A stretch of 50,832 nt of DNA, the filler included, from Jimgerdemannia flammicorona (taxonomy: Eukaryota), in assembly GCA_003990765.1 (NCBI GenBank). It is 2 parts of 2 records of this genome, joined end to end, with 100 filler letters (N's around TTAATTAATTAA, not from the genome) between each part and the next. Parts side by side here need not be neighbours in the genome. Positions count along the whole stretch, not along the records: positions 25,474 to 50,832 come from RBNJ01000841.1; 1 more part is not named here. One strand, given 5' to 3'. The notes below the pieces were generated by a model that had not been told where the DNA came from, ran no database searches, and worked only from the letters and a program-made list of their open reading frames with translations. The translations under genes and the position numbers were made by a program. How positions within the stretch are numbered: position 1 is the stretch's first letter; each line of letters opens with the position of its first letter. Positions 1 through 50,832 of this stretch are shown one piece after another.

Positions 1-88
1 CCCCCTCCCCCCGATTGTTTCAATTGAATTGCATACGACACGAAGTATTTGCCTGTTCTCAGTTCGGTTTCGCTCGATCGTCATGTAG

Positions 89-3000
89 ATTCGCAAGGCT
101 GCCCTAGAAGTCCTCTGCAACCTGGTCCGTCGCCAGTTCTACTTCCCTACTGCCGTCCATGGCACCCTCTCGAAACCGCGACCAGCCTCGCAGCCTGACG
201 CCATCGCCCAGAGTGTGTGGCAGGCCGTACGCAGTAATAATGGAATTAAAGTACTGGTGGCAGCGTTGCAAGGTAGTGGCGTGACGATCGTGCATGCTGA
301 GTGAGTAACGATGAGATTGGTTAAGTCGGTACGGGTGATGGAATAAGTGTGAGCTGATGGGTTTTATATATTCGCTTTTGTTCTGGCAGTTGTGTTCGCT
401 TACTTGCGACGAAGTGCTTGCTGGGGCTGGCGTGTGATCCTGCAATCAGAAATATTTTGGGTGAGTGTATCTCCAAATTGTATTTGTTGTTGTCGATATC
501 GAGGGTCCATGCAAAAGCTTCAATTTACACAGTTTCTGTTCGTTTCCCCTCAGTTAAACTGAAAATACCCCGCTACATCTCTGAGCTAGTTCGCGAGCCC
601 ATGCTCGAAGAGAACGACAAATTTCACCGGGACTTCCGCAAATACGCGCTAGAGTTGATCCGGGCCACAACAAGTCGCAATGCATCTCTGCCTCCCGCGA
701 TTGCTGACGTGGCGACAGACGGCATGCTGAACAAGATCGAGCGCGCGAGCGTCGTGCAAAATACGAACATCACTTTCTCCGATCACGAACTCCTGCTCGT
801 CATCCACCGCCACCTCCAGAGTAAGGGGTTGCTGCAGTCGGCCAGCGTACTTGCGAGAGAAAGCAGGCTGCAGCTAGACGAAGTCGCTGTAATGGCAAGG
901 ACAAGCGTAAGATTGAAGACCCCCCAAAAGATCACGCCCGTCCCAAAGTCCACCCTTGCCGCCACTTCGGCCAACTTGGAACTGCCGTCGCCCCTCCAGA
1001 CTCCGACGACAAAGCTACCCGCGGGATCGTCGTTCAGGGTGCAGCCGCGCAAGAAGTCAATCGTCCATCTGAAGTTTGATAGCGCCGTCCCGCGTGCGTC
1101 GCCGCCGCCCGGTATGACTATGTCGTCGGTGGGCGAGCCGGCAATGGAGCGGGAGGGGGTAAAGTCATGGACGCAGGAGGCGTCGTCATCGGGGCTATTC
1201 CATTCGTCGTCGTCCGATAGGTTGCCTACTGTCACATTGGACTATGTCATTGCGGAATTCTTGAGAAATCAGCATTCACATTGTCAAAATCCGACGTCGG
1301 TGTTGCCGCCGATATCGATATTGGGTAGGGTGTTGATTGACACGGAGTTTCTTGTCTAAATGAAGCAGTGGTTGTGATATTAATTCTGAATAATTTTGTC
1401 TTCTGGGCGTTTCAGAACCGCACAGATGTCCTGAGGTGAAACTATCGAATGTGGTAACTGCGCCGAAGAATGTTGGCCAAAGGTTGTTAGAGCGACAGGC
1501 CGTTGGTGGGCATGGTGGGTACTACCCAATACATTTATTCACACGATCAACTTCATTAAATAGCACTCTATGGATGCATCTTAAACTGCATTTCCCGTGC
1601 TCTCATGCCAGGCGGACCTCGTGGGATCAAGATGGACAAGTCATTGGTAAGCATTTTTTTTTTTTTTTTTTTTTTTTTGGCTGTCCACGAAGGCTCTGTT
1701 TAGCATCACAACATGATTCAGTTGTGGAATATTAAATAAATTACAATATATGTAGATTTTCCGGAATTTCAGGCCTGTGCGGACATACCGACATCTCGAA
1801 TCGTATGACGGTAATGAAAGCATTCTTATGTGTGCATCTTTTTCTCAACAAGGTAACCTTCGCCCCTTTTGCATCACTCCAGTATCTGTCAAATGCCGAG
1901 TTCTTCAACATTGTATTCACCTCAAATCTCACCACCTACTCACCTGCACAGCCAGTAGGGTCATCGTGGGCGACCACCTCGGCTCCGTCCACTCGTTCAA
2001 CACGGACACGACGGAGATCGTTGATTCGTGGACTCTGATGGACGGCTCCCTATGGTCCGTCAAGGTATCACGGGACGATCGGTTACTGCTGATCTCATCG
2101 GCCATGGGCGGATCTGCGCTGTGGGAATTAAATGACATGATATATCCCAAGATGGAGTTCCCTGAGGACAAGATGCTACTGTTTAGTAACTCGGGAGCAT
2201 CCGTCGTTGGGACGGCCAGGAATGGCATAACTAGGGTGTATTCGGCCGAGACGGGAGACTGCGTGCTGGTAGGTGCAGAGTGTGTGGGGGAGGGTAGTAC
2301 GGAGGAGATGCGATGCTTACTTCTGGAATTGGTACAATTGATGCAAAATTTATAAGACTCTGAACGACCCGACTTCAAGCAAATACAAAGACAACGTCGC
2401 GACGTTCAATCTGACGGATGATCAAATCCTGAGCGATGGCGTTCTCTGGGACATTCGATCACAAACCAAAATCCACAAATTCGACAAGGTACCATTTCTT
2501 CTATCAGCCACTAAACTTTCATTAGTACTTGCCTCCAATCTTAACCTTATATCCTCGCCAGTTCACCAATTATGCCGGCGGCAGCTTCCACCCAAACTCG
2601 AACGAACTGATCATCGGCGCCTCGATCTGGGATCTGCGCAGTTTCAAGCTACTGCGTGATATACCGAGCCTCGACCACGCACAGATCCAGTTCAACCACT
2701 CCGGCGAGGTCATTTATGGGATCGTGCGCGAGATCGCTGCGAACCGTCGCGAGACCGAGGGGTGGCGGCAGGATTTTGGGTCGTGCTTCAGGACCTTTGA
2801 TGCCGACGATTATGCTAGCATTGCCACCGTCGAGTGCGAGAGGAGGGTATTAGATCTATGCTTGGAGGAGGTGCGTTCTGTTTTTCGATGGTAGCTTTGA
2901 GATGACAGATGTGAAGATTTGCCTCGGGGGGTACTGGCTATTCAAATTTATTTACTTGTCCTCAACGTTGTTTTTTTTTTACATTATTTAGATGGACAAT

Positions 3001-3673
3001 TGCATTGCCGTGGTGGAAGTACGTTTAATAGCCATTTTCCCAATTCTTCATGTTTTGGCGAGTTGAGAGGGCTTAGGGGCTAGGATATCGTATTTATAAT
3101 ATTAACTAGTGCGCGACGTTCTTGCCTACATATCTCAGCATGGTCCCCCGCCGACAGGCTGTAATTCACCTCCACCCGACAGCGTCGTCCGGTTGTACTC
3201 AGGCAAGTCCTCAGTCCTACTTTTCGTTACTTTATGAAAATTTTGGATATATTCCAATCATTTTTGGCAATCACCACATAGTCGGTCGCAAACGTCACGT
3301 CCAGGACGACTCGGATATCGACACCGAGGACGAAGAGGGGGAGCTCTCACAAGACGAAGGAGTTGGAGGGAATGATGATGACGACGACGGCGACGAAGAT
3401 GGCAATAGCGGTGGTATGGACACGGACGAAGAGAATATCTACACAGACAGCGAAAGCGAGACAGGGTCTGGGTCCACTTCTAGCATCGCCACCACTGAGC
3501 CCATATCCGGCTTCGATGACATATCGATCAACTCGGACGGCACGACAGCAACCGCGACGATTTCGGAGAACGGCGAATGGCTGGATTTAGAGGAGGAAGG
3601 GAGCGAGGGTGGTGATGTGCCCACTTCCGAACCCCGAACCCAGCTCCACGGTGTTTGCGTCCACAGAGATTGA
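89..3673 (+). CDS. DCAF1: DDB1- and CUL4-associated factor 1 (VprBP) homolog, multi-exon, 5' part outside window
   Basis: Spliced exons (approx. 89-300, 390-460, 554-1324, 1416-1519 and later) give IRKAALEVLCNL..VWQAVRSNNGIKVL, LGLACDPAIRNILG, LisH (ELLLVIHRHLQSKGLLQSASVLARE), TLDYVIAEFLRNQHSHCQNP..PHRCPE, WD40 repeats (WDIR, IHKFDK, WDLRSFKLLRDIPSLD, FRTFDADDY) and VGRKR followed by an acidic tail, which is the DCAF1 architecture. The exact 3' end is uncertain. Confidence 0.92.
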
Positions 3674-4093
3674 AGCGTCGGCCTTCACTTGCCCGAGCGA
3701 AGCGGACCACAGGATTAGACCTACCTCGGGGGGAGGAATGTTGAAGAAAGCAACGTGGCTATAATATAAACAATTTTGAGGAGGGCGGTATGGCGGAGGG
3801 AGATGGTGCAGCGGAGGAGAGGTAGTAGATAGTAAAATGGATAGGTGGCTGACTTGGACGATGTATAGTTAGAGGCTAAAGTGACTAGTTGGTATTCGAA
3901 TGATTGTAGAAGACAATCTACTGTTGACTTTTTACGTGCGAGCGGGATTGTAAACCTTTTTCGTTCTTTCTCCAAGAATCGTAGTACCGGTTTACTCAGA
4001 ATGGTATTGACACGTCATCACATAATGACGTCACACACACATTCCAGGATATTTTTTTTGCGGTTAATAAATAGGACAGACCTCTTCCGCAAC

Positions 4094-5095
4094 ATGTTTG
4101 GCGACGAACGCGAAGAGCTCCTCCGCGAGGTCGCCTCCCTGGGCAACCTTAAGGCCGTCCTCCACTACCTCCACGGTGGCGTCAACGTCAACTCCAGCAA
4201 CAAGGTCAATGGCTGGTAATTAAACCCTTCTCCCACCCGATCTTCAAAACCTACACTAACCCCCACCCCTTTCCCACACACTCAGGACGGCGCTCCACTG
4301 GTCCTCCCATCGCGGTCACGAAGAGGTGACGCGAGCACTGCTCGCCAACGGCGCTGACATATCTCTCGTCACCTCCAAGGGCCAGACGGCCGCTGACCTC
4401 GCCAAAACGGACGAAGTGCGTTCATTGTTTGGGGAGCCCACCGTGGCCGCTGAACCCGAGCTGTCGTTCGTGCCGAGGTATCTGCGCGAGCCGGATCTAG
4501 ATAAACTATGGTCCGTGCCGGACGAAAACGCGGGAAAGGGCGTCGATGCGCTATCTATCGCTAAGAGCGTCGAGTTTTTTCGCGCGACGGCTCCGCCTGT
4601 GGCGCCAGTGGCACCGTTTCCGGCGGCGGTAGCGGCAGGATCTGGGCCAGGTATGGATATGGCTTGTATTTGTCCATGATGATAATGACGATACTTTATT
4701 CACTAACTAACAATTCCTACTCTCCCACAACAGCGAAGGAACTTCTGGTTTACCTCTCAACCCGCACTGACGACGCCCTCCTGGGCTCTGTCTTTGCCGA
4801 GCCGGACGACACCATTGAGACGACGGTGCAGCGGGTCAAGGAGGTAGCCCATCGAAATCGCAACGGCAAGACGCACATGCCAGAGATCGCACATATCTTC
4901 CATACATCCTCCATAACTCACACAACATGAAATATCCTGTAGGAAATGGTTGACCTCCCTCCGACCTTCTCCATCGCCAAGCATACGGGCAAGATGTCCA
5001 TCCCCGTCACATTCAATCAGTACGCCAAGAAAACAATGCAGCACTTCCGCGGCGAGGTAGACGCCATCGTTGTGGTACCGCCCAAGTCAGCATAA
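4094..5095 (+). CDS. Ankyrin repeat protein, ANKRD40-like (4 exons)
   Basis: MFGDEREELLREVASLGNLKAV..GVNVNSSNKVNGW|TALHWSSHRGH..GADISLVTSKGQTAADL..FVPRYL resembles the ANKRD40 N-terminus. GT-AG introns at approx. 4216-4285, 4650-4732 and 4844-4942; stop TAA at 5093-5095. Confidence 0.85.
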
Positions 5096-5855
5096 GGATA
5101 CTGCAGTGGTGAATCAGTCATGGCGAAGCGAGACGGGTTCACCAACACCGCTGCTCGTTTCGCAAAGAGAGTTAATGAAGTGGTTTTTTTGTTTTTTGTT
5201 TTTTGTTTTTTTTTGGTAAGTGCTGAAGTTTTGAGGTTATTATTTTTGTTTTGTTTTGTCCCTGAAGTGGAGGGACAACGCGACATACTTAGGGATCGAC
5301 GCAATGATGAAGTCATAGAATTCTGCAATGCCAATCTCTCGGGCCCCCTCGGGAGACTCGAAGGGAGATGCCGATTATTCTTTCACATTACACTCCTGAT
5401 GCTCTATCCATGTTCTGTTTGTTGGCAAGATAACCCTTTTTTATGATGCCACATGATCGACTCTCTGACATACCTTCTCTATATTTACCAACCATCACGC
5501 ATGACGGCCTTGCTCGTCGCTGGTGAAGACGCCACTCAATGTTGCGCAGTGGTAATTGTATTTATATTTTGTAAATGTAAAATAAACGCATGATTAAATT
5601 GGGTGTACCCCTGGGTGTTACTACATAGTTCCATCAGAGTGTATTTTACGCACCCAGAAAGGTGAACAATCGCTAAAAACGGTGTCGGATCATAATGGGA
5701 AGTCGGCCTTGCGCAGTCAGTCATTACGTAAAAGTGCCAGTGTAACGCCTTTGTGGAAAGGGTTTTGCTGGGGCATAACGATCTGCATTGGAATGGCAAA
5801 CAAGCACATTATCTCTTCAAGTAGATTATGGTAAACACATCTCGACTGACAAAAC

Positions 5856-5886
<31 letters not shown>

Positions 5887-7118
5887 AACGGAATGCCATC
5901 CAATGGTGATGTCACCGTCGCCACAACTTGATGAGAAACACTGCGCTGGTACATTGGATCCTTTTTCTCGACTGGCAGATCGCGCGGCAGTGATTGCATG
6001 TGCAGTCCCAATGCTCGGCCTATCCGTGGCCCTTTTACACGGGATGGCTGGCAATGGTGGTCTTGAATCGGGATAGAGTCATCCGTAGGCAAATAGGGGT
6101 TTGTTGAAAAGGTTCCAGGAAACGATGAACGCACTCCGCTATAGTTCAAAGGAAAGCAACAAATTTGTAGCGCTGGTAAAAAAGAGTATATACGAGCGTT
6201 CATTTCGAAATCTCTGTTTGTTCTGACAGCCTCCAATCGGTCACAGTAGGATGTCCAGACAATAGACGTCGGACGCCGTCGTAGACGGTGAAAACATGTA
6301 AGTCGGTCATAGGTACCCTAACCACAAATTTATGCGTTTCATTCTATCCATTGGTGCGCTTGCGGCTCTTGCAAGTACGCGGATTTGCATATAAGCACCG
6401 GCAGCAGCGCGTCCACAGGAGTCAGTTGGCACTGCGACCATCGGACTACAGGGCGTCCGCTTTACCGGTGGATCTTGGGCAAGGATAATCTCGCATGAAA
6501 ATCGACGTCTATGTCCGTTTGTACGGCCAAGGCGACATCCCGAGCTATTGGAGTATTGGCAACAACACCACTTTGGACGGATACTATTCAAAGCTCCGGT
6601 TCGTAGGACCCCAAGGGCTTCCGATAAGGAATACGGAGAACATCGTGTGTGCATGACCAACTTTGAGAGTGGCGTCATGGTGTCAGAGGTGGACTCAGGT
6701 TCGGTCGTTACTTGAGAAGCGCGTGAGGTTTCTTAGTCGCTTTGCGTGGCCAGAATGGCAAAGAGATTACAGTCACTTTATTGGTTTGTAATAGTTTTAT
6801 TTAGAATAAAATAATACATCTTTTGAGCCCCGTAGAGAGCAGTCTGAAAGAAGCGAAAGCATCCATAGTTTGGTAGGGCTATTGTGCCGGTCTCTGTGGG
6901 GTTATTTGCAGAACTGATCGAGTCGTTATGTCACATCACACGTGCGGAAATCTGTATGACTTTTTGTAATTTGATGACATCACCGACCCAGAACCTTAGA
7001 TTTTTATCGTCATTCCAAGATGGACAACTTCCAGGGATGCTCAGGTATCCAGGTACATGTTATTGGCCCACCCAGTTTTTTTCTTTTTTTGTTTTTGTTA
7101 CGAACATTTCGTGACTTC

Positions 7119-7184
7119 GTTTTCACGTTTTCGCATTTTTCGCGTTTTCGCGTTTTCGCTTTTTCGCGTTTTCGTGTTTTCGCT
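7119..7184. repeat. (TTTTCGCG)n-like 8-bp microsatellite at the left edge of the first TE block
   Basis: About 8 degenerate units, ttttcacg/ttttcgca/ttttcgcg/ttttcgtg. Confidence 0.85.
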
Positions 7185-7635
7185 TTTTTTTTTTTTTTTA
7201 TTCTTTTGAAAAAGAAATTTTAAGATCTGGTCTGTCAACAGTTATGAACCCCTACTACAAAGAGCACCAGTCTATCTATTGTGATAAGTGAATAATATAG
7301 TACATATAGTCAGATGATGTGAGCACTCAGTATAGTATAGTAGGTTAGTTTACTCTTAACTTTATATTTGAGAAGATCTTCCAAACTCAGTCTATTGGTA
7401 TATCTTACATACTAATGAAGAGTCCTTTTACCTTTATGACTGCAGATCATCAAGAAGACCACACTGCCATCTGTAGAGAGATATAGATTCTTAAAACTCA
7501 TTATTTTTTTTTTAAATTTTATTTTACAGACTTGAAGCTCTGCAGATTTTTATTGAAAGAAAACCTAGACTATATAGGCCAAAACCCTCTCCCACCACCC
7601 CCTGAGCACTACACCCTCATTAATCTAGACTAGCT

Positions 7636-7792
7636 TAGTACTCTCAATAAATTGAATTAAATTGAATTTGATCTAAATTCAATTTGATTTGATTTGAACT
7701 TAATTCAAATTGAAAAAACCCCAATTTAATTCAATTCAAATAACTCTCAATTTGATTTAATTCAAATTGATTTAATTCATTTGGAAGCACTA
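7636..7792. mobile_element. hAT-family MITE (157 bp)
   Basis: Termini tagtactctcaat... and ...atttggaagcacta; 8-bp TSD gactagct (7628-7635) / ggctagct (7793-7800). Absent from the uninterrupted family B copy near 43745. TIR resembles that of the large hAT. Confidence 0.85.
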
Positions 7793-8660
7793 GGCTAGCT
7801 ATTGTCCAGCAGCTTGACTATATCAGGTATAGCAGGACTTATGAATACCTATATCTCATTCTATATACTATACTTTTCCTATTATCAGAAAGTAAATAAT
7901 TATATATCTATAACTAAAGACATATACTTGAAATCTCAATATATGTACAAGGCTATACCTAAGCTGATTTATATATGTAGCTCCTGCTACTCTAAGTAGA
8001 GCAACAGATAAAGAAAAACTCTCATCAAAGTATAGAAAGGTAAGTAGAACCTAGTTCTCTTAGAGAAGTGAGTAGAGAACTTATACATAAGATGAAAAGA
8101 GACCTCTAATATCTCATTACTCAAGCCTACAGATCTTGATCATATTACTATATCAGCTCTTAGTTTTAGTTAAATTTAGCTAAGATATCTGATCTGAGTA
8201 GCCTCAGGTCTCCCAATTACCCCCAATAACCAGGGCCCAATCCTATATATTGCTAAAAGTAACTAAGAGTAATATTTATTACTTAACTACTATACTAATT
8301 AGAAGATCTCATCAATACAGTATCCATCTTAGCCCTGATGACTACTTCTAGTCTAATACTCTACTAGTTTATCATAATCACTCTTTCTCTTATCTGTGAT
8401 GGCTATCTCCTCTTCTATCCTGATTCCACCTAAAAAACAGTTATATATCTATATCAGTACTATACTCACTAGAAAGCTTGCCAAAGCTCAGAGAACTTTA
8501 CTATAAATACTAAAGATCTGTAGGTAACCTATACTAACACTTGATGTCCAAGGTCAGCTGATACTCTATACAGCTCATAATATACTCAGATGATATCTTA
8601 TTGATGATAATAAAAAGAAGAAAGTATTATACCAAAATGAGTATATTCTAGATATAGTCA

Positions 8661-11600
8661 TCTCTTTCTAATATACCTTATGTAACACAAACATATATTA
8701 CCTACTCTTATACTATTCTTTAGAGAAACATCTTAAGAATATGTCCTTGAATTTGAGTTCTATAGAGTATACTGAGCAGGATAGCCCTAGTGCATTTAGC
8801 TGGCAGTATGTAGAGAGAGATCAGAGAGCAGAGTTAGAGATATTAAGTACTTTATTAGAAGGAAGGGGGGTTGACAGTAGTGGAGAAAGAGGTACAGTAT
8901 AGCCTGGGGGGAATCAGATGAGCTTTACTGAGAAGGACAAGCAGAAGAATCTAATAGCTAGACTAGATAGGTGACTGCAGGGTGGTAAGAGAAAGGCTAC
9001 TACTGGGGAGCCAGGAGGGGCTCTCTTGGAGGTACCTAGTGAGAGGGCTAGGAGTATAGTGGCTGGGGGTGTAACTGCTGATGGGGCAGTAACTGATAAT
9101 CTGGAAAAAAAAAAATACAGATATAACTGCTGATAGCAGAGTTAAAAAAATGGGGCCCAGATAGATGAGAGATCTAGTAGATAGTATAATGGGCCTGGCA
9201 GTAGCCTTATTACTCAAAAAGTCAATCTTGGAGTTGGTAGTTACTTTATACTTCTGGGGCTTAACAGTGATGGTGAAAATAGTCTTGGAACTAATTGTTA
9301 AGCAGATGGATAGTGTGGTGTCTATAAAATTCTTGAGAAGTTTAGAAGGAGTAGAGGTGGACTTTGAGGAGGCTGGGCTATTGGAGGATATACTGAAGGC
9401 TAGGCTGACTATTGGGGAGATGTGTGTCCCAATGATATGATATTTGAGGTAAAACCCCAGGGTGGTACAACTTCTAATAAAAGGAGTACCCATAGTGACT
9501 GCAGTGAAGATAAGGAGGAGAGTAGAGGAGATTATAGCCAAGTATGGGGAGGTGATTGATATTGGGTTTCATGTCTGAAAAGGAACTTTATTCAGGATAA
9601 GAGATGTAGATGTCCAGATTCAGTTAGCTAAGAGAGAGGCTACTGGGAAGACTTATAACTGGCCATCAGTAATGGTGTGAGGGGTCTTCATATATAAGGT
9701 AATAAGAGTGAAGGGGAGTAAAGAGGAGAAGGAGAGATACTGAAGAAGCTGAGTGATATAGTAGAACAGAAGGCAAAGGCTTGGAAGATATATGTAGAGT
9801 CAATGTATTTAGAGGTAGTAGATGGGAAGTATATCTGTGTTAATAAAGGGCTATAGAAGAGATCCCAAGGATGCAAGAGATAGAGAGAGTTGCTGGTAAA
9901 TCTGAAGGAGAAGGCGAAGAGAGATACTGGTAGCATTGAGGATCCTGGGGGAGCCAAAGTGAGTGTCTGGGCCAGCAAAGATAGAGGGAATATGGAGGAG
10001 GGTCAGGAAGAGGCTGGGAAAGATACCAAGCAAAGACCTATATATGGATAGCATGTTTGAAGTCTAGGAGGACACTCCTTCTCTTATCAGAAGGAGACCA
10101 GTCTTGAGGGACTAGACAGCAGAGAATGTATCTATACAAGGTGTCCAGTAAGTATACTTTGGAGTTTCTGAGATAGTAAAAGGGGGACAGGTAATAGTAG
10201 CTAGTGAGGATAAACTGGTAAATATTTCTGAGAAGGAGTGGGATAAGACTGTAAGTATGGGGGCTAATATCTTGATGCTGGAAGTGAGAAGACTAGTGAC
10301 TAGATAGAAAGGAGGTGGAAAACCTACAGTAGATATGTCAGATGATAAATAACTTAGTAGCTGAGGAGTTGGGTGATGGACCTAAGGGTGCTTAGTGATG
10401 ATCAATAGGTACAAATATTATAAAGAGATGAAGTAGTGAAGGCTCTGAAGGTGGAGGTGCTTGCAGTTTTTTTGGAAGAGAAAGGATATGAGATCAATAA
10501 GATAAGAAAGATAGAGCTGGTAGTTGTTTCTGGGGAGCAGACCAATCTCTGATGGGTAGAGAGATATAGATTGCAGCTCTGATAAAAAGCCTGCTTGGAG
10601 TACTATGAGAACTTTGAGGAAAAGGAGAATAGAGAGCTAGCTGAACTACTGGTGGGATTAGAGACTAAGAGAGTTGAAGAGGAGAAAGTGGCTATTGAAT
10701 ATGATTTGGACTTAGCATAGGAGAAGATAATATAGAGCTATAGAGAATATGTTTGACTTTTAATATTACTTTCTATGAATAGTACAACTAATATTTTTTC
10801 TTTAATTGTGAATAGGTTATGGAGATTGGTTTAATGTCAAAATATTTTTACTTGGCTAAAGAGATTAGAGGCTGATCTCTTTCTTTTGTAAGATGTTAGA
10901 TATGAAGATGACTTAGATTGACTAGATTGGATGAAAAAATAGAGAGGTGAGATAGTTTGGAAGGATGAGGTTGGGATTTTGGTCTGGAGAGACAAAGGAG
11001 AGATACAAGATGTGAGGAGCTAGAGTGATTGGCTGGTTTAAGAAGAGTGGAGTTGACCAATTGGGAGTTGATTATAGTAGATTCCTGCTATTGTTTTACT
11101 ATACAGGGTAAGTATGTGGAGTAGGTGAAGAGACTTCAGAAAAGTGGGACCCTCATAGAGACTAGAGTGGACATTCTTGAAGGGAACTTTAATATGATCA
11201 GAGATATACTAGTAGATAGGACTAATAGAGGGTGGGGGGCTGGAGATCAGAGTGGGGGTCTGGAGATATAAGAGAAAGTAGAAAGACTGAGTTCTTTGGT
11301 AGATACTAGTAGGGGGTTCTGGGGAGATAAGAGGGTTTATATGCACTGGATGAATAGTCTGAGGATAAGGATTGACTGAGTACTAACAGCAGACTGCTGG
11401 GGTTTGAATGTTTGAAGATTGCTGGAGGCTGAGTGGTATTCATAGTCTGATCATTAGAGACTATTGAGACAGGGTCATTTAGGAGAGAGTGAGGATGGGT
11501 CTAGACATTGGTACCTCAACTCCTCTCTGCTAGCAGAGAGGGAGCTGTGAGACAGATGGGCTATGAATATTTAGTGGAAGATTAACAGTTGGATTGGTAA

Positions 11601-14486
11601 GGGCCTTCCTATAGATATTTATTAAAGGCAATTGAAGGAGAATATCAGAGTTTACTAAGGGGAGACTGGTCAGATAGTGGAAAGAAGAAAGAGAAGGAGA
11701 GTGTATTGGGCCTCTAGCAGGCTTACTCAGCTACAGAGAGCTTAGGCTAAATTGCTGAGCTTGGAAGGAGTTGAGGATTAGAGGTTGATGTATGCTAAAC
11801 TGGAGATAGTAGAGCTGCAGACTATCTTGAGGGAGGAGGAGAAGATATGTGTAAAGGAGATTATTGCTTGGTTGTGATAGTAGGGGTTGAAAGTGAGAGA
11901 GAGACTCTCTAGATATCTTTTGCAGCTGCTTTGGGCCAGACAGATGAAGTAGAGATGAGATGGTATAGTTGATTCAGTGAGTATGGTTATTCATAGTACC
12001 CAGCAGATTCTTTGCTCTCTTAAGGAATGATGGAGTGATTTATAGAGTGAGAAGATTGGAGGGTACCAGTGCTAAGAACATTGAGCTTGCTCTAGAGAAC
12101 TAGAACCTACCTCTAGTATATAGTATTGAATGGCTGTCCTGGCTAGTTTAGGAGGAGGAGATATAGTAGATTATTTCTACTATAAAATTAGACATAACCC
12201 TAGGTGAGGACAGACTCTTTTGGGATTTCTGGAAGCAAATGGTAGGAGTTTCTGGAATTCTTAGAGAAATGATAGCACTGTGTAATTATGTTCTCTTGAT
12301 AGAGAGGTGGGTTGGTAAACAGGATTTTAGATTGGTGATCTTACTCTATAAGAATAAGAGTGATAGAGAGAATTAGAGAAACTGCCAATCATACTTTTAG
12401 ATATGGATAGGAAGTTAGTTACCAAGATAATAGTGGTATGCCTCAGTATATAGCCCAATAGATATTGAGAGAAGAGCAGTGTGGCTTTGTTGGGGGATGC
12501 CTCATTTGAGATAGTACTATATGGGTATATAGTATCATAGAAGAGGTAAGGACAAGTGATCTGGATAGAAGACTAGTTTTTTTGGATCAAGAAAAGGTCT
12601 ATGATTAGGTGAGATATATCTGGCTGAATAAAGTACTTAACAGAATTAGAGTTCTGGATCTCTATAGTTAGCTTACTGGAAGGTAGTAAGGCAGCTATCT
12701 TGTATAATAGTTATAGGGGTAGGATATTCACCCTAGGAAGAGGGATTTCTTAAGGAGATCTATTGTCATCCATTCTCTATGCTCTCTTGTTGAAATCTCT
12801 AATGGATAGGATTAGGTAGAGGGTGGTAGAGTTGTCAGTATTTGGAGTTATTTGGAAGATGGGTATCTTTGTAGATAACATGGTAGTGGGACTTGAGTCT
12901 GTGGCTGATATAGTAGTATTGAGGGAGATAGTGGAGTAGTATGAGATATATTCTAATATAAGGCAGAAGTAGTATAAGTGCAAAATAATAATGCTTAAGA
13001 ATGAGATAGTGAGAGAGAACATCATTGGAACAATTATTCTGGCTAGCAAGGCTGTGTAGTATCTTGGGGTTTATTTGTTGGTATATGGGTCTATTATAAC
13101 TAAGGTCTGATGAGAGAGCAGGGTCTCAAGTTAGGGTGAGGCACTTTGGAGCTAGGGAGAGCACTATATCTCTCTAACTAGCAAAGTGGCAATTCTGAAT
13201 ATTTATTGGCTACTAAAGATATAGTATTTGGCCTACTATCTGGATTTCTCTTCTTAGGTGGTGAGGTAGCTATTGAAGTTGGCTAAGGATTGGATCTGGG
13301 TGGGACACAGAAGTCAAATTGGCTGGAGCATTCTTTTACTGCTAGTAAACTATGGCAGTCTTAGTCTAGTAGATTTCCCAAGGAAGCTCTATTGCTTGAG
13401 GGCTTGGTGGCTGAGAAGGGCAGTAGAACTGCAAGGAAGTGGCTGGGTCTCTTTGATGCAGAAGGTGTAAGAGTTGAGGGTTTTCTCATGGGGTTCTATA
13501 GAGGATCTTCTGTCTCTTATGGGTCTGCAGGACAGTGGGAGATTGTACTTCAAAGGATTTTGATAGAAGATTGCAGTAGGAGTACATTACATTAGGCTGC
13601 AGTGATAGGGTGATAAGGGAGAGATATATTGGGGGCTGGTAATGTGATACTGGGATAGGCTCCTATTTGGGAACTCTCTCTTTATGTAATTTGATATTAG
13701 GAATAAGGTAAAGTATCAGAGAGAGATGGGGCTGGACATGTGGCCAGTAGGTTGATAGGATATTGGTATAGGTGAGGAGTGAGACTGAGATGGAGTTTGA
13801 TTCTAGAGTACTGAGGTCAAGTAGTAACTTCCCCCAAGTTCTGGATGATATAGTGATATATATATACTAAGGAGAAATGTCATGCTGAACTTCCACTTTG
13901 GACATTTGATTGAGGGTAGAGAGTTTGAGTGTGAGGAGTATCTTAATGTAGAGTAGAAAGAGAGTTTTGTACAGTTGTCTAAATATTGGTTGAGAGAGTA
14001 TAAGGTACTTGGTGATTTCTAGATTACTGTAGAGAAGTACCTGGGGGTCTATAGAAGGAGAGATGAGGTGAGAGACCATTGGGAGGATCTGAAGGAGTAT
14101 CTTGTAGGAGAAGTAAGAAATGAGTAGATTACATATAACTAGATCTTAGCAATTTGGGTAGAGCTGGCTAGGCATTGGCTCTTTATATTTGAGGAAGAAT
14201 AGTAGTTGAGTATTATAAAGAAGCTGTTAAAGTGAGATATGCTAATAGAGGATCTCTTAACTAGCTGATGGATGGGCTAGGGACCTCAGAGGGACTGTTA
14301 CCACCAGCTTATTGAGGGAATCTGTATGCAGAGTAGAGGTCAAATGGAGGTGATTGAGGGCCAAGTAGTCTTTAAATGAGTAGAAGTTAGTGGAGTCTCT
14401 CCTAGAGGGATTGGATAGTAGGCTGGATCAGATATTATAATTAATATAATATAGAATATAGTAATAAAGTAAGTAATCTAAGTAAC

Positions 14487-14521
<35 letters not shown>
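8661..14521 (+). mobile_element. Full-length degenerate L1/Tx1-like LINE (family A, copy 1)
   Basis: ORF1 from ATG 8741 (..IKGVPIV..IAKYGEVIDIGF..). ORF2 from ~10775 has an APE endonuclease (IFSLxVNxL, GNFN, RID, SDH) and RT (xPGEDxL, LLYKNK, FLDQEKxYD, GDxLSxILY, FVDN from FADD, YLG). Poly(A) at 14491-14521; degenerate ~19-bp TSD at 8642-8660 / 14526-14544. Many TAA/TAG/TGA stops arise from transitions. Confidence 0.92.
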
Positions 14522-14525
<4 letters not shown>

Positions 14526-15039
14526 TATATCTCAGATATAGCCAGAAATACTAAAAACTGTAAAAAAGTATAGAAAGTATCAATCTGATACTGATAAAGA
14601 GACAACTCATCACTATTGCCTCTCTCTCACTATACTCTTATAGGTATAGCAAATCAACCTGAGATAGAGAAGATAGAATAAGGGGAAAGGGACTTGGAAG
14701 ATTGTCTATCAATCTTGTAACTAGTATGGTAGTGGATAAAGAACTATTAAAGCCCATTACTCTATCAATTGTAGAATTACTAAATAGAAAATTGGATTAA
14801 TTAGCTCTTTACTTGAGAGTCCATACTGAGTTCCACATAGTTATAGTGGGGATACTTGGAACTCTGCATAATGTCCCTGAGACTATGCTGCATAGTATCA
14901 CTAAGTCTCTTGGTTCCTATTTTGCATCACTTAGTAATATACTTATACCATATGGTACCAGACTCTTGAGTATCCCATAATGAATCATAGGTTATACTTA
15001 TGGTATAAAAAGAGTAGAGTTGGATGATTGGTAATATCT

Positions 15040-18000
15040 TCTTTCTGATATATCTCATATTATATAAATACATATTACCTACTTTTATACCATTCTTTAG
15101 AGAATTGTCTTAAGACTATGTCCTTAATTCAGAGTTTTACAGAGTGTACTAGGCAGAATAGCCTTAGTGTATTCAGCTGACAGTATGTGGAGGGGGGTCA
15201 GGGAGCAGGATTGGGAATGCTGAGCACTTTGTTGAGAGAAAGAAGAGTTGGCAGTGGTAGAGGAGGAGATATGGTGTGGTCAGGGAGGAATCAGATGAGC
15301 TTTGCTGAGAAGGTCAAGTAGAGAAATCTGGCAGCTAGACTGGATAGGTGGCTGTAGGGTGGCAAGGAGAAGGCTACTACTAGAGGGCTGAGAGGGGCTC
15401 TCTTGGAGGTACCTAGTGGAAGAGCTAGTAGTATAGTGGCTGGAGGTATAACTGCTGATGGGGTGGTGACTGGTGATCTGGAAAAAAATCCAGATATAAC
15501 TACTAATAGTAGAGTTAGAAAGATGGGGCTGGGAAGGATGAGAGACCTGGCAGATAGTGTAATGGGTCTGGTGGTGGCCCTATTACTCAAGAAGTCAATC
15601 TTGGAGTTTGTAGTTACTTGTGCTTCTGGGGCTTAGCAGTAATGGCAAAAATAGTCTTGGAGCTAATTGTTAAGCAGATAGATGGTATAGTATCTGTGAA
15701 GTTCCTGCAGGGTTTGGAAGGGATAGAGGGGAGGCTGGACCATTGAAGGAAGTACTGAAGACTGGGCTAACTATTGGAGAGGTATGTGTCCCAATGATAC
15801 AATACTTGAGGTGGGACCCCAGAGTAGTATAACTTCTGATGAAAGAAGTACCTATAGTGACTACTATAGAGATGAGAAGAAGAGTTGAGAAGGTCATAGC
15901 CAAGTATGAGGAGGTGGTTGATATTGGGTTTCAGGTCTGAGAAGGTATCTCTTTTAGAACAGAGGATATTGATGTCCAGATTTGATTGGCTGAGAGGGAG
16001 GCTACCAGGAAGACTCATGATTAGCTATTGGTAATAGTGTAGAGGGCCTTCATATATAAGGTAATAAGGGTAAAGAGGAGTGAGAAGGAGGAGGAGAATT
16101 TATTAGAGATACTGAAGGAGTTGAGTAGTATAGTAGAGCAGAGAGTGAAGACTTGGAAGATGTTTGTAGAATCAACATATCTAGAAGAAGTGGATGGGAA
16201 GTGAGTCTATATGAATAAGAGACTATGGAAGAGGTCCTAAGGATATAAGAAGCAGAGAGAGCTACTGGTGAAACTGGAGAGGAAGGTGAAGAGAGATGCT
16301 GGTGGTATTGAGGATACTGAGGGAGCCAAAGTGAGTATTTGGGCCAGTAAAGATGGGGGGAATATAGAGAAGAATCCAGAAGAGACTGGGAAGATACCTA
16401 GTAAAGACCTATATGTAGATGGTATATTTGAAGTCTGGGAGAATACTCCTCCTCTTATTAGAAGGAGTCCAGTCTCAAGAGTCTAGATAGCAGAGAATGT
16501 GTTTATATGAGGTGCCCAGCAAGTACACTTTGAAGTTCCTGAGATGGTAAAATAGAGATAAGTAGTGGTGGCTAGTAAGGATGAGCTGGTAGATGTCTCT
16601 GAGGAGGAGTGAGATGAGACTGTAAGTATAGGGGCCAATACCTCAATGCTGGAAGAGGGGAGACCAGTGACTCCAGATAGAAAGAAGGTGAAAAACCTAC
16701 AGTAGATATATCAGATAATAAATAACTTAATAGCTGAGGAGTTGGGAGACATAAATCTAAGAGTACTAAGTGATGATCAATAGATATGAATATTACATAG
16801 AGATGGAGTAGTAGAGGCCCTGAAGGTGGAGGTACTTATAGTTTTTTTGAAAAAGGAAGAATATAAGATTAATAAGGTGAGGGAGGTGGAGCTGGCAGTT
16901 GTTACTGGGGAGCAGGCTGCTCTCTGGTAGACAGAGAGATATATATTGCAGCTCTAGTAGAAAGCCTACTTAGAGTATTATGAGGACTTTGAGGAAAAGG
17001 AGAATGGAGAGCTAGCTAAACTTCTGGTGGGATTGAAGGCTAAGAGGGTGGAAGAGGAGAAGGTGGCTATTGAATGTAATTCAGACTTAGCATAGGAGGA
17101 GATGAATGTGGAGCTATAGAGAATATACTTGACTTTTAACATTACTTCCTATAAACAATACAACCAATATTTTTTCTTTAAATATGAATGGGCTATAGGG
17201 ATCAGTTCAACATCAGAATATTTTTACTTGGCTGAAGAGATTAGAGACTGATCTTTTTCTTTTGCTATGAAGATGACTTGGATAGACTAGATTGAATAAA
17301 GGAATGGAGAGGTATAGCAGTTTAGAGGAATAAGGTTGGGATTTTGGCCTAGAGAGGTAAAGAGAAGATATGAGATATAAGAAGCTGGGGTGACTGACTA
17401 GTTTGGGGTAAGTGGAGTCAACCAGATTGGGAGCTAGTGACAGTGAATTTCTACTACTATCTTGCTATATAGAGTGAGTAAGTAGAGTGAGTAAAGAGAC
17501 TCTGGAAGAGTGGAGCCCTTATAGAGGCTAGAGTGGACATTTTTGAAGAGGACTTTAATATAATCAAGGATATGCTAGTAGATAGGACTAACAGAGAGTG
17601 GGAGACTAGAGGTTAGAGCAGAAGTCTGGAGATATGAGAGGAAGTAGAAAAGCTGAGTTCTCTAGTAGATACTAGTAGGGGGCTCTGGAGAGATAAGAGG
17701 GTTTACATACACTGAGTGAATAATCTGGAGATATAGATTGACTGGGTACTGATGATAGACTGCTGAAGTTTGGATGTTTGGAAGTTGCTGGAGGCTGAGT
17801 GGTGTTTATGATCTGATTATTGAGAACTATTGAGACAGGGTCATTTCAGGAAAAGCAAGAATAGGCCTAGATATTGGTACCTTAACTTCTCTCTACTAGT
17901 GAAGGGAGAGCTGTGAGACAGATGAGCTATAGATATTCAGTAGAAGATTGGCAGTTGGATTAGTGAGAGCCTTCCTATAGATACTTGTTGGGGACAATTG

Positions 18001-20886
18001 AAGGAGAATGCTAGAGTTTACTAAGGGGAGGCTGGTTAGGTAGAGAGAAGATGAAGGAGGGAGAGGGTACATTGGGCCTCTAGCAGACTTGCTCAGCTGT
18101 AAGATACTTGGGCTAAATTATTGAGCTCAGAAGAGATTGAGAGTTGGAGGTTGATGCATGCCAAACTGGAGATAGTAGAGCTATAAACTGTCTTGCAGGA
18201 AGAAGAGAAGCTGTGTATGAGGGGGATGGCTATTTGGTTGAGATAGCAGGGATTGGAAGAGAAAGAGAGGCTCTCTTAGTATCTTTCTCAGCTACTTCAA
18301 GCCAGATGAGCAAAGCAGAGGTGGGATGGTATAGTTGATTCAGTGGATATAGTTGTTCATAGTATCTAGCAGATCCTTAACTCTCTTAAGAAATATTAGA
18401 GTAATTTATGAAGTGAGAAGGTTGGGGGTACCAGTGCTGAGAATATTGAGCTTACTCTAGATAACTAGAGTCCTCTCTCAGTGAATAGTATTGAGCAGCT
18501 ATCCTGGCCAGTTCAGGAGAAGGAGATTTAGCAGGTCATTTCTACTATAAAGTTAGATATGGCTCTAGGTAAGAATGGGCTCTCTTGGGATTTCTGAAAG
18601 TGAATGGTAGAAGTCTCTGGAGTTCTTAAAGAAATAGTGGTACTGTGTGATCATATTCTCTTAATAGAGAGGTGGGTTGGTAAGCAGGATTTTGACTTGG
18701 TGACCTTACTCTATAAGAATAAGAGTGATAGAGAGGATTGGAGGAACTGAAGGTTGATAATGCTCCTGGATATAGATAGGAAGTTGGTTATTAAGATGAT
18801 AGTAGTATATCTACAGCAGATGGCCCAACAGATACTAGGTGAGAAATAGTATAACTTTATTGAGAGATATTTTATTTGAGATAGTACTGTATGAGTGTAT
18901 GATATCATTAAAGGGGTACAGACAAGTAGTCTGAATGAGAGGCTAGTTTTTTTAGATCAAGAAAAGATCTATAATTAAGTGAGGTATGTCTGACTGGGTA
19001 AGGTGTTTGACAGGATTGGGGTCCCATAACAATTCTGGATCTCAATAGTTAGCTTACTAGAAGAGAGTAAGAAAGCTATCTTATATAATAGTCATAGGGG
19101 TGTGATATTTTCCCTAGGAAGAGGGGTCACTCAAGAAGATTCATTATCACCCATCCTCTATACTCTCTTGTTGGAATACCTAATAGATAAGATAAGACAG
19201 AGGGTGGTAAGATTGTCTATATTCAGAGTTGTTTGAAAGATGGGTGTCTTTGCTGATAACATGGTGGTGGGACTAGACTTGGTGGCTGATATGGTAGTAT
19301 TGAGAGAGATAGTAGAGTGATATGAGACATATTTGGGTATAAGGCTAAATTGGTATAAGTATGAGACAATAGTACTTGAGAATAGGGTGGTAGAAGAGAA
19401 TATTATTGGAATAATTGTCCTGGCTGATGAGACTGTGTAGTATCTTGGAGTTTATCTATTAGTATATAGATCTGTTCTAACCAGAGCCTAGTAGGAGAGT
19501 AGGGTCTCAAGTTAGGGTGAGGCACTTTGGAGCTAAGAAGGGCACCACATCTTCCTGGCTAGCAGAGTAGCAATTCTGAATATCTATTAGCTATCAAATA
19601 TTTGGTACTTGGTCTACCATCTAGATTTCCCTTCTTGTGTAGTAAGATGGCTATTGAAGATAGTGAAGGATTTAATCTGAGTAGAGCATCAAAGTCAAAT
19701 TGGCTAGAGTACTTTTTTACTACTAGTAAACTATAACAGTCTTAGTCTAGTAGATTTCCTAAGAAAGCTTCATTGTTTGAGGACCTGGTGGCTGAGAAGA
19801 GTGGTAGAACTATAAGGGAATAGCCAAATTTCTTTAATGCAGAAGATGTGAGAGATGAGAATTTCTCCAAGGAGTTCTATGAGAGATCTTCTATCACTGG
19901 TAAGTCTACAGAATAGTGAGAGACTGTACTTTAAAGAATTCTAATAAGAGATTGCTGTGGAAGTATATCACATTGGGCTACAGTGGTAGAGTGATAAGGA
20001 GGAGGTACATTGGGGGCTGGCAATGTGATACTAAGATAGACTCTTGCTTGGGGGCTTCTCTCTTGTTGAATTTGATATTAGAGATAGGGTTAAGTATCAG
20101 AGGGAGATGGGGTTGGACATATGACTGATGGGTTGACAGAGTATTAGTATTAGTGAGAAGTAGAACTGAGATAGAGTCTGGTCCTGGAGTACAGAGGTCA
20201 AGCAGTAGCTTTCCCTAAGTTCTGAATAGTATAGTAGTATATGCTAAGGAGGAATATTATACTGAACTTCTGCTCTAGATATTTGATTGAGAGTAAAGAA
20301 TTTGAGCATGAGGAGTGCCTTAATGTAGAGCAAGAAAGGGGTTTTATATAGTTGTCTAAATATTGGTTAGAGGAGTGTGAGGTACTTGATAGTTTCTAAA
20401 TTATAGTAGGAGAGTACCTGGGGGTCCATAGAAGGGGGGATACAGTGAGGGGCCATTGGGAGGATTTGAAGGAACATCTCATAGGGAGAGTAAAAAATGA
20501 GTAGATTATGTATAGCTGGGTCTTGGTAATTTGGGTGGGGCTGGTTGGACATTGGCACTTTGTATTTGAGGGCAGACAGTGATTGAGCTTTGCAGAGAGA
20601 TTGTTAAGGTGGGATAGGCTGATGGAGGATCTCTTGATTGGCTGGTGGGTGGGTTGGGGGCCTCAGGGTGGCTGTCACTGCTGGCTTATTGAGAGGATCT
20701 GCATGCAGAGCAGGAGTCAAATGGAGGTGATTGAGGGCTGAGTGGTCTTCAAACAAGTAGGAGTGGATGGGTTCCTCTCAGAGGGATTGGGTAGTGGGTT
20801 AGGTCAGATATTGTAATTATATAACATAGAATGTAGTAATAAAGCATGGAGTCCAAGTGACTATAAAAAAAAAAAAAAAAAAAAAA
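15040..20886 (+). mobile_element. Full-length degenerate L1/Tx1-like LINE (family A, copy 2)
   Basis: Collinear with 8661-14521 over ~5.8 kb. RT core FADN at ~19250, QEDSLSPILY at ~19130; poly(A) at 20865-20886. Confidence 0.92.
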
Positions 20887-21863
20887 GGGGGTAGGACGAT
20901 TGGGGTTACAAGATTGACGTCATCACTCTCTGCATTTCTCTCTCTGCAGCCTCAAAAATCTGCTCGGGCACTTCCACCAGTCCTTCCACCTCTCTGATGA
21001 CCCTCCGAATTGCATGATAAATGTGATACTACATAAGTCGATTGTTTTATTCATTTGAAGGTAACATGGAGAGAGTGGTGGAGTGCGATTAGAGGCACCA
21101 GGTTGCAGGCTCCTGTTCCAGGTTTTGAAGCAAAGCAGGAACTAGTTCCATATATTGTACATCTTGTCGTGTCGGAGGGTCTGTCTGGTCGGGGACAACG
21201 GAGAACTACGGTATTACCGTTTCATATATTACTAATAAAAAAATAATGGGTGTAATGTCTGCCGCCGATATCGAGTCTATCTTGGCTAAATATCGAAACG
21301 TGATCCCGAAGGTCATGTTAAATGACTTTATGGAATTGAGCAGAATGCACGGGATTTTTGGCATCTTGTTCATGGAGTATCATATATGGAACCAATGGAG
21401 AATAAGAAAGAAATGATGCAGGCGCTCATCAAACGGCACCCGTAGAAGCAGAAGTTGTAAATTGTAGTTGCATGCACTTTTGAATGAAAATATCCCGTTT
21501 GCCGTGACAATTTACTCGACTACGAACTCGTGGTAAGCTCCTTAACGTCTGCGACTGATATATCATCACTTCAAACATCCCGTGAACGGCATCCTGCCTT
21601 TCCGCCATCCCGAAGACGCGTGCGACAACACCGCCAGCACAACCTTGCAATGCCGTTGCCAACCATAACACGCTTTGCCCAAAACTAGAGTCCTTTGACA
21701 TTGTAGAATGATATTCAACACCAACTGGGGTAAAGCAGAAAAATGCGCCTGATCGCAACCATCCTACGAAAAAGAGAAAAAAAATCAACTCTTTCATTGC
21801 CAATCCTACGTAGCCACATATAGTTGCGGATAATATACATTTTCATTTCCACGCCCAGTACCT

Positions 21864-22093
21864 CCAGGTGCTTTTTCCAGCTCAGTCGCAAGTTTAAGTT
21901 TCAATACAACCGACTTCGTGAGGCATGACTTTCGGATTGGCCATTTCATTGACGCAGGTGAGCGTGATGGTGGAATTAGCACCTCCAGGAGATTTTTCCA
22001 GCTGAGCCGCAAGTTTAAGTTCCAATTCAACCGACATGGCTTTCGGGATTGGCCATTTGATTGTCGCGGGTGAGCGTGATGGTGGGATCTCAA
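21864..22093 (-). repeat. Two-copy ~115-bp tandem duplication inside a possible decayed minus-strand gene (~21430-22760)
   Basis: ccagg..tttttccagct..gcaagtttaagtt...gattggccattt...gtgagcgtgatggtgg occurs twice. The minus strand encodes IPPSRSPAxxKWPI...LKLAxxLEKxPGG twice, with frameshifts. Confidence 0.7.
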
Positions 22094-23180
22094 TGTCATG
22101 GGTACCCGACGCTGTTGGCGCCATATCGGAACGTCATATCTGTTCTGAACACTCTCCGTGGTCAAAGTTTCCCTCCCTTTTTTTCCTCGCCACCCTCGGG
22201 TGATTTGTTAGGGTTCCCGGTTAGGATAGGCCAAACTCTCTTCTACGCCCATCGTGATGAGATGTGTGACGGAGAATCGCATCTGCAGCATTAAGCTGGA
22301 TGTTTACCGTCGTCATCAAAATACATTAATATGAACTTTGAATTCCAGCACAAACAAGGCTACGAGCATTTCATAAAAGGAAGATTGGAATAAATAAACA
22401 CATGCTGTTGGGATGTTTGGTGAAGGTTGTGAAGCAGAGGTTGGTCTTGGGGACATCTGCTTCCGTTTTTCTTGGGGCAACTTTGGTTGTAAGTGGTCAG
22501 AGGGTTTCTGTCAGTTGTAAAGATTCCATTTCCAACAAGTTGATTTGTTTATGTTGTCTCCATATCAAATCAGGCGGATGATCGGTCAAAGATGCCTCAA
22601 ACTCCCATTCACTGATATCGACTACACCGTTAGAAAAACGCTCAGAGGTATGATAAAGAGTCAAAGACGAAGGCGTCTTAATTATCTTGTTCGGGAATGG
22701 AGAAAATAATTTCAACGTTCGGTACTCAATGTCGCTCAACCTGGAAATGGTTATGAACGGCGCGTTTTGATGTCGCCTCCAGTGAAAAACGGGCACAACC
22801 AGCCAGCGGACATAAGCACCATACACACCCAATGGCCATAGCATAAGGAACCCCGCAAAGCCACCGGCTGAGTTGGTGACGTGAAAGTGTGACCATTGAA
22901 GGAAAACCGACTTCCTGCTCAGCGCGTGTCCTTTGCTTACGTCCTCTCCTACTTCATTCTCGCGGCCCCACATTTCTGCATTCGGCACCGCCAAACAGGC
23001 AGCTGAACCGACCCACCATCCCACCATCCCACCGTCCCCGTCTCGTCTCTAACCCCGTGGGCGCGTCGGTGGCGAATCTCCAAATTCAAAAATCACAAAC
23101 CACCTGAGGTATCGCAGATCGCATATCCGCCCTTCGCTCCTCCCCGCTCTACACACCGCATAATCCGCATCCAATCTACA

Positions 23181-24059
23181 ATGTTCACGACTACCTATCC
23201 GCACGAGCCCCGCTACTCCGCCGCCCTCGCCGCCGCAGCTCCATCGGCGCCCCCCTCCACTGCCTCAAGGAAGCGCATATGGAGCCACAGCTTTGGTAAC
23301 GGCGGCAGTGGGATTACGGCGGTGCTGGAGGTCGAGAAAGCCGAGCCGGCACAGGTGCGTTGGTAGGGCGTGTCATCTTGTGTTCAGCGCGCTGTAAAAA
23401 CTTCCATCTCTTACTCCCTGGAATCTATCCCCAACAGAAACGCCACACCTCCGTGGACCGCGAATTCAACGTCCGACATCCCTCTCCACCTGCACAGAGT
23501 CCGCTCTCCGTCGCGTCCGTCATGCATGTCGTGCCTGTCACGCCGCCTGCGTCCTCGCCTATGCAAAGGGGAGATTCGGGCGTCGGAAGTATGATGCAGG
23601 GGAGGTTTGAGGACGAAACTGATGCCGCGTTGGAGAGGAGGATGTCGGATGTGTCCATGGATGATGTGACTATGGGCGATGCAGTTGAGGTGGGTTTTGG
23701 ATTCTCGAAGGTTGAGGGGGGGGGGGGGATGATTGGTCTTGGTGTGCATTTTGATTGGGAGGTGCATGGTAATGGATTGGACGTTGCCTTTATTGCAGCC
23801 GAATCATTCATTTTCTCATACTTCCATACATTCTCATTATTCTTTCCACTCTGACTAGCATCCACTTTTTCGGACCCCATCCTCGTACATCACCCGTCAA
23901 CCGGCCACCCCTCCCCGTTCACAGACCACCGTGCAAGCCGCTTCCCAGCAACAGCAATTACCGAGTACTAGCATCTCCATGGGTTGGCGCGCCGATTGCG
24001 AAAAGTGCCGTTTGAAGGTGCCGGGGCACTATGTGCACATCATTCGCGGGGAGAAATGA
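23181..24059 (+). CDS. Conserved fungal low-complexity protein with C-terminal MGWRADCEKCRxKVPGHYxH putative Zn-binding motif (3 exons)
   Basis: Exons 23181-23354, 23438-23689 and 23859-24059 join in frame with GT-AG introns; the protein ends SISMGWRADCEKCRLKVPGHYVHIIRGEK*. Confidence 0.82.
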
Positions 24060-24186
24060 GGTGGAGACGGTGTGTGTGTGTGGTGGTTTGGTTGATTTGG
24101 AGGTGGGGTTGCGCGCGAGATGATGAATAATGGAGTGGTGGCAATCTTTTGGTGATTCATTTGACATGTTGAGTCGATTTTATTTT

Positions 24187-24271
24187 TCTGTTGTCATGTT
24201 TCTGTGTTGTAAAACCGAAAAATTATTTTTCTCTGTTGTCATGTTTCTGCATGTTGTAAAACCGAAAAATT
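24187..24271. repeat. Two-copy ~44-bp tandem duplication downstream of the gene
   Basis: tctgttgtcatgtttctg(c)..tgttgtaaaaccgaaaaatt appears twice. Confidence 0.8.
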
Positions 24272-24476
24272 TGTAAATAGTTTTCTGCCATATTCTAGAC
24301 CCTTGCTACATCTTCTCTTTAACATAAAAAGACGTGCGTTGAAAAGCAATTTGATGATCACCATCACATGACCGTAATCCATAAATAGAAAATGCGAGAA
24401 ATCCACCAACTCACTCCATACCACAAAGCCCAGAACTCCCCTTCCCACTCCCTTCCCCTCCCCGTAAACCCCAAAA

Positions 24477-25299
24477 ATGCAATCATCGGGCCCGCCAGGT
24501 ACAGTCCCTTCCCCTCGCACCCCACCAGGATCTACCTCATTAAATTGATACGAACGGAACCAACTACGAATTCTTCACGAAAGGCTTCTACAACGCCCCT
24601 GTCTCCAAGTTCCTGCTCCTCTCCGTCGGCGGCTGCTCGCTTCTCGCCAACGTCCTAACCGTCAAGACGGCATTCCATTTGCAGCTTACCCCGCACTTGA
24701 CGACGCATCACCAGGTATGAGTGGATGGAGTAGGGGGAGACGGAATTGGTTGCCTGTCGCTGAAGCTTGACTGGAATGCCGAGACCGATTGGGTGCCCAA
24801 CTGTTGGCATCGTGGCTTGGGAACGCGGAACCACGGTTTCATATGACACACTTCTTCCTGCCTTCATTCCAAAGTTGTATTCTTACCATGACCCCACACG
24901 CCCTTCACGTACCGCGCACCTCCCTTCACGCCTTACCCCTTACCTCACCGTTAGTTCTGGCGCCTGCTCACACATCACTGCGCCTTTGCCAACTCGTCCG
25001 AGCTCTTCTTTGGCGGGATGGTGCTCTACCACCTGCGCGTCATCGAGCGGCATTTCGGTAGCTCTAAGTATGCGGTAAGAATATACGGATCGGCGGGTGG
25101 GGAGATGAAGGGGGAGGGGAACGTTTTCATGCACGACTCCATTTACGACTGGCGCCACGGTTACGCATCATCAAACGTACCGTACCCATGTATATACGCA
25201 GGCCTTCCTATTCGTCTCCTCCGTCATCTCAACCCTCCTCGAGGTCGGCGCCCTCGTCTCGGGCGGGCCGTTCGGGCTAAGATACATCCCAGCGGGGCC
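24477..25299 (+). CDS. DSC2: DSC2/UBAC2-like rhomboid-pseudoprotease membrane protein, 3' truncated by the assembly gap
   Basis: Spliced MQSSGPP|GFYNAPVSKFLL..HLQLTPHLTTHHQ|FWRLLTHHCAFANSSELFFGGMVLYHLRVIERHFGSSKYA|AFLFVS..YIPAGP. The GFxNAPVSK, QxWRL and RxxERxxGSxKY motifs are typical of Dsc2/UBAC2. Confidence 0.88.
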
Positions 25300-25305
25300 G
25301 TAAGT

Positions 25306-25341
25306 GTCTCGTCTCGTCTCGTCTCGTCTCGTCTCGTCTCG
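25306..25341. repeat. (GTCTC)n microsatellite in an intron next to the contig end
   Basis: About 7 perfect gtctc units. Confidence 0.9.
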
Positions 25342-25373
25342 CCTTTCCCTTCGCAATCGTTCACCTGTTCTAA

Positions 25374-25473
25374 NNNNNNNNNNNNNNNNNNNNNNNNNNN
25401 NNNNNNNNNNNNNNNNNTTAATTAATTAANNNNNNNNNNNNNNNNNNNNNNNNNNNNNNNNNNNNNNNNNNNN
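25374..25473. other. Artificial scaffold/contig linker (44 N + TTAATTAATTAA + 44 N)
   Basis: Exactly 100 bp and symmetric, with a six-frame stop core at 25418-25429. Confidence 0.95.
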
Positions 25474-27004
25474 AAAAAAAAAGAGGTTATTTTGCTTTAT
25501 TTTATTTTTCAGAAAGTAAAAAAAACTGATATAATATAAAATTGGTAGATTTTTTAGATCAATAGTAGTAATATTGATAAGATAAGCAGAATCTTAAGGC
25601 TAAATTTATCTAGACTCAATTCTATATCCCAAGTCTAGTAGATTTCAATTTTAAGATTTGATCTTCTAGAGAGCTAGAAAATAATATTCTATATGCAGAA
25701 TTAAGAAAAAGTAGGATGTCAGTATTCTATTAAGTTTTTAGAAAAGGAATATTAAAATCAATTTTGAACTATAACATTTTTTAAAATCTTCTACTTTATC
25801 AGCTAGTATTTTAAATTTATATCACAATTATATTATTCTAGATACTAAATATAAGAGAAGTTATTCTAGTAATTTAGAGAGAGATATTGAGAGATCAAGC
25901 AAGCTAAGTTTTAACAGATATTTATAAGAAGATATTTAAAGTTCAGAGAGCTGAATTGTATATAAAGCTTGAGCTGAAACTAGGTCTTATATATTAGTCA
26001 GCTATACTTTAATTTATATTAGAGGAATATATTGCTATATTATATTTCTCAACAATTTTAAATTAAAAATTAGATAGGATAAATAGGAGAAATACAGAAT
26101 AGCTATTATGGAGATAACTTTACTTCTCTTCAATACTTCTTACTAGATATAGTGACAAATTTCTCTACTTTATTTAATTTTTAATCAATTTAACACTCTT
26201 TACTATCTATCTCTAAAGAGAATTTTTAGAGGTATCCTAATATTCTCAGTATTCTTAACTTCAGTATTAGCATTCTCTTTAGTTTGATATAGATAGTGGT
26301 CAGATGAATTAAGTCAATCTAGAGTATATTTTTAACTTAGAGGATTTTAGTTTGAGCAGAATATGGCAAAAGTTAGTAATATATTTTTTGAGCTCTCTCA
26401 CTCATATTGATCAAGATATGATATCTGTTTTACTCTATATAGTCAAATATAAAAAATAGTATACTCCAAAATCTGAAAGTCTATTTTATAATTTGGCTTA
26501 TAGTATTAAAGTTTCTCTAAAGTTTAATATAATAATAGTATTTTATTCAAATCAACCATATGGCTTATTAGTTATAAGAGATGAGAAAGTTTTAAATAGT
26601 CTATTATTGAATATTTGTTACAAAAAAATCTATATATCTAATAGTAGTTTTTTATATTATATCATAAGTTTAGACATTTGACAGAAGTTATATATATATA
26701 ACTCTATTTAGAAGAGTAATGTTTTTTATCAGGAGGATTTTTTTTTAAAAAAAAAATTGCCTTTTTTGGCAGACTTACTGGCTAATCTATACTGAGTGAC
26801 TAGAGATTCAGTTTATTATATAAAGAATTTCTATAAATTCTAGCATATTGTAAAATAAATTTAAGCTAGTTCAAATTTATTATATAATAAATTCAAATTA
26901 GTTCAAATTTATCATATGATGAATTCAAACTAACTTGAATCAATTATATATATAATTGGTAAATTTAAATTAAGTTCAAATTTTCCTACTCAATAAGAGT
27001 ACTA
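25474..27004. mobile_element. Right-hand part of a hAT-related element carrying dioxygenase copy 2 (left end not seen before the gap)
   Basis: Ends ...caataagagtacta at 27004, the same TAGT(A/G)CTC TIR as 27392, 43042 and the MITE. Subterminal atcatatgatgaat at ~26911 also occurs at ~27436 and ~42983. Confidence 0.65.
25540..26650 (+). pseudogene. Decayed TET/JBP-like Fe(II) dioxygenase, copy 2
   Basis: Manual translation gives NYIILD..REVILVI, ILSIL and SSLTHIDQDMISVLLYI..LFYNLAYSIKV..NIIIVFYSNQP(Y from H)G. HxD at 26403-26411; the distal His codon would read TAT at 26559-26561. It aligns without gaps to the C-terminal domain of the minus-strand gene at 40390-40700. Confidence 0.65.
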
Positions 27005-27499
27005 GCTACTATATACTTAATAATTAAATATATAAAAGCTCTCAGTAGATTTTTTTTTTTTAGTCAATAACTAAAACTTATATTAAATAAAAAGAGATTG
27101 AAAATAATAATAAAGTAATTCTAAAATTCTGAATAAGTATATATTATCAAAGATTAGATATCTAAAGAATATTTTATATAATAGATTACTTTTTAAGTTT
27201 TTTTTAATAATCCTTAGATATATTTCTTAGTAAATTTCTTAGTAAATATATCTATATATTAATAATTTCCTTCTACCTCTTATATTGACTAATTTTTTTA
27301 GCAATTATTAATTAATTAATTTTTTTTTCTATAAGTACTAAATTCTTTTATTAATAAATCTATAATAAATATATAGCTCTTATACTATACTTAGTACTCC
27401 AAATGAGTCAATTTGAATCAAATATAGATTTAATTCATCATATGATGATTTGATCTAAATCTCAAATCTGAAGCTATCTGAATTAACTTAAATTAATCT

Positions 27500-27752
27500 G
27501 AATCATCTAATCCAAATTATCCCATCCAAATTATCCATCTGAATTACCCCATCTGAACCACCCCATCTGAACCACTTAATCTAAATTACTCAATCCAAAT
27601 CACTTAATCTAAATTACTCAATTCAAATCACTCAATCTAAATCACTTAATCTGAATTATCTAATTTGAATCCTTCAATTTGAAACCTCATCTAAATTCTT
27701 CAACTAAATCCTTCAATTCAAATCTTCTAATCCAAATCCTCTAATCTGAATT
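27500..27752. repeat. ~14-bp subterminal tandem array of the hAT left end (approx. ATC(C/T)(G/A)AATCAC(C/T)(C/T)A)
   Basis: About 17-18 degenerate units such as atctgaaccacccc and atccaaatcactta. The variation fits an ancestral ATCCGAA core. Confidence 0.8.
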
Positions 27753-28324
27753 CTTTACATAACTCATATACCAGATATATCTATATATACAATATATATA
27801 CATATAAAATGTATACATATAAATATGTAAATATATATATCAACAGATCAGTCTTCAATAGTTTACAGTACTGATGATACTTCAAGTCAAATATCTCTAA
27901 TAGTTCCACACCTTCTATACAATCCTTGCTCTGAAATCTGACAATATTGTACTAAGATAGGAGATAATATTATTTGTAACTATTACAGGTAAAAAATTAA
28001 AAATAATAATAATAAGATATATCTATGATATAACTGACACTTTGTTTAACATATATATGATACTGTTTCATCTATCTCTTTTATTAACTATCTATAACAT
28101 GCCACATGTCCTCATACAATATCAGTAGCCCCATTCTACCTCAATCTCAACCCACCTTCACACTCACTCAGCCTTGCACCTTTAGGGTGTGAGTTGTGAT
28201 TTTACTGCCCAAGTAACTAGATCCTTCTACTCAGCCTGTCCCACTCAAGAGTGGGTATAGGTTGTGAGCCCCAATCACCTCAAGTACTTGGCATCTAGTA
28301 TACCTGACCTATTCTTATTAGTGC

Positions 28325-28733
28325 CTCCTGTCTTGCCTGTCTTGCTCATCTTGCCCATCTTGTCCAGCTTGCCCATCTTGCCCATCTTGTCTGCCTGTAT
28401 TGCCCATATTGTCTGTATTACCTATATTGCTATCTTGCCATCTTGTCCATCTTACCCATCTTGCCTGTCTTGCCTATCTTGCCTGTCTTGTCCACCTGTA
28501 TTACCTGTGTTGCTTATATTGCCCATGTTGTCTATATTGTCTGTATTGCCCATATTGCCTGTATTGCCTGTTTTATCTGTTTTATCCATCTTGCCCATGT
28601 TGCCTGTCTTACTGTCTGCCTATCTTACCCATCTTGTCCATCTTGCTGTCTTGCCATCTTGCCTGTCTTGCCCATCTTGCCCACCTGTATTGCCTGTGTT
28701 GCCCATGTTGCCCATGTTGTCTGTATTGCCCAT
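28325..28733. repeat. 9-bp minisatellite (ttgcccatc/ttgcctgtc/ttgcccatg), left part
   Basis: Directly visible tandem units that continue after the LTR element. Confidence 0.95.
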
Positions 28734-29511
28734 TATAAGTACACAACCTCCAAGCTACCAAAATTGCATGTCATCCTCAGAACCAATTTGGAAACTACAT
28801 ACAAGACTACAAAACAAGTTACTGAAGAGATCATCTGGTTATACAAAATACATCAGCAAACATGAGAACCTACTGCCAAGACACAAGAATACCAGAAGAA
28901 GTACTATAACCATAAGACCAACTCTGAATCTCTATAACTAGTTTGGTATACTATACTATTATAAAAGAAAACTGAAAGTACCAAACTCAAACCAAGACAA
29001 GAAGAACCCTATCTCATCCATCAAGAGTTCATAAACTATACTTATCAAACTCAAGACCAAGATATACCATAACTATATAAGACCTCATTACTTAGCAGAA
29101 GCAAAATACATTTGAATAACTCTGTTCACTCTATCTGTATCATCTCCATTGGAGAATGACAGATGCTTCATCTGAACTTAAGAAAGCTGACATTGTCAAA
29201 ACCAATCTCAAGCCATCTACATGACAGATATTACTACTAGAAATTGTCTCGAATTATAGAAAATATCATTTCCAAGAGGTTTGAACCTCCAGCTGTAACA
29301 TTGGGAGCCCTCATCCTAGACAAGAATGGTCAGTTCTTACAAATGTACTAGCAGGCCAAAAAAAAAAGAGAACCAAGATCTGTTATCCTTATATGACTAC
29401 TGCCACCAAGGACAGCCTTAATCTTGTAAGAGATAGAAGTGATGATACCTTAAAACTGATGATGTCAGAAGTCAGAAAACTGCTCAGACTTTGCCAGAGA
29501 TGATGTCATCA

Positions 29512-30724
29512 CACCCCTTTCTCTGCTACCTTACTGGTCACAATAGTTTAGTAGGCAACCTTCCAAGTCTACTTTCTACAATTATTACCCTCTCTACTTT
29601 GGATTAGTTTGCTGTACCTATTGCAGGGCAGTGGGAGGGAGGCAATAGTGATAAGTTGCTCCTTTATCAGTGTCAGATCAGTGTCTTCTCCACTTTTTTG
29701 CAGTTTCTGGTGCCTTCAGCTGCATCTGGAGTGCATTTGTTTGGTACAGTGCCTTCTTCCTTTTGCTGTCACCAACAAGGTGCTGTCTTGGTATATCTTG
29801 GGCTATGTAGGGAGTCGGCTGACCTTGGGCATCAAGTGCTCAGTATAGGTTATATGTAGGTCCTCAGTGCCTATGATAGGGCCCTCTGGCTTTGACGAGC
29901 TTCCCGGCGAGTGTGGTTCTGGTATAGGTGATTGCTTTTCAGGTATTGTTGGGATGGGAGGAGAGATGACCATCACAGATAGGAAGAAGAGTGATAATGG
30001 TGAACCAGTGGGGTACCAGGCTAGGGGTGGTCATTGGGGCTGGCACAGACAATATTTTGGTGGGGCCTTTTGATTGGCTGGTGGGAGGTGGAGTGGTGCA
30101 GGGACCGGTATCCTGGCTATACCCAACTGGAACCAAGAGCTGATGCGGCAACACAATTGAGACCTGCAGGCTTGAGGAGTGGGGCCTTCCTCATATAGCT
30201 ATATCTGACTGGAACTGGGAGCTGATATGGTAATGTAATTGAGGCCTGCAGGCTCAGAGAGTGGGAGTGGGGTCTTTTCTGGCCCTAGCCCATATATAAG
30301 TCCTTTGTGGAAGGTTCTGCATATAAGTTCTTTACTCACCCACTTTGAATTCACTTTGCTCTCTACTGGTTAGTTGGGGAATTTTTCTTTTGCCTCAGGC
30401 TTTCTTTTGAGGTTTGGGGGGCTATTCTTTATTCAGTTCTGGTGCTGCTAGATCTGACACATAGGTGTGCTCTCATATATAAATGATGATCCAGTCCTGG
30501 TGAGCAGACAAGTCTAGTCTATGTTGTAGGGGTTAATGTAGCTGGTATTTGACAGGCATAGCTGGAGCAGTAAGACTGCTAGATAGTTTAATAGCCTAGA
30601 TTAATGAGGGAATATTGTTCAGTGGGTGGTGGGGGAGGGTTTTGGCCTATATAGTCTAGGTTTTCTTCCAATAAAAATCTGTAGGACTTGAGTCTATTAA
30701 AAAAAAAAAAAAAAAAAAAAAAAA
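29512..30724 (+). mobile_element. Family B non-autonomous retroposon, copy 2, inserted in the 5' LTR
   Basis: Starts cacccctttctctgctacc; poly(A) at 30699-30724; TSD gatgatgtcatca (29499-29511 / 30728-30740). Absent from the 3' LTR. Confidence 0.9.
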
Positions 30725-33489
30725 GATGATGATGTCATCAATAGTGATGTCATCAAAGACTAACCAGATAGCATCTAAATCTATAAATAGCTTAGCAGTC
30801 ATAGTATAGTTAGATTAGCCTTATACAACATGACTGTGAACTGACTCAGTAGTCAGATAATCTCTTAATATATCAGATCACCCTTATACTATATAACTGC
30901 ATTCTAACTCAGTAAGGTACTAAGTGTTACATCCATATTCAGCATAGTCCAGATAGCCCCTCACTAGTATAAATACCCCTTCCTCCAGACCTCAGAATCT
31001 CAGACTTGAATACTTGAACAATTTAAATATAACTTCTGAGCACTTCTCCACAATATCCCTTTATACAACTACTCTTAGTATAATAATATCATGAATAGTA
31101 AATAAACCTATTTGATAACCCACAAACTATTCTTAAGTAAATCCACTCCCCATTAGGTCTCACTTCTAACCCCATTATGAAATTTCCTAATTGAGTATTG
31201 TCTGCAGCAATATGCTAATTCAACTAAGCTGGTCTTAGTTTCTTGAACTTTCTGAAATATAGAAAATCCCAAATATTCAGAACTAGTCCAAAAAAGGACT
31301 TTGGTTGAGACATCAATCCGATCTTGAAATCAATAAGCATAGAGGATATACTCCATATGAAATTAATCTTGACCTTAAGAAAATGGTCTTCCAGAATATC
31401 CAGAACTTCCAGAAAACTCTTCCAAAACTATGTAATGGTTACTCTAAAAAGTAACTCTTTTACAACTTGGTAGCAGTGATTTACAATCCAATTCTGCTTC
31501 AAGATGCTTCCTCACCCCACTACAAACCCTTTTGAGAATTCCTATAAGTTGGTATAAAGCCCAACCTCTGAACTGGAATTATTCTGAACCATCTGACAAT
31601 CTGGAGAGAATTGAACCTGACATATAAGGATAATTTGACCTCCACACCTGCAACAAGTGGGACAAACTTCATTCAAAGAAAGAAATACTCTAGTTAAATC
31701 AGCAAATAGGTAAAACCCTATTCACTGAACTCCTTGCTCTACACCCAGCAAGTCAAGATGAAGAAGGTCTTATAGAAGCCTTCTTTACTCTTCTTAATAA
31801 GAGTTTTGTCAGCTCCACAAATCTGAGCAACCTAGGACAACCAGCAGCAGTCTTTCTAGTCTTAGTTTCTCATAAAGCCCAAGCCTCTGTAGTCAAGTGG
31901 CTCAACTCTACTGACTTTCACAATACCAGGACCAAGATCGCATTATACTACCATTTCCAGAACAGCAAGGCCTGCCATATTCTTAAAGAAGTAAGAGAAA
32001 CCCTTTATCAACTACCCAACCCTGAACCAGAAGCAGGCCCTGCTACAGCTCTACCTGAATCTGAAACTAATACTGAACCAGAACTTGACTTTGAATTAAG
32101 TCCATCCAAAATCAGATATATATGTAACTGATTCTGTCTACTTCAATACTAAGCAAATCCAACTATACAGAGACCAAACTGAAGAGAAGGAGGAGTATCT
32201 CAGTGAATTTGATCCTGAATACACCACCAAAGGAGATGCACCTCCATCAGGACAGAACACACCTACACTGCAACAAATAGCTATCTATAAAGCTCTTACT
32301 CCAGACCCACAACTACTACTCCAGCAACTTATACAAATCCAAAGAACTCCACCATACTCTGCACCAGTACCTCAAGTAGTACCAGTAACACCACTACCAG
32401 CAGTCCAACCACCTCTAGTAAACAACATGGTGAACCAATAGATTCTAGACCTCACAGCCCAGGTAGCAATAATAGCAGCAACCATTACTACCTTAGCCAA
32501 ATAGACCTGACCTACCAAAAATCTGAGTCTACCTATCTTCAATGGTACTGTACAAGAAGTCCAAAGCTTTATTAGTATAGTTGATACCAACTTTGAAGCC
32601 AATCAATGGACTAATGAGCAAGTTGCTGACCATCTTCTGATAAACAATCAAGACCACACTCTGGAACAACTCTTTGCTACCACTACAGCCTATGTCTGCT
32701 GAGTTGTTACATTCTTTCAAGGACCTACTGAAGAATGGTGGTGAACCCTTTCTGAAAAACCCCTCATATAGGACACCTGACCTGCAGTAGTCACTCAGAA
32801 TATAGCAAATAATGCCCCAGGATATGGAGCCCATCCTGCAGTCCCTGGACTCAAACAACTCATGATTGCTCAATACTATAGTGAAACTATAATTGCTAAA
32901 TCTTGAGTGAAACTCTGCAATCTCAAATTTAATATATATGGCAAAGAAGAATTCAAAACCTTCTATACAAAACTCAAGTTACTCCTGAATACTGTTGGCC
33001 TAGGATATATTACCAATGATGAAGCACAAAACAGTATAAGAGCAGACCATTTATTTGATGCCCTGCCTGAATGGCTTACTAGAAAAAACTGAGAACAAGG
33101 CTACCCAGTTGGTTGTAATTACCAATAATAGTATCTAGCAAGAATCAAGACTATGGTTAAGCAAATCCTAACAGCTGGACCAATTCTGCCTCAAAGACAA
33201 TTCAACAACACGGAAAAAACTTAGATCAAGAAAGAAGAACCTAAGTATAAAGCATCCTAAGCTCCCTCCACATCCACCTCTTGGATATCCAGAAATCATA
33301 AACTCATCCAGCCAAGTACCTTCAAGAAACTCACTGAAGGTAAAAGAAATGAACTTTGAAGAAGCAGAGCATGCTTCTATTGTCAAAAGACAGGACACAT
33401 GACCAGTACCTGCCTCAACTAAAAACCCCAAACAGCAACATGAGCAACTGTTACTACTCTGCACCACCTCAATAACCTGACTACCAGAA

Positions 33490-33901
33490 CACTGGACTTT
33501 GTCAAGTTAAGGCAAACTGCTAAGGCCCCAACCAAAGGAAGTCAAAAAGCAGCTAGATATGACCTGTATGCAGCTGAAGAAGCTACAGTTTTCAACTGAG
33601 AAGTTAAGCAAGTCTACACAGGAATCAGTATCCAAATCCCTAAAGAACATATTGGAAGAATATACTGTCACAGCAGTCTAGCATTGAAAGAACTCTCAGT
33701 AGAAGGAGGAGTCATTGATGAAGATTATACAGGTGAAATTATTGTTCTTATCCGAAACCACAGTTGGATACCCTTTAAGATCCCCATTGGTTTCTGTATT
33801 GCCCAGATCCTATTCAAAAAAATTGAGTCAACTCTGATAGTCAAGGAAGTCCCTGAACTACTGCCCACCATCTGAGGAGCTAAAGGATTTGGCTCATCAA
33901 A
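33490..33901 (+). pseudogene. Retrotransposon-borne trimeric dUTPase domain
   Basis: VKLRQTAKAPTKGSQKAA(R from G)YDL, TGISIQIP, GRIYCHSSLA, GGVIDEDYTGEI, IAQI and *GAKGFGSS correspond to dUTPase motifs I-V. Confidence 0.93.
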
Positions 33902-36359
33902 TAAGGCCCCAGCCCAACCTACCATGAACAAAGAAGAATAATTCTATAAGAAAATTGAAGACAGATATGTACCAAGTGGCTGATGTTCCCATGGTATTGG
34001 AATGCACTCTTCCCAAATGATTGATGATTGCTTCTTTTGTGTCAATGAACTGGCTCAAAGAAGAACCAACAGAAGGAAAGCCTCAATAACTGAAATAACC
34101 ACCATTGGATCAGACAAACTGCTTATACTTCAAGCTTTTGTCAACTGAGTACCTGTTAAGATTATGATAGACAGTGGTACCTCAGACAACTTCATCAATG
34201 AAGAAACAGCCAACAGACTCAAGGTCTTCATCTCTCCAGTATAACAAACTCAAGCAGTTGCTACAGCTGATGGAACCTCACATGTTATTAGCAAGAAAGT
34301 CCACAATCTGCTCTTCCAAATTAGTGACTACTGAGTACATATTACCCTCCAAATTGTACCACTTCCTGATAATGAAATTATCCTTGGAACTCCATGGTTG
34401 AAACAAGAGAACCCTATGATCAATTGGGTAAACCATTCTCTGACCATCAAAAAAGGATGCCACAACTTCAAACTATAAGGTGAAAAGGATCCACTCAGTT
34501 CTACTGACCCTGGACCAAAGATCACCCACATCAATAAGCTACAGCTTAAGAAATTGGCCAAGAAATGTCCTCTCTTTGCCATCTCCATCCATCTATCCAA
34601 AGGAGAACCTGAGAACTCTGAAGAAGACTTTTCCAAAGTTGATAGCCATGTCAGACCACTACTCCAGAAAGTCTGAGATATATTTCTGAACTGAACCACA
34701 GAACCACCTGCACCTGTCATTATTAATAACTAAGAAGAGTATGAAGTTGAACAAATCCTCAACAAACATAGCCACAAGAATCATCCAAATGGTACAATAA
34801 CACTAGAATAAATTAGAAGACCCCAATGAGGATGTCGAAAGCTAAGAAGGAGAGAGTTATAAGCACATAACCTCTAAGTTATCAAAATTGCATGTCATCC
34901 TCAGAACTAATTTAGAAACCACATACAAGACTACAAAACAAGTTACTGAAGAGATCATCTGGTTACACAAAATATGCCAGCAAATACGAGAACCTACTGC
35001 CAAGATACAAGAATACCAGAAGAAGTACTACAACCATAAGACTGACTCTGAACCTCTATAACTAGTTTGGTATACTGTACTATTACAAAAGGAAACTGAA
35101 AGTACCAAACTCAAACCAAGATAAGAAGGACCCTATCTCATCCATCAAGAGTTCATGAACTGCACTTATCAAACTCAAGACCAAGATATACCATGACTAT
35201 ATAAGACCTCATTACTTAGTAAAAGCAAAACACATTTGAATAACTCTGTTCACTCTATCTATATTACCTCTATTGGAGAATGATGGATGCTTCATCTGAA
35301 CTCAAGAAAGCTGACATTATTGAAACCAATCTCAAGCCATCCATATGATAGATATTACTACTAGAAATTGTCTCAGATTACAGAAAATATCATTTCTAAG
35401 AGGTTTGAACCCCCAGCTATAACATTGGAATCCCTTGCCCTAGACAAGGATGGCCAGTTCTTACAAATGCACCAGCAGACCAAAAAAAAAAGAGAACCAA
35501 GACCTGTTATCCTTGTATGACCACCACCACCAAGAACAGTCTTAATCTTATAAGAGATAGAAGTGACGATATCTTGAAACTGATGATGTCAGAAGTCAGA
35601 AAACTGCTCAGACTTTGCCAGAGATGATGTCATCAATAGTGATGTCATTAAAGACTAACCAGACAGCATCCAAATCTATAAATAGCTTAGCAGTCATAGT
35701 ATAGTTAGATTAGTCTTGTATAATGTAACTGTGAACTGACTCAGTAGTCAGACAATCTCTTGATATATCAGATCACTCTTGTACTATATGACTGCATTCT
35801 GACTCAGCAAGGCACTAAGTGCTACATCCATATTCAGCATAGTCCAGATAGCCCCTCATTAGTATAAATACCCCCTCTTCCAGACCTCAGAATCTCAGAC
35901 TTGAATACTTGAACAATCTGAACACAACTCCTGAGTACTTCTCCACAATATCCCTTTACACAACTACTCCTAGTATAGCAATATTATGAATAGCAAATAA
36001 ATCTATTTAATAACCCACAAACCACTCTTAAGTAAATCCACTCTCCATTAGGTCCTACTCCTAACCCCATCACGAAATTTTCTAATTAGGTATTATCTGT
36101 AGTGATATGCCAATTCAACTGAGCTGGTCTTAGTTTCTTGAACTTTCTGAAATATGGAAAATTCTGAATATCCAGAACTAGTCCAAAAAAGGACTTTGGT
36201 TGAGACATCAACCTGATCTTGAAATTAATAAGTATAGAGGATGTACTCCATACAAAATTGATCTTGACCTTAAGAAAACAGTCTTCTAGAATATCCAGAA
36301 CTTCCAGAAAACCCTTTCAGAACTATGTAACAGTTACTCTAAAAAGTAACCCTCTTACA

Positions 36360-36940
36360 CTCATGTTGCCCATATTGCCTACTCATGTTGCCCATGTTGC
36401 CTGTATTCTGTATTGCCAATGTTACCTGTTTTGTCCATTTTGCCCATTTTACCTATCTTGTCCATGTTACCTGTCTTGCCATCTGCCCATCTTGCCCATA
36501 TCACCCATCTTGCCATCTTATCCATCTTGCCTATCTTGCCCATCTTACCCATCTTGCCTGTCTTATCTATCTTGACCATATTATCTATCTTGTCATCTTG
36601 CTATCTTATCTGTCTTACCCATGTTGCCTATCTTGTCATCTTGCTATCTTGTCTGTCTTGTCTGTCTTGCCTGTCTTGCCCATCTTACCCATCTTACCTG
36701 TCTTGCCTATCTTACCTATCTTACCTATCTTGCCTGCCCATGTTACCTATGTTCTCTATGTTGTCTATGTTGTCTATTTTGCCTATTTTACCTATGTCAC
36801 CTGTCTTGCCATCTATCCATCTTACCTATATCACCCATCTTACTATCTTGCCATCTTATCCATCTTGCCCATCTTACCTGTCTTGTCCACCTGTGTTGCC
36901 CATGTTGCCCATATTGCCCATGTTGCTCATATTGCCCATC
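36360..36940. repeat. 9-bp minisatellite, right part
   Basis: Same units as 28325-28733; the array is split by the Ty3 insertion (TSD cccat/ctcat). Confidence 0.95.
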
Positions 36941-38373
36941 TGGATCATCACCCCTCATAGCAGAGGAAGTTGTTAGTGAGCATGGATCCACTCAACCTAG
37001 TATATGTGTCTGCTTGCTTGCTGTTTGTCATTGCCTTAGTACTTTTCTCCAATAAATAACTTGAAAGTGTGTTGTAAAAGTGTGTATAACATAAATTGTA
37101 GCAGAGAAAGGTACTGTTTCATCTATCTCTATAAACTGTATAGCCAGAAGTTCAAAATGCTTAGTAGTTTGACTTCAAATATATATTGATACATAAAAGA
37201 CAAATACTCTAATAAAATCAAAAAGAATACAGAGATAAATAAAATTAATATCCAAGCTATGGTGAGTATATTTATCTGATTGCCTGACCATTTCTATACC
37301 AATAACCCTATTTAATCAAAAATATTTAACCATACTCTTTAGCAGAATTTCAAAATCAGCTCATTTACTTAATTATATATACAGACCAGCTATTCACAAT
37401 CATCGATAGTGATCAATTATATAGCATCTTTGGTTTTCTTAAGCATGATTTATATTTGCTAAGTACTAATACTATTTGCAAAGATATCTTAGAGGTCTAT
37501 AGGAAGGAGTATAATAATCTCTACCAGATACTTCAGATAAAATAAGAGCAGCACTATGACCTTTGCAAGCTGAATTATATATATATATTTATAAAAGAGC
37601 TCACCACATTCAATAAGTATAATTTGGCAGACAAAATTTCATTTACAATCAACATATGGACATTCTCTAATGTAATTTCATTTCTAAGTATTACTGGTCA
37701 TTAGATTGATCTCAATTGATAGCTTAAATCTCTCACCCTTGACTTCATCAAACTTGCTGGCACTCATTTTGGAGAAAACATTGCAGATGCTTTTATTAGT
37801 TATATCTGAGAGCTTGGGATCACAACTAAGATAAAAAAGGGGGGCTTACTATCAGGTTGGTATTTTGAAAGAGGTTCTAAAACAAACAGATTTTATTGAT
37901 TATTTATTTTTACATAAATTTGTCAACTGAATATTTCAAGTACAGATTTTGACCATTATGACAGACAATGCCACAAACAACTTAACATTTTTCCAAGTTT
38001 TAGCAGATAGTCTCAAATAGAAAAATATGACCTTTAGTGTAGAAAGCTACTATATACAATATCAGGCCCATATACTGAATCTCACTATTCAGGACTATCT
38101 TATGTATATAGACAAAACATCTGAGAGAAGAGGGGCTCTGAGTATAGTTTCCAAGCTATACAAACTGGTTGTATCAGTCCAATCATCTCTACAATGACAA
38201 GACAAATTCACTATACAGTATAGAATAATTAGTTTAGCCTTAAAAGAACTAATATTAGATATCTGTATACATTGGAACTTAATATTTACAATGATCCAGC
38301 ATGTATTGGAGTTTGCTGTAGTATACATTCTTTTTTTTAGTCAGCTGAAGTAACTTGTTTTGGATGATGGAGA

Positions 38374-38407
<34 letters not shown>

Positions 38408-39629
38408 CAAAAAAAGCCAATAGATTTAATGGTTGCTGCTGATAAGGAAATGCAAAGTAAGGCTATAAGTAAAAGTGAGTGGAATGTACTTAGGAATATT
38501 ATCAGAGTTTTGAAAGTAAGTAGTAATTGCTCTAGCTCTATACTTATTTTATCTATCTCTATATAATATAATACCTCACTACACATAACTACCAGTGTTT
38601 TAATAATTGTACAAAGGATATAGTAAAAAAAAATGACTCTAACAATAAGCTCTACAATACCAGTATACAATCTTTTGATTGACTGGCTAGAGAATAAGCT
38701 TGAGGACAGACTGGAGGGTAGTAGTGATTTATAGTTAAGCCTAGATCAGAGAGATGCCATAGAGGTTGCTCTAAGCAAACTCAGAAAATACTACTCTAAA
38801 ACAGATGCTGCTGTATACTCAATCAGTATAAGTATATCAGTATATAGCTATTGTCTCTTTCAAAATAAAGAAACCCCTACAAAACTCACTCTCTTTCTTC
38901 AAACAGTACTAGACCTATGCTTAAAGCTATAATACCATAAATATCAGAGCTGAGAGCAGTACTATATTGAGGAAACTAAGTGGGCCATAATCAAAACATA
39001 TGTATCAGAAAAACTATATACTACTGCAAAGTTCTGGCTGAAGTCCAGACAAATATGCTAAGAGATCTCTCTTGTTCTATATTTACTTCAGCAGAAAGAG
39101 GAAGAGGGAGCAATTAGTGGAAGAGCTGCTGTCAATAGACAAACTCACCATTTACCTTACCAGTGACCATGTGATCCTGCTGGAGGGTGCAGAGGTGCTC
39201 AACTAGTAGAAAGTAAGTTGTTAGGCAGGCAGTTGATTATGTTGGACCAATTTAATCCACCAATCTAACTACTATTCTAACTACTGCTCTACCCACTAGG
39301 GCATATAGCTGCAGTTATGTCAAATGAATTTCCCCAATCTGTATAGTATGGCTTAGGACTACTTGACAATTTCTGCCACCAGTACTCTCATTGAGCAGAT
39401 GTTCTCAAGTAGGGTAGATCTCATTGCCCCTAAGAGGTGTGTACTGAATATTAAGACAATCTAGGTATATATGTATCTGAAATCTTAGTGGGGTATAGAC
39501 TGCTAAAATTTGGCAGGTTCTAGAGTTTACAAATAAGTTAATTAGCCTTGTGGATTATTTAATAATTTAAAATAAAAAGGAAAAAAAAAAACTGAGGGCT
39601 TGGTCTGGAGTTTGTGGCCTGAATAGGAC

Positions 39630-40125
39630 AGTGGTTGGCAGGGTTGATGATAGTAGAGGGAATATGCAAAATTTGTGGTCCTCTATATATATATAGTATA
39701 GGGCAGCCCCAAGCTATCAGTGTTCAGGTCAGTAGATAGGGTTGGCAGAGAGAGTGTACAAAATTTGCAGCCTTTTACTGATAGTAAGAGATAGCTCTAA
39801 GTTACAAGTATCTGGGGCAGGAGAGGTTGGCAGAGGGGGTGGGGTAGGCAGAGAGAGCACATAAAATTTGCAACCCTCTATCAGCAGTATAGGGCACCCC
39901 CAAGCAGCCTGTGCCTGGGCTGGGGGGTCAGTGGGGTTGGCAGAGAGAGTACACAAAATTTGCAGCCCTCCACTAGTAGTAAAAGAGATAACCCCAAACT
40001 GCCAAGGAGTCTGAGTCTGGGTTAGAGAGTACTTCTAGTGGTTAGAGGGTGCTTCTGGCAGTCAAGAGTACTTCTAGTAGTCAGAGGGTACTTTTGGTGA
40101 TCAGAGAGTGCTTCCAGTAGTTGAA
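39630..40125. repeat. Composite repeats between the convergent hAT genes: four ~100-bp units, then five ~20-bp units
   Basis: ggcagagagag..caaaatttgcagcc recurs at ~39650, 39745, 39847 and 39939; (g)tcagagggtacttctggtg-like units at 40021-40120. Confidence 0.8.
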
Positions 40126-40387
40126 GTCTACTACAAATTCAGACTCTGTCACTAGTTCAGATCCCACAGACACTCTGGTCCTACACTGTAGTACCACACT
40201 GGTGGCACTATAAGAGTAGGACCAAAAAATCAGTAGGGCCCAGTATAACAGCTATACTAGTGCTACAGAAAAGAGACACCTGGCTGCCAGCCCAACTCCC
40301 CCAAAAAAAGACTGTCCAATCTATACAAAATAACTGCTGAACCCTTATAAAAGATTGCCTAACCCTTACAAAAACTGCTCCACCCAC

Positions 40388-42685
40388 TAGTTCCAGACCT
40401 TGATGAGTCTATTATCCATTATAAGTATAATAACTATTGTATCTGAGCTCTCCTCAAAGGTGATGGTACTGTGGTAGTCATGTAATTAGAATAGGACAGC
40501 TATGTTGGCTACAAATAAAACTCTAAAACTATAGATAAGATCATATCAGACTTTGCTACTATTCTTCCAAGTTGGGCCCTTCCTTTTTGGAATATAAAAC
40601 ATTACCAGAGTGATGTTGTTGTCTATGTGTGTGGGCAGAGAAATGTTGTGCCTGATATATCCTGATACATATGACCTAAGCATATGGTTAGATAAATCCT
40701 TGGTCCAGGACTTCATACTGCTAGACAGTACTAGAGGATACCTATTCTTCATCAAGCTCCAGGAGTTCTGACTTAGAAACCTGCTCAAAATGGATAGCAT
40801 CTGGTTTCTTTTTGCATATAGGAGGCAGAAACTCAGGGCTATATTCAAAAAAGTAGAGCTCCTCACCTCTTTTTATATATATATATATATAGATAAATTA
40901 ACTTGTTTATTGATAAACTACCTCTATCATATCTCTGCAAAAGACTAGATAGATGAACATATCAGCAGATTCTCCAACTTGTATGATCAAACTTATACTC
41001 TCTATAACCCTACAAATGTTTAATTCTATTTTGTACCAATCATAACACTATATTTTATCAGTATTTATAACTATTTTATTGCAACAACACTGTTCTTAAC
41101 CCACTTCTTTATCATTACAAGGTTCTCTATAGATGATATATTTTCTCTGGAGCTTCTCACCTCATACAGCATATTAAATTACACTAAGAATATATATATA
41201 GCTATGCAGAGATCACTACTAAGCTGGTCTGTTATATGCTCTATCAATCTGCTCAAAGAATCCAGATTATAGTTGCTATTACTATATAAACTATATTATG
41301 CTTATATGTAGTTTGCTCTTTGATAGCACTTTTAAAGTTCTGATAGGGGTATAGAATCTTGTACATTTCTAGAATTATATCAAAAAGAGTATATTGATAA
41401 AAGATTGATTATCTGAGAAGAAAATAAAATAAAAAAAAGGAAGATAAGTACAGGGGATTTTGAAACTCTAGAACCCACTCTTTGTCAGTATTGCAGTATA
41501 CTCAATTCTCATGTAAATCTCCTCTTCTTGCTTTTTTTGCCCCCTCTTTTCTGCCATCTAGTATTTGATACAATCCTCATAAATCTTATTAATATAGTAG
41601 TAAAGCTCATCACTATAGAGATTTCTTATCACTATCATAACCACATCTCTATAATCATTAATAATAATATAGTTCTCTTTATTATTAAATACTCTTACTG
41701 GCCAATAGGCCTCTTGGTTGAGAATAATTGGCTCTGATTCAAATATAGATCCATAAGTCTTAATAATGATACTAGTACTACTCATGCTAAATATCTTACT
41801 CTTGAATTCCTCTATTTAATCAGATGTCAGACATAGTTGAACTTAGGTAACTTTGAACTCTCCTTTCTAATAGAACTGAGCCCTGATATAAGGGACCAAG
41901 ATAAGTATATATATAGATAGATTATATATAGGCAGGTTGCATGCAGACAGATTTCATATAGATGAGTTTTATACAGATGGGTTTTATATAGATGAGTTGT
42001 GTATAGATAGGTTGTGTATAGACAGGTTGTATATAGGTATCATATGGGTGTTTTTAGGAGAGACCACATAAAAATGAAGTTAAATAAAATACAAAGATAG
42101 GCATTTCAGAAAAAGAGTATAAGTGAGTGAGTTGCATACTAATGAGTTATACAAGTTATATAAGATTGCTTATAAATGCTTACTTTTATTCCTTTTGAGA
42201 CCTCTATCATATGATGTATTGACTCAATAGATTAGTTATCAAAGATATGCCCTGCAACATCTACCAGCCTTTCTTTATCTTAACTAGATATTGTGAATAA
42301 AGTTGGCAGATCTTACTGTAGAGCTGTGGACCCTAAGAAAAGTATAAGGTGAATTGGGTTATACTAGAGGAAATTAAAAAAGTAAATACAAGTAAATAAG
42401 TAATAGTAAAATGAGTAATCTATATCTACTATTGGCTGCTTCAAAAAGGCTACTGTATATATAGCTGTAAGGTCTGTAAATCAAGGTCCAAAGAACTGCT
42501 ATAAGTTGTTACCAGAATTCTCCCTCATCCCTGCCATTACTATTGCTATTGCTACTGTCATTACTACTACTATCATCTCTTTGGCTCTCAATGAGCAGCT
42601 TGTATACTGCCCATATGAGAAAGAATCTAATATTATTAGCAGAGAGTACATTTCTATCTCAAATACTCTCTCTTTTAACAATCAT
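40388..42685 (-). pseudogene. Decayed TET/JBP-like Fe(II) dioxygenase, copy 1, multi-exon, inside the hAT element
   Basis: Reconstructed exons read FKVT*VQLCLTSD*IEEFKSKIF..ENYIIINDYRDVVMIVIRNL..KRG..IYMRIEY|..NLVMIKKW|GYREYKFDH..|..MLSILSRFLSQNSWSLMKNRYP..YVSGYIRHNISLPTHIDNNITLVMFYIP..WKNSSKV*YDLIYSFRVLFVANIAVLF*LHDYHST..IVIIL. HxD at 40621-40629; distal His at 40471-40473. Putative introns at ~41451-41369, 41100-41010 and 40921-40869. The 5' exons are tentative. Confidence 0.72.
41930..42040. repeat. 15-bp tandem repeat (gatgagttttatata-like), probably intronic in the dioxygenase gene
   Basis: About 7 degenerate units. Confidence 0.75.
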
Positions 42686-43603
42686 TATAGAGTAAAAAAA
42701 TAAGTAGACTGGACTAATATATGATTAAGAGCTGTTGTTTTATTTGCTTGTGATATAGCAGAAAAGAAAAAGAATAAAGAAAAAGAACAAAGAAAGAATA
42801 AAAGAAAAGAGAGAATAAAAGAAAGAGTAATATCACCAAAGTATAGCAGAAAAAAAAAATAGAGTAAAAAATAAACAAAAGAAAGAGTGATATCATCAAA
42901 GATTTTATATAATCAATTTAGATAGATCAATTCAGATCAATCCAGATCAGATCATAAGACCAATCTGAGTTGATTTAAATCCATCATATGATGAATCTGA
43001 ATTGAATCTCATCTGGATCAATTTCATTTGTTTAGAGTACTAACTATACTGATAGCTTCAATTTAACTTTACTTTATTTCACTCCAATATACTCTCTCTC
43101 CCCCATCTTTATCTTTTTAAAAACTACTAAATTGTTAATTATCTCTATCTATCTTACTACTTCTTTTATATATCTCTTCTATTAGATATATATAATGATC
43201 TTCTTAAGAGCCTCACTCCCTCTACTAGTCTGATAGAATGTCTACTATCAATCTCTCTTATCTTATTATTCTTTTTTCCAAAACTATCTATCTCTCATTC
43301 TTAAACATATACTACTTATGTTCAACCAACCCTACTTATACATCAATATCTACCTAACAGTAAGTTACTCATTATTAATATATCCTACCAACTACTCTCT
43401 CAAGTTATCCTATCTCTCTCCCTCTCTACTATTTCACTACTTTATCCTCAGATGACCTCCAACTATCATCAGTATCTTACACTTACCCAATTAATATTCA
43501 AGTATCTATATAAACTCTCTGTAATCAATTTTTTTTATAGAACCCTCACACTAATTTAGCTAAGCTATAATTTGATATTACTTTAACTCTTGTCAATTTC
43601 TGC

Positions 43604-43633
<30 letters not shown>

Positions 43634-43637
<4 letters not shown>

Positions 43638-44803
43638 TTAATAGACTCAATGTCTTACAGATTTTTATTAGAAGAGAACCTAGACTATATAGGTCAAACC
43701 CCTCTCCCACCTCTCTTAAGCACTATATCTCCATTAAACTTAGACTAGTTATTGTCCAGCAACTTGATCATATCAGATGTAGCAGAGTCTAATATAACCT
43801 ATACCTCATTCTATATATCATACTCTTCCTACCACTAGGAGAAATTAACCATATATCAATAACCAAAAGTATATATCTAAAAGCCCAATATATATATAAA
43901 GCTATGCTCAAACTAAATAAAATAACCTCTGTCATCTTAAGAAGAATGACAGATAAAGAAAAAAATCTCTCTCAAAGTATATTACAATAGATAGAACCTA
44001 GTTCTTCTAGATGAGATAAGTAAAAGACTTATATATGAGATAGAAGAAGACTCCCAATACCCCACTACTCAAGCCTACAAACCTCAATCATATTACTATA
44101 TTAGTTCCCAATTCTAGTTAAGTATAATTAAAACACTTAAAATAGGTAATCTCAGACCCCTCAACCTTTTCAATAACTAAGGCCCAATCCCATAAATTGT
44201 CAAAAGAAGTTGTAAATAATACTTACCACCTAACTACTCTATATCAATCAGAAGACCCCACTAATATAATATCTGTCTCAGCTCCAATAACTACTTCCAG
44301 TCTGATACTCTACTAATTCATCATTATTATTTTCTATCTATAACAACCATCTCTCCTCCCATCCTAACTCTACCTAAAAAACAATTATCTATATTAGAAC
44401 TGTACTTACTAAAAAGCTCACCAAAGTTAGAAAATTCCACTATAGATACTAAGAATCTGCAGATAACCTATACTGAGCACTTAATGCCCAAAGTTAACAA
44501 ACTTTCTATATAATCTATGATATACCAAAACAACACCTTGTTGACAACAACAAAAAGAAGAAGACATAATACCAAAACAGATATATCTCAAATATAGCCA
44601 AAGATATCAAAAACTGCAAAAAAGTAAAAAAAATACTAATCAGACACTGATAAAAGGACAACTCATCACCATTGCCCTTCTCTCACTGCACTCATACAGA
44701 GACAACAAACCATACTGAAATAAAGGATAAGAAGTTAAAAAAAAAAAAATCCAGACAGTTGCCTACCAAAACTACATAACCAGTATAATAGTAGAGAAAG
44801 AAG
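43634..44803 (-). mobile_element. Family B non-autonomous retroposon, copy 3
   Basis: Collinear with copies 1 and 2 from the tail (atagactcaa..ctagactatatagg) to the same 5' end (reverse complement cttctttctctacta). Confidence 0.85.
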
Positions 44804-44920
44804 CTGACTTGTACATATCTTTAGGATTACTTCATTTACTGAGTCCACAACTTGTCCATTGTCTTAAGAATTTGGATACATTCATCCCAATTGCAAACGG
44901 GCCTTAACTGATCTGCTTAA

Positions 44921-46402
44921 CTAAGCATTGTCAATTCTTTGCCCCTTCTTTTTCGAGTTCTTTATCAGGGACTCCTTGGTCTCCATATCATTAGGTTGTG
45001 CGCGTGGTGGGGTCTCGAGCCCATCGTTGTCATCGAAGTCAGCGTTGAGTTCCAAGAGTAAGGCATTGACCATGCCCTAATGTAAAATGATGATCAGCGA
45101 TCTCTTGTGCCATATTAAACATTGAATGAGAAAAACGAAAACTCACCCGCACGTTCCACGCCCACCTCAACGCACCCCTCAAATTGTGATAGGCCGAATA
45201 GGTGAGTGGAAGGGTAAAGGCCTTTAGAAGATGGAGACGGTACACCTCATGCTTCTCCATCAAGTAGATCCGGACTGTCGTCATGTAGGTCTGATCCAAA
45301 ACCAACAATACACATAAATGTATTCTACATCAGATCTTCGCGCCTAAATTTGAACATAGAATGCTCATTACGTATCGCTACTACACCTGAATTCCAAGGA
45401 TATACAGTCGTGACCCATCTCTGACGGAATCACGGAACTTCGACTGCAGGTCATCCAGCATATCCTTCATCATCCTCGGCAGGTTGAACTCATCCGAGGC
45501 CATCTTGGTGATGCTGTAGGCGTGTGGTCCACCGCACGCCAGCGCACAGGCAACTTCATACTGTTCGTAGATACATAGGAGATCTGCCATGTGACCTCGT
45601 TCGACTTGCTGAATGAGAACATCCTTGTTGCGATTGCGACGGCGTTGGGTGGCCAGGACAGAGATCTCTCCCCTTAGCGATAATCAAGGATTATAAAAAT
45701 CATTATCATTCTTTATACTGATGGAGAGAAATTGCAATTTACCACGGGTGCGACAACTGCCATCCAGTTTCAGGACGCCTTCGAAAAGAGGGACAATATA
45801 GTTACCGAACCACTCTCGCTCAAAGCAGTCGTTCTGCTGCAGAGGATTTCGTTGGGACTCAAATGCGTCCAGACTATGGCGGTGAAACCAAAAAGTAATC
45901 AGCTTAAGCTGAAGAAGTCTGTCATAATAATAATAAATACAAGTAATCTTGTAACATACAATTGCCCTGTCGCTCGCTCGATCCAACGTCGAATTTTCTC
46001 CCAGTCTCCCTCTGCGTACGAGAACTCGCCACTGTTCTCGAGAACAGGCAGACTACGGAGGGTGTTCCATTTTGTGCGAGCTTGTGATAGATCCACGGGC
46101 AACCTCTAAATAATAATTAAATAATAAAAGTTGTCAATACATATTCAAACCAGAGTTCCACTTTCCATAACCCAAACATCATTCTTACTCTTTGACCAGA
46201 TTGTCCGAATAAATGAGTAATGATGGATTCGATCTCAGTATGGTAGGCCTTTCGAACTACATCGGGTCTGTCTGCCACCAACTGGTCCCACTGTTCACCA
46301 AACTCGCCCTGGATTTTCGACGATGGCGACAGATCCAGAATGAAGTCGTGGGCCGGACTAACAAAAACAAAAAATAATTAGAGAGTGAGCTATTAGTGGT
46401 AC

Positions 46403-46479
<77 letters not shown>

Positions 46480-47601
46480 GCCTTTGGCTTCATTACTACA
46501 AAGACTTACTCATGAGGTGAAGTTGCTGTCTTCGTACAATACTTTCGCAAAGCTGACGCCAATCCAAGAGCAGTGGTTGAACAATTGTTGTCACCCTATA
46601 AACGTGTCAGAATACAAATACAAGAAAGTAAGAAAATATAAATATAGACAAAATACCTACCATTTGTTCATCACTTTCGCCAAGTGCCACACGTTTGCTG
46701 CGCTGAGCTATTGCTTCTGGCACCAAATCACCATCACCCTCGGCAACCGAGGTTTTCGCCACAACTCGACCATCCTCCGCTTTGCGCTTGTTCCTGACTG
46801 TGGTTGCATCCAACTAAATGCAAGAAATAAAGATATGCTCAAAACTCTTCAAGAAAAAAACTAAGCTTAGCAGCAAATTTGTTTTTCCGTACTTGATCAA
46901 GTTTGCCATCGAAAAAGAGCTCCGCATCCTTGGTAGTAGACGCCGCATAAAGTTTTGTTTGTTCATTCGCTTGAGCCGCAATCGTCAAAAATTGGTCTGC
47001 CTGATATAACAAATGAAGATATTGATTATTGTCTGGCATATCAGGATAGCAAATGAAGAAACGTTTCCTTACCTTCAACGCCTTCACCTTCAACGCCTTC
47101 ACCTTACTCCGGACATGATCGATAATGTTATTAGATAGGTTGTTTAGCCAGAAATTGTCAACGCGGCCACCGATTTTGGAATCCATCTCGCAAAGACAAT
47201 AAAAATATACACAGCCAGTTAGTTTCTATCATGGCGAAAACAGCTCAGCAAGTCACAAGCTGACTGCAGCGGAGACGTAGTCCATAACCATGCGGAGACG
47301 TAGTCCCATGGGTAGCTGCTTAATGACAAGATTGCAACGGAGACATGGTCCATTACCATAAAAAAAAAAAAAAAAAACTTACCTTGAATTCCTGCAAAAG
47401 ACGTTCGGCGTTTTGTTTTTGTAGATCTGAGCTGTGCTCCAGCACTAACTGTACTTGTTTGTTGAATGCCCTCGTTACAGTAGCCTTATCTATCACGAGA
47501 TTTGCATCCTTCCACGCCTCATGGTACTGAAGAGCATCCCAGTCCTTGCAAGGAGTGTTTAGGAAGTAGGTGTATCCGGGCGCGTTTATGTCGGGTAACA
47601 T
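44921..47601 (-). CDS. Multi-exon protein with a C-terminal PD-(D/E)xK/REase-like domain resembling lineage-expanded Mucoromycota (Crinkler-like) families
   Basis: MLPDINAPGYTYFLNTPCKDW..; EREWFGNYIVPLFE; GEISVLATQRRRNRNK..GHMADLL..EVACALACGGPH..KMASDEFNLPRMMKDMLD..ILGIQV; FTLPLT; stop at 44921-44923. CpG content is normal. Confidence 0.7.
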
Positions 47602-48034
47602 TATTGTGCGAGTTGCCAGAATATGGGTGATATTTCCTTATGATTTGATCCAAGCCACAATTTTTTTTACGCGTTCTACTACTGCTCAACGACGAAATAT
47701 AGGATGGGTGGGTAGCTTGGCATATTTATCAGACTCAAATGATAGTGTAGCCTCTACCATTTTTCTTTCACAAGGTTTTATATTTCAACCACACCAGGTG
47801 GCCATGTCGACCCTGCCATCAGGCTCTCATGAAAACGGCGATTAGCAACAGGCCGATTTTTTCAGGTTATTTTCTTTCACTATATAAAACCATTTTTCAA
47901 AGAATCGGGAAAACGATAACAGATGACCAAAATCACACGATGGAAACTGCATCGTCATCGAAAAAAAAAAAAAAAAAAAAAAAAAATCAATTTAATCGCA
48001 ACCCAACGAGAGGACTAAACTTTCCACCCACACT

Positions 48035-49115
48035 CTAATCTCGCTTGAGCGGGTACTGCTGGACCTCGACGCCAGCCTTGGTGACGATGAAGATTTCGAG
48101 GCAGTCGCCGGTAGTGATATTGCGCTCCGTCGCGGAGGTGAAGGCGTCCTTGGCTATGCGGAGGACGGTGTCGAGTGGGAGAAGCCGGCGCGTCACGTTG
48201 GCCTGGTTCTTAAAGCCGACCTGGGGAACGGGAGAGAGGGTGTGGCGATGAGTGGGTGGAGCTGAATGGCGGAAGGCCAGAAGGATCACAATCACAATCG
48301 GAACCACACATGTGCACACTAGGGGCTCCCATATTGAAGTTCACCGACATCACATCCTAATCATAATCCTAAGCGCGATATCCTCCCCCCTTCCACGAAA
48401 CACACAACACACCTGGTTATCCAGGAACGGCTGGATGAGCTCGGCAGCGGACCCGCTGGCGCGGTACGCGTGGCGCTCGTGGGAACCGACAGAATCGTAA
48501 CTGTAGACGGCCCCCTTGCCATGTGCGTCGAGACCGCCGAGGACGCAGAAGGCGTAGTAGGGGAAGAAACGCTTCAGGTACAGGGTGATGGAAAGCATTT
48601 GCGCGAGTGCAGGACAGGTCATCTCCTTGTCATGCGCGTGCTTGTACCACTATGCAAGGGATAAAAAAAAGTAGAGTTTTGGATTTTATTTCTCATGCGT
48701 TTCTCTGGGCTTGTTGAAGCTCGCAAATCGGCTGAGAATGAAAAATAGGGAAACGAGGACGAACCTCGAGCCTCTGCCCGATCCTCTTGACCAGCGTCTG
48801 GCCGTCGGCGTGGAAGCCGGAGGTGGCCAAGACGGCGGTGTTGGAAACCTTGTAGGCCTTTGGGGCATAGCGAGAGTTTACATGATAGTCGATGCTCTGT
48901 CGGGTGTCGGAGGCAATCACACAAAAGTCCTCACCGGCAATAGCGAGGGCAGAGCTAGAATTCGACAATAAGAAATGACGGTCGGTGGGGACGTTGAGGA
49001 CGAGACGCGTATTAGGGATTGCTATTCGTGACGTGGGTGTGGAGTGTGGATTGCTGAGAAGAGATACGTACCCGCCGTTATTTTCATAGGGGTTGAACCG
49101 GTGGTTATGAGACAT
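48035..49115 (-). CDS. PRE7: 20S proteasome subunit beta6 (Pre7/PSMB1)
   Basis: MSHNHRFNPYENNGG|SALAIAGEDFCVIASDTRQS..GFHADG..AQMLSITLYLKRFFPYY..GKGAVYSYDSVGS..LIQPFLDNQV..KDAFTSATERNITTGD..LKRD*. Confidence 0.96.
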
Positions 49116-49132
49116 GCTTGGTTCAAGGGGGG

Positions 49133-49218
49133 AATGGGAGCAATTGTTCAGGTCAGGTAAAAATGGGAGCAATTGTTCAGGTCAGGTAAAAATGGGAGCA
49201 ATGGTTCAGGTCAGGTAA
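49133..49218. repeat. Three 29-bp tandem repeats in the PRE7/PRE2 divergent intergenic region
   Basis: aatgggagcaattgttcaggtcaggtaaa x2, plus a third copy with one substitution that lacks the last base. Confidence 0.95.
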
Positions 49219-49342
49219 TGGGCTGAGTGTGTGCTGTTGCGTCACCGTTCAATGCAGTCACCAACCGTGATTACGTGTCCCAGCGCAAGAAAGTCACCTA
49301 AACATCCACTCATCCACTCCCTTTCCCCTCGCTCGATACACA

Positions 49343-50773
49343 ATGGACCGCTTCGTCGCAAAATACTCCGCCACCCTCAACCACCCCGTCTACGAGGACG
49401 AACTGCTCGGCCTTTCCGTCGGCAAGTGGGACGCCGCCCAGGACTTCGCCTTGCCTACCTTCGACGTACCCGCCGTCCATAACGTATAAAGTCGTCTCCG
49501 AAAGGGGTGTTTCGCGCGTTTTGTAGTGCTTCGAACCGTTGAAAGTACTCTTGGGAAAGCGTAGTTAATACCTTCATTTCAATAATCCACCGCACTCACT
49601 GCCAATTTCATCTTTCCCAGCCCATCGAGTTCCTGAGGGCCAACACCGACGAGCAGTCCGAAGACTACTGCATCAAGATCCAGCATGGCACCACCACCTT
49701 GGGCTTCGAGTTCCAGGGCGGTGTCATCATCGCCGTCGACTCCAGGGCCACCACCGGCAACTATATTTGTAAGCCTATCCTTCTCTTTAGACGTGTCTGG
49801 TGCATGATATCTTCTCCAACTCATCTCCAATGTGTCCATTTCCACCAATCCCTCTTCAAATCCATTTCCCAACTTCACCGCGTTCATTCATATTCGATCT
49901 TCACAGCTTCCCAAACCGTCAAGAAGGTCATCGAAATCAATCCATATCTCCTCGGCACGATGGCCGGTGGCGCCGCCGACTGTTCCTACTGGGAACGCGA
50001 GCTGGGCCGCCGCTGCCGCCTGTACGAGCTCAGGAACAAGGAGCGTATCTCTGTTGCCGCCGCGTCCAAGCTACTGGCCAACATGGTGTACGCGTACAGG
50101 GGGATGGGGCTGTCGATGGTGGGTTCCGGGGGGAGGGTGATGGAGCCTGTGACGGAGGTTGTGGTGGGAAGAGGGGGGGGGGAGGGGTTGGTGGGGAACG
50201 AACTGGGCAAGGATATTGTCCCTGACGTACACATATACTTCAATCTACGACGTTTAGGGCACGATGGTGGCCGGCTGGGACAAAACAGTACGTATCTCTC
50301 TCTATCACAACTTCCAGCCCAAACTCTGGTATCTCCCCCATCTCTTCACACTCCTCTCCTCTCCTCCAGGGCGCGAACCTGTTCTACGTGGACTCTGAAG
50401 GCTCCCGCTTCAAGGGCCAACGCTTCTCGGTCGGCTCCGGCTCGACCTACGCCTATGGCGTCCTAGACATGGGCTACGATTTTGACCTCAGTATTCTCGA
50501 CGCTCTCGAGCTCGGCAGGCGGTCTATCTACCACGCCACCCACCGCGATGCCATGTCCGGCGGCTACGTCAACTGTGAGTCGAGCCCTTCGGGTTTATTG
50601 CTGATTGTTTTTGGTTGTGACTGATTACGCTGATCATTATGATATCCCCTTTCCTCCGCCCAGTGTACCACGTTAACGAGGACGGGTGGACCTACCACGG
50701 CAACCACGATGTGGGGGTCTTGCACTACGAGTACCAGGACCTGAGGGCTAGGGAGTTACAGGTTGAGGTTTAG
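49343..50773 (+). CDS. PRE2: 20S proteasome subunit beta5 (Pre2/PSMB5), chymotrypsin-like catalytic subunit
   Basis: Propeptide, then [27 protein letters not shown] (Thr1 at 49690), [37 protein letters not shown] and [11 protein letters not shown]; stop TAG at 50771-50773. Confidence 0.97.
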
Positions 50774-50832
50774 TGGGGCCAGGTTGGATGAATTGGTCTG
50801 TTCAGTTTAATTTTTTTTTTTTTTTTTTTTTT

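Follow-up and report, generated by a model that had tools for sequence, protein, structure and literature searches.

RIP-like hypermutation of repeats, with a CpG-first context preference, in a window of an Endogonales genome

Is repeated DNA in a fungus outside the Dikarya subject to a mutagenic process like RIP? The question is raised by a stretch of 50,832 nucleotides from the genome assembly of Jimgerdemannia flammicorona (hereafter, the window), in which an earlier note had described RIP-like hypermutation with sharp borders. The available excerpts of the literature place RIP-like defences in Ascomycota alone (surveys in PMC12543289), see no sign of RIP in Mucoromycotina (PMC8647823, citing Venice 2020), and describe early-diverging fungi as nearly without 5mC (PMC13297926). 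The genome of the host fungus is described as 240 Mb with over 77% repeats (excerpt of PMC10386755). We searched the literature for Jimgerdemannia, Endogonales, or Mucoromycota together with RIP-like or CpG terms, and among the papers covered, with Chang et al. 2019 and Venice et al. 2020 lying outside the search, the pattern was unreported. What the window contains looks like a repeat-targeted defence of a kind that has so far been reported missing from early-diverging fungi. How mutagenic genome defence arose and is distributed among fungi can now be tested in a new lineage.

CpG loss and the borders of the repeats

The genic flanks identify the host. The PRE2 ORF (an exon at 49699-50466) is 99% identical, by protein comparison, to a protein from J. 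flammicorona, and the next-best matches are from other Mucoromycota at 53-67%, with Bifiguratus, Endogone, and Mucorales at 60-62%. Judging from these similarities, the host is J. flammicorona or a very close relative, which belongs to the Endogonales (Mucoromycotina, Mucoromycota) and, as the earlier note had supposed, not to the Dikarya. The gene island at 20897-25358 is matched at 100% by spliced RNA-like contigs from "organism A". (We treated the contigs of two runs as RNA-like because they contain spliced joints; the records themselves carry no RNA label. Parts of the repeat blocks without cover by such contigs were not counted as silent.) We found no Pfam family among the 16 ORFs tested in the gene island, and scanning the window for Rfam families and tRNAs produced no matches.

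Table 1. Features of the window. Positions count along the whole stretch.
Feature	Positions	Strand	Basis
CpG-bearing microsatellite, TTTTCGCG-like units, at left edge; 14 CpGs kept	7101..7181	.	sequence, CpG count
CpG-free block 1 (13,715 bp)	7182..20896	.	1 CpG (at 9915) vs 444.6 expected from base composition
S_A 5' part, short poly-A-tailed element, split by LINE A	7791..8660	+	71% identity to 43741-44600
LINE copy A, 5'-truncated, 3' poly-A	8663..14511	+	weak RVT_1 match
S_A 3' part and sequence upstream of LINE B	14512..15039	+	14493-14669 matches 44549-44725
LINE copy B, poly-A end 20886	15040..20886	+	RVT_1 E=8e-14; 78.8% identity to copy A
Spacer N44-TTAATTAATTAA-N44	25374..25473	.	sequence
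CpG-poor block 2 (19,424 bp)	25474..44897	.	16 CpG vs 571.3 expected from base composition
9-bp satellite, left part, 0 CpG, split by LTR element	28327..28733	+	inferred consensus CCCGTCTTG
5' LTR, interrupted at 29512-30727	28734..31464	+	LTR pair alignment
LTR element internal region: PBS, gag with CCHC knuckle, dUTPase, protease, chromodomain-like tail	31465..34857	+	
3' LTR, intact, 1502 bp	34858..36359	+	about 90% identity to 5' LTR
9-bp satellite, right part, 0 CpG	36362..36948	+	
hAT transposase dimerisation domain remnant, in degraded 36949-43740	39321..39482	+	22.7 bits, cut-off 21.4
S_C, complete copy of short poly-A-tailed element, 0 CpG	43741..44752	+	

The repeats are damaged (Table 1). 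LINE A has 163 in-frame stops in the frame that begins at 8663, and the RT, RH, and IN domains have been deleted from the internal region of the LTR element. The interruption of the 5' LTR is a 1.2 kb poly-A-tailed insertion with a 13-bp target duplication, and it contains another copy of the short element, S_D.

Both repeat blocks have almost no CpG: one where about 445 are expected and 16 where about 571 are expected (Poisson P < 1e-190 for both). The ratio of observed to expected CpG is 0.002-0.03 in the blocks versus 1.10, 0.98, and 0.97 in three genic stretches. The near-absence of CpG at 7.2-20.9 and 25.5-44.8 kb, with flanks near 1, thus stands as first described. Every repeat class in the window is essentially CpG-free, including the satellite and the hAT remnant, and the degraded region around the latter has one CpG versus 187 expected. 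The younger LTR element and its insertion hold 15 of the 16 CpGs in block 2.

At the left border, the last CpG is at 7181, within the CpG-bearing microsatellite, and is followed by a poly-T at 7185-7199. At the right end of LINE B, CpG is back 11 bp past the poly-A (at 20897), and the next 200 bp contain six CpGs. At the right end of S_C, the first CpG is at 44898, and the 146 bp past the element are also without CpG (P about 0.015), where some leakage, or another relic, is conceivable. Selection on the flanking genes could enhance the sharpness of the borders. The claim of sharp borders holds in that the loss is confined to the repeats and ends within about 10-20 bp, but one of the four proposed borders, at 25.5 kb, coincides with the spacer, which probably marks where two contigs were joined rather than a natural border.

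Spectrum and direction of the substitutions

As the note had reported, the copies differ mostly by transitions. The two LTRs (1516 bp aligned) differ by 145 transitions, one transversion, and no indels, an excess of transitions that would hold for a neutral share of transitions as high as 90% (P < 4e-6). LINE copies A and B differ by 1120 transitions and 115 transversions. For strain differences in expressed genes, which give only a rough species background, we counted 7 transitions and 1 transversion, too few for a neutral ratio.

The rate depends on the next base. Among C sites in the LINE pair, the fraction that differs between the copies is 0.56 for CpA, 0.47 for CpC, and 0.14 for CpT; in the LTR pair, the corresponding fractions are 0.32, 0.31, and 0.05 (Fisher P from 1e-13 to 1e-77 for the differences between contexts). 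This effect of the +1 base persists where all four flanking columns are shared. All five CpG sites in the LTR pair differ, and there are 12 CA/TG double differences in the LTR pair and 49 in the LINE pair. The order of contexts is CpG (saturated) > CpA ~ CpC >> CpT. These spectra between copies confirm the suspected changes at non-CpG sites (0.31-0.56 for CpA and CpC, 0.05-0.14 for CpT). Per copy, about 20% of the CpA and CpC cytosines of the young LTR element have been converted and about 3% of those in CpT, and its transversions amount to about 0.03% (0.0003) per site.

Both strands and both copies were hit. In the LINE pair, C sites and G sites differ in similar proportion (39.6% and 38.6%), and the two copies are equally mutated (AG 407 versus GA 401, CT 147 versus TC 165); the LTR pair is likewise symmetric for strand and copy. 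In 12 runs tests for strand or copy, we found no strand-coherent clustering (one had P = 0.007 and the others were not significant), and therefore there is no sign of processive single-strand tracts. The older LINE pair carries only about twice the mutation load of the young LTR pair, with 341 CpA and 289 CpC sites still conserved.

The repeats differ through C>T/G>A hypermutation, which extends to non-CpG sites and is limited to repeats. Since both strands and both copies are affected, and since LINE, LTR element, hAT remnant, LINE-tailed short element, and satellite are all affected, the process acts on chromosomal DNA after integration and is not cDNA editing.

Four comparisons point to the direction C>T/G>A. 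First, relative to the satellite consensus, non-CpG C or G positions read T or A in 61 of 325 cases, while the reverse (T>C) occurs in 3 of 329, for a ratio of about 20. The CpG position of the 86 satellite units reads CA in 40, TG in 29, TA in 17, and CG in none; TA at 17 former CpGs requires a non-CpG step as well. Second, in conserved columns of the dUTPase (based on 89 of the 150 listed homologue matches, picked by a length of 130-260 aa), three of the five departures would fit C>T/G>A (GGR>AGA, CGC>CAC, and CGA>TGA) and none fit the reverse. From the LTR element we used only these columns because the relatives of its internal region are short fragments and probably mutated copies (the closest are 58-151 aa at 72-88% identity). 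The LINE RT region was rejected for this purpose, with protein relatives at only 22-27% identity. Third, the younger S_D copy keeps six CpGs, and the older copies read CA, TG, or TA at four of these. Fourth, RNA-like contigs of relatives have G or C where the window has A or T more often than the reverse (72 versus 38 and 41 versus 25), and one relative's contig has CpG where the window reads TG or TA. A soil contig of the same element family (L001; 79% identity over 1154 bp) has a CpG ratio of 0.13, and at five of its seven CpGs the window reads TG or CA. Three-way parsimony, applied to the S element, yielded no polarity: C>T and G>A together came to 137, and T>C and A>G together to 142. This tie fits saturation near 50%, and it fits an unpolarised process equally well.

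CpGs were present when the LTR element integrated, because 12 of the differences between its LTRs are CA/TG and five are CG versus TG or CA. Both LTRs now begin with TA and end with CA. The note had read the TA as a mutated TG; the TA is there, and a former TG start would be our guess as well.

What could mutate the repeats

On balance, we favor the view that repeats in Endogonales are under a targeted post-integration C-to-T process that ends at the repeat ends, with a DNMT1-superfamily enzyme plus deamination as the candidate agent. The mechanism is probably a coupling of deamination to methylation by a DIM-2-like or DNMT1-type enzyme. The role of the DNMT is suggested by the literature, in which RID-1 is confined to Pezizomycotina and DIM-2-like homologues are described from Endogonales (PMC9963178). 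In this proposal, a DIM-2-like homologue, and not RID, would be steered to repeats or heterochromatin, perhaps through DNA homology, small RNA, or chromatin, and its methylation would be strong on CpG cytosines and partial on those in CpA and CpC. Once methylated, and while still bound by the enzyme, the cytosines would be deaminated far faster than by spontaneous decay. The outcome is RIP-like: stops fill the coding frames, and copies fall to about 65-80% identity. A DIM-2-like enzyme is thus a candidate mutator outside Ascomycota.

A more ambitious possibility, which we hold tentatively and consider distinctly less probable, is that Endogonales have a homology-directed RIP of the sexual cycle, using a DIM-2-like or DNMT1-type enzyme with the preference CpG > CpA ~ CpC >> CpT. 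Duplicates would be recognised by homology and mutated in bursts before meiosis, during zygospore formation, until they fall below a similarity threshold. Endogonales do reproduce sexually via zygospores, and their arbuscular mycorrhizal relatives have methylated CpGs in transposons. True RIP would also account for the equal mutation of both members of a pair, for the end of mutation within about 11 bp of the repeat end, and for the sparing of the 80-bp CpG microsatellite at the block edge, versus the mutated satellite arrays of 400-590 bp. In Neurospora, RID-dependent RIP changes repeats and not the linker between them (excerpt of PMC12543289). The LINE pair has a plateau-like load, at 78.8% identity with about twice the load of the LTRs and hundreds of CpA and CpC sites conserved, but a plateau is also expected from the loss of methylatable sites. 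Further points against true RIP are that RID is reported only from Pezizomycotina, that CpG is preferred over CpA and CpC equals CpA, that the RIP indices are missed, and that the changes do not form strand-coherent tracts. It would also conflict with the available excerpts of surveys, in which a RIP signature is absent from Mucoromycotina (PMC8647823, citing Venice 2020) and from fungi other than Ascomycota (PMC12543289).

If Endogonales do have RIP, then RIP-type defence is older than the split between Mucoromycota and Dikarya, or it evolved twice. It would have gone unnoticed in kingdom-wide screens because the CpA-based indices are obscured by CpG decay; a CpG-first signature can escape index-based RIP screens. 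It would be a puzzle that the genome grew to over 77% repeats despite such a defence.

Passive decay, in which repeats with long-standing CpG methylation lose CpG by spontaneous deamination and the other differences are drift, seems improbable to us. CpG is indeed hit the most and is lost progressively, as the CpGs that persist in the younger LTR element and its insertion illustrate, and the mutations appear to be independent of each other. Also, the Glomeromycotina relatives methylate CpGs in their transposons. However, C>T changes outside CpG reach about 0.2 per CpA or CpC site per copy, versus 0.0003 per site for transversions. The 20-fold excess of C>T over T>C at non-CpG positions of the satellite and the satellite units with TA also speak against passive decay, and drift would not be expected to depend so strongly on the +1 base (A or C versus T). 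And arbuscular mycorrhizal fungi, with their methylated transposons, are still CpG-rich: they keep many methylated CpGs in transposons (available excerpts of PMC13443276 and PMC8647823).

Editing before integration is very unlikely. An APOBEC-like deaminase that acts on single-stranded cDNA would deliver elements that arrive mutated, with exact borders, and the borders do fall at element ends. Also, the LTR element encodes a dUTPase (PF00692, E = 1.3e-18, 33600-33872), a gene linked to the control of uracil in cDNA. But the mutated fraction is equal on the two strands (0.396 versus 0.386), the LTRs, which stem from one integration event, are separated by 145 transitions of both types (C/T and G/A) in both directions, and CpG is lacking just as much from the hAT remnant and the satellite, neither of which is reverse-transcribed.

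The dUTPase was one of two cargo genes for which the note proposed that hypermutation supplies the selective context, and its presence is borne out. The other, a TET-like domain, was not found in the parts of the window covered by our six-frame scan (1-7181, 25474-28260, and 44898-50832 lay outside it). The proposed link is weak: a dUTPase works on the pool of dUTP while cDNA is being made, and it would not shield the element from mutations that strike integrated double-stranded DNA.

Least plausible of all is that assembly or sequencing errors, or repeat families that never had CpG, account for the pattern: the window is joined from at least two contigs, and among the matches listed no contig is at least 99% alike over the repeat blocks, but the LTR pair had CpGs at integration, the younger copy, the expressed relative, and the soil contig keep CpGs where the window reads TG or CA, and the context-dependent pattern is consistent over five repeat types.

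Comparison with known systems

Like APOBEC3 editing of cDNA, the process that we favor, targeted C-to-T mutation after integration, disables retroelements by C-to-U/T deamination, with borders at element ends. Unlike APOBEC3 editing, which predicts G>A asymmetry on the sense strand and is limited to retroelements, it affects the two strands equally, follows integration, and extends to a DNA transposon and a satellite.

In the decay of methylated CpG in vertebrates, Basidiomycota, Rhizophagus, and Gigaspora, as in the window, repeats and not genes are targeted and CpG is the most mutable context. Such decay should yield a gain of TpG and CpA, with non-CpG transitions at background levels. Instead, depletion in the window is essentially total, and C>T changes outside CpG are hundreds of times as frequent as transversions. 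There is no surplus of TpG and CpA (observed/expected 0.93 and 1.08 in the two blocks) because these products mutate on to TpA. Arbuscular mycorrhizal fungi, again unlike the window, keep abundant methylated CpGs.

Horns et al. reportedly described, in 2012, a RIP-like hypermutation of transposons at TpCpG in Pucciniomycotina and Microbotryum. The window is similar in having CpG-centred C>T changes in transposon copies in a fungus without RID-type RIP. The TpCpG system focuses on CpG after a T, with little mutation elsewhere, whereas in the window the loss of CpGs does not depend on the 5' base, and CpA and CpC are also strongly mutated (0.31-0.56). Also, the lineage of the window is outside Dikarya.

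A comparison in numbers can be drawn with RIP in Neurospora crassa and other Pezizomycotina, using the product index TpA/ApT, the substrate index (CpA+TpG)/(ApC+GpT), and the composite of these. The classic thresholds for RIP are at least 0.89, at most 1.03, and above 0, respectively. The product index is 1.16 and 1.04 in the two blocks, past the threshold, versus 0.59-0.74 in genes. The substrate index is 1.15 and 1.24, on the wrong side of its threshold, and the composite is 0.02 and -0.21. As a whole, the blocks do not conform to the classic index set, and unlike RIP they miss on the substrate and composite indices. The context order also differs: in Neurospora, RIP prefers CpA, then CpT, CpG, and CpC, whereas here CpG is first and saturated, CpC equals CpA, and CpT is spared. 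The host differs too, as an Endogonales (Mucoromycota), with RID reported only in Pezizomycotina. In other respects the likeness is strong. C:G to T:A transitions are confined to repeated DNA, both copies and both strands are mutated, reading frames are filled with stops, AT content and TpA are raised, and CpA is a good target. The DIM-2-like enzyme reported for Endogonales recalls the DIM-2-dependent, heterochromatin-related branch of RIP. The window records genuine hypermutation whose outcome resembles that of RIP, and both the lineage and the context preference are new.

CpG depletion and anatomy of the repeat blocks

Two blocks of the window are nearly devoid of CpG, with 1 versus 444.6 expected in block 1 (7182-20896) and 16 versus 571.3 expected in block 2 (25474-44897; Poisson P < 1e-190 for both). 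In the genic stretches, the observed/expected ratio (o/e) is 1.10 (1-7181), 0.98 (20897-25358), and 0.97 (44898-50832). GC content is 48-50% in the genic parts versus 39% in block 1 and 35% in block 2, and TpA/ApT is 0.59-0.74 versus 1.16 and 1.04. The over-represented C and G dinucleotides of the blocks are CpT and ApG (o/e 1.53 and 1.36).

At the left border, a microsatellite retains 14 CpGs, the last at 7181; it is followed by poly-T and then by 2.7 kb without CpG. To the right of block 1, after the poly-A end of LINE B, CpGs return at 20897, 20918, 20965, and onward. To the right of block 2, the first CpG is at 44898. The 146 bp past the poly-A of S_C also lack CpG (P ~0.015), which may be a small leak or a further relic. 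These counts, and the differences between copies, confirm what the earlier note had observed, except for its border at 25.5 kb. Positions 25374-25473 read N44-TTAATTAATTAA-N44, which resembles a six-frame-stop spacer and probably joins two separate contigs whose flanks are not necessarily adjacent, so this border is not natural.

Two short microsatellites retain all of their CpGs: 7101-7181 (TTTTCGCG-like units), which adjoins the block edge, and 25305-25341 (GTCTC x8), which adjoins the contig end. In contrast, satellite arrays of 400-590 bp within block 2 hold 0 CpG.

Features of the two CpG-depleted blocks
Feature	Coordinates	Block	Details
S_A	7791-8660	1	Short poly-A-tailed element, split by LINE A
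LINE A	8663-14511	1	5'-truncated
Remainder of S_A		1	3' of LINE A
LINE B	15040-20886	1	RVT_1 (E=8e-14); poly-A end at 20886
AT-rich unclassified DNA	25474-28320	2	2.8 kb; 24% GC; 14-bp periodic repeats at 27478-27757; no CpG; may be a very old relic
9-bp satellite		2	Split by LTR element
LTR element	28734-36359	2	Ty3/gypsy-like; inserted in 9-bp satellite
hAT dimerisation-domain remnant	about 39321-39482	2	Weak (22.7 bits); within 36949-43740
S_C	43741-44752	2	Full copy of the S element; poly-A end at 44752

Every repeat piece is CpG-poor (0-6 CpGs versus 3-194 expected). The LTR element has a primer-binding site, a polypurine tract, a gag with a CCHC knuckle, a dUTPase (PF00692, E=1.3e-18) between gag and the protease, and a chromodomain-like tail; RT/RH/IN were lost by internal deletion. 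Its LTRs read TA..CA, and the two sides of its 5-bp target duplication (CCCAT/CTCAT) are now one transition apart. A poly-A-tailed insertion of 1.2 kb, which carries S_D (another copy of the S element), breaks the 5' LTR. The hAT remnant lies in ~6.8 kb of degraded, CpG-free DNA, so class II elements are affected too.

As the earlier note had supposed, the host is not a member of the Dikarya. The PRE2 (proteasome beta-5) ORF at 49699-50466 is 99% identical to a Jimgerdemannia flammicorona protein, and the next named matches are from other Mucoromycota (~60-62%), including Bifiguratus, Endogone sp., and Mucorales. In two public runs from one coded organism, contigs are spliced at GT..AG joints, and one of them matches the gene island at 100% identity. 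Together, the PRE2 matches and this contig indicate an Endogonales fungus.

Between block 1 and the contig end, 22619-25299 (+ strand) contains one or more expressed, spliced genes, with introns that include 23351-23433 and 23688-23856; no Pfam family matched any of the 16 ORF pieces tested there. Nearby, RNA contigs cover a 78-nt piece (21073-21150) at very high depth (about 6333 and 597); the match has 3 transitions and unlike sequence on both sides. Rfam and tRNA scans of the window found nothing.

Proposed deamination of repeats and the direction of change

We propose that the cytosines of integrated repeat copies would be deaminated by a process that is confined to repeats and has its own site preference, most likely coupled to a putative DIM-2-like or DNMT1-type methyltransferase. 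Of the explanations considered, this one is the best supported, and we regard it as probable. The earlier note had described RIP-like hypermutation and linked it to TET-like and dUTPase cargo. Of this, hypermutation confined to repeats is supported; the link to the cargo is weak, because it is integrated DNA that mutates, and the scanned parts of the window yielded no TET-like domain. The most interesting sub-case would be full homology-triggered RIP before meiosis, which is possible but rather unlikely.

Comparing two copies gives no direction of change, so we used internal references. We aligned the 9-bp units of the satellite to their own consensus. Its three T positions are well preserved (T 324, C 3, G 2), while non-CpG C/G positions read T/A in 61 of 325 units (odds ratio 25, P=1e-16). 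At the inferred CpG position, 40 units have CA, 29 have TG, 17 have TA, and 0 have CG, which is the pattern expected if CG decays via CA and TG to TA. The TA class requires a non-CpG step, so passive CpG decay alone is a poor fit and an improbable explanation.

For the dUTPase, we considered columns with conservation of 70% or more across 89 homologues. Three of its five departures can arise only through C>T or G>A (GGR>AGA, CGC>CAC, and CGA>TGA), none through the reverse direction, and two through neither. Also, the younger copy S_D retains 6 CpGs, of which 4 correspond to CA, TG, or TA in the older copies (for instance, CTCGCCGGGAAG versus CTCACTAGAAAG versus CTTACTAAAAAG); the other two fall in poorly aligned columns. 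RNA contigs from related copies have G/C over A/T in the window more often than the reverse (72 versus 38, with 12 transversions, for X1; 41 versus 25, with 7 transversions, for X2). One loose contig end, from an expressed relative, has CpGs at sites that read TG/TA in the window. The LINE A frame from 8663 has 163 stops in 1949 codons. Three-way parsimony of the S element showed no polarity (137 "forward" versus 142 "reverse" singletons); saturation near 50% would give this balance, yet it adds no support for direction.

Mutation spectrum and sequence context

The two LTRs, which started out identical at integration, differ at 146 of 1516 sites, by 145 transitions, 1 transversion, and 0 indels; this has P=4e-6 even if 90% of neutral changes are transitions. 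Between LINE A and LINE B, 5815 aligned sites show 1120 transitions and 115 transversions.

Relative to the bases available, both strands are affected equally: 39.6% of C sites versus 38.6% of G sites differ between the LINEs, and 23-28% versus 21-22% between the LTRs. The LINE copies are equally mutated (AG 407 versus GA 401; CT 147 versus TC 165), and a DNA-transposon remnant and a satellite are affected as well as retroelements. These observations argue against editing of cDNA before integration, which is very unlikely, and point toward a process acting on chromosomal double-stranded DNA. An artefact fits poorly and is the least credible explanation. Runs tests found no strand-coherent mutation tracts.

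On the sense strand of the LINEs, C is very scarce (0.107-0.113) and G is abundant (0.292). Since the mutated fraction per site is equal on both strands, this skew is older than the divergence of LINE A and LINE B.

To describe context, we pooled both strands and counted C sites that differ between copies, requiring the 3' neighbour to be common to both. In the LINEs, the fractions were 433/774 for CpA (0.56), 252/541 for CpC (0.47), and 134/947 for CpT (0.14), with CpG not scored. In the LTRs, they were 72/222 (0.32), 29/94 (0.31), and 12/221 (0.05), with 5/5 for CpG. The contrasts of CpA and CpC with CpT have Fisher P from 7e-9 to 3e-77, and the effect of the +1 base holds when all four flanking columns are common to both copies. 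The triplets that mutate most readily include CCT and CAC. Per LTR copy, the implied mutated fractions are ~0.20 for CpA, 0.19 for CpC, and 0.03 for CpT, compared with 0.0003 transversions per site. CpG is near saturation, with 5 surviving in the two LTRs together. Adjacent CA/TG double differences (49 in the LINEs and 12 in the LTRs) each mark a former CpG in which one copy changed on one strand and the second copy on the other.

An independent sample comes from soil: the metagenome contig L001 (1345 bp) holds another member of this LTR-element family. It shares 79% identity with 33539-34686 over 1154 bp and extends into the RT that the window's LTR element has lost. It contains stops and is CpG-poor (7 CpGs, o/e 0.13), and 5 of the 7 align to TG or CA in the window. 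The context order is the same (CpA 0.34, CpC 0.26, CpT 0.18), in a pair that also has 77 transversions.

Comparison with RIP and with related fungi

The J. flammicorona genome is described as 240 Mb with >77% repeats (available text of PMC10386755). According to the portions available of each source, RIP-like signatures are unique to Ascomycota (PMC12543289); RIP signatures are undetected in Gigaspora and Mucoromycotina (PMC8647823, citing another paper); and RID-1 is restricted to Pezizomycotina, while DIM-2-like homologues occur in Endogonales and Glomeromycota (PMC9963178). In excerpts of PMC13297926 and PMC7862722, early-diverging fungi are said to have little 5mC, and Phycomyces to have both a DIM-2 homologue and an enzyme of the DNMT1 class. 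Rhizophagus transposons have bimodal CpG methylation (PMC8647823, in part). In Gigaspora, 58.8% of CpGs are highly methylated (PMC13443276, in part), which implies that such relatives retain CpGs. As far as we found in the literature on RIP, CpG, or methylation in Jimgerdemannia, Endogonales, and Mucoromycota, which did not cover the Endogonaceae genome paper, the pattern is unreported.

Canonical RIP is recognized by thresholds for the substrate and composite indices. Neither index flags the blocks: the substrate values are 1.15-1.24, and the composite values are about 0 and -0.2. Probably, TpG and CpA are continually replenished by CpG decay. If the RIP indices are masked in this way, surveys based on indices or k-mers could miss the pattern.

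Follow-up and report, generated by a model that had tools for sequence, protein, structure and literature searches.

The analysed window, the whole 50,832-nucleotide stretch of Jimgerdemannia flammicorona DNA along which all positions are counted, holds two decayed copies of one gene family (copy 1 and copy 2; Table 1). Both are dead, AT-rich, and devoid of any CpG; a third copy of the dioxygenase-like gene was found nowhere in the window. Copy 1 carries stops and one frameshift and is convergent with the decayed transposase of a hAT element (element 1), which shows the features of the hAT superfamily, including a transposase match, short TIRs, and an 8-bp target-site duplication (TSD) that is exact at 8/8 bases. 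Element 1 also contains a nested LTR retroelement (~28.74–36.4 kb) that splits a 9-bp tandem array, and measures ~8 kb without it.

Copy 2 is read in a single frame and its supported core corresponds approximately to residues 10–133 of the related protein P0001 (described below), with an in-frame gap of ~17 codons, a G+C content of 23%, and a CpG count of 0. The peptide strings from which an earlier note on this DNA had recognized the two copies were all recovered, with THIDQDMISVLLYI (26400–26441, +) and YNLAYSIKV...PYG (26487–26564, +) sharing one frame in copy 2, and the matching strings of copy 1 located at 40591–40632 and 40489–40545 (−).

Table 1. Features of the copy 2 locus and of element 1, with positions in the window
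Feature	Position	Strand	Evidence
Gap: two 44-N runs around linker TTAATTAATTAA	25374..25473	.	
Upstream blocks of the earlier note; possible N-terminal part of the gene	25836..26048	+	Best upstream alignment, score 58, 46/300 shuffles
Copy 2, core of a decayed, putatively Tet-like 2OG-Fe(II) dioxygenase pseudogene, single reading frame	26334..26660	+	HMM of P0001+P0002, alignment A2, codon test, translation
H-I-D codons of copy 2; predicted HxD metal-binding motif, kept	26403..26411	+	Invariant H48 and D50 columns, alignment A2
TAG stop, in frame, within the conserved core of copy 2	26457..26459	+	Translations
TAT (Tyr) of copy 2, aligned with the distal metal-binding His (H138->Y)	26559..26561	+	Codon test; CAT plus a single C>T
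Subterminal palindrome TTATCATATGATGA, 82 bp inward of the terminus	26909..26922	.	Motif count in window
Right terminus of the putative copy 2 element, GAGTACTA (= TAGTACTC on the − strand)	26997..27004	−	
Flank GCTACTAT, candidate half of an 8-bp TSD	27005..27012	.	
hAT element 1, termini TAGTACTC...GAGTACTA	27392..43042	+	8-bp TSD ACTATACT at 27384–27391 and 43043–43050
hAT C-terminal dimerisation domain, decayed transposase of element 1	39321..39482	+	PF05699 (Dimer_Tnp_hAT), 24.2 bits vs cut-off of 21.4
Copy 1, a member of the same family; contains stops and a single frameshift, convergent with the transposase	40369..40768	−	P0001, E 2e-34, 64% identity; HMM, 126.5 + 21.6 bits

Homology of the two gene copies

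Aligned without gaps over 55 columns, copy 1 and copy 2 share 18 identities (BLOSUM62 score, 78), and the same alignment was the top result among all 6 × 6 (36) frame pairs (local score, 82). A score of 82 was equalled in 10/150 whole-region and 5/150 local dinucleotide shuffles, the gene pair was reported by neither blastn nor tblastx, and a transition-tolerant DNA alignment returned nothing between the two genes, with similarity only between the subterminal motifs. Taken by itself, the pairwise match appears marginal, and these shuffles and the silence of both search programs are what a chance likeness of two AT-rich translations, with no second homolog present, might be expected to produce; this reading was initially held to be likely.

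Evidence bearing on the chance reading was obtained from relatives outside the window. When 161 residues of copy 1 (stops as X) were used as an exhaustive phmmer query at a cut-off of E ≤ 0.001, four proteins were returned, of which P0003 and P0004 were dropped as relatives, being repeat proteins that represent noise. The remaining two, P0001 (136 aa; 64% identity to copy 1, E 2e-34) and P0002 (134 aa; 38% identity, E 1e-13), are metagenomic singletons, their contigs measuring 823 and 1009 bp. They are the sole two database members of the family, of which ~135 residues are known. No longer relatives of P0001 occurred among 455 candidates, a search for near relatives with profile A3 found nothing beyond P0001 and P0002 among 91 candidates, and none of 104 pattern matches on metagenome contigs was confirmed as a family member.

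An HMM made from P0001 and P0002 only, and independent of the window, was applied to the whole window in six frames (filters off, E ≤ 1000) and gave exactly three matches. Two fell on copy 1, scoring 126.5 bits in one frame and 21.6 bits in another (hence the frameshift), and one on copy 2 (26388–26588, +; 18.6 bits, whole-window i-E 4.1e-7). Applied to the 1531-bp region of copy 2 alone, the HMM scored 24.3 bits, a value reached in 0/2000 dinucleotide shuffles (maximum, 3.8), and alignment A2 stretches the homology of copy 2 to 26340–26660. A codon test was confined to the 50 aligned positions at which P0001 and P0002 are identical to each other. Copy 2 matched 14 of the 50 directly and a further 16 were derivable by C>T/G>A changes only, for a total of 30; in the control, codon permutations averaged 7.9 and peaked at 17 (0/5000 reached 30). 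Thus, judged by the HMM, shuffle, and codon-permutation results obtained via intact relatives, copy 2 is a real homolog of the P0001/P0002 family and of copy 1. The chance reading was overturned by these results and is left with practically no likelihood of being correct. The homology between the copies asserted in the earlier note was in this way recovered through P0001 and P0002, while the pairwise shuffling test that the note had proposed for it stayed marginal. Hypermutated copies with no convincing match to each other can, as seen here, still be linked via intact relatives.

The homology is backed for 26334–26660 and not for the whole of 25540–27004, the extent originally ascribed to the gene. 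Further upstream, three pairs of blocks (NYIILD/NYIIIND, REVILVI/RDVVMIV, and ILSIL/MLSIL) had been taken as homologous, but the best alignment there (copy 2, 25836–26048; copy 1, 41671–41426) reached a score of 58 that was matched in 46/300 shuffles, and a word-indexed search with the 85-aa copy 1 ORF that contains the blocks yielded one candidate and none that was significant. By these comparisons, homology of the upstream blocks is not above chance. The blocks are colinear with the proven core in both copies, an observation that mildly favours them.

Divergence and decay of copy 2

All four sequences (P0001, P0002, and the two copies) have the same H and D in the HxD motif. All but copy 2 also have the distal His, so that the family has the HxD...H triad, which copy 2 has lost. 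Due to the in-frame stop, the gap of ~17 codons, and the replacement of the distal His by Tyr (TAT), copy 2 is a pseudogene and is inactive today.

Of 222 aligned bases, 91 are identical between copy 1 and copy 2, 60 differ by transition, and 71 differ by transversion. The differences track codon position, with 29/41/21 identities and 23/13/35 transversions at positions 1/2/3, transversions being lowest at position 2. An alternative is that copy 2 is a recent duplicate of copy 1 and that its apparent divergence arose from C-to-T hypermutation of both copies, as might be suggested by the AT-rich, CpG-free composition of the pair and by the excess of sites with T/A in copy 2 and C/G in copy 1 (n = 39) over the reverse (n = 21). 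Cytosine deamination produces no transversions. The 71 transversions among 222 bases are therefore beyond its reach and contradict a recent duplication, as do the codon-position pattern and the lack of gene-to-gene similarity in the transition-tolerant alignment, and this alternative is very improbable. Transversions and a codon-position pattern indicative of protein-level constraint together imply that the copies parted while still functional, long before their decay, and copy 2 is by this measure truly diverged and no recent duplicate disguised by hypermutation.

When reversal of C>T/G>A changes is allowed, copy 1 attains at most 83% identity to P0001, and copy 2 at most 48% to P0001 and at most 50% to P0002; the identity between P0001 and P0002 is 53%. 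From these values, copy 2 seems to form a third lineage within the family.

The window has a eukaryotic, fungus-like appearance, and its composition divides its genic from its repeat blocks. Genic blocks have ~50% G+C and a CpG observed/expected ratio of ~1.0, compared to 15–46% G+C and ratios of 0.00–0.27 in the repeat blocks (0.00–0.06 from 9 kb onward). Most repeat blocks have a TpA/ApT ratio of ~1, and all of them except the 387-bp spacer have a (CpA+TpG)/(ApC+GpT) ratio of at least 0.9. Based on these two indices, set against their customary reference values, the decay targets CpG and is not the CpA-type RIP of Neurospora.

Transposon context of copy 2

Four termini of the TAGTACTC family occur in the window, at 7636 (+), 26997–27004 (−), 27392 (+), and 43035–43042 (−). 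The pattern TAGTACTY was found 15 times in the window compared to 5.1 expected, and the palindrome T(C/T)ATCATATGATGA four times compared to 0.46 expected; in three of the four cases the palindrome lies inside a TAGTACTC terminus, at a distance of 43, 48, or 82 bp. Both the terminus next to copy 2 and the shared subterminal motif reported in the earlier note are present (Table 1). Its account of the gene layout was also borne out, as the gene ends near 26660, 344 bp inside the terminus (~350 bp had been given), is oriented toward the terminus, and has a layout relative to it that is unlike that of copy 1 in element 1. The DNA between copy 2 and the terminus is AT-rich without interruption.

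The AT-rich contig begins at 25474, so that the assembly lacks the left portion of the element around copy 2. Within 25474–27004, 24 sites resembled a left terminus at two mismatches and none had a matching flank, no TSD partner of GCTACTAT was found, and no transposase was matched by Pfam. Two individual candidates for the left terminus were rejected. The sequence TAGTATTT at 25804 has a flank, TTATCAGC, that is unlike GCTACTAT, and the left-type terminus at 7636 is flanked by GACTAGCT and not by GCTACTAT, with CpG-normal genes lying between it and 27004.

Copy 2 lies within, or at any rate next to, a hAT end of the terminal family that bounds element 1, and from its position it is presumably cargo of the hAT element that ends at 27004. 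A real homolog could instead have belonged to another transposon or to an older relic, beside which a hAT end, solo or as part of a short non-autonomous element, later landed. The missing left terminus, TSD partner, and transposase would fit such an arrangement, as would the nested insertions of which the region consists, and TET/JBP genes have been described inside 11 fungal DNA transposon lineages, hAT included (Kojima 2025, Biology 14:1741, PMC12730594). Against it stand the distance of just 344 bp between gene and terminus with unbroken AT-rich DNA between them, the location of the sole other copy in the window within a TSD-flanked element of the same terminus, and the lack of other visible transposon ends around copy 2. 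Overall, an independent landing of the hAT end is regarded as unlikely, and cargo of the element ending at 27004 is the preferred reading.

A putative Tet-like family and its transposons

Profile searches gave the family no name. At E ≤ 10, no Pfam family (PF12851 and PF20515 included) and no NCBIfam model matched P0001 or P0002, and none was matched by any read-through frame of either copy (E ≤ 10; E ≤ 1). Profiles A2 and A3, searched against PDB sequences, retrieved only noise (a designed repeat protein and the WD repeats of coatomer), and AlphaFold2 models from A2 and A3 were of low pLDDT (34.7 and 37.2). In the ESM Atlas, whose matches are by the tool's own warning leads and not proof, P0001 and P0002 were each nearest to two unnamed Basidiomycota clusters (0.93–0.95). 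Next came clusters of two kinds, one of PF20515 ‘Tet-like 2OG-Fe(II) oxygenase’ (0.91 for P0001, 0.88 for P0002), a domain carried by 72% of the members of P0001's cluster and 97% of those of P0002's cluster, and the other with PF12851 Tet_JBP in 11% of its members (0.88 for P0001, 0.91 for P0002). The Atlas model of P0001 (pLDDT 0.69) had structural neighbours with a TM by query of 0.54–0.63, and those that were labelled were all kinds of 2OG-Fe(II) oxygenase (Oxy_3, Oxy_5, and prolyl hydroxylases). The HxD...H motif together with these language-model and structure leads points to a Tet-like 2OG-Fe(II) dioxygenase, and the name dioxygenase used in the earlier note finds its backing there, with no match to an HMM or a solved structure to add to it.

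It is somewhat unlikely that the family, though real and linked to transposons, is not a TET/JBP-type 5mC oxidase and is some other small double-stranded beta-helix oxygenase or has another role. Such a family would account for the lack of matches to any HMM (PF12851 and PF20515 included) and for structural neighbours that cover several 2OG families at modest TM. Also in keeping with it is the Arg column of the motif R-x-G-x-S-x-Q (Puccinia rows of Table S1, PMC12730594), where the Arg seems to be missing, apparently replaced, by eye, by Ala in P0002 and Thr in P0001. In 2OG-Fe(II) oxygenases a basic residue that follows the distal His binds the C5 carboxylate of 2-oxoglutarate, and an Arg does occur 21 residues past that His in both P0001 and P0002. 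However, the named feature matches of both proteins are Basidiomycota Tet-like or Tet_JBP clusters, and the order of their motifs (L-P, ~35–45 residues, P-x-H-x-D, G-G, T-x-V-L-F, and H-(G/S)-(T/V)) resembles by eye that of rows in Table S1 (PMC12730594). Further, one TET/JBP type is described in the same work as recognizable by structure-based search only (Kojima 2025, PMC12730594), and the Tet-like assignment is retained here.

Several known systems invite comparison. With the TET proteins of Coprinopsis cinerea (CcTET) and the PF20515 family (2OG-FeII_Oxy_6, Tet-like), the present family has in common the HxD...H triad and the ESM Atlas leads, and differs from them in having no PF20515 or PF12851 HMM match and in the short length over which its sequence is known. 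In Basidiomycota, TET/JBP genes reportedly occur with KDZ (Kyakuja-Dileera-Zisupton) and Plavaka transposons, an association that Iyer et al. are said to have described in 2014. Shared with that system would be lineage-specific Tet-like expansions tied to DNA transposons and a proposed anti-methylation role; unlike it, the transposase here matches the hAT dimerisation domain and not a KDZ or CACTA-like one. The C-terminal T-x-V-L-F ... H-(S/G)-(V/T) of the family resembles, by eye, a Kyakuja (AG-type) row of Table S1 (PMC12730594).

A close published counterpart is the TET-bearing hAT7 of Puccinia, for which 20 hAT7 families with TET/JBP are listed from six species (PMC12730594). In both cases a hAT transposon has a TET/JBP-like gene beside its transposase, several diverged families occur per genome with variable order and orientation, and the host shows C-to-T hypermutation at CG sites of repeats (PMC12730594). 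The two differ in that hAT7 has a TSD of 7 bp compared to 8 bp (ACTATACT) in element 1, where the 7-bp readings, ACTATAC and CTATACT, are not identical, and in that the seven hAT7 consensus sequences examined start with CAACGGTGGG or CAGCGATGGG, compared to TAGTACTC here (PMC12730594). The coding regions of the elements in Kojima 2025 are mostly intact as described (PMC12730594), whereas both copies in the window are dead. The general idea of a transposon-borne Tet-like cargo, hAT included, is already published in that work (PMC12730594). The motifs HTDNN, DLHGT, THTD, and SGYVG had no matches in the text of its supplement (PMC12730594), and a literature search turned up no report of the TAGTACTC terminus or of the P0001/P0002 sub-family, though their absence from the literature is not thereby proven.

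The reading considered probable is that 26334–26660 holds a second, independently diverged fossil gene of the HxD...H family, carried in a hAT-type transposon, whose ancestral dioxygenase would have countered silencing. In the living ancestor, the transposon would have coded for an Fe(II)/2-oxoglutarate dioxygenase beside its own transposase. By analogy with transposon-borne TET/JBP genes, for which a role in countering methylation and CG-site hypermutation has been proposed (PMC12730594), the ancestral enzyme may have oxidised 5-methylcytosine on the DNA of the transposon, an activity that would have countered silencing by methylation as well as the ensuing C-to-T decay.

That such genes are an old, diversified, and recurrent cargo of this hAT clade, as the earlier note had it, is plausible. 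The true divergence of the copies (71 transversions among 222 bases) and the common terminus favour this view, and gene and transposon may have descended together. On the basis of two copies, co-descent cannot be told apart from repeated capture or exchange. Exchange among transposon families is described as frequent and gene order as variable (Kojima 2025, PMC12730594). A tentative suggestion, possible but held with some doubt, is that copies 1 and 2 together with P0001 and P0002 represent a further, unclassified Tet-like type that lies too distant from the PU, AG, and PE types to be recognized by Pfam and has travelled for long with an 8-bp-TSD hAT lineage (TAGTACTC) distinct from hAT7, shifting its position and orientation on the way. 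If true, the known range of anti-methylation cargo would be widened by a further type associated with an 8-bp-TSD hAT.

The locus adds, modestly, a hAT lineage with an 8-bp TSD and a terminus unlike that of hAT7, and a sub-family otherwise known from two metagenomic fragments. A methylcytosine oxidase carried by a transposon would be a clear counter-defence against genome defence, and this locus is a record of the host process winning, with both copies destroyed and all of their CpG gone.

The hAT element, its nested retroelement and the adjoining spacer

The complete hAT element, which is flanked by an exact TSD, now extends over 15.65 kb, compared to about 8 kb without the insertion, because an LTR retroelement is nested inside it. 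The insertion site of the retroelement was a 9-bp tandem array, the parts of which lie at 28313–28740 and 36413–36970. Between the transposase remnant and the decayed, probable Tet-like dioxygenase gene of this element, tandem units of ~100 bp (GGTTGGCAGAGAGAGTACACAAAATTTGCAGCC-like) were visible by eye (39600–40130).

The two hAT ends on either side of the AT-rich spacer (the right terminus of the neighbouring element at 27004 and the left terminus at 27392) are oriented away from each other and, together with the spacer, constitute an imperfect inverted repeat with a centre near 27180–27190. A third left-type terminus (the plus-strand end of the terminal family common to the hAT ends in the window) lies at 7636–7780; neither a matching partner end nor a TSD was found for it, and a Tet-like gene is absent from the element that starts there.

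Features of the window and their coordinates
Feature	Position	Strand	Description
Host genes	4260–4676, 48696–50621		Ankyrin-repeat ORF; proteasome subunit exons (both strands)
Third left-type terminus	7636–7780		TAGTACTC; subterminal repeats AATTGAAT-like
Artificial join	25374–25473		44 N + TTAATTAATTAA + 44 N
Spacer	27005–27391		387 bp, 15% G+C; between two hAT ends
Complete hAT element	27392–43042		8-bp TSD, ACTATACT
Nested LTR retroelement	about 28.74–36.4 kb
dUTPase domain of LTR retroelement	33600–33872	+

Borders of the repeat island

Host genes of normal CpG content border the repeat island. The gap between the two records is artificial; genomic adjacency of the genic DNA on its left and the AT-rich contig on its right is not implied.

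CpG loss in the repeat blocks

Within the repeat regions (7001–21000 and 25474–44850), CpG observed/expected was 0.00–0.06 in each block from 9 kb on and 0.27 in block 7001–9000; genic blocks of the window had values of about 1.0. Over the twelve kb of 9001–21000, where CpG is nearly absent, the plus strand has a very strong purine skew (GC skew, 0.26–0.50) and the minus strand carries long stop-free frames, which seem to be a product of composition. Across both repeat regions, TpA/ApT was near 1 for most blocks and, therefore, the decay of the repeat blocks is the result of hypermutation directed at CpG rather than of CpA-type RIP.

Follow-up and report, generated by a model that had tools for sequence, protein, structure and literature searches.

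The segment between positions 27392 and 43042 of the window (the whole 50,832-nucleotide stretch of Jimgerdemannia flammicorona DNA analyzed here) represents a canonical hAT DNA transposon, now dead, with an 8-bp target duplication, and positions 40372–40768 within it are a true gene remnant. The reading we favor, at about even chances, is that of a dead, hypermutated hAT that was split by a retroelement and carries a divergent Tet/JBP-like dioxygenase pseudogene, nearest to the PE type. The two-gene hAT with convergent genes proposed in a preliminary description of this DNA stands, with the transposase on the plus strand and the dioxygenase-like remnant on the minus strand.

Termini, transposase and nested retroelement

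Direct reading shows that the element is framed by the terminal inverted repeat cores TAGTACTC (27392–27399, plus strand) and GAGTACTA as read on the plus strand (43035–43042, the core itself lying on the minus strand), and by a perfect 8-bp target-site duplication, ACTATACT, at 27384–27391 and 43043–43050; both genes are thus bracketed as the preliminary description had reported. The terminal inverted repeats match perfectly over 8 bases, and pairwise alignment shows that the two ends also resemble each other in their subterminal regions. The TAGTRCTC 8-mer by itself is not rare, with 10 matches against 3.58 expected, a number reached in 1 of 100 shuffles. The palindrome CATCATATGATGA, located ~45 bp inside each end (27435–27448 and 42981–42994), occurs at three sites, i.e., six strand matches against 0.15 expected, which was reached in 0 of 100 shuffles. 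A repeat search also revealed 14-bp tandem repeats in the left subterminal region (27510–27746, plus strand). A 158-bp MITE at 7636–7793 aligns with both ends of the element, including the left core, and its flanks, GACTAGCT and GGCTAGCT, are identical at 7 of 8 positions. No second copy of the element or of its dioxygenase-like gene was found elsewhere in the window.

The proposed hAT transposase on the plus strand was borne out by a Pfam match to Dimer_Tnp_hAT (PF05699) at ~39321–39482, with an E-value of 3e-5 and 24.2 bits, above the cut-off of 21.4 bits. This dimerisation domain is in a different frame from the preceding transposase motifs, which were recognized by eye at 37163–37195, 37958–37981, and 38066–38083. 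The 3' part of the transposase pseudogene, delimited by Pfam and translation, extends from 37131 to 39464, ends with a stop at 39462–39464, and contains 33 stops in 783 codons in its best frame. The start of the gene, a BED-finger-like segment that reads C-S-E-I-stop-Q-Y ... I-C-N-Y-Y, was located by eye at 27927–27986 on the plus strand and has no Pfam hit. For the RNase-H-like DDE core and the BED finger, the motifs read by eye are candidates, and neither was returned by the Pfam, PDB, or word-index search.

The two parts of the transposase are separated by a ~9 kb derivative of an LTR retroelement on the plus strand (28080–37130), an insertion that the preliminary description had set aside and that proved real from its junctions. 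A 19-bp direct repeat, TACTGTTTCATCTATCTCT, flanks it at 28061–28079 and 37112–37130, its LTR-like repeats are 92% identical, and Pfam detects a dUTPase (~33519–33899, E 4.2e-27) and an aspartyl protease (RVP_2, ~34083–34457, E 4.9e-9); neither a reverse transcriptase nor an integrase was found within 28080–37130. The retroelement, as the dUTPase match illustrates, is less decayed than its hAT host, and it would have arrived after the hAT, splitting the transposase within the N-terminal zinc-finger region.

Dioxygenase-like pseudogene and its relatives

The interval from the transposase stop to the right end contains, on the strand opposite to the transposase, a small Fe(II)/2-oxoglutarate (2OG) dioxygenase-like pseudogene. 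Its verified part, 40372–40768 on the minus strand, was established by phmmer, tblastn, and decay analysis, and is interrupted by seven in-frame stops and one frameshift near 40668. A phmmer search with this frame against 1.84 billion representatives returned two matches, P0002 (E 9.2e-38) and P0003 (E 7.3e-14). The closest, P0002, is an intact metagenomic ORF of 136 amino acids, which in turn matches the window by tblastn with an E-value of 2e-42 and 65 identities in 98 positions, plus a further match at 2e-6. Judged from the sequences, the pre-decay protein of the window was ~97% identical to P0002. Such a close intact relative is more in keeping with a young family of many copies than with a host gene of long standing, and the association of Tet genes with transposons is described as widespread in fungi (PMC12730594), so that the capture of a host-gene fragment never of use to the transposon (Pack-type capture) appears improbable, even though the verified part covers only ~131 codons and the sole sources of P0002 and P0003 are short ORFs on contigs of 823 bp and 1009 bp, respectively.

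The remnant at 40372–40768 is real, but no coding signal was found at 41830–42700, which contains tandem repeats and low-complexity sequence. Neither the gene start formerly placed ~350 bp from the right terminal inverted repeat, near 42690, nor the proposed intron structure was confirmed. An 85-codon open frame lies upstream of the remnant (41558–41815, minus strand) and has no Pfam hit. A candidate N-terminal motif recognized by eye at 40971–41018 on the minus strand, H-L-stop-G-Y-R-E-Y-K-F-D-H..., was set beside the G-x-R motifs in Table S1 of PMC12730594, again by eye; the M..WGYR motif claimed previously is visible there only as L-stop-G-Y-R at 41015–41001, and its frame differs from that of the verified part.

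Could the dioxygenase gene have come from a separate element (a Helitron of the non-autonomous kind, for instance, or a different transposon with a Tet gene) that entered the hAT while both were still undecayed? The 3.6 kb from the transposase stop at 39464 to the right end are far beyond the needs of a hAT, and a GC-richer repeat block at 39700–40300 is unlike its surroundings; a repeat search detected tandem repeats there (three of ~100 bp and five of 20 bp, at 39700–40140) between the convergent 3' ends. Moreover, the elements listed in PMC12730594 as carriers of PE-type genes are Helitron, Zisupton, IS3EU, EnSpm, and Plavaka, and hAT is not among them. However, no inverted repeats or duplications of its own beyond chance were found around 39600–42900, the best pair being 19 nt at 89% identity without a target-site duplication, and the six frames of 39500–43042 contain no second transposase or Rep/helicase. 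The absence of such termini says little against a Helitron, because Helitrons leave neither, but the transposase and dioxygenase genes share a heavy load of decay, whereas the retroelement that came later is far better preserved. We consider such a separate origin unlikely, if a little less so than a Pack-type capture.

The second gene encodes a protein with the Fe(II)/2OG dioxygenase layout of H-x-D, GG, and a distal H, in agreement with the layout noted earlier. In P0002, the key residues are H48-x-D50, G72 G73, H100, and R121, with ~50 residues between H48/D50 and H100 completing the HxD...H iron triad. In the window, the HxD codons are at 40629–40621 and the distal H is at 40473–40471 on the minus strand, while the GG pair has decayed to S-K. 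H48, D50, H100, and R121 are invariant across P0002, P0003, and the window copy (n = 3), the variable residue of the HxD giving H-T-D in P0002 and P0003 and H-I-D in the window.

The assignment to the Tet/JBP family was examined with family models and predicted structures. At E-values up to 10, a range in which HMMER filters discard most hits above ~0.1, P0002, P0003, and the short window translation gave no hit to any Pfam family, Tet_JBP (PF12851) and PF20515 included, and the six frames of 39500–43042 likewise had no Pfam match (minus-strand frames at E up to 1). A three-sequence profile against PDB sequences returned no dioxygenase, the best match being a coatomer at E 0.69. TET/JBP membership as originally claimed therefore rests on the layout together with weak evidence. 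Since two AlphaFold2 models were too low in confidence to give a usable fold (mean pLDDT of 37.6 and 36.0), the structural evidence comes from the ESM Atlas model (pLDDT 0.69). By language-model features and predicted structure, the nearest neighbors of P0002 are 2OG oxygenases, including Tet-like clusters. By features, two basidiomycete clusters come first (0.95 and 0.93), followed by a 'Tet-like 2OG-Fe(II) oxygenase' cluster (0.91, 178 shared features), in which 72% of the members carry PF20515 (2OG-FeII_Oxy_6), and a further cluster at 0.88 with Tet_JBP in 11% of its members. By structure, seven of the ten listed rows are clusters that bear the name of a 2OG-Fe(II) oxygenase family or have members with one, and three are unnamed basidiomycete clusters, with TM-scores of 0.54–0.63; clusters bearing PF20515 or PF12851 reach 0.61, although neither HMM matches the three sequences themselves, and one row has Tet_JBP in 28% of its members.

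The silence of the Tet_JBP and PF20515 models favors a different class of 2OG/Fe(II) oxygenase as the cargo, be it prolyl-hydroxylase-like, AlkB-like, or the founder of a separate family, and the substrate of such an enzyme would not be methylated DNA. The Atlas structure does not single out Tet, because prolyl-hydroxylase-type and other 2OG families reach the same TM-scores; rows 4–10 are P4H, 2OG-FeII_Oxy_3, and Oxy_5, as high as the Tet-bearing row. In addition, no Arg or Lys was seen by eye at the position of the 2OG-binding R-x-G-x-S strand of the PU type, the invariant R121 falling later. On the other side, the top family-bearing feature cluster is Tet-like and another carries Tet_JBP, blocks of P0002 resemble by eye the PE-type Tet-like proteins in Table S1 of PMC12730594, and Tet/JBP enzymes are the only 2OG oxygenases reported there to date as passengers of fungal DNA transposons. 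Another kind of oxygenase is thus the most probable of the alternatives, while still being an unlikely one.

Decay of the element and the fate of its genes

The ratio of observed to expected CpG is 0.00–0.12 in all 19 one-kb bins from 26001 to 45000 and 0.82–1.14 in 17 genic bins. The window copy differs from P0002 at 44 residues in 131 codons, and C>T/G>A changes in the window copy account for 40 of them; 2 of the 44 fit the opposite direction and none fits either of two transversion controls. Only 8 of the 44 inferred C>T changes stand before a G today. The loss of CpG across this block, noted in the preliminary description, is confirmed, but the decay is wider than CpG. In the favored reading of a hypermutated hAT, G:C>A:T hypermutation after the insertion would have taken the CpGs and many other C and G positions.

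In live copies, the enzyme may oxidise 5-methylcytosine on the element DNA, opposing silencing by methylation and the ensuing deamination; the activity on 6mA that the preliminary description offered as an alternative found no support in this analysis. Such a role could not extend to the window copy, for which evasion of methylation had been suggested: both of its genes are pseudogenes, neither would be able to work, and this copy is hence unable to evade anything. With its CpG ratio of ~0 and both genes full of C>T/G>A changes, it would represent a contest won by the genome defence. Its intact relative P0002 offers a natural stand-in for the decayed gene, and therefore the family is open to study without reconstruction.

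Comparison with known hAT elements and Tet-carrying transposons

Canonical hAT elements, such as Ac, Tam3, hobo, and Hermes, have an 8-bp target-site duplication, short terminal inverted repeats, subterminal repeats, derived MITEs, and a hAT dimerisation domain at the C-terminal end of the transposase. The present element shares all of these features but, unlike them, has a second, convergent gene, and its window copy is a pseudogene broken by a retroelement.

Tet genes have been described in 11 lineages of fungal DNA transposons, hAT included, with a proposed role in escaping silencing by methylation (Kojima 2025, PMC12730594). By eye, P0002 appears closest to the PE-type Tet-like proteins tabulated there, and its protein may be a divergent Tet/JBP-like enzyme nearest to this type, which is carried by other fungal DNA transposons (Agaricus, Laccaria, Gymnopus, and Pezizales). 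Like the P0002 family, PE-type proteins are missed by ordinary sequence searches, and their recognition needed HHpred and AlphaFold DB (PMC12730594). Aligned by hand, both have in common G-G ... G-x-R ... N-[ST] ... Q-P-x-x-L-H-G-T and a tail of G-L-S-x-x-T-x-x-R-L: residues 72–102 of P0002 agree with the block of the Agaricus PE-type Zisupton-22_AB that ends in L-H-G-T at 10 of 31 ungapped positions, and P0003 agrees with its tail at 6 of 10, both counted by hand. The hallmark of the PE type in PMC12730594 is HxE, whereas the P0002 family has H-T/I-D. It is conceivable, though we would lean against it, that this family is a fourth, unnamed transposon-borne Tet-like type, PE-related but with HxD and invisible to Pfam, captured independently by a canonical hAT with an 8-bp duplication in a fungal lineage barely sampled by public protein sets (the two relatives among 1.84 billion representatives). 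If so, hAT would have become a Tet carrier twice independently, and a wider range of Tet-like chemistry would be riding on transposons.

If the favored reading of a Tet/JBP-like cargo holds, the recently published catalogue of Tet-carrying fungal transposons would gain a lineage of canonical hAT elements along with a family of dioxygenases that Pfam does not detect, which would back the view that the capture of demethylase-type genes is a recurrent transposon strategy. Because Tet-type enzymes have been documented before as passengers of fungal transposons (PMC12730594), the element would extend the published pattern rather than start a new one. The earlier statement that no hAT association of TET/JBP genes is known is outdated, since section 3.1.2 of PMC12730594 reports 20 TET-positive hAT7 families from Puccinia, which have 7-bp duplications and a PU-type cargo with a G-W-R-K motif and HxD. 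Membership of the element in hAT7 was considered and rejected because its duplication is 8 bp, not 7 bp. Its start is TAGTACTC, unlike the hAT7 consensuses CAACGG/CAGCGA in Table S1, and its cargo looks by eye closer to the PE type than to the PU type. In three hAT7 families, the Tet gene precedes the transposase and points the same way (PMC12730594), whereas the dioxygenase-like gene in the window is downstream and convergent. Like the hAT7 families of Puccinia, the element is nevertheless a member of the hAT superfamily with a putative Tet/JBP-type dioxygenase gene beside its transposase.

Genomic setting and the ends of the hAT element

The window is eukaryotic: it has an ankyrin gene and, split by introns, genes for proteasome subunits (Pfam Proteasome, E 2.8e-11 to 9.2e-22), the latter at 48.7-50.6 kb, and the regions with these genes show a G+C content of 44-57% and normal CpG. 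The transposon nests form two blocks at about 8-21 kb and 26-45 kb. Across 26001-45000, each of the 19 one-kb bins has an observed/expected ratio of CpG of 0.00-0.12, against 0.82-1.14 for the 17 genic bins. In the other nest, a 12-kb repeat block (9001-21000) has zero CpG and a constant, strong GC skew of +0.26 to +0.50, with G far exceeding C on the + strand and no matching AT skew. Two runs of N (25374-25417 and 25430-25473; 44 each) surround TTAATTAATTAA, bordering the repeat nest on its left, and were read as an assembly gap.

The decayed hAT element begins with TAGTACTC (27392-27399), directly preceded by ACTATACT, and ends with GAGTACTA (43035-43042), directly followed by ACTATACT. The terminal 8-mer by itself is common, with 10 matches against 3.58 expected, a number reached in 1 of 100 shuffles. 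The palindrome CATCATATGATGA lies ~45 bp inside both ends of the element; its three sites in the window give six strand matches against 0.15 expected, which none of 100 shuffles equaled. The two ends align to one another and to the ends of a 158-bp MITE (7636-7793), which runs from TAGTACTC to AGCACTA, has subterminal A/T-rich repeats similar to those of the hAT, and is flanked by its own 8-bp duplication with 7 of 8 positions equal (GACTAGCT/GGCTAGCT). Because this MITE shares the end type and carries such a duplication, the hAT family has left non-autonomous copies. An additional right-end-like GAGTACTA is located ~390 bp to the left of the element (26997-27004, in the region 26850-27004), beside the palindrome CATCATATGATGA with one mismatch (26909-26922). 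Neither a matching left end nor a duplication was found for this site, which may be a truncated copy.

The transposase and the nested insertion

On the + strand, a BED-finger-like stretch was recognized by eye at 27927-27986, resuming at 37163-37195 beyond a nested insertion. The frame of 37130, with 33 stops over 783 codons, is the least interrupted of the three (the others have 57 and 73) and contains hAT motifs, also read by eye, at 37958-37981 and 38066-38083. A hAT dimerisation domain at ~39321-39482, in a second frame, scores 24.2 bits in Pfam (E 3e-5; cut-off 21.4 bits), and the transposase stop codon is at 39462-39464. The decayed transposase frame matched none of the 7998 scored candidates in a word-index protein search and none of the PDB sequences. 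The 8-bp duplication, the short TIRs, and the dimerisation domain together lead to the hAT assignment; the element is therefore filed under hAT, with candidate motifs, read by eye, for a catalytic core.

A 19-bp direct repeat (28061-28079 and 37112-37130) delimits the nested insertion (28080-37130), which carries LTR-like direct repeats with 92% identity. Its + strand codes for an aspartyl protease of the retroviral type (E 4.9e-9) as well as for a dUTPase (E 4.2e-27); neither a reverse transcriptase nor an integrase was found in it. The insertion is far better preserved than the surrounding hAT and hence arrived after it. LTR elements usually make duplications of 4-6 bp, which the perfect 19-bp repeat far exceeds. 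Towards each end of the nested element, beyond its LTR-like repeats, lie long arrays of a 9-bp unit (28327-28733, 40 copies; 36431-36941, 58 copies). Inverted pieces of its LTR-like region are found just right of the hAT (43652-43711 and 44331-44576, with 90% and 72% identity), and further pieces were seen by eye at about 7540-7600, adjoining the MITE at 7.6 kb; copies of the hAT adjoin ends of the retroelement's family.

The second gene, its decay, and its encoded protein

We read one - strand frame through its stops, written as X, and searched the resulting 399 residues against 1.84 billion representative proteins. Two matches were obtained, P0002 (136 aa, E 9.2e-38) and P0003 (134 aa, E 7.3e-14), both singletons on ENA metagenome contigs (823 and 1009 bp). 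Residues 36-133 of P0002 map to 40665-40372 with 65 of 98 identical (tblastn, E 2e-42), and residues 3-35 map to another frame within 40768-40670 (alignment 40768-40625, E 2e-6); since P0002 is split over two frames, one frameshift exists near 40668. The 'M..WGYR' motif of the preliminary description corresponds only to L-stop-G-Y-R at 41015-41001, in a third frame and read by eye.

The differences between the window copy and P0002 are strongly directional. Among 131 aligned codons 44 differ; 40 of the differences are accounted for by C>T or G>A on the side of the window copy, two by the opposite direction, and none by either transversion control. In that copy, W, Q, or Y codons have become in-frame stops seven times. 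Because nearly all the differences are C>T/G>A, the window copy before its decay was about 97% identical to P0002, which is in effect a natural intact version of the second gene. Of the 44 inferred C>T changes, 22 now stand before A, 9 before C, 8 before G, and 5 before T. The decay is not restricted to CpG, since only 8 of the 44 changes now precede G. The 22 A against 8 G indicates either that many CpG were hit on both strands or that a RIP-like CpA preference acted alongside the loss of CpG. Classical RIP was not adopted as the only cause, as CpA/TpG is undepleted in the block and CpG is zero there, even though A follows half of these sites; the decay process is therefore described as a G:C>A:T hypermutation that erased CpG.

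P0002 contains H48-x-D50, G72 G73, H100, and an invariant R121, a layout and spacing that correspond to the facial triad of small Fe(II)/2OG dioxygenases. Pfam, including the PF12851 search proposed in the preliminary description and PF20515, gave no family on P0002, P0003, or the window frames. A profile of A1, the alignment of the window sequence, P0002, and P0003, found four matches among PDB sequences, none of them to a dioxygenase and the best at E 0.69, and AlphaFold2 on 3-row alignments reached a mean pLDDT of 37.6 and 36.0. In word-index protein searches, P0002 matched none of 455 longer candidates and, of two candidates of similar length, itself alone. No usable match to the 108-codon window ORF was found in the ESM Atlas, and the 124 pattern matches of A1 in the JGI metagenomes included no confirmed relative. 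The ESM Atlas model of P0002 has a pLDDT of 0.69. By features, its closest clusters are two unnamed basidiomycete ones (0.95 and 0.93), followed by a cluster named 'Tet-like 2OG-Fe(II) oxygenase' (0.91, with 178 features in common), in which 72% of members have PF20515, and by a cluster with Tet_JBP in 11% of members (0.88). By structure, the ten listed rows span TM 0.54-0.63: seven are clusters named for or carrying a 2OG-Fe(II) oxygenase family, and the other three are basidiomycete clusters with no name; one listed row has Tet_JBP in 28% of members, and prolyl-hydroxylase-type clusters score equally. These feature and structure neighbours support a dioxygenase fold for P0002 and lean towards Tet, short of proof of membership.

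Proposed mobilisation of the second gene and comparison with published Tet transposons

Past the transposase stop (39464) and before the right subterminal repeats comes the second gene, which is convergent with the transposase; GC-richer tandem repeats (39700-40140) lie between the two. Around 39600-42900, where termini and a duplication of its own would mark an independent nested element, we found no bracketing inverted repeat with a flanking duplication. The best pair (39516-39534 and 41457-41475; 19 nt, 89%) was rejected as the ends of such an element, because no duplication flanks it and chance alone would give roughly one pair of this kind (an estimate). No second transposase was found in the six frames of 39500-43042, nothing in Pfam matched the + strand frames of this region or its 85-codon ORF, and the window has no further copy. 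We infer that the hAT co-mobilised the second gene; a Helitron-like element nested in the hAT may instead be its carrier. Both the hAT and the dioxygenase-like gene in it are dead. The observation in the preliminary description largely holds, and its interpretation is plausible but only softly supported. Family resemblance and the published literature suggest that in live copies the enzyme would oxidise the element's 5mC; such oxidation may counter methylation silencing and C>T decay of the kind seen here.

The novelty of a hAT-Tet association, as given in the preliminary description, has been overtaken by Kojima 2025 (PMC12730594), which describes Tet/JBP genes within complete DNA transposons of 11 lineages. 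Twenty of the families reported there belong to hAT7; they come from six Puccinia species, make 7-bp duplications, and have a PU-type cargo. No other paper on a hAT with Tet was among the full-text matches listed. The PE type of cargo has HxE as its hallmark and, according to the same paper, is detectable only via HHpred and predicted structures. In the sequences given there, residues 72-102 of P0002 share 10 of 31 ungapped positions with a block ending in L-H-G-T of the Agaricus PE entry Zisupton-22_AB, and P0003 shares 6 of 10 positions with its tail G-L-S-x-x-T-x-x-R-L (both unscored hand counts). Compared by hand with the same source, the PU sequences fit the P0002 family more poorly than PE, and the L-stop-G-Y-R of the window resembles, by eye only, the G-x-R motifs upstream of HxD/E in PU and PE entries. 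Compared with these systems, what is still new is that a canonical hAT with an 8-bp TSD is combined with a dioxygenase family which bears HxD, is PE-like and invisible to Pfam, and is almost without public relatives.
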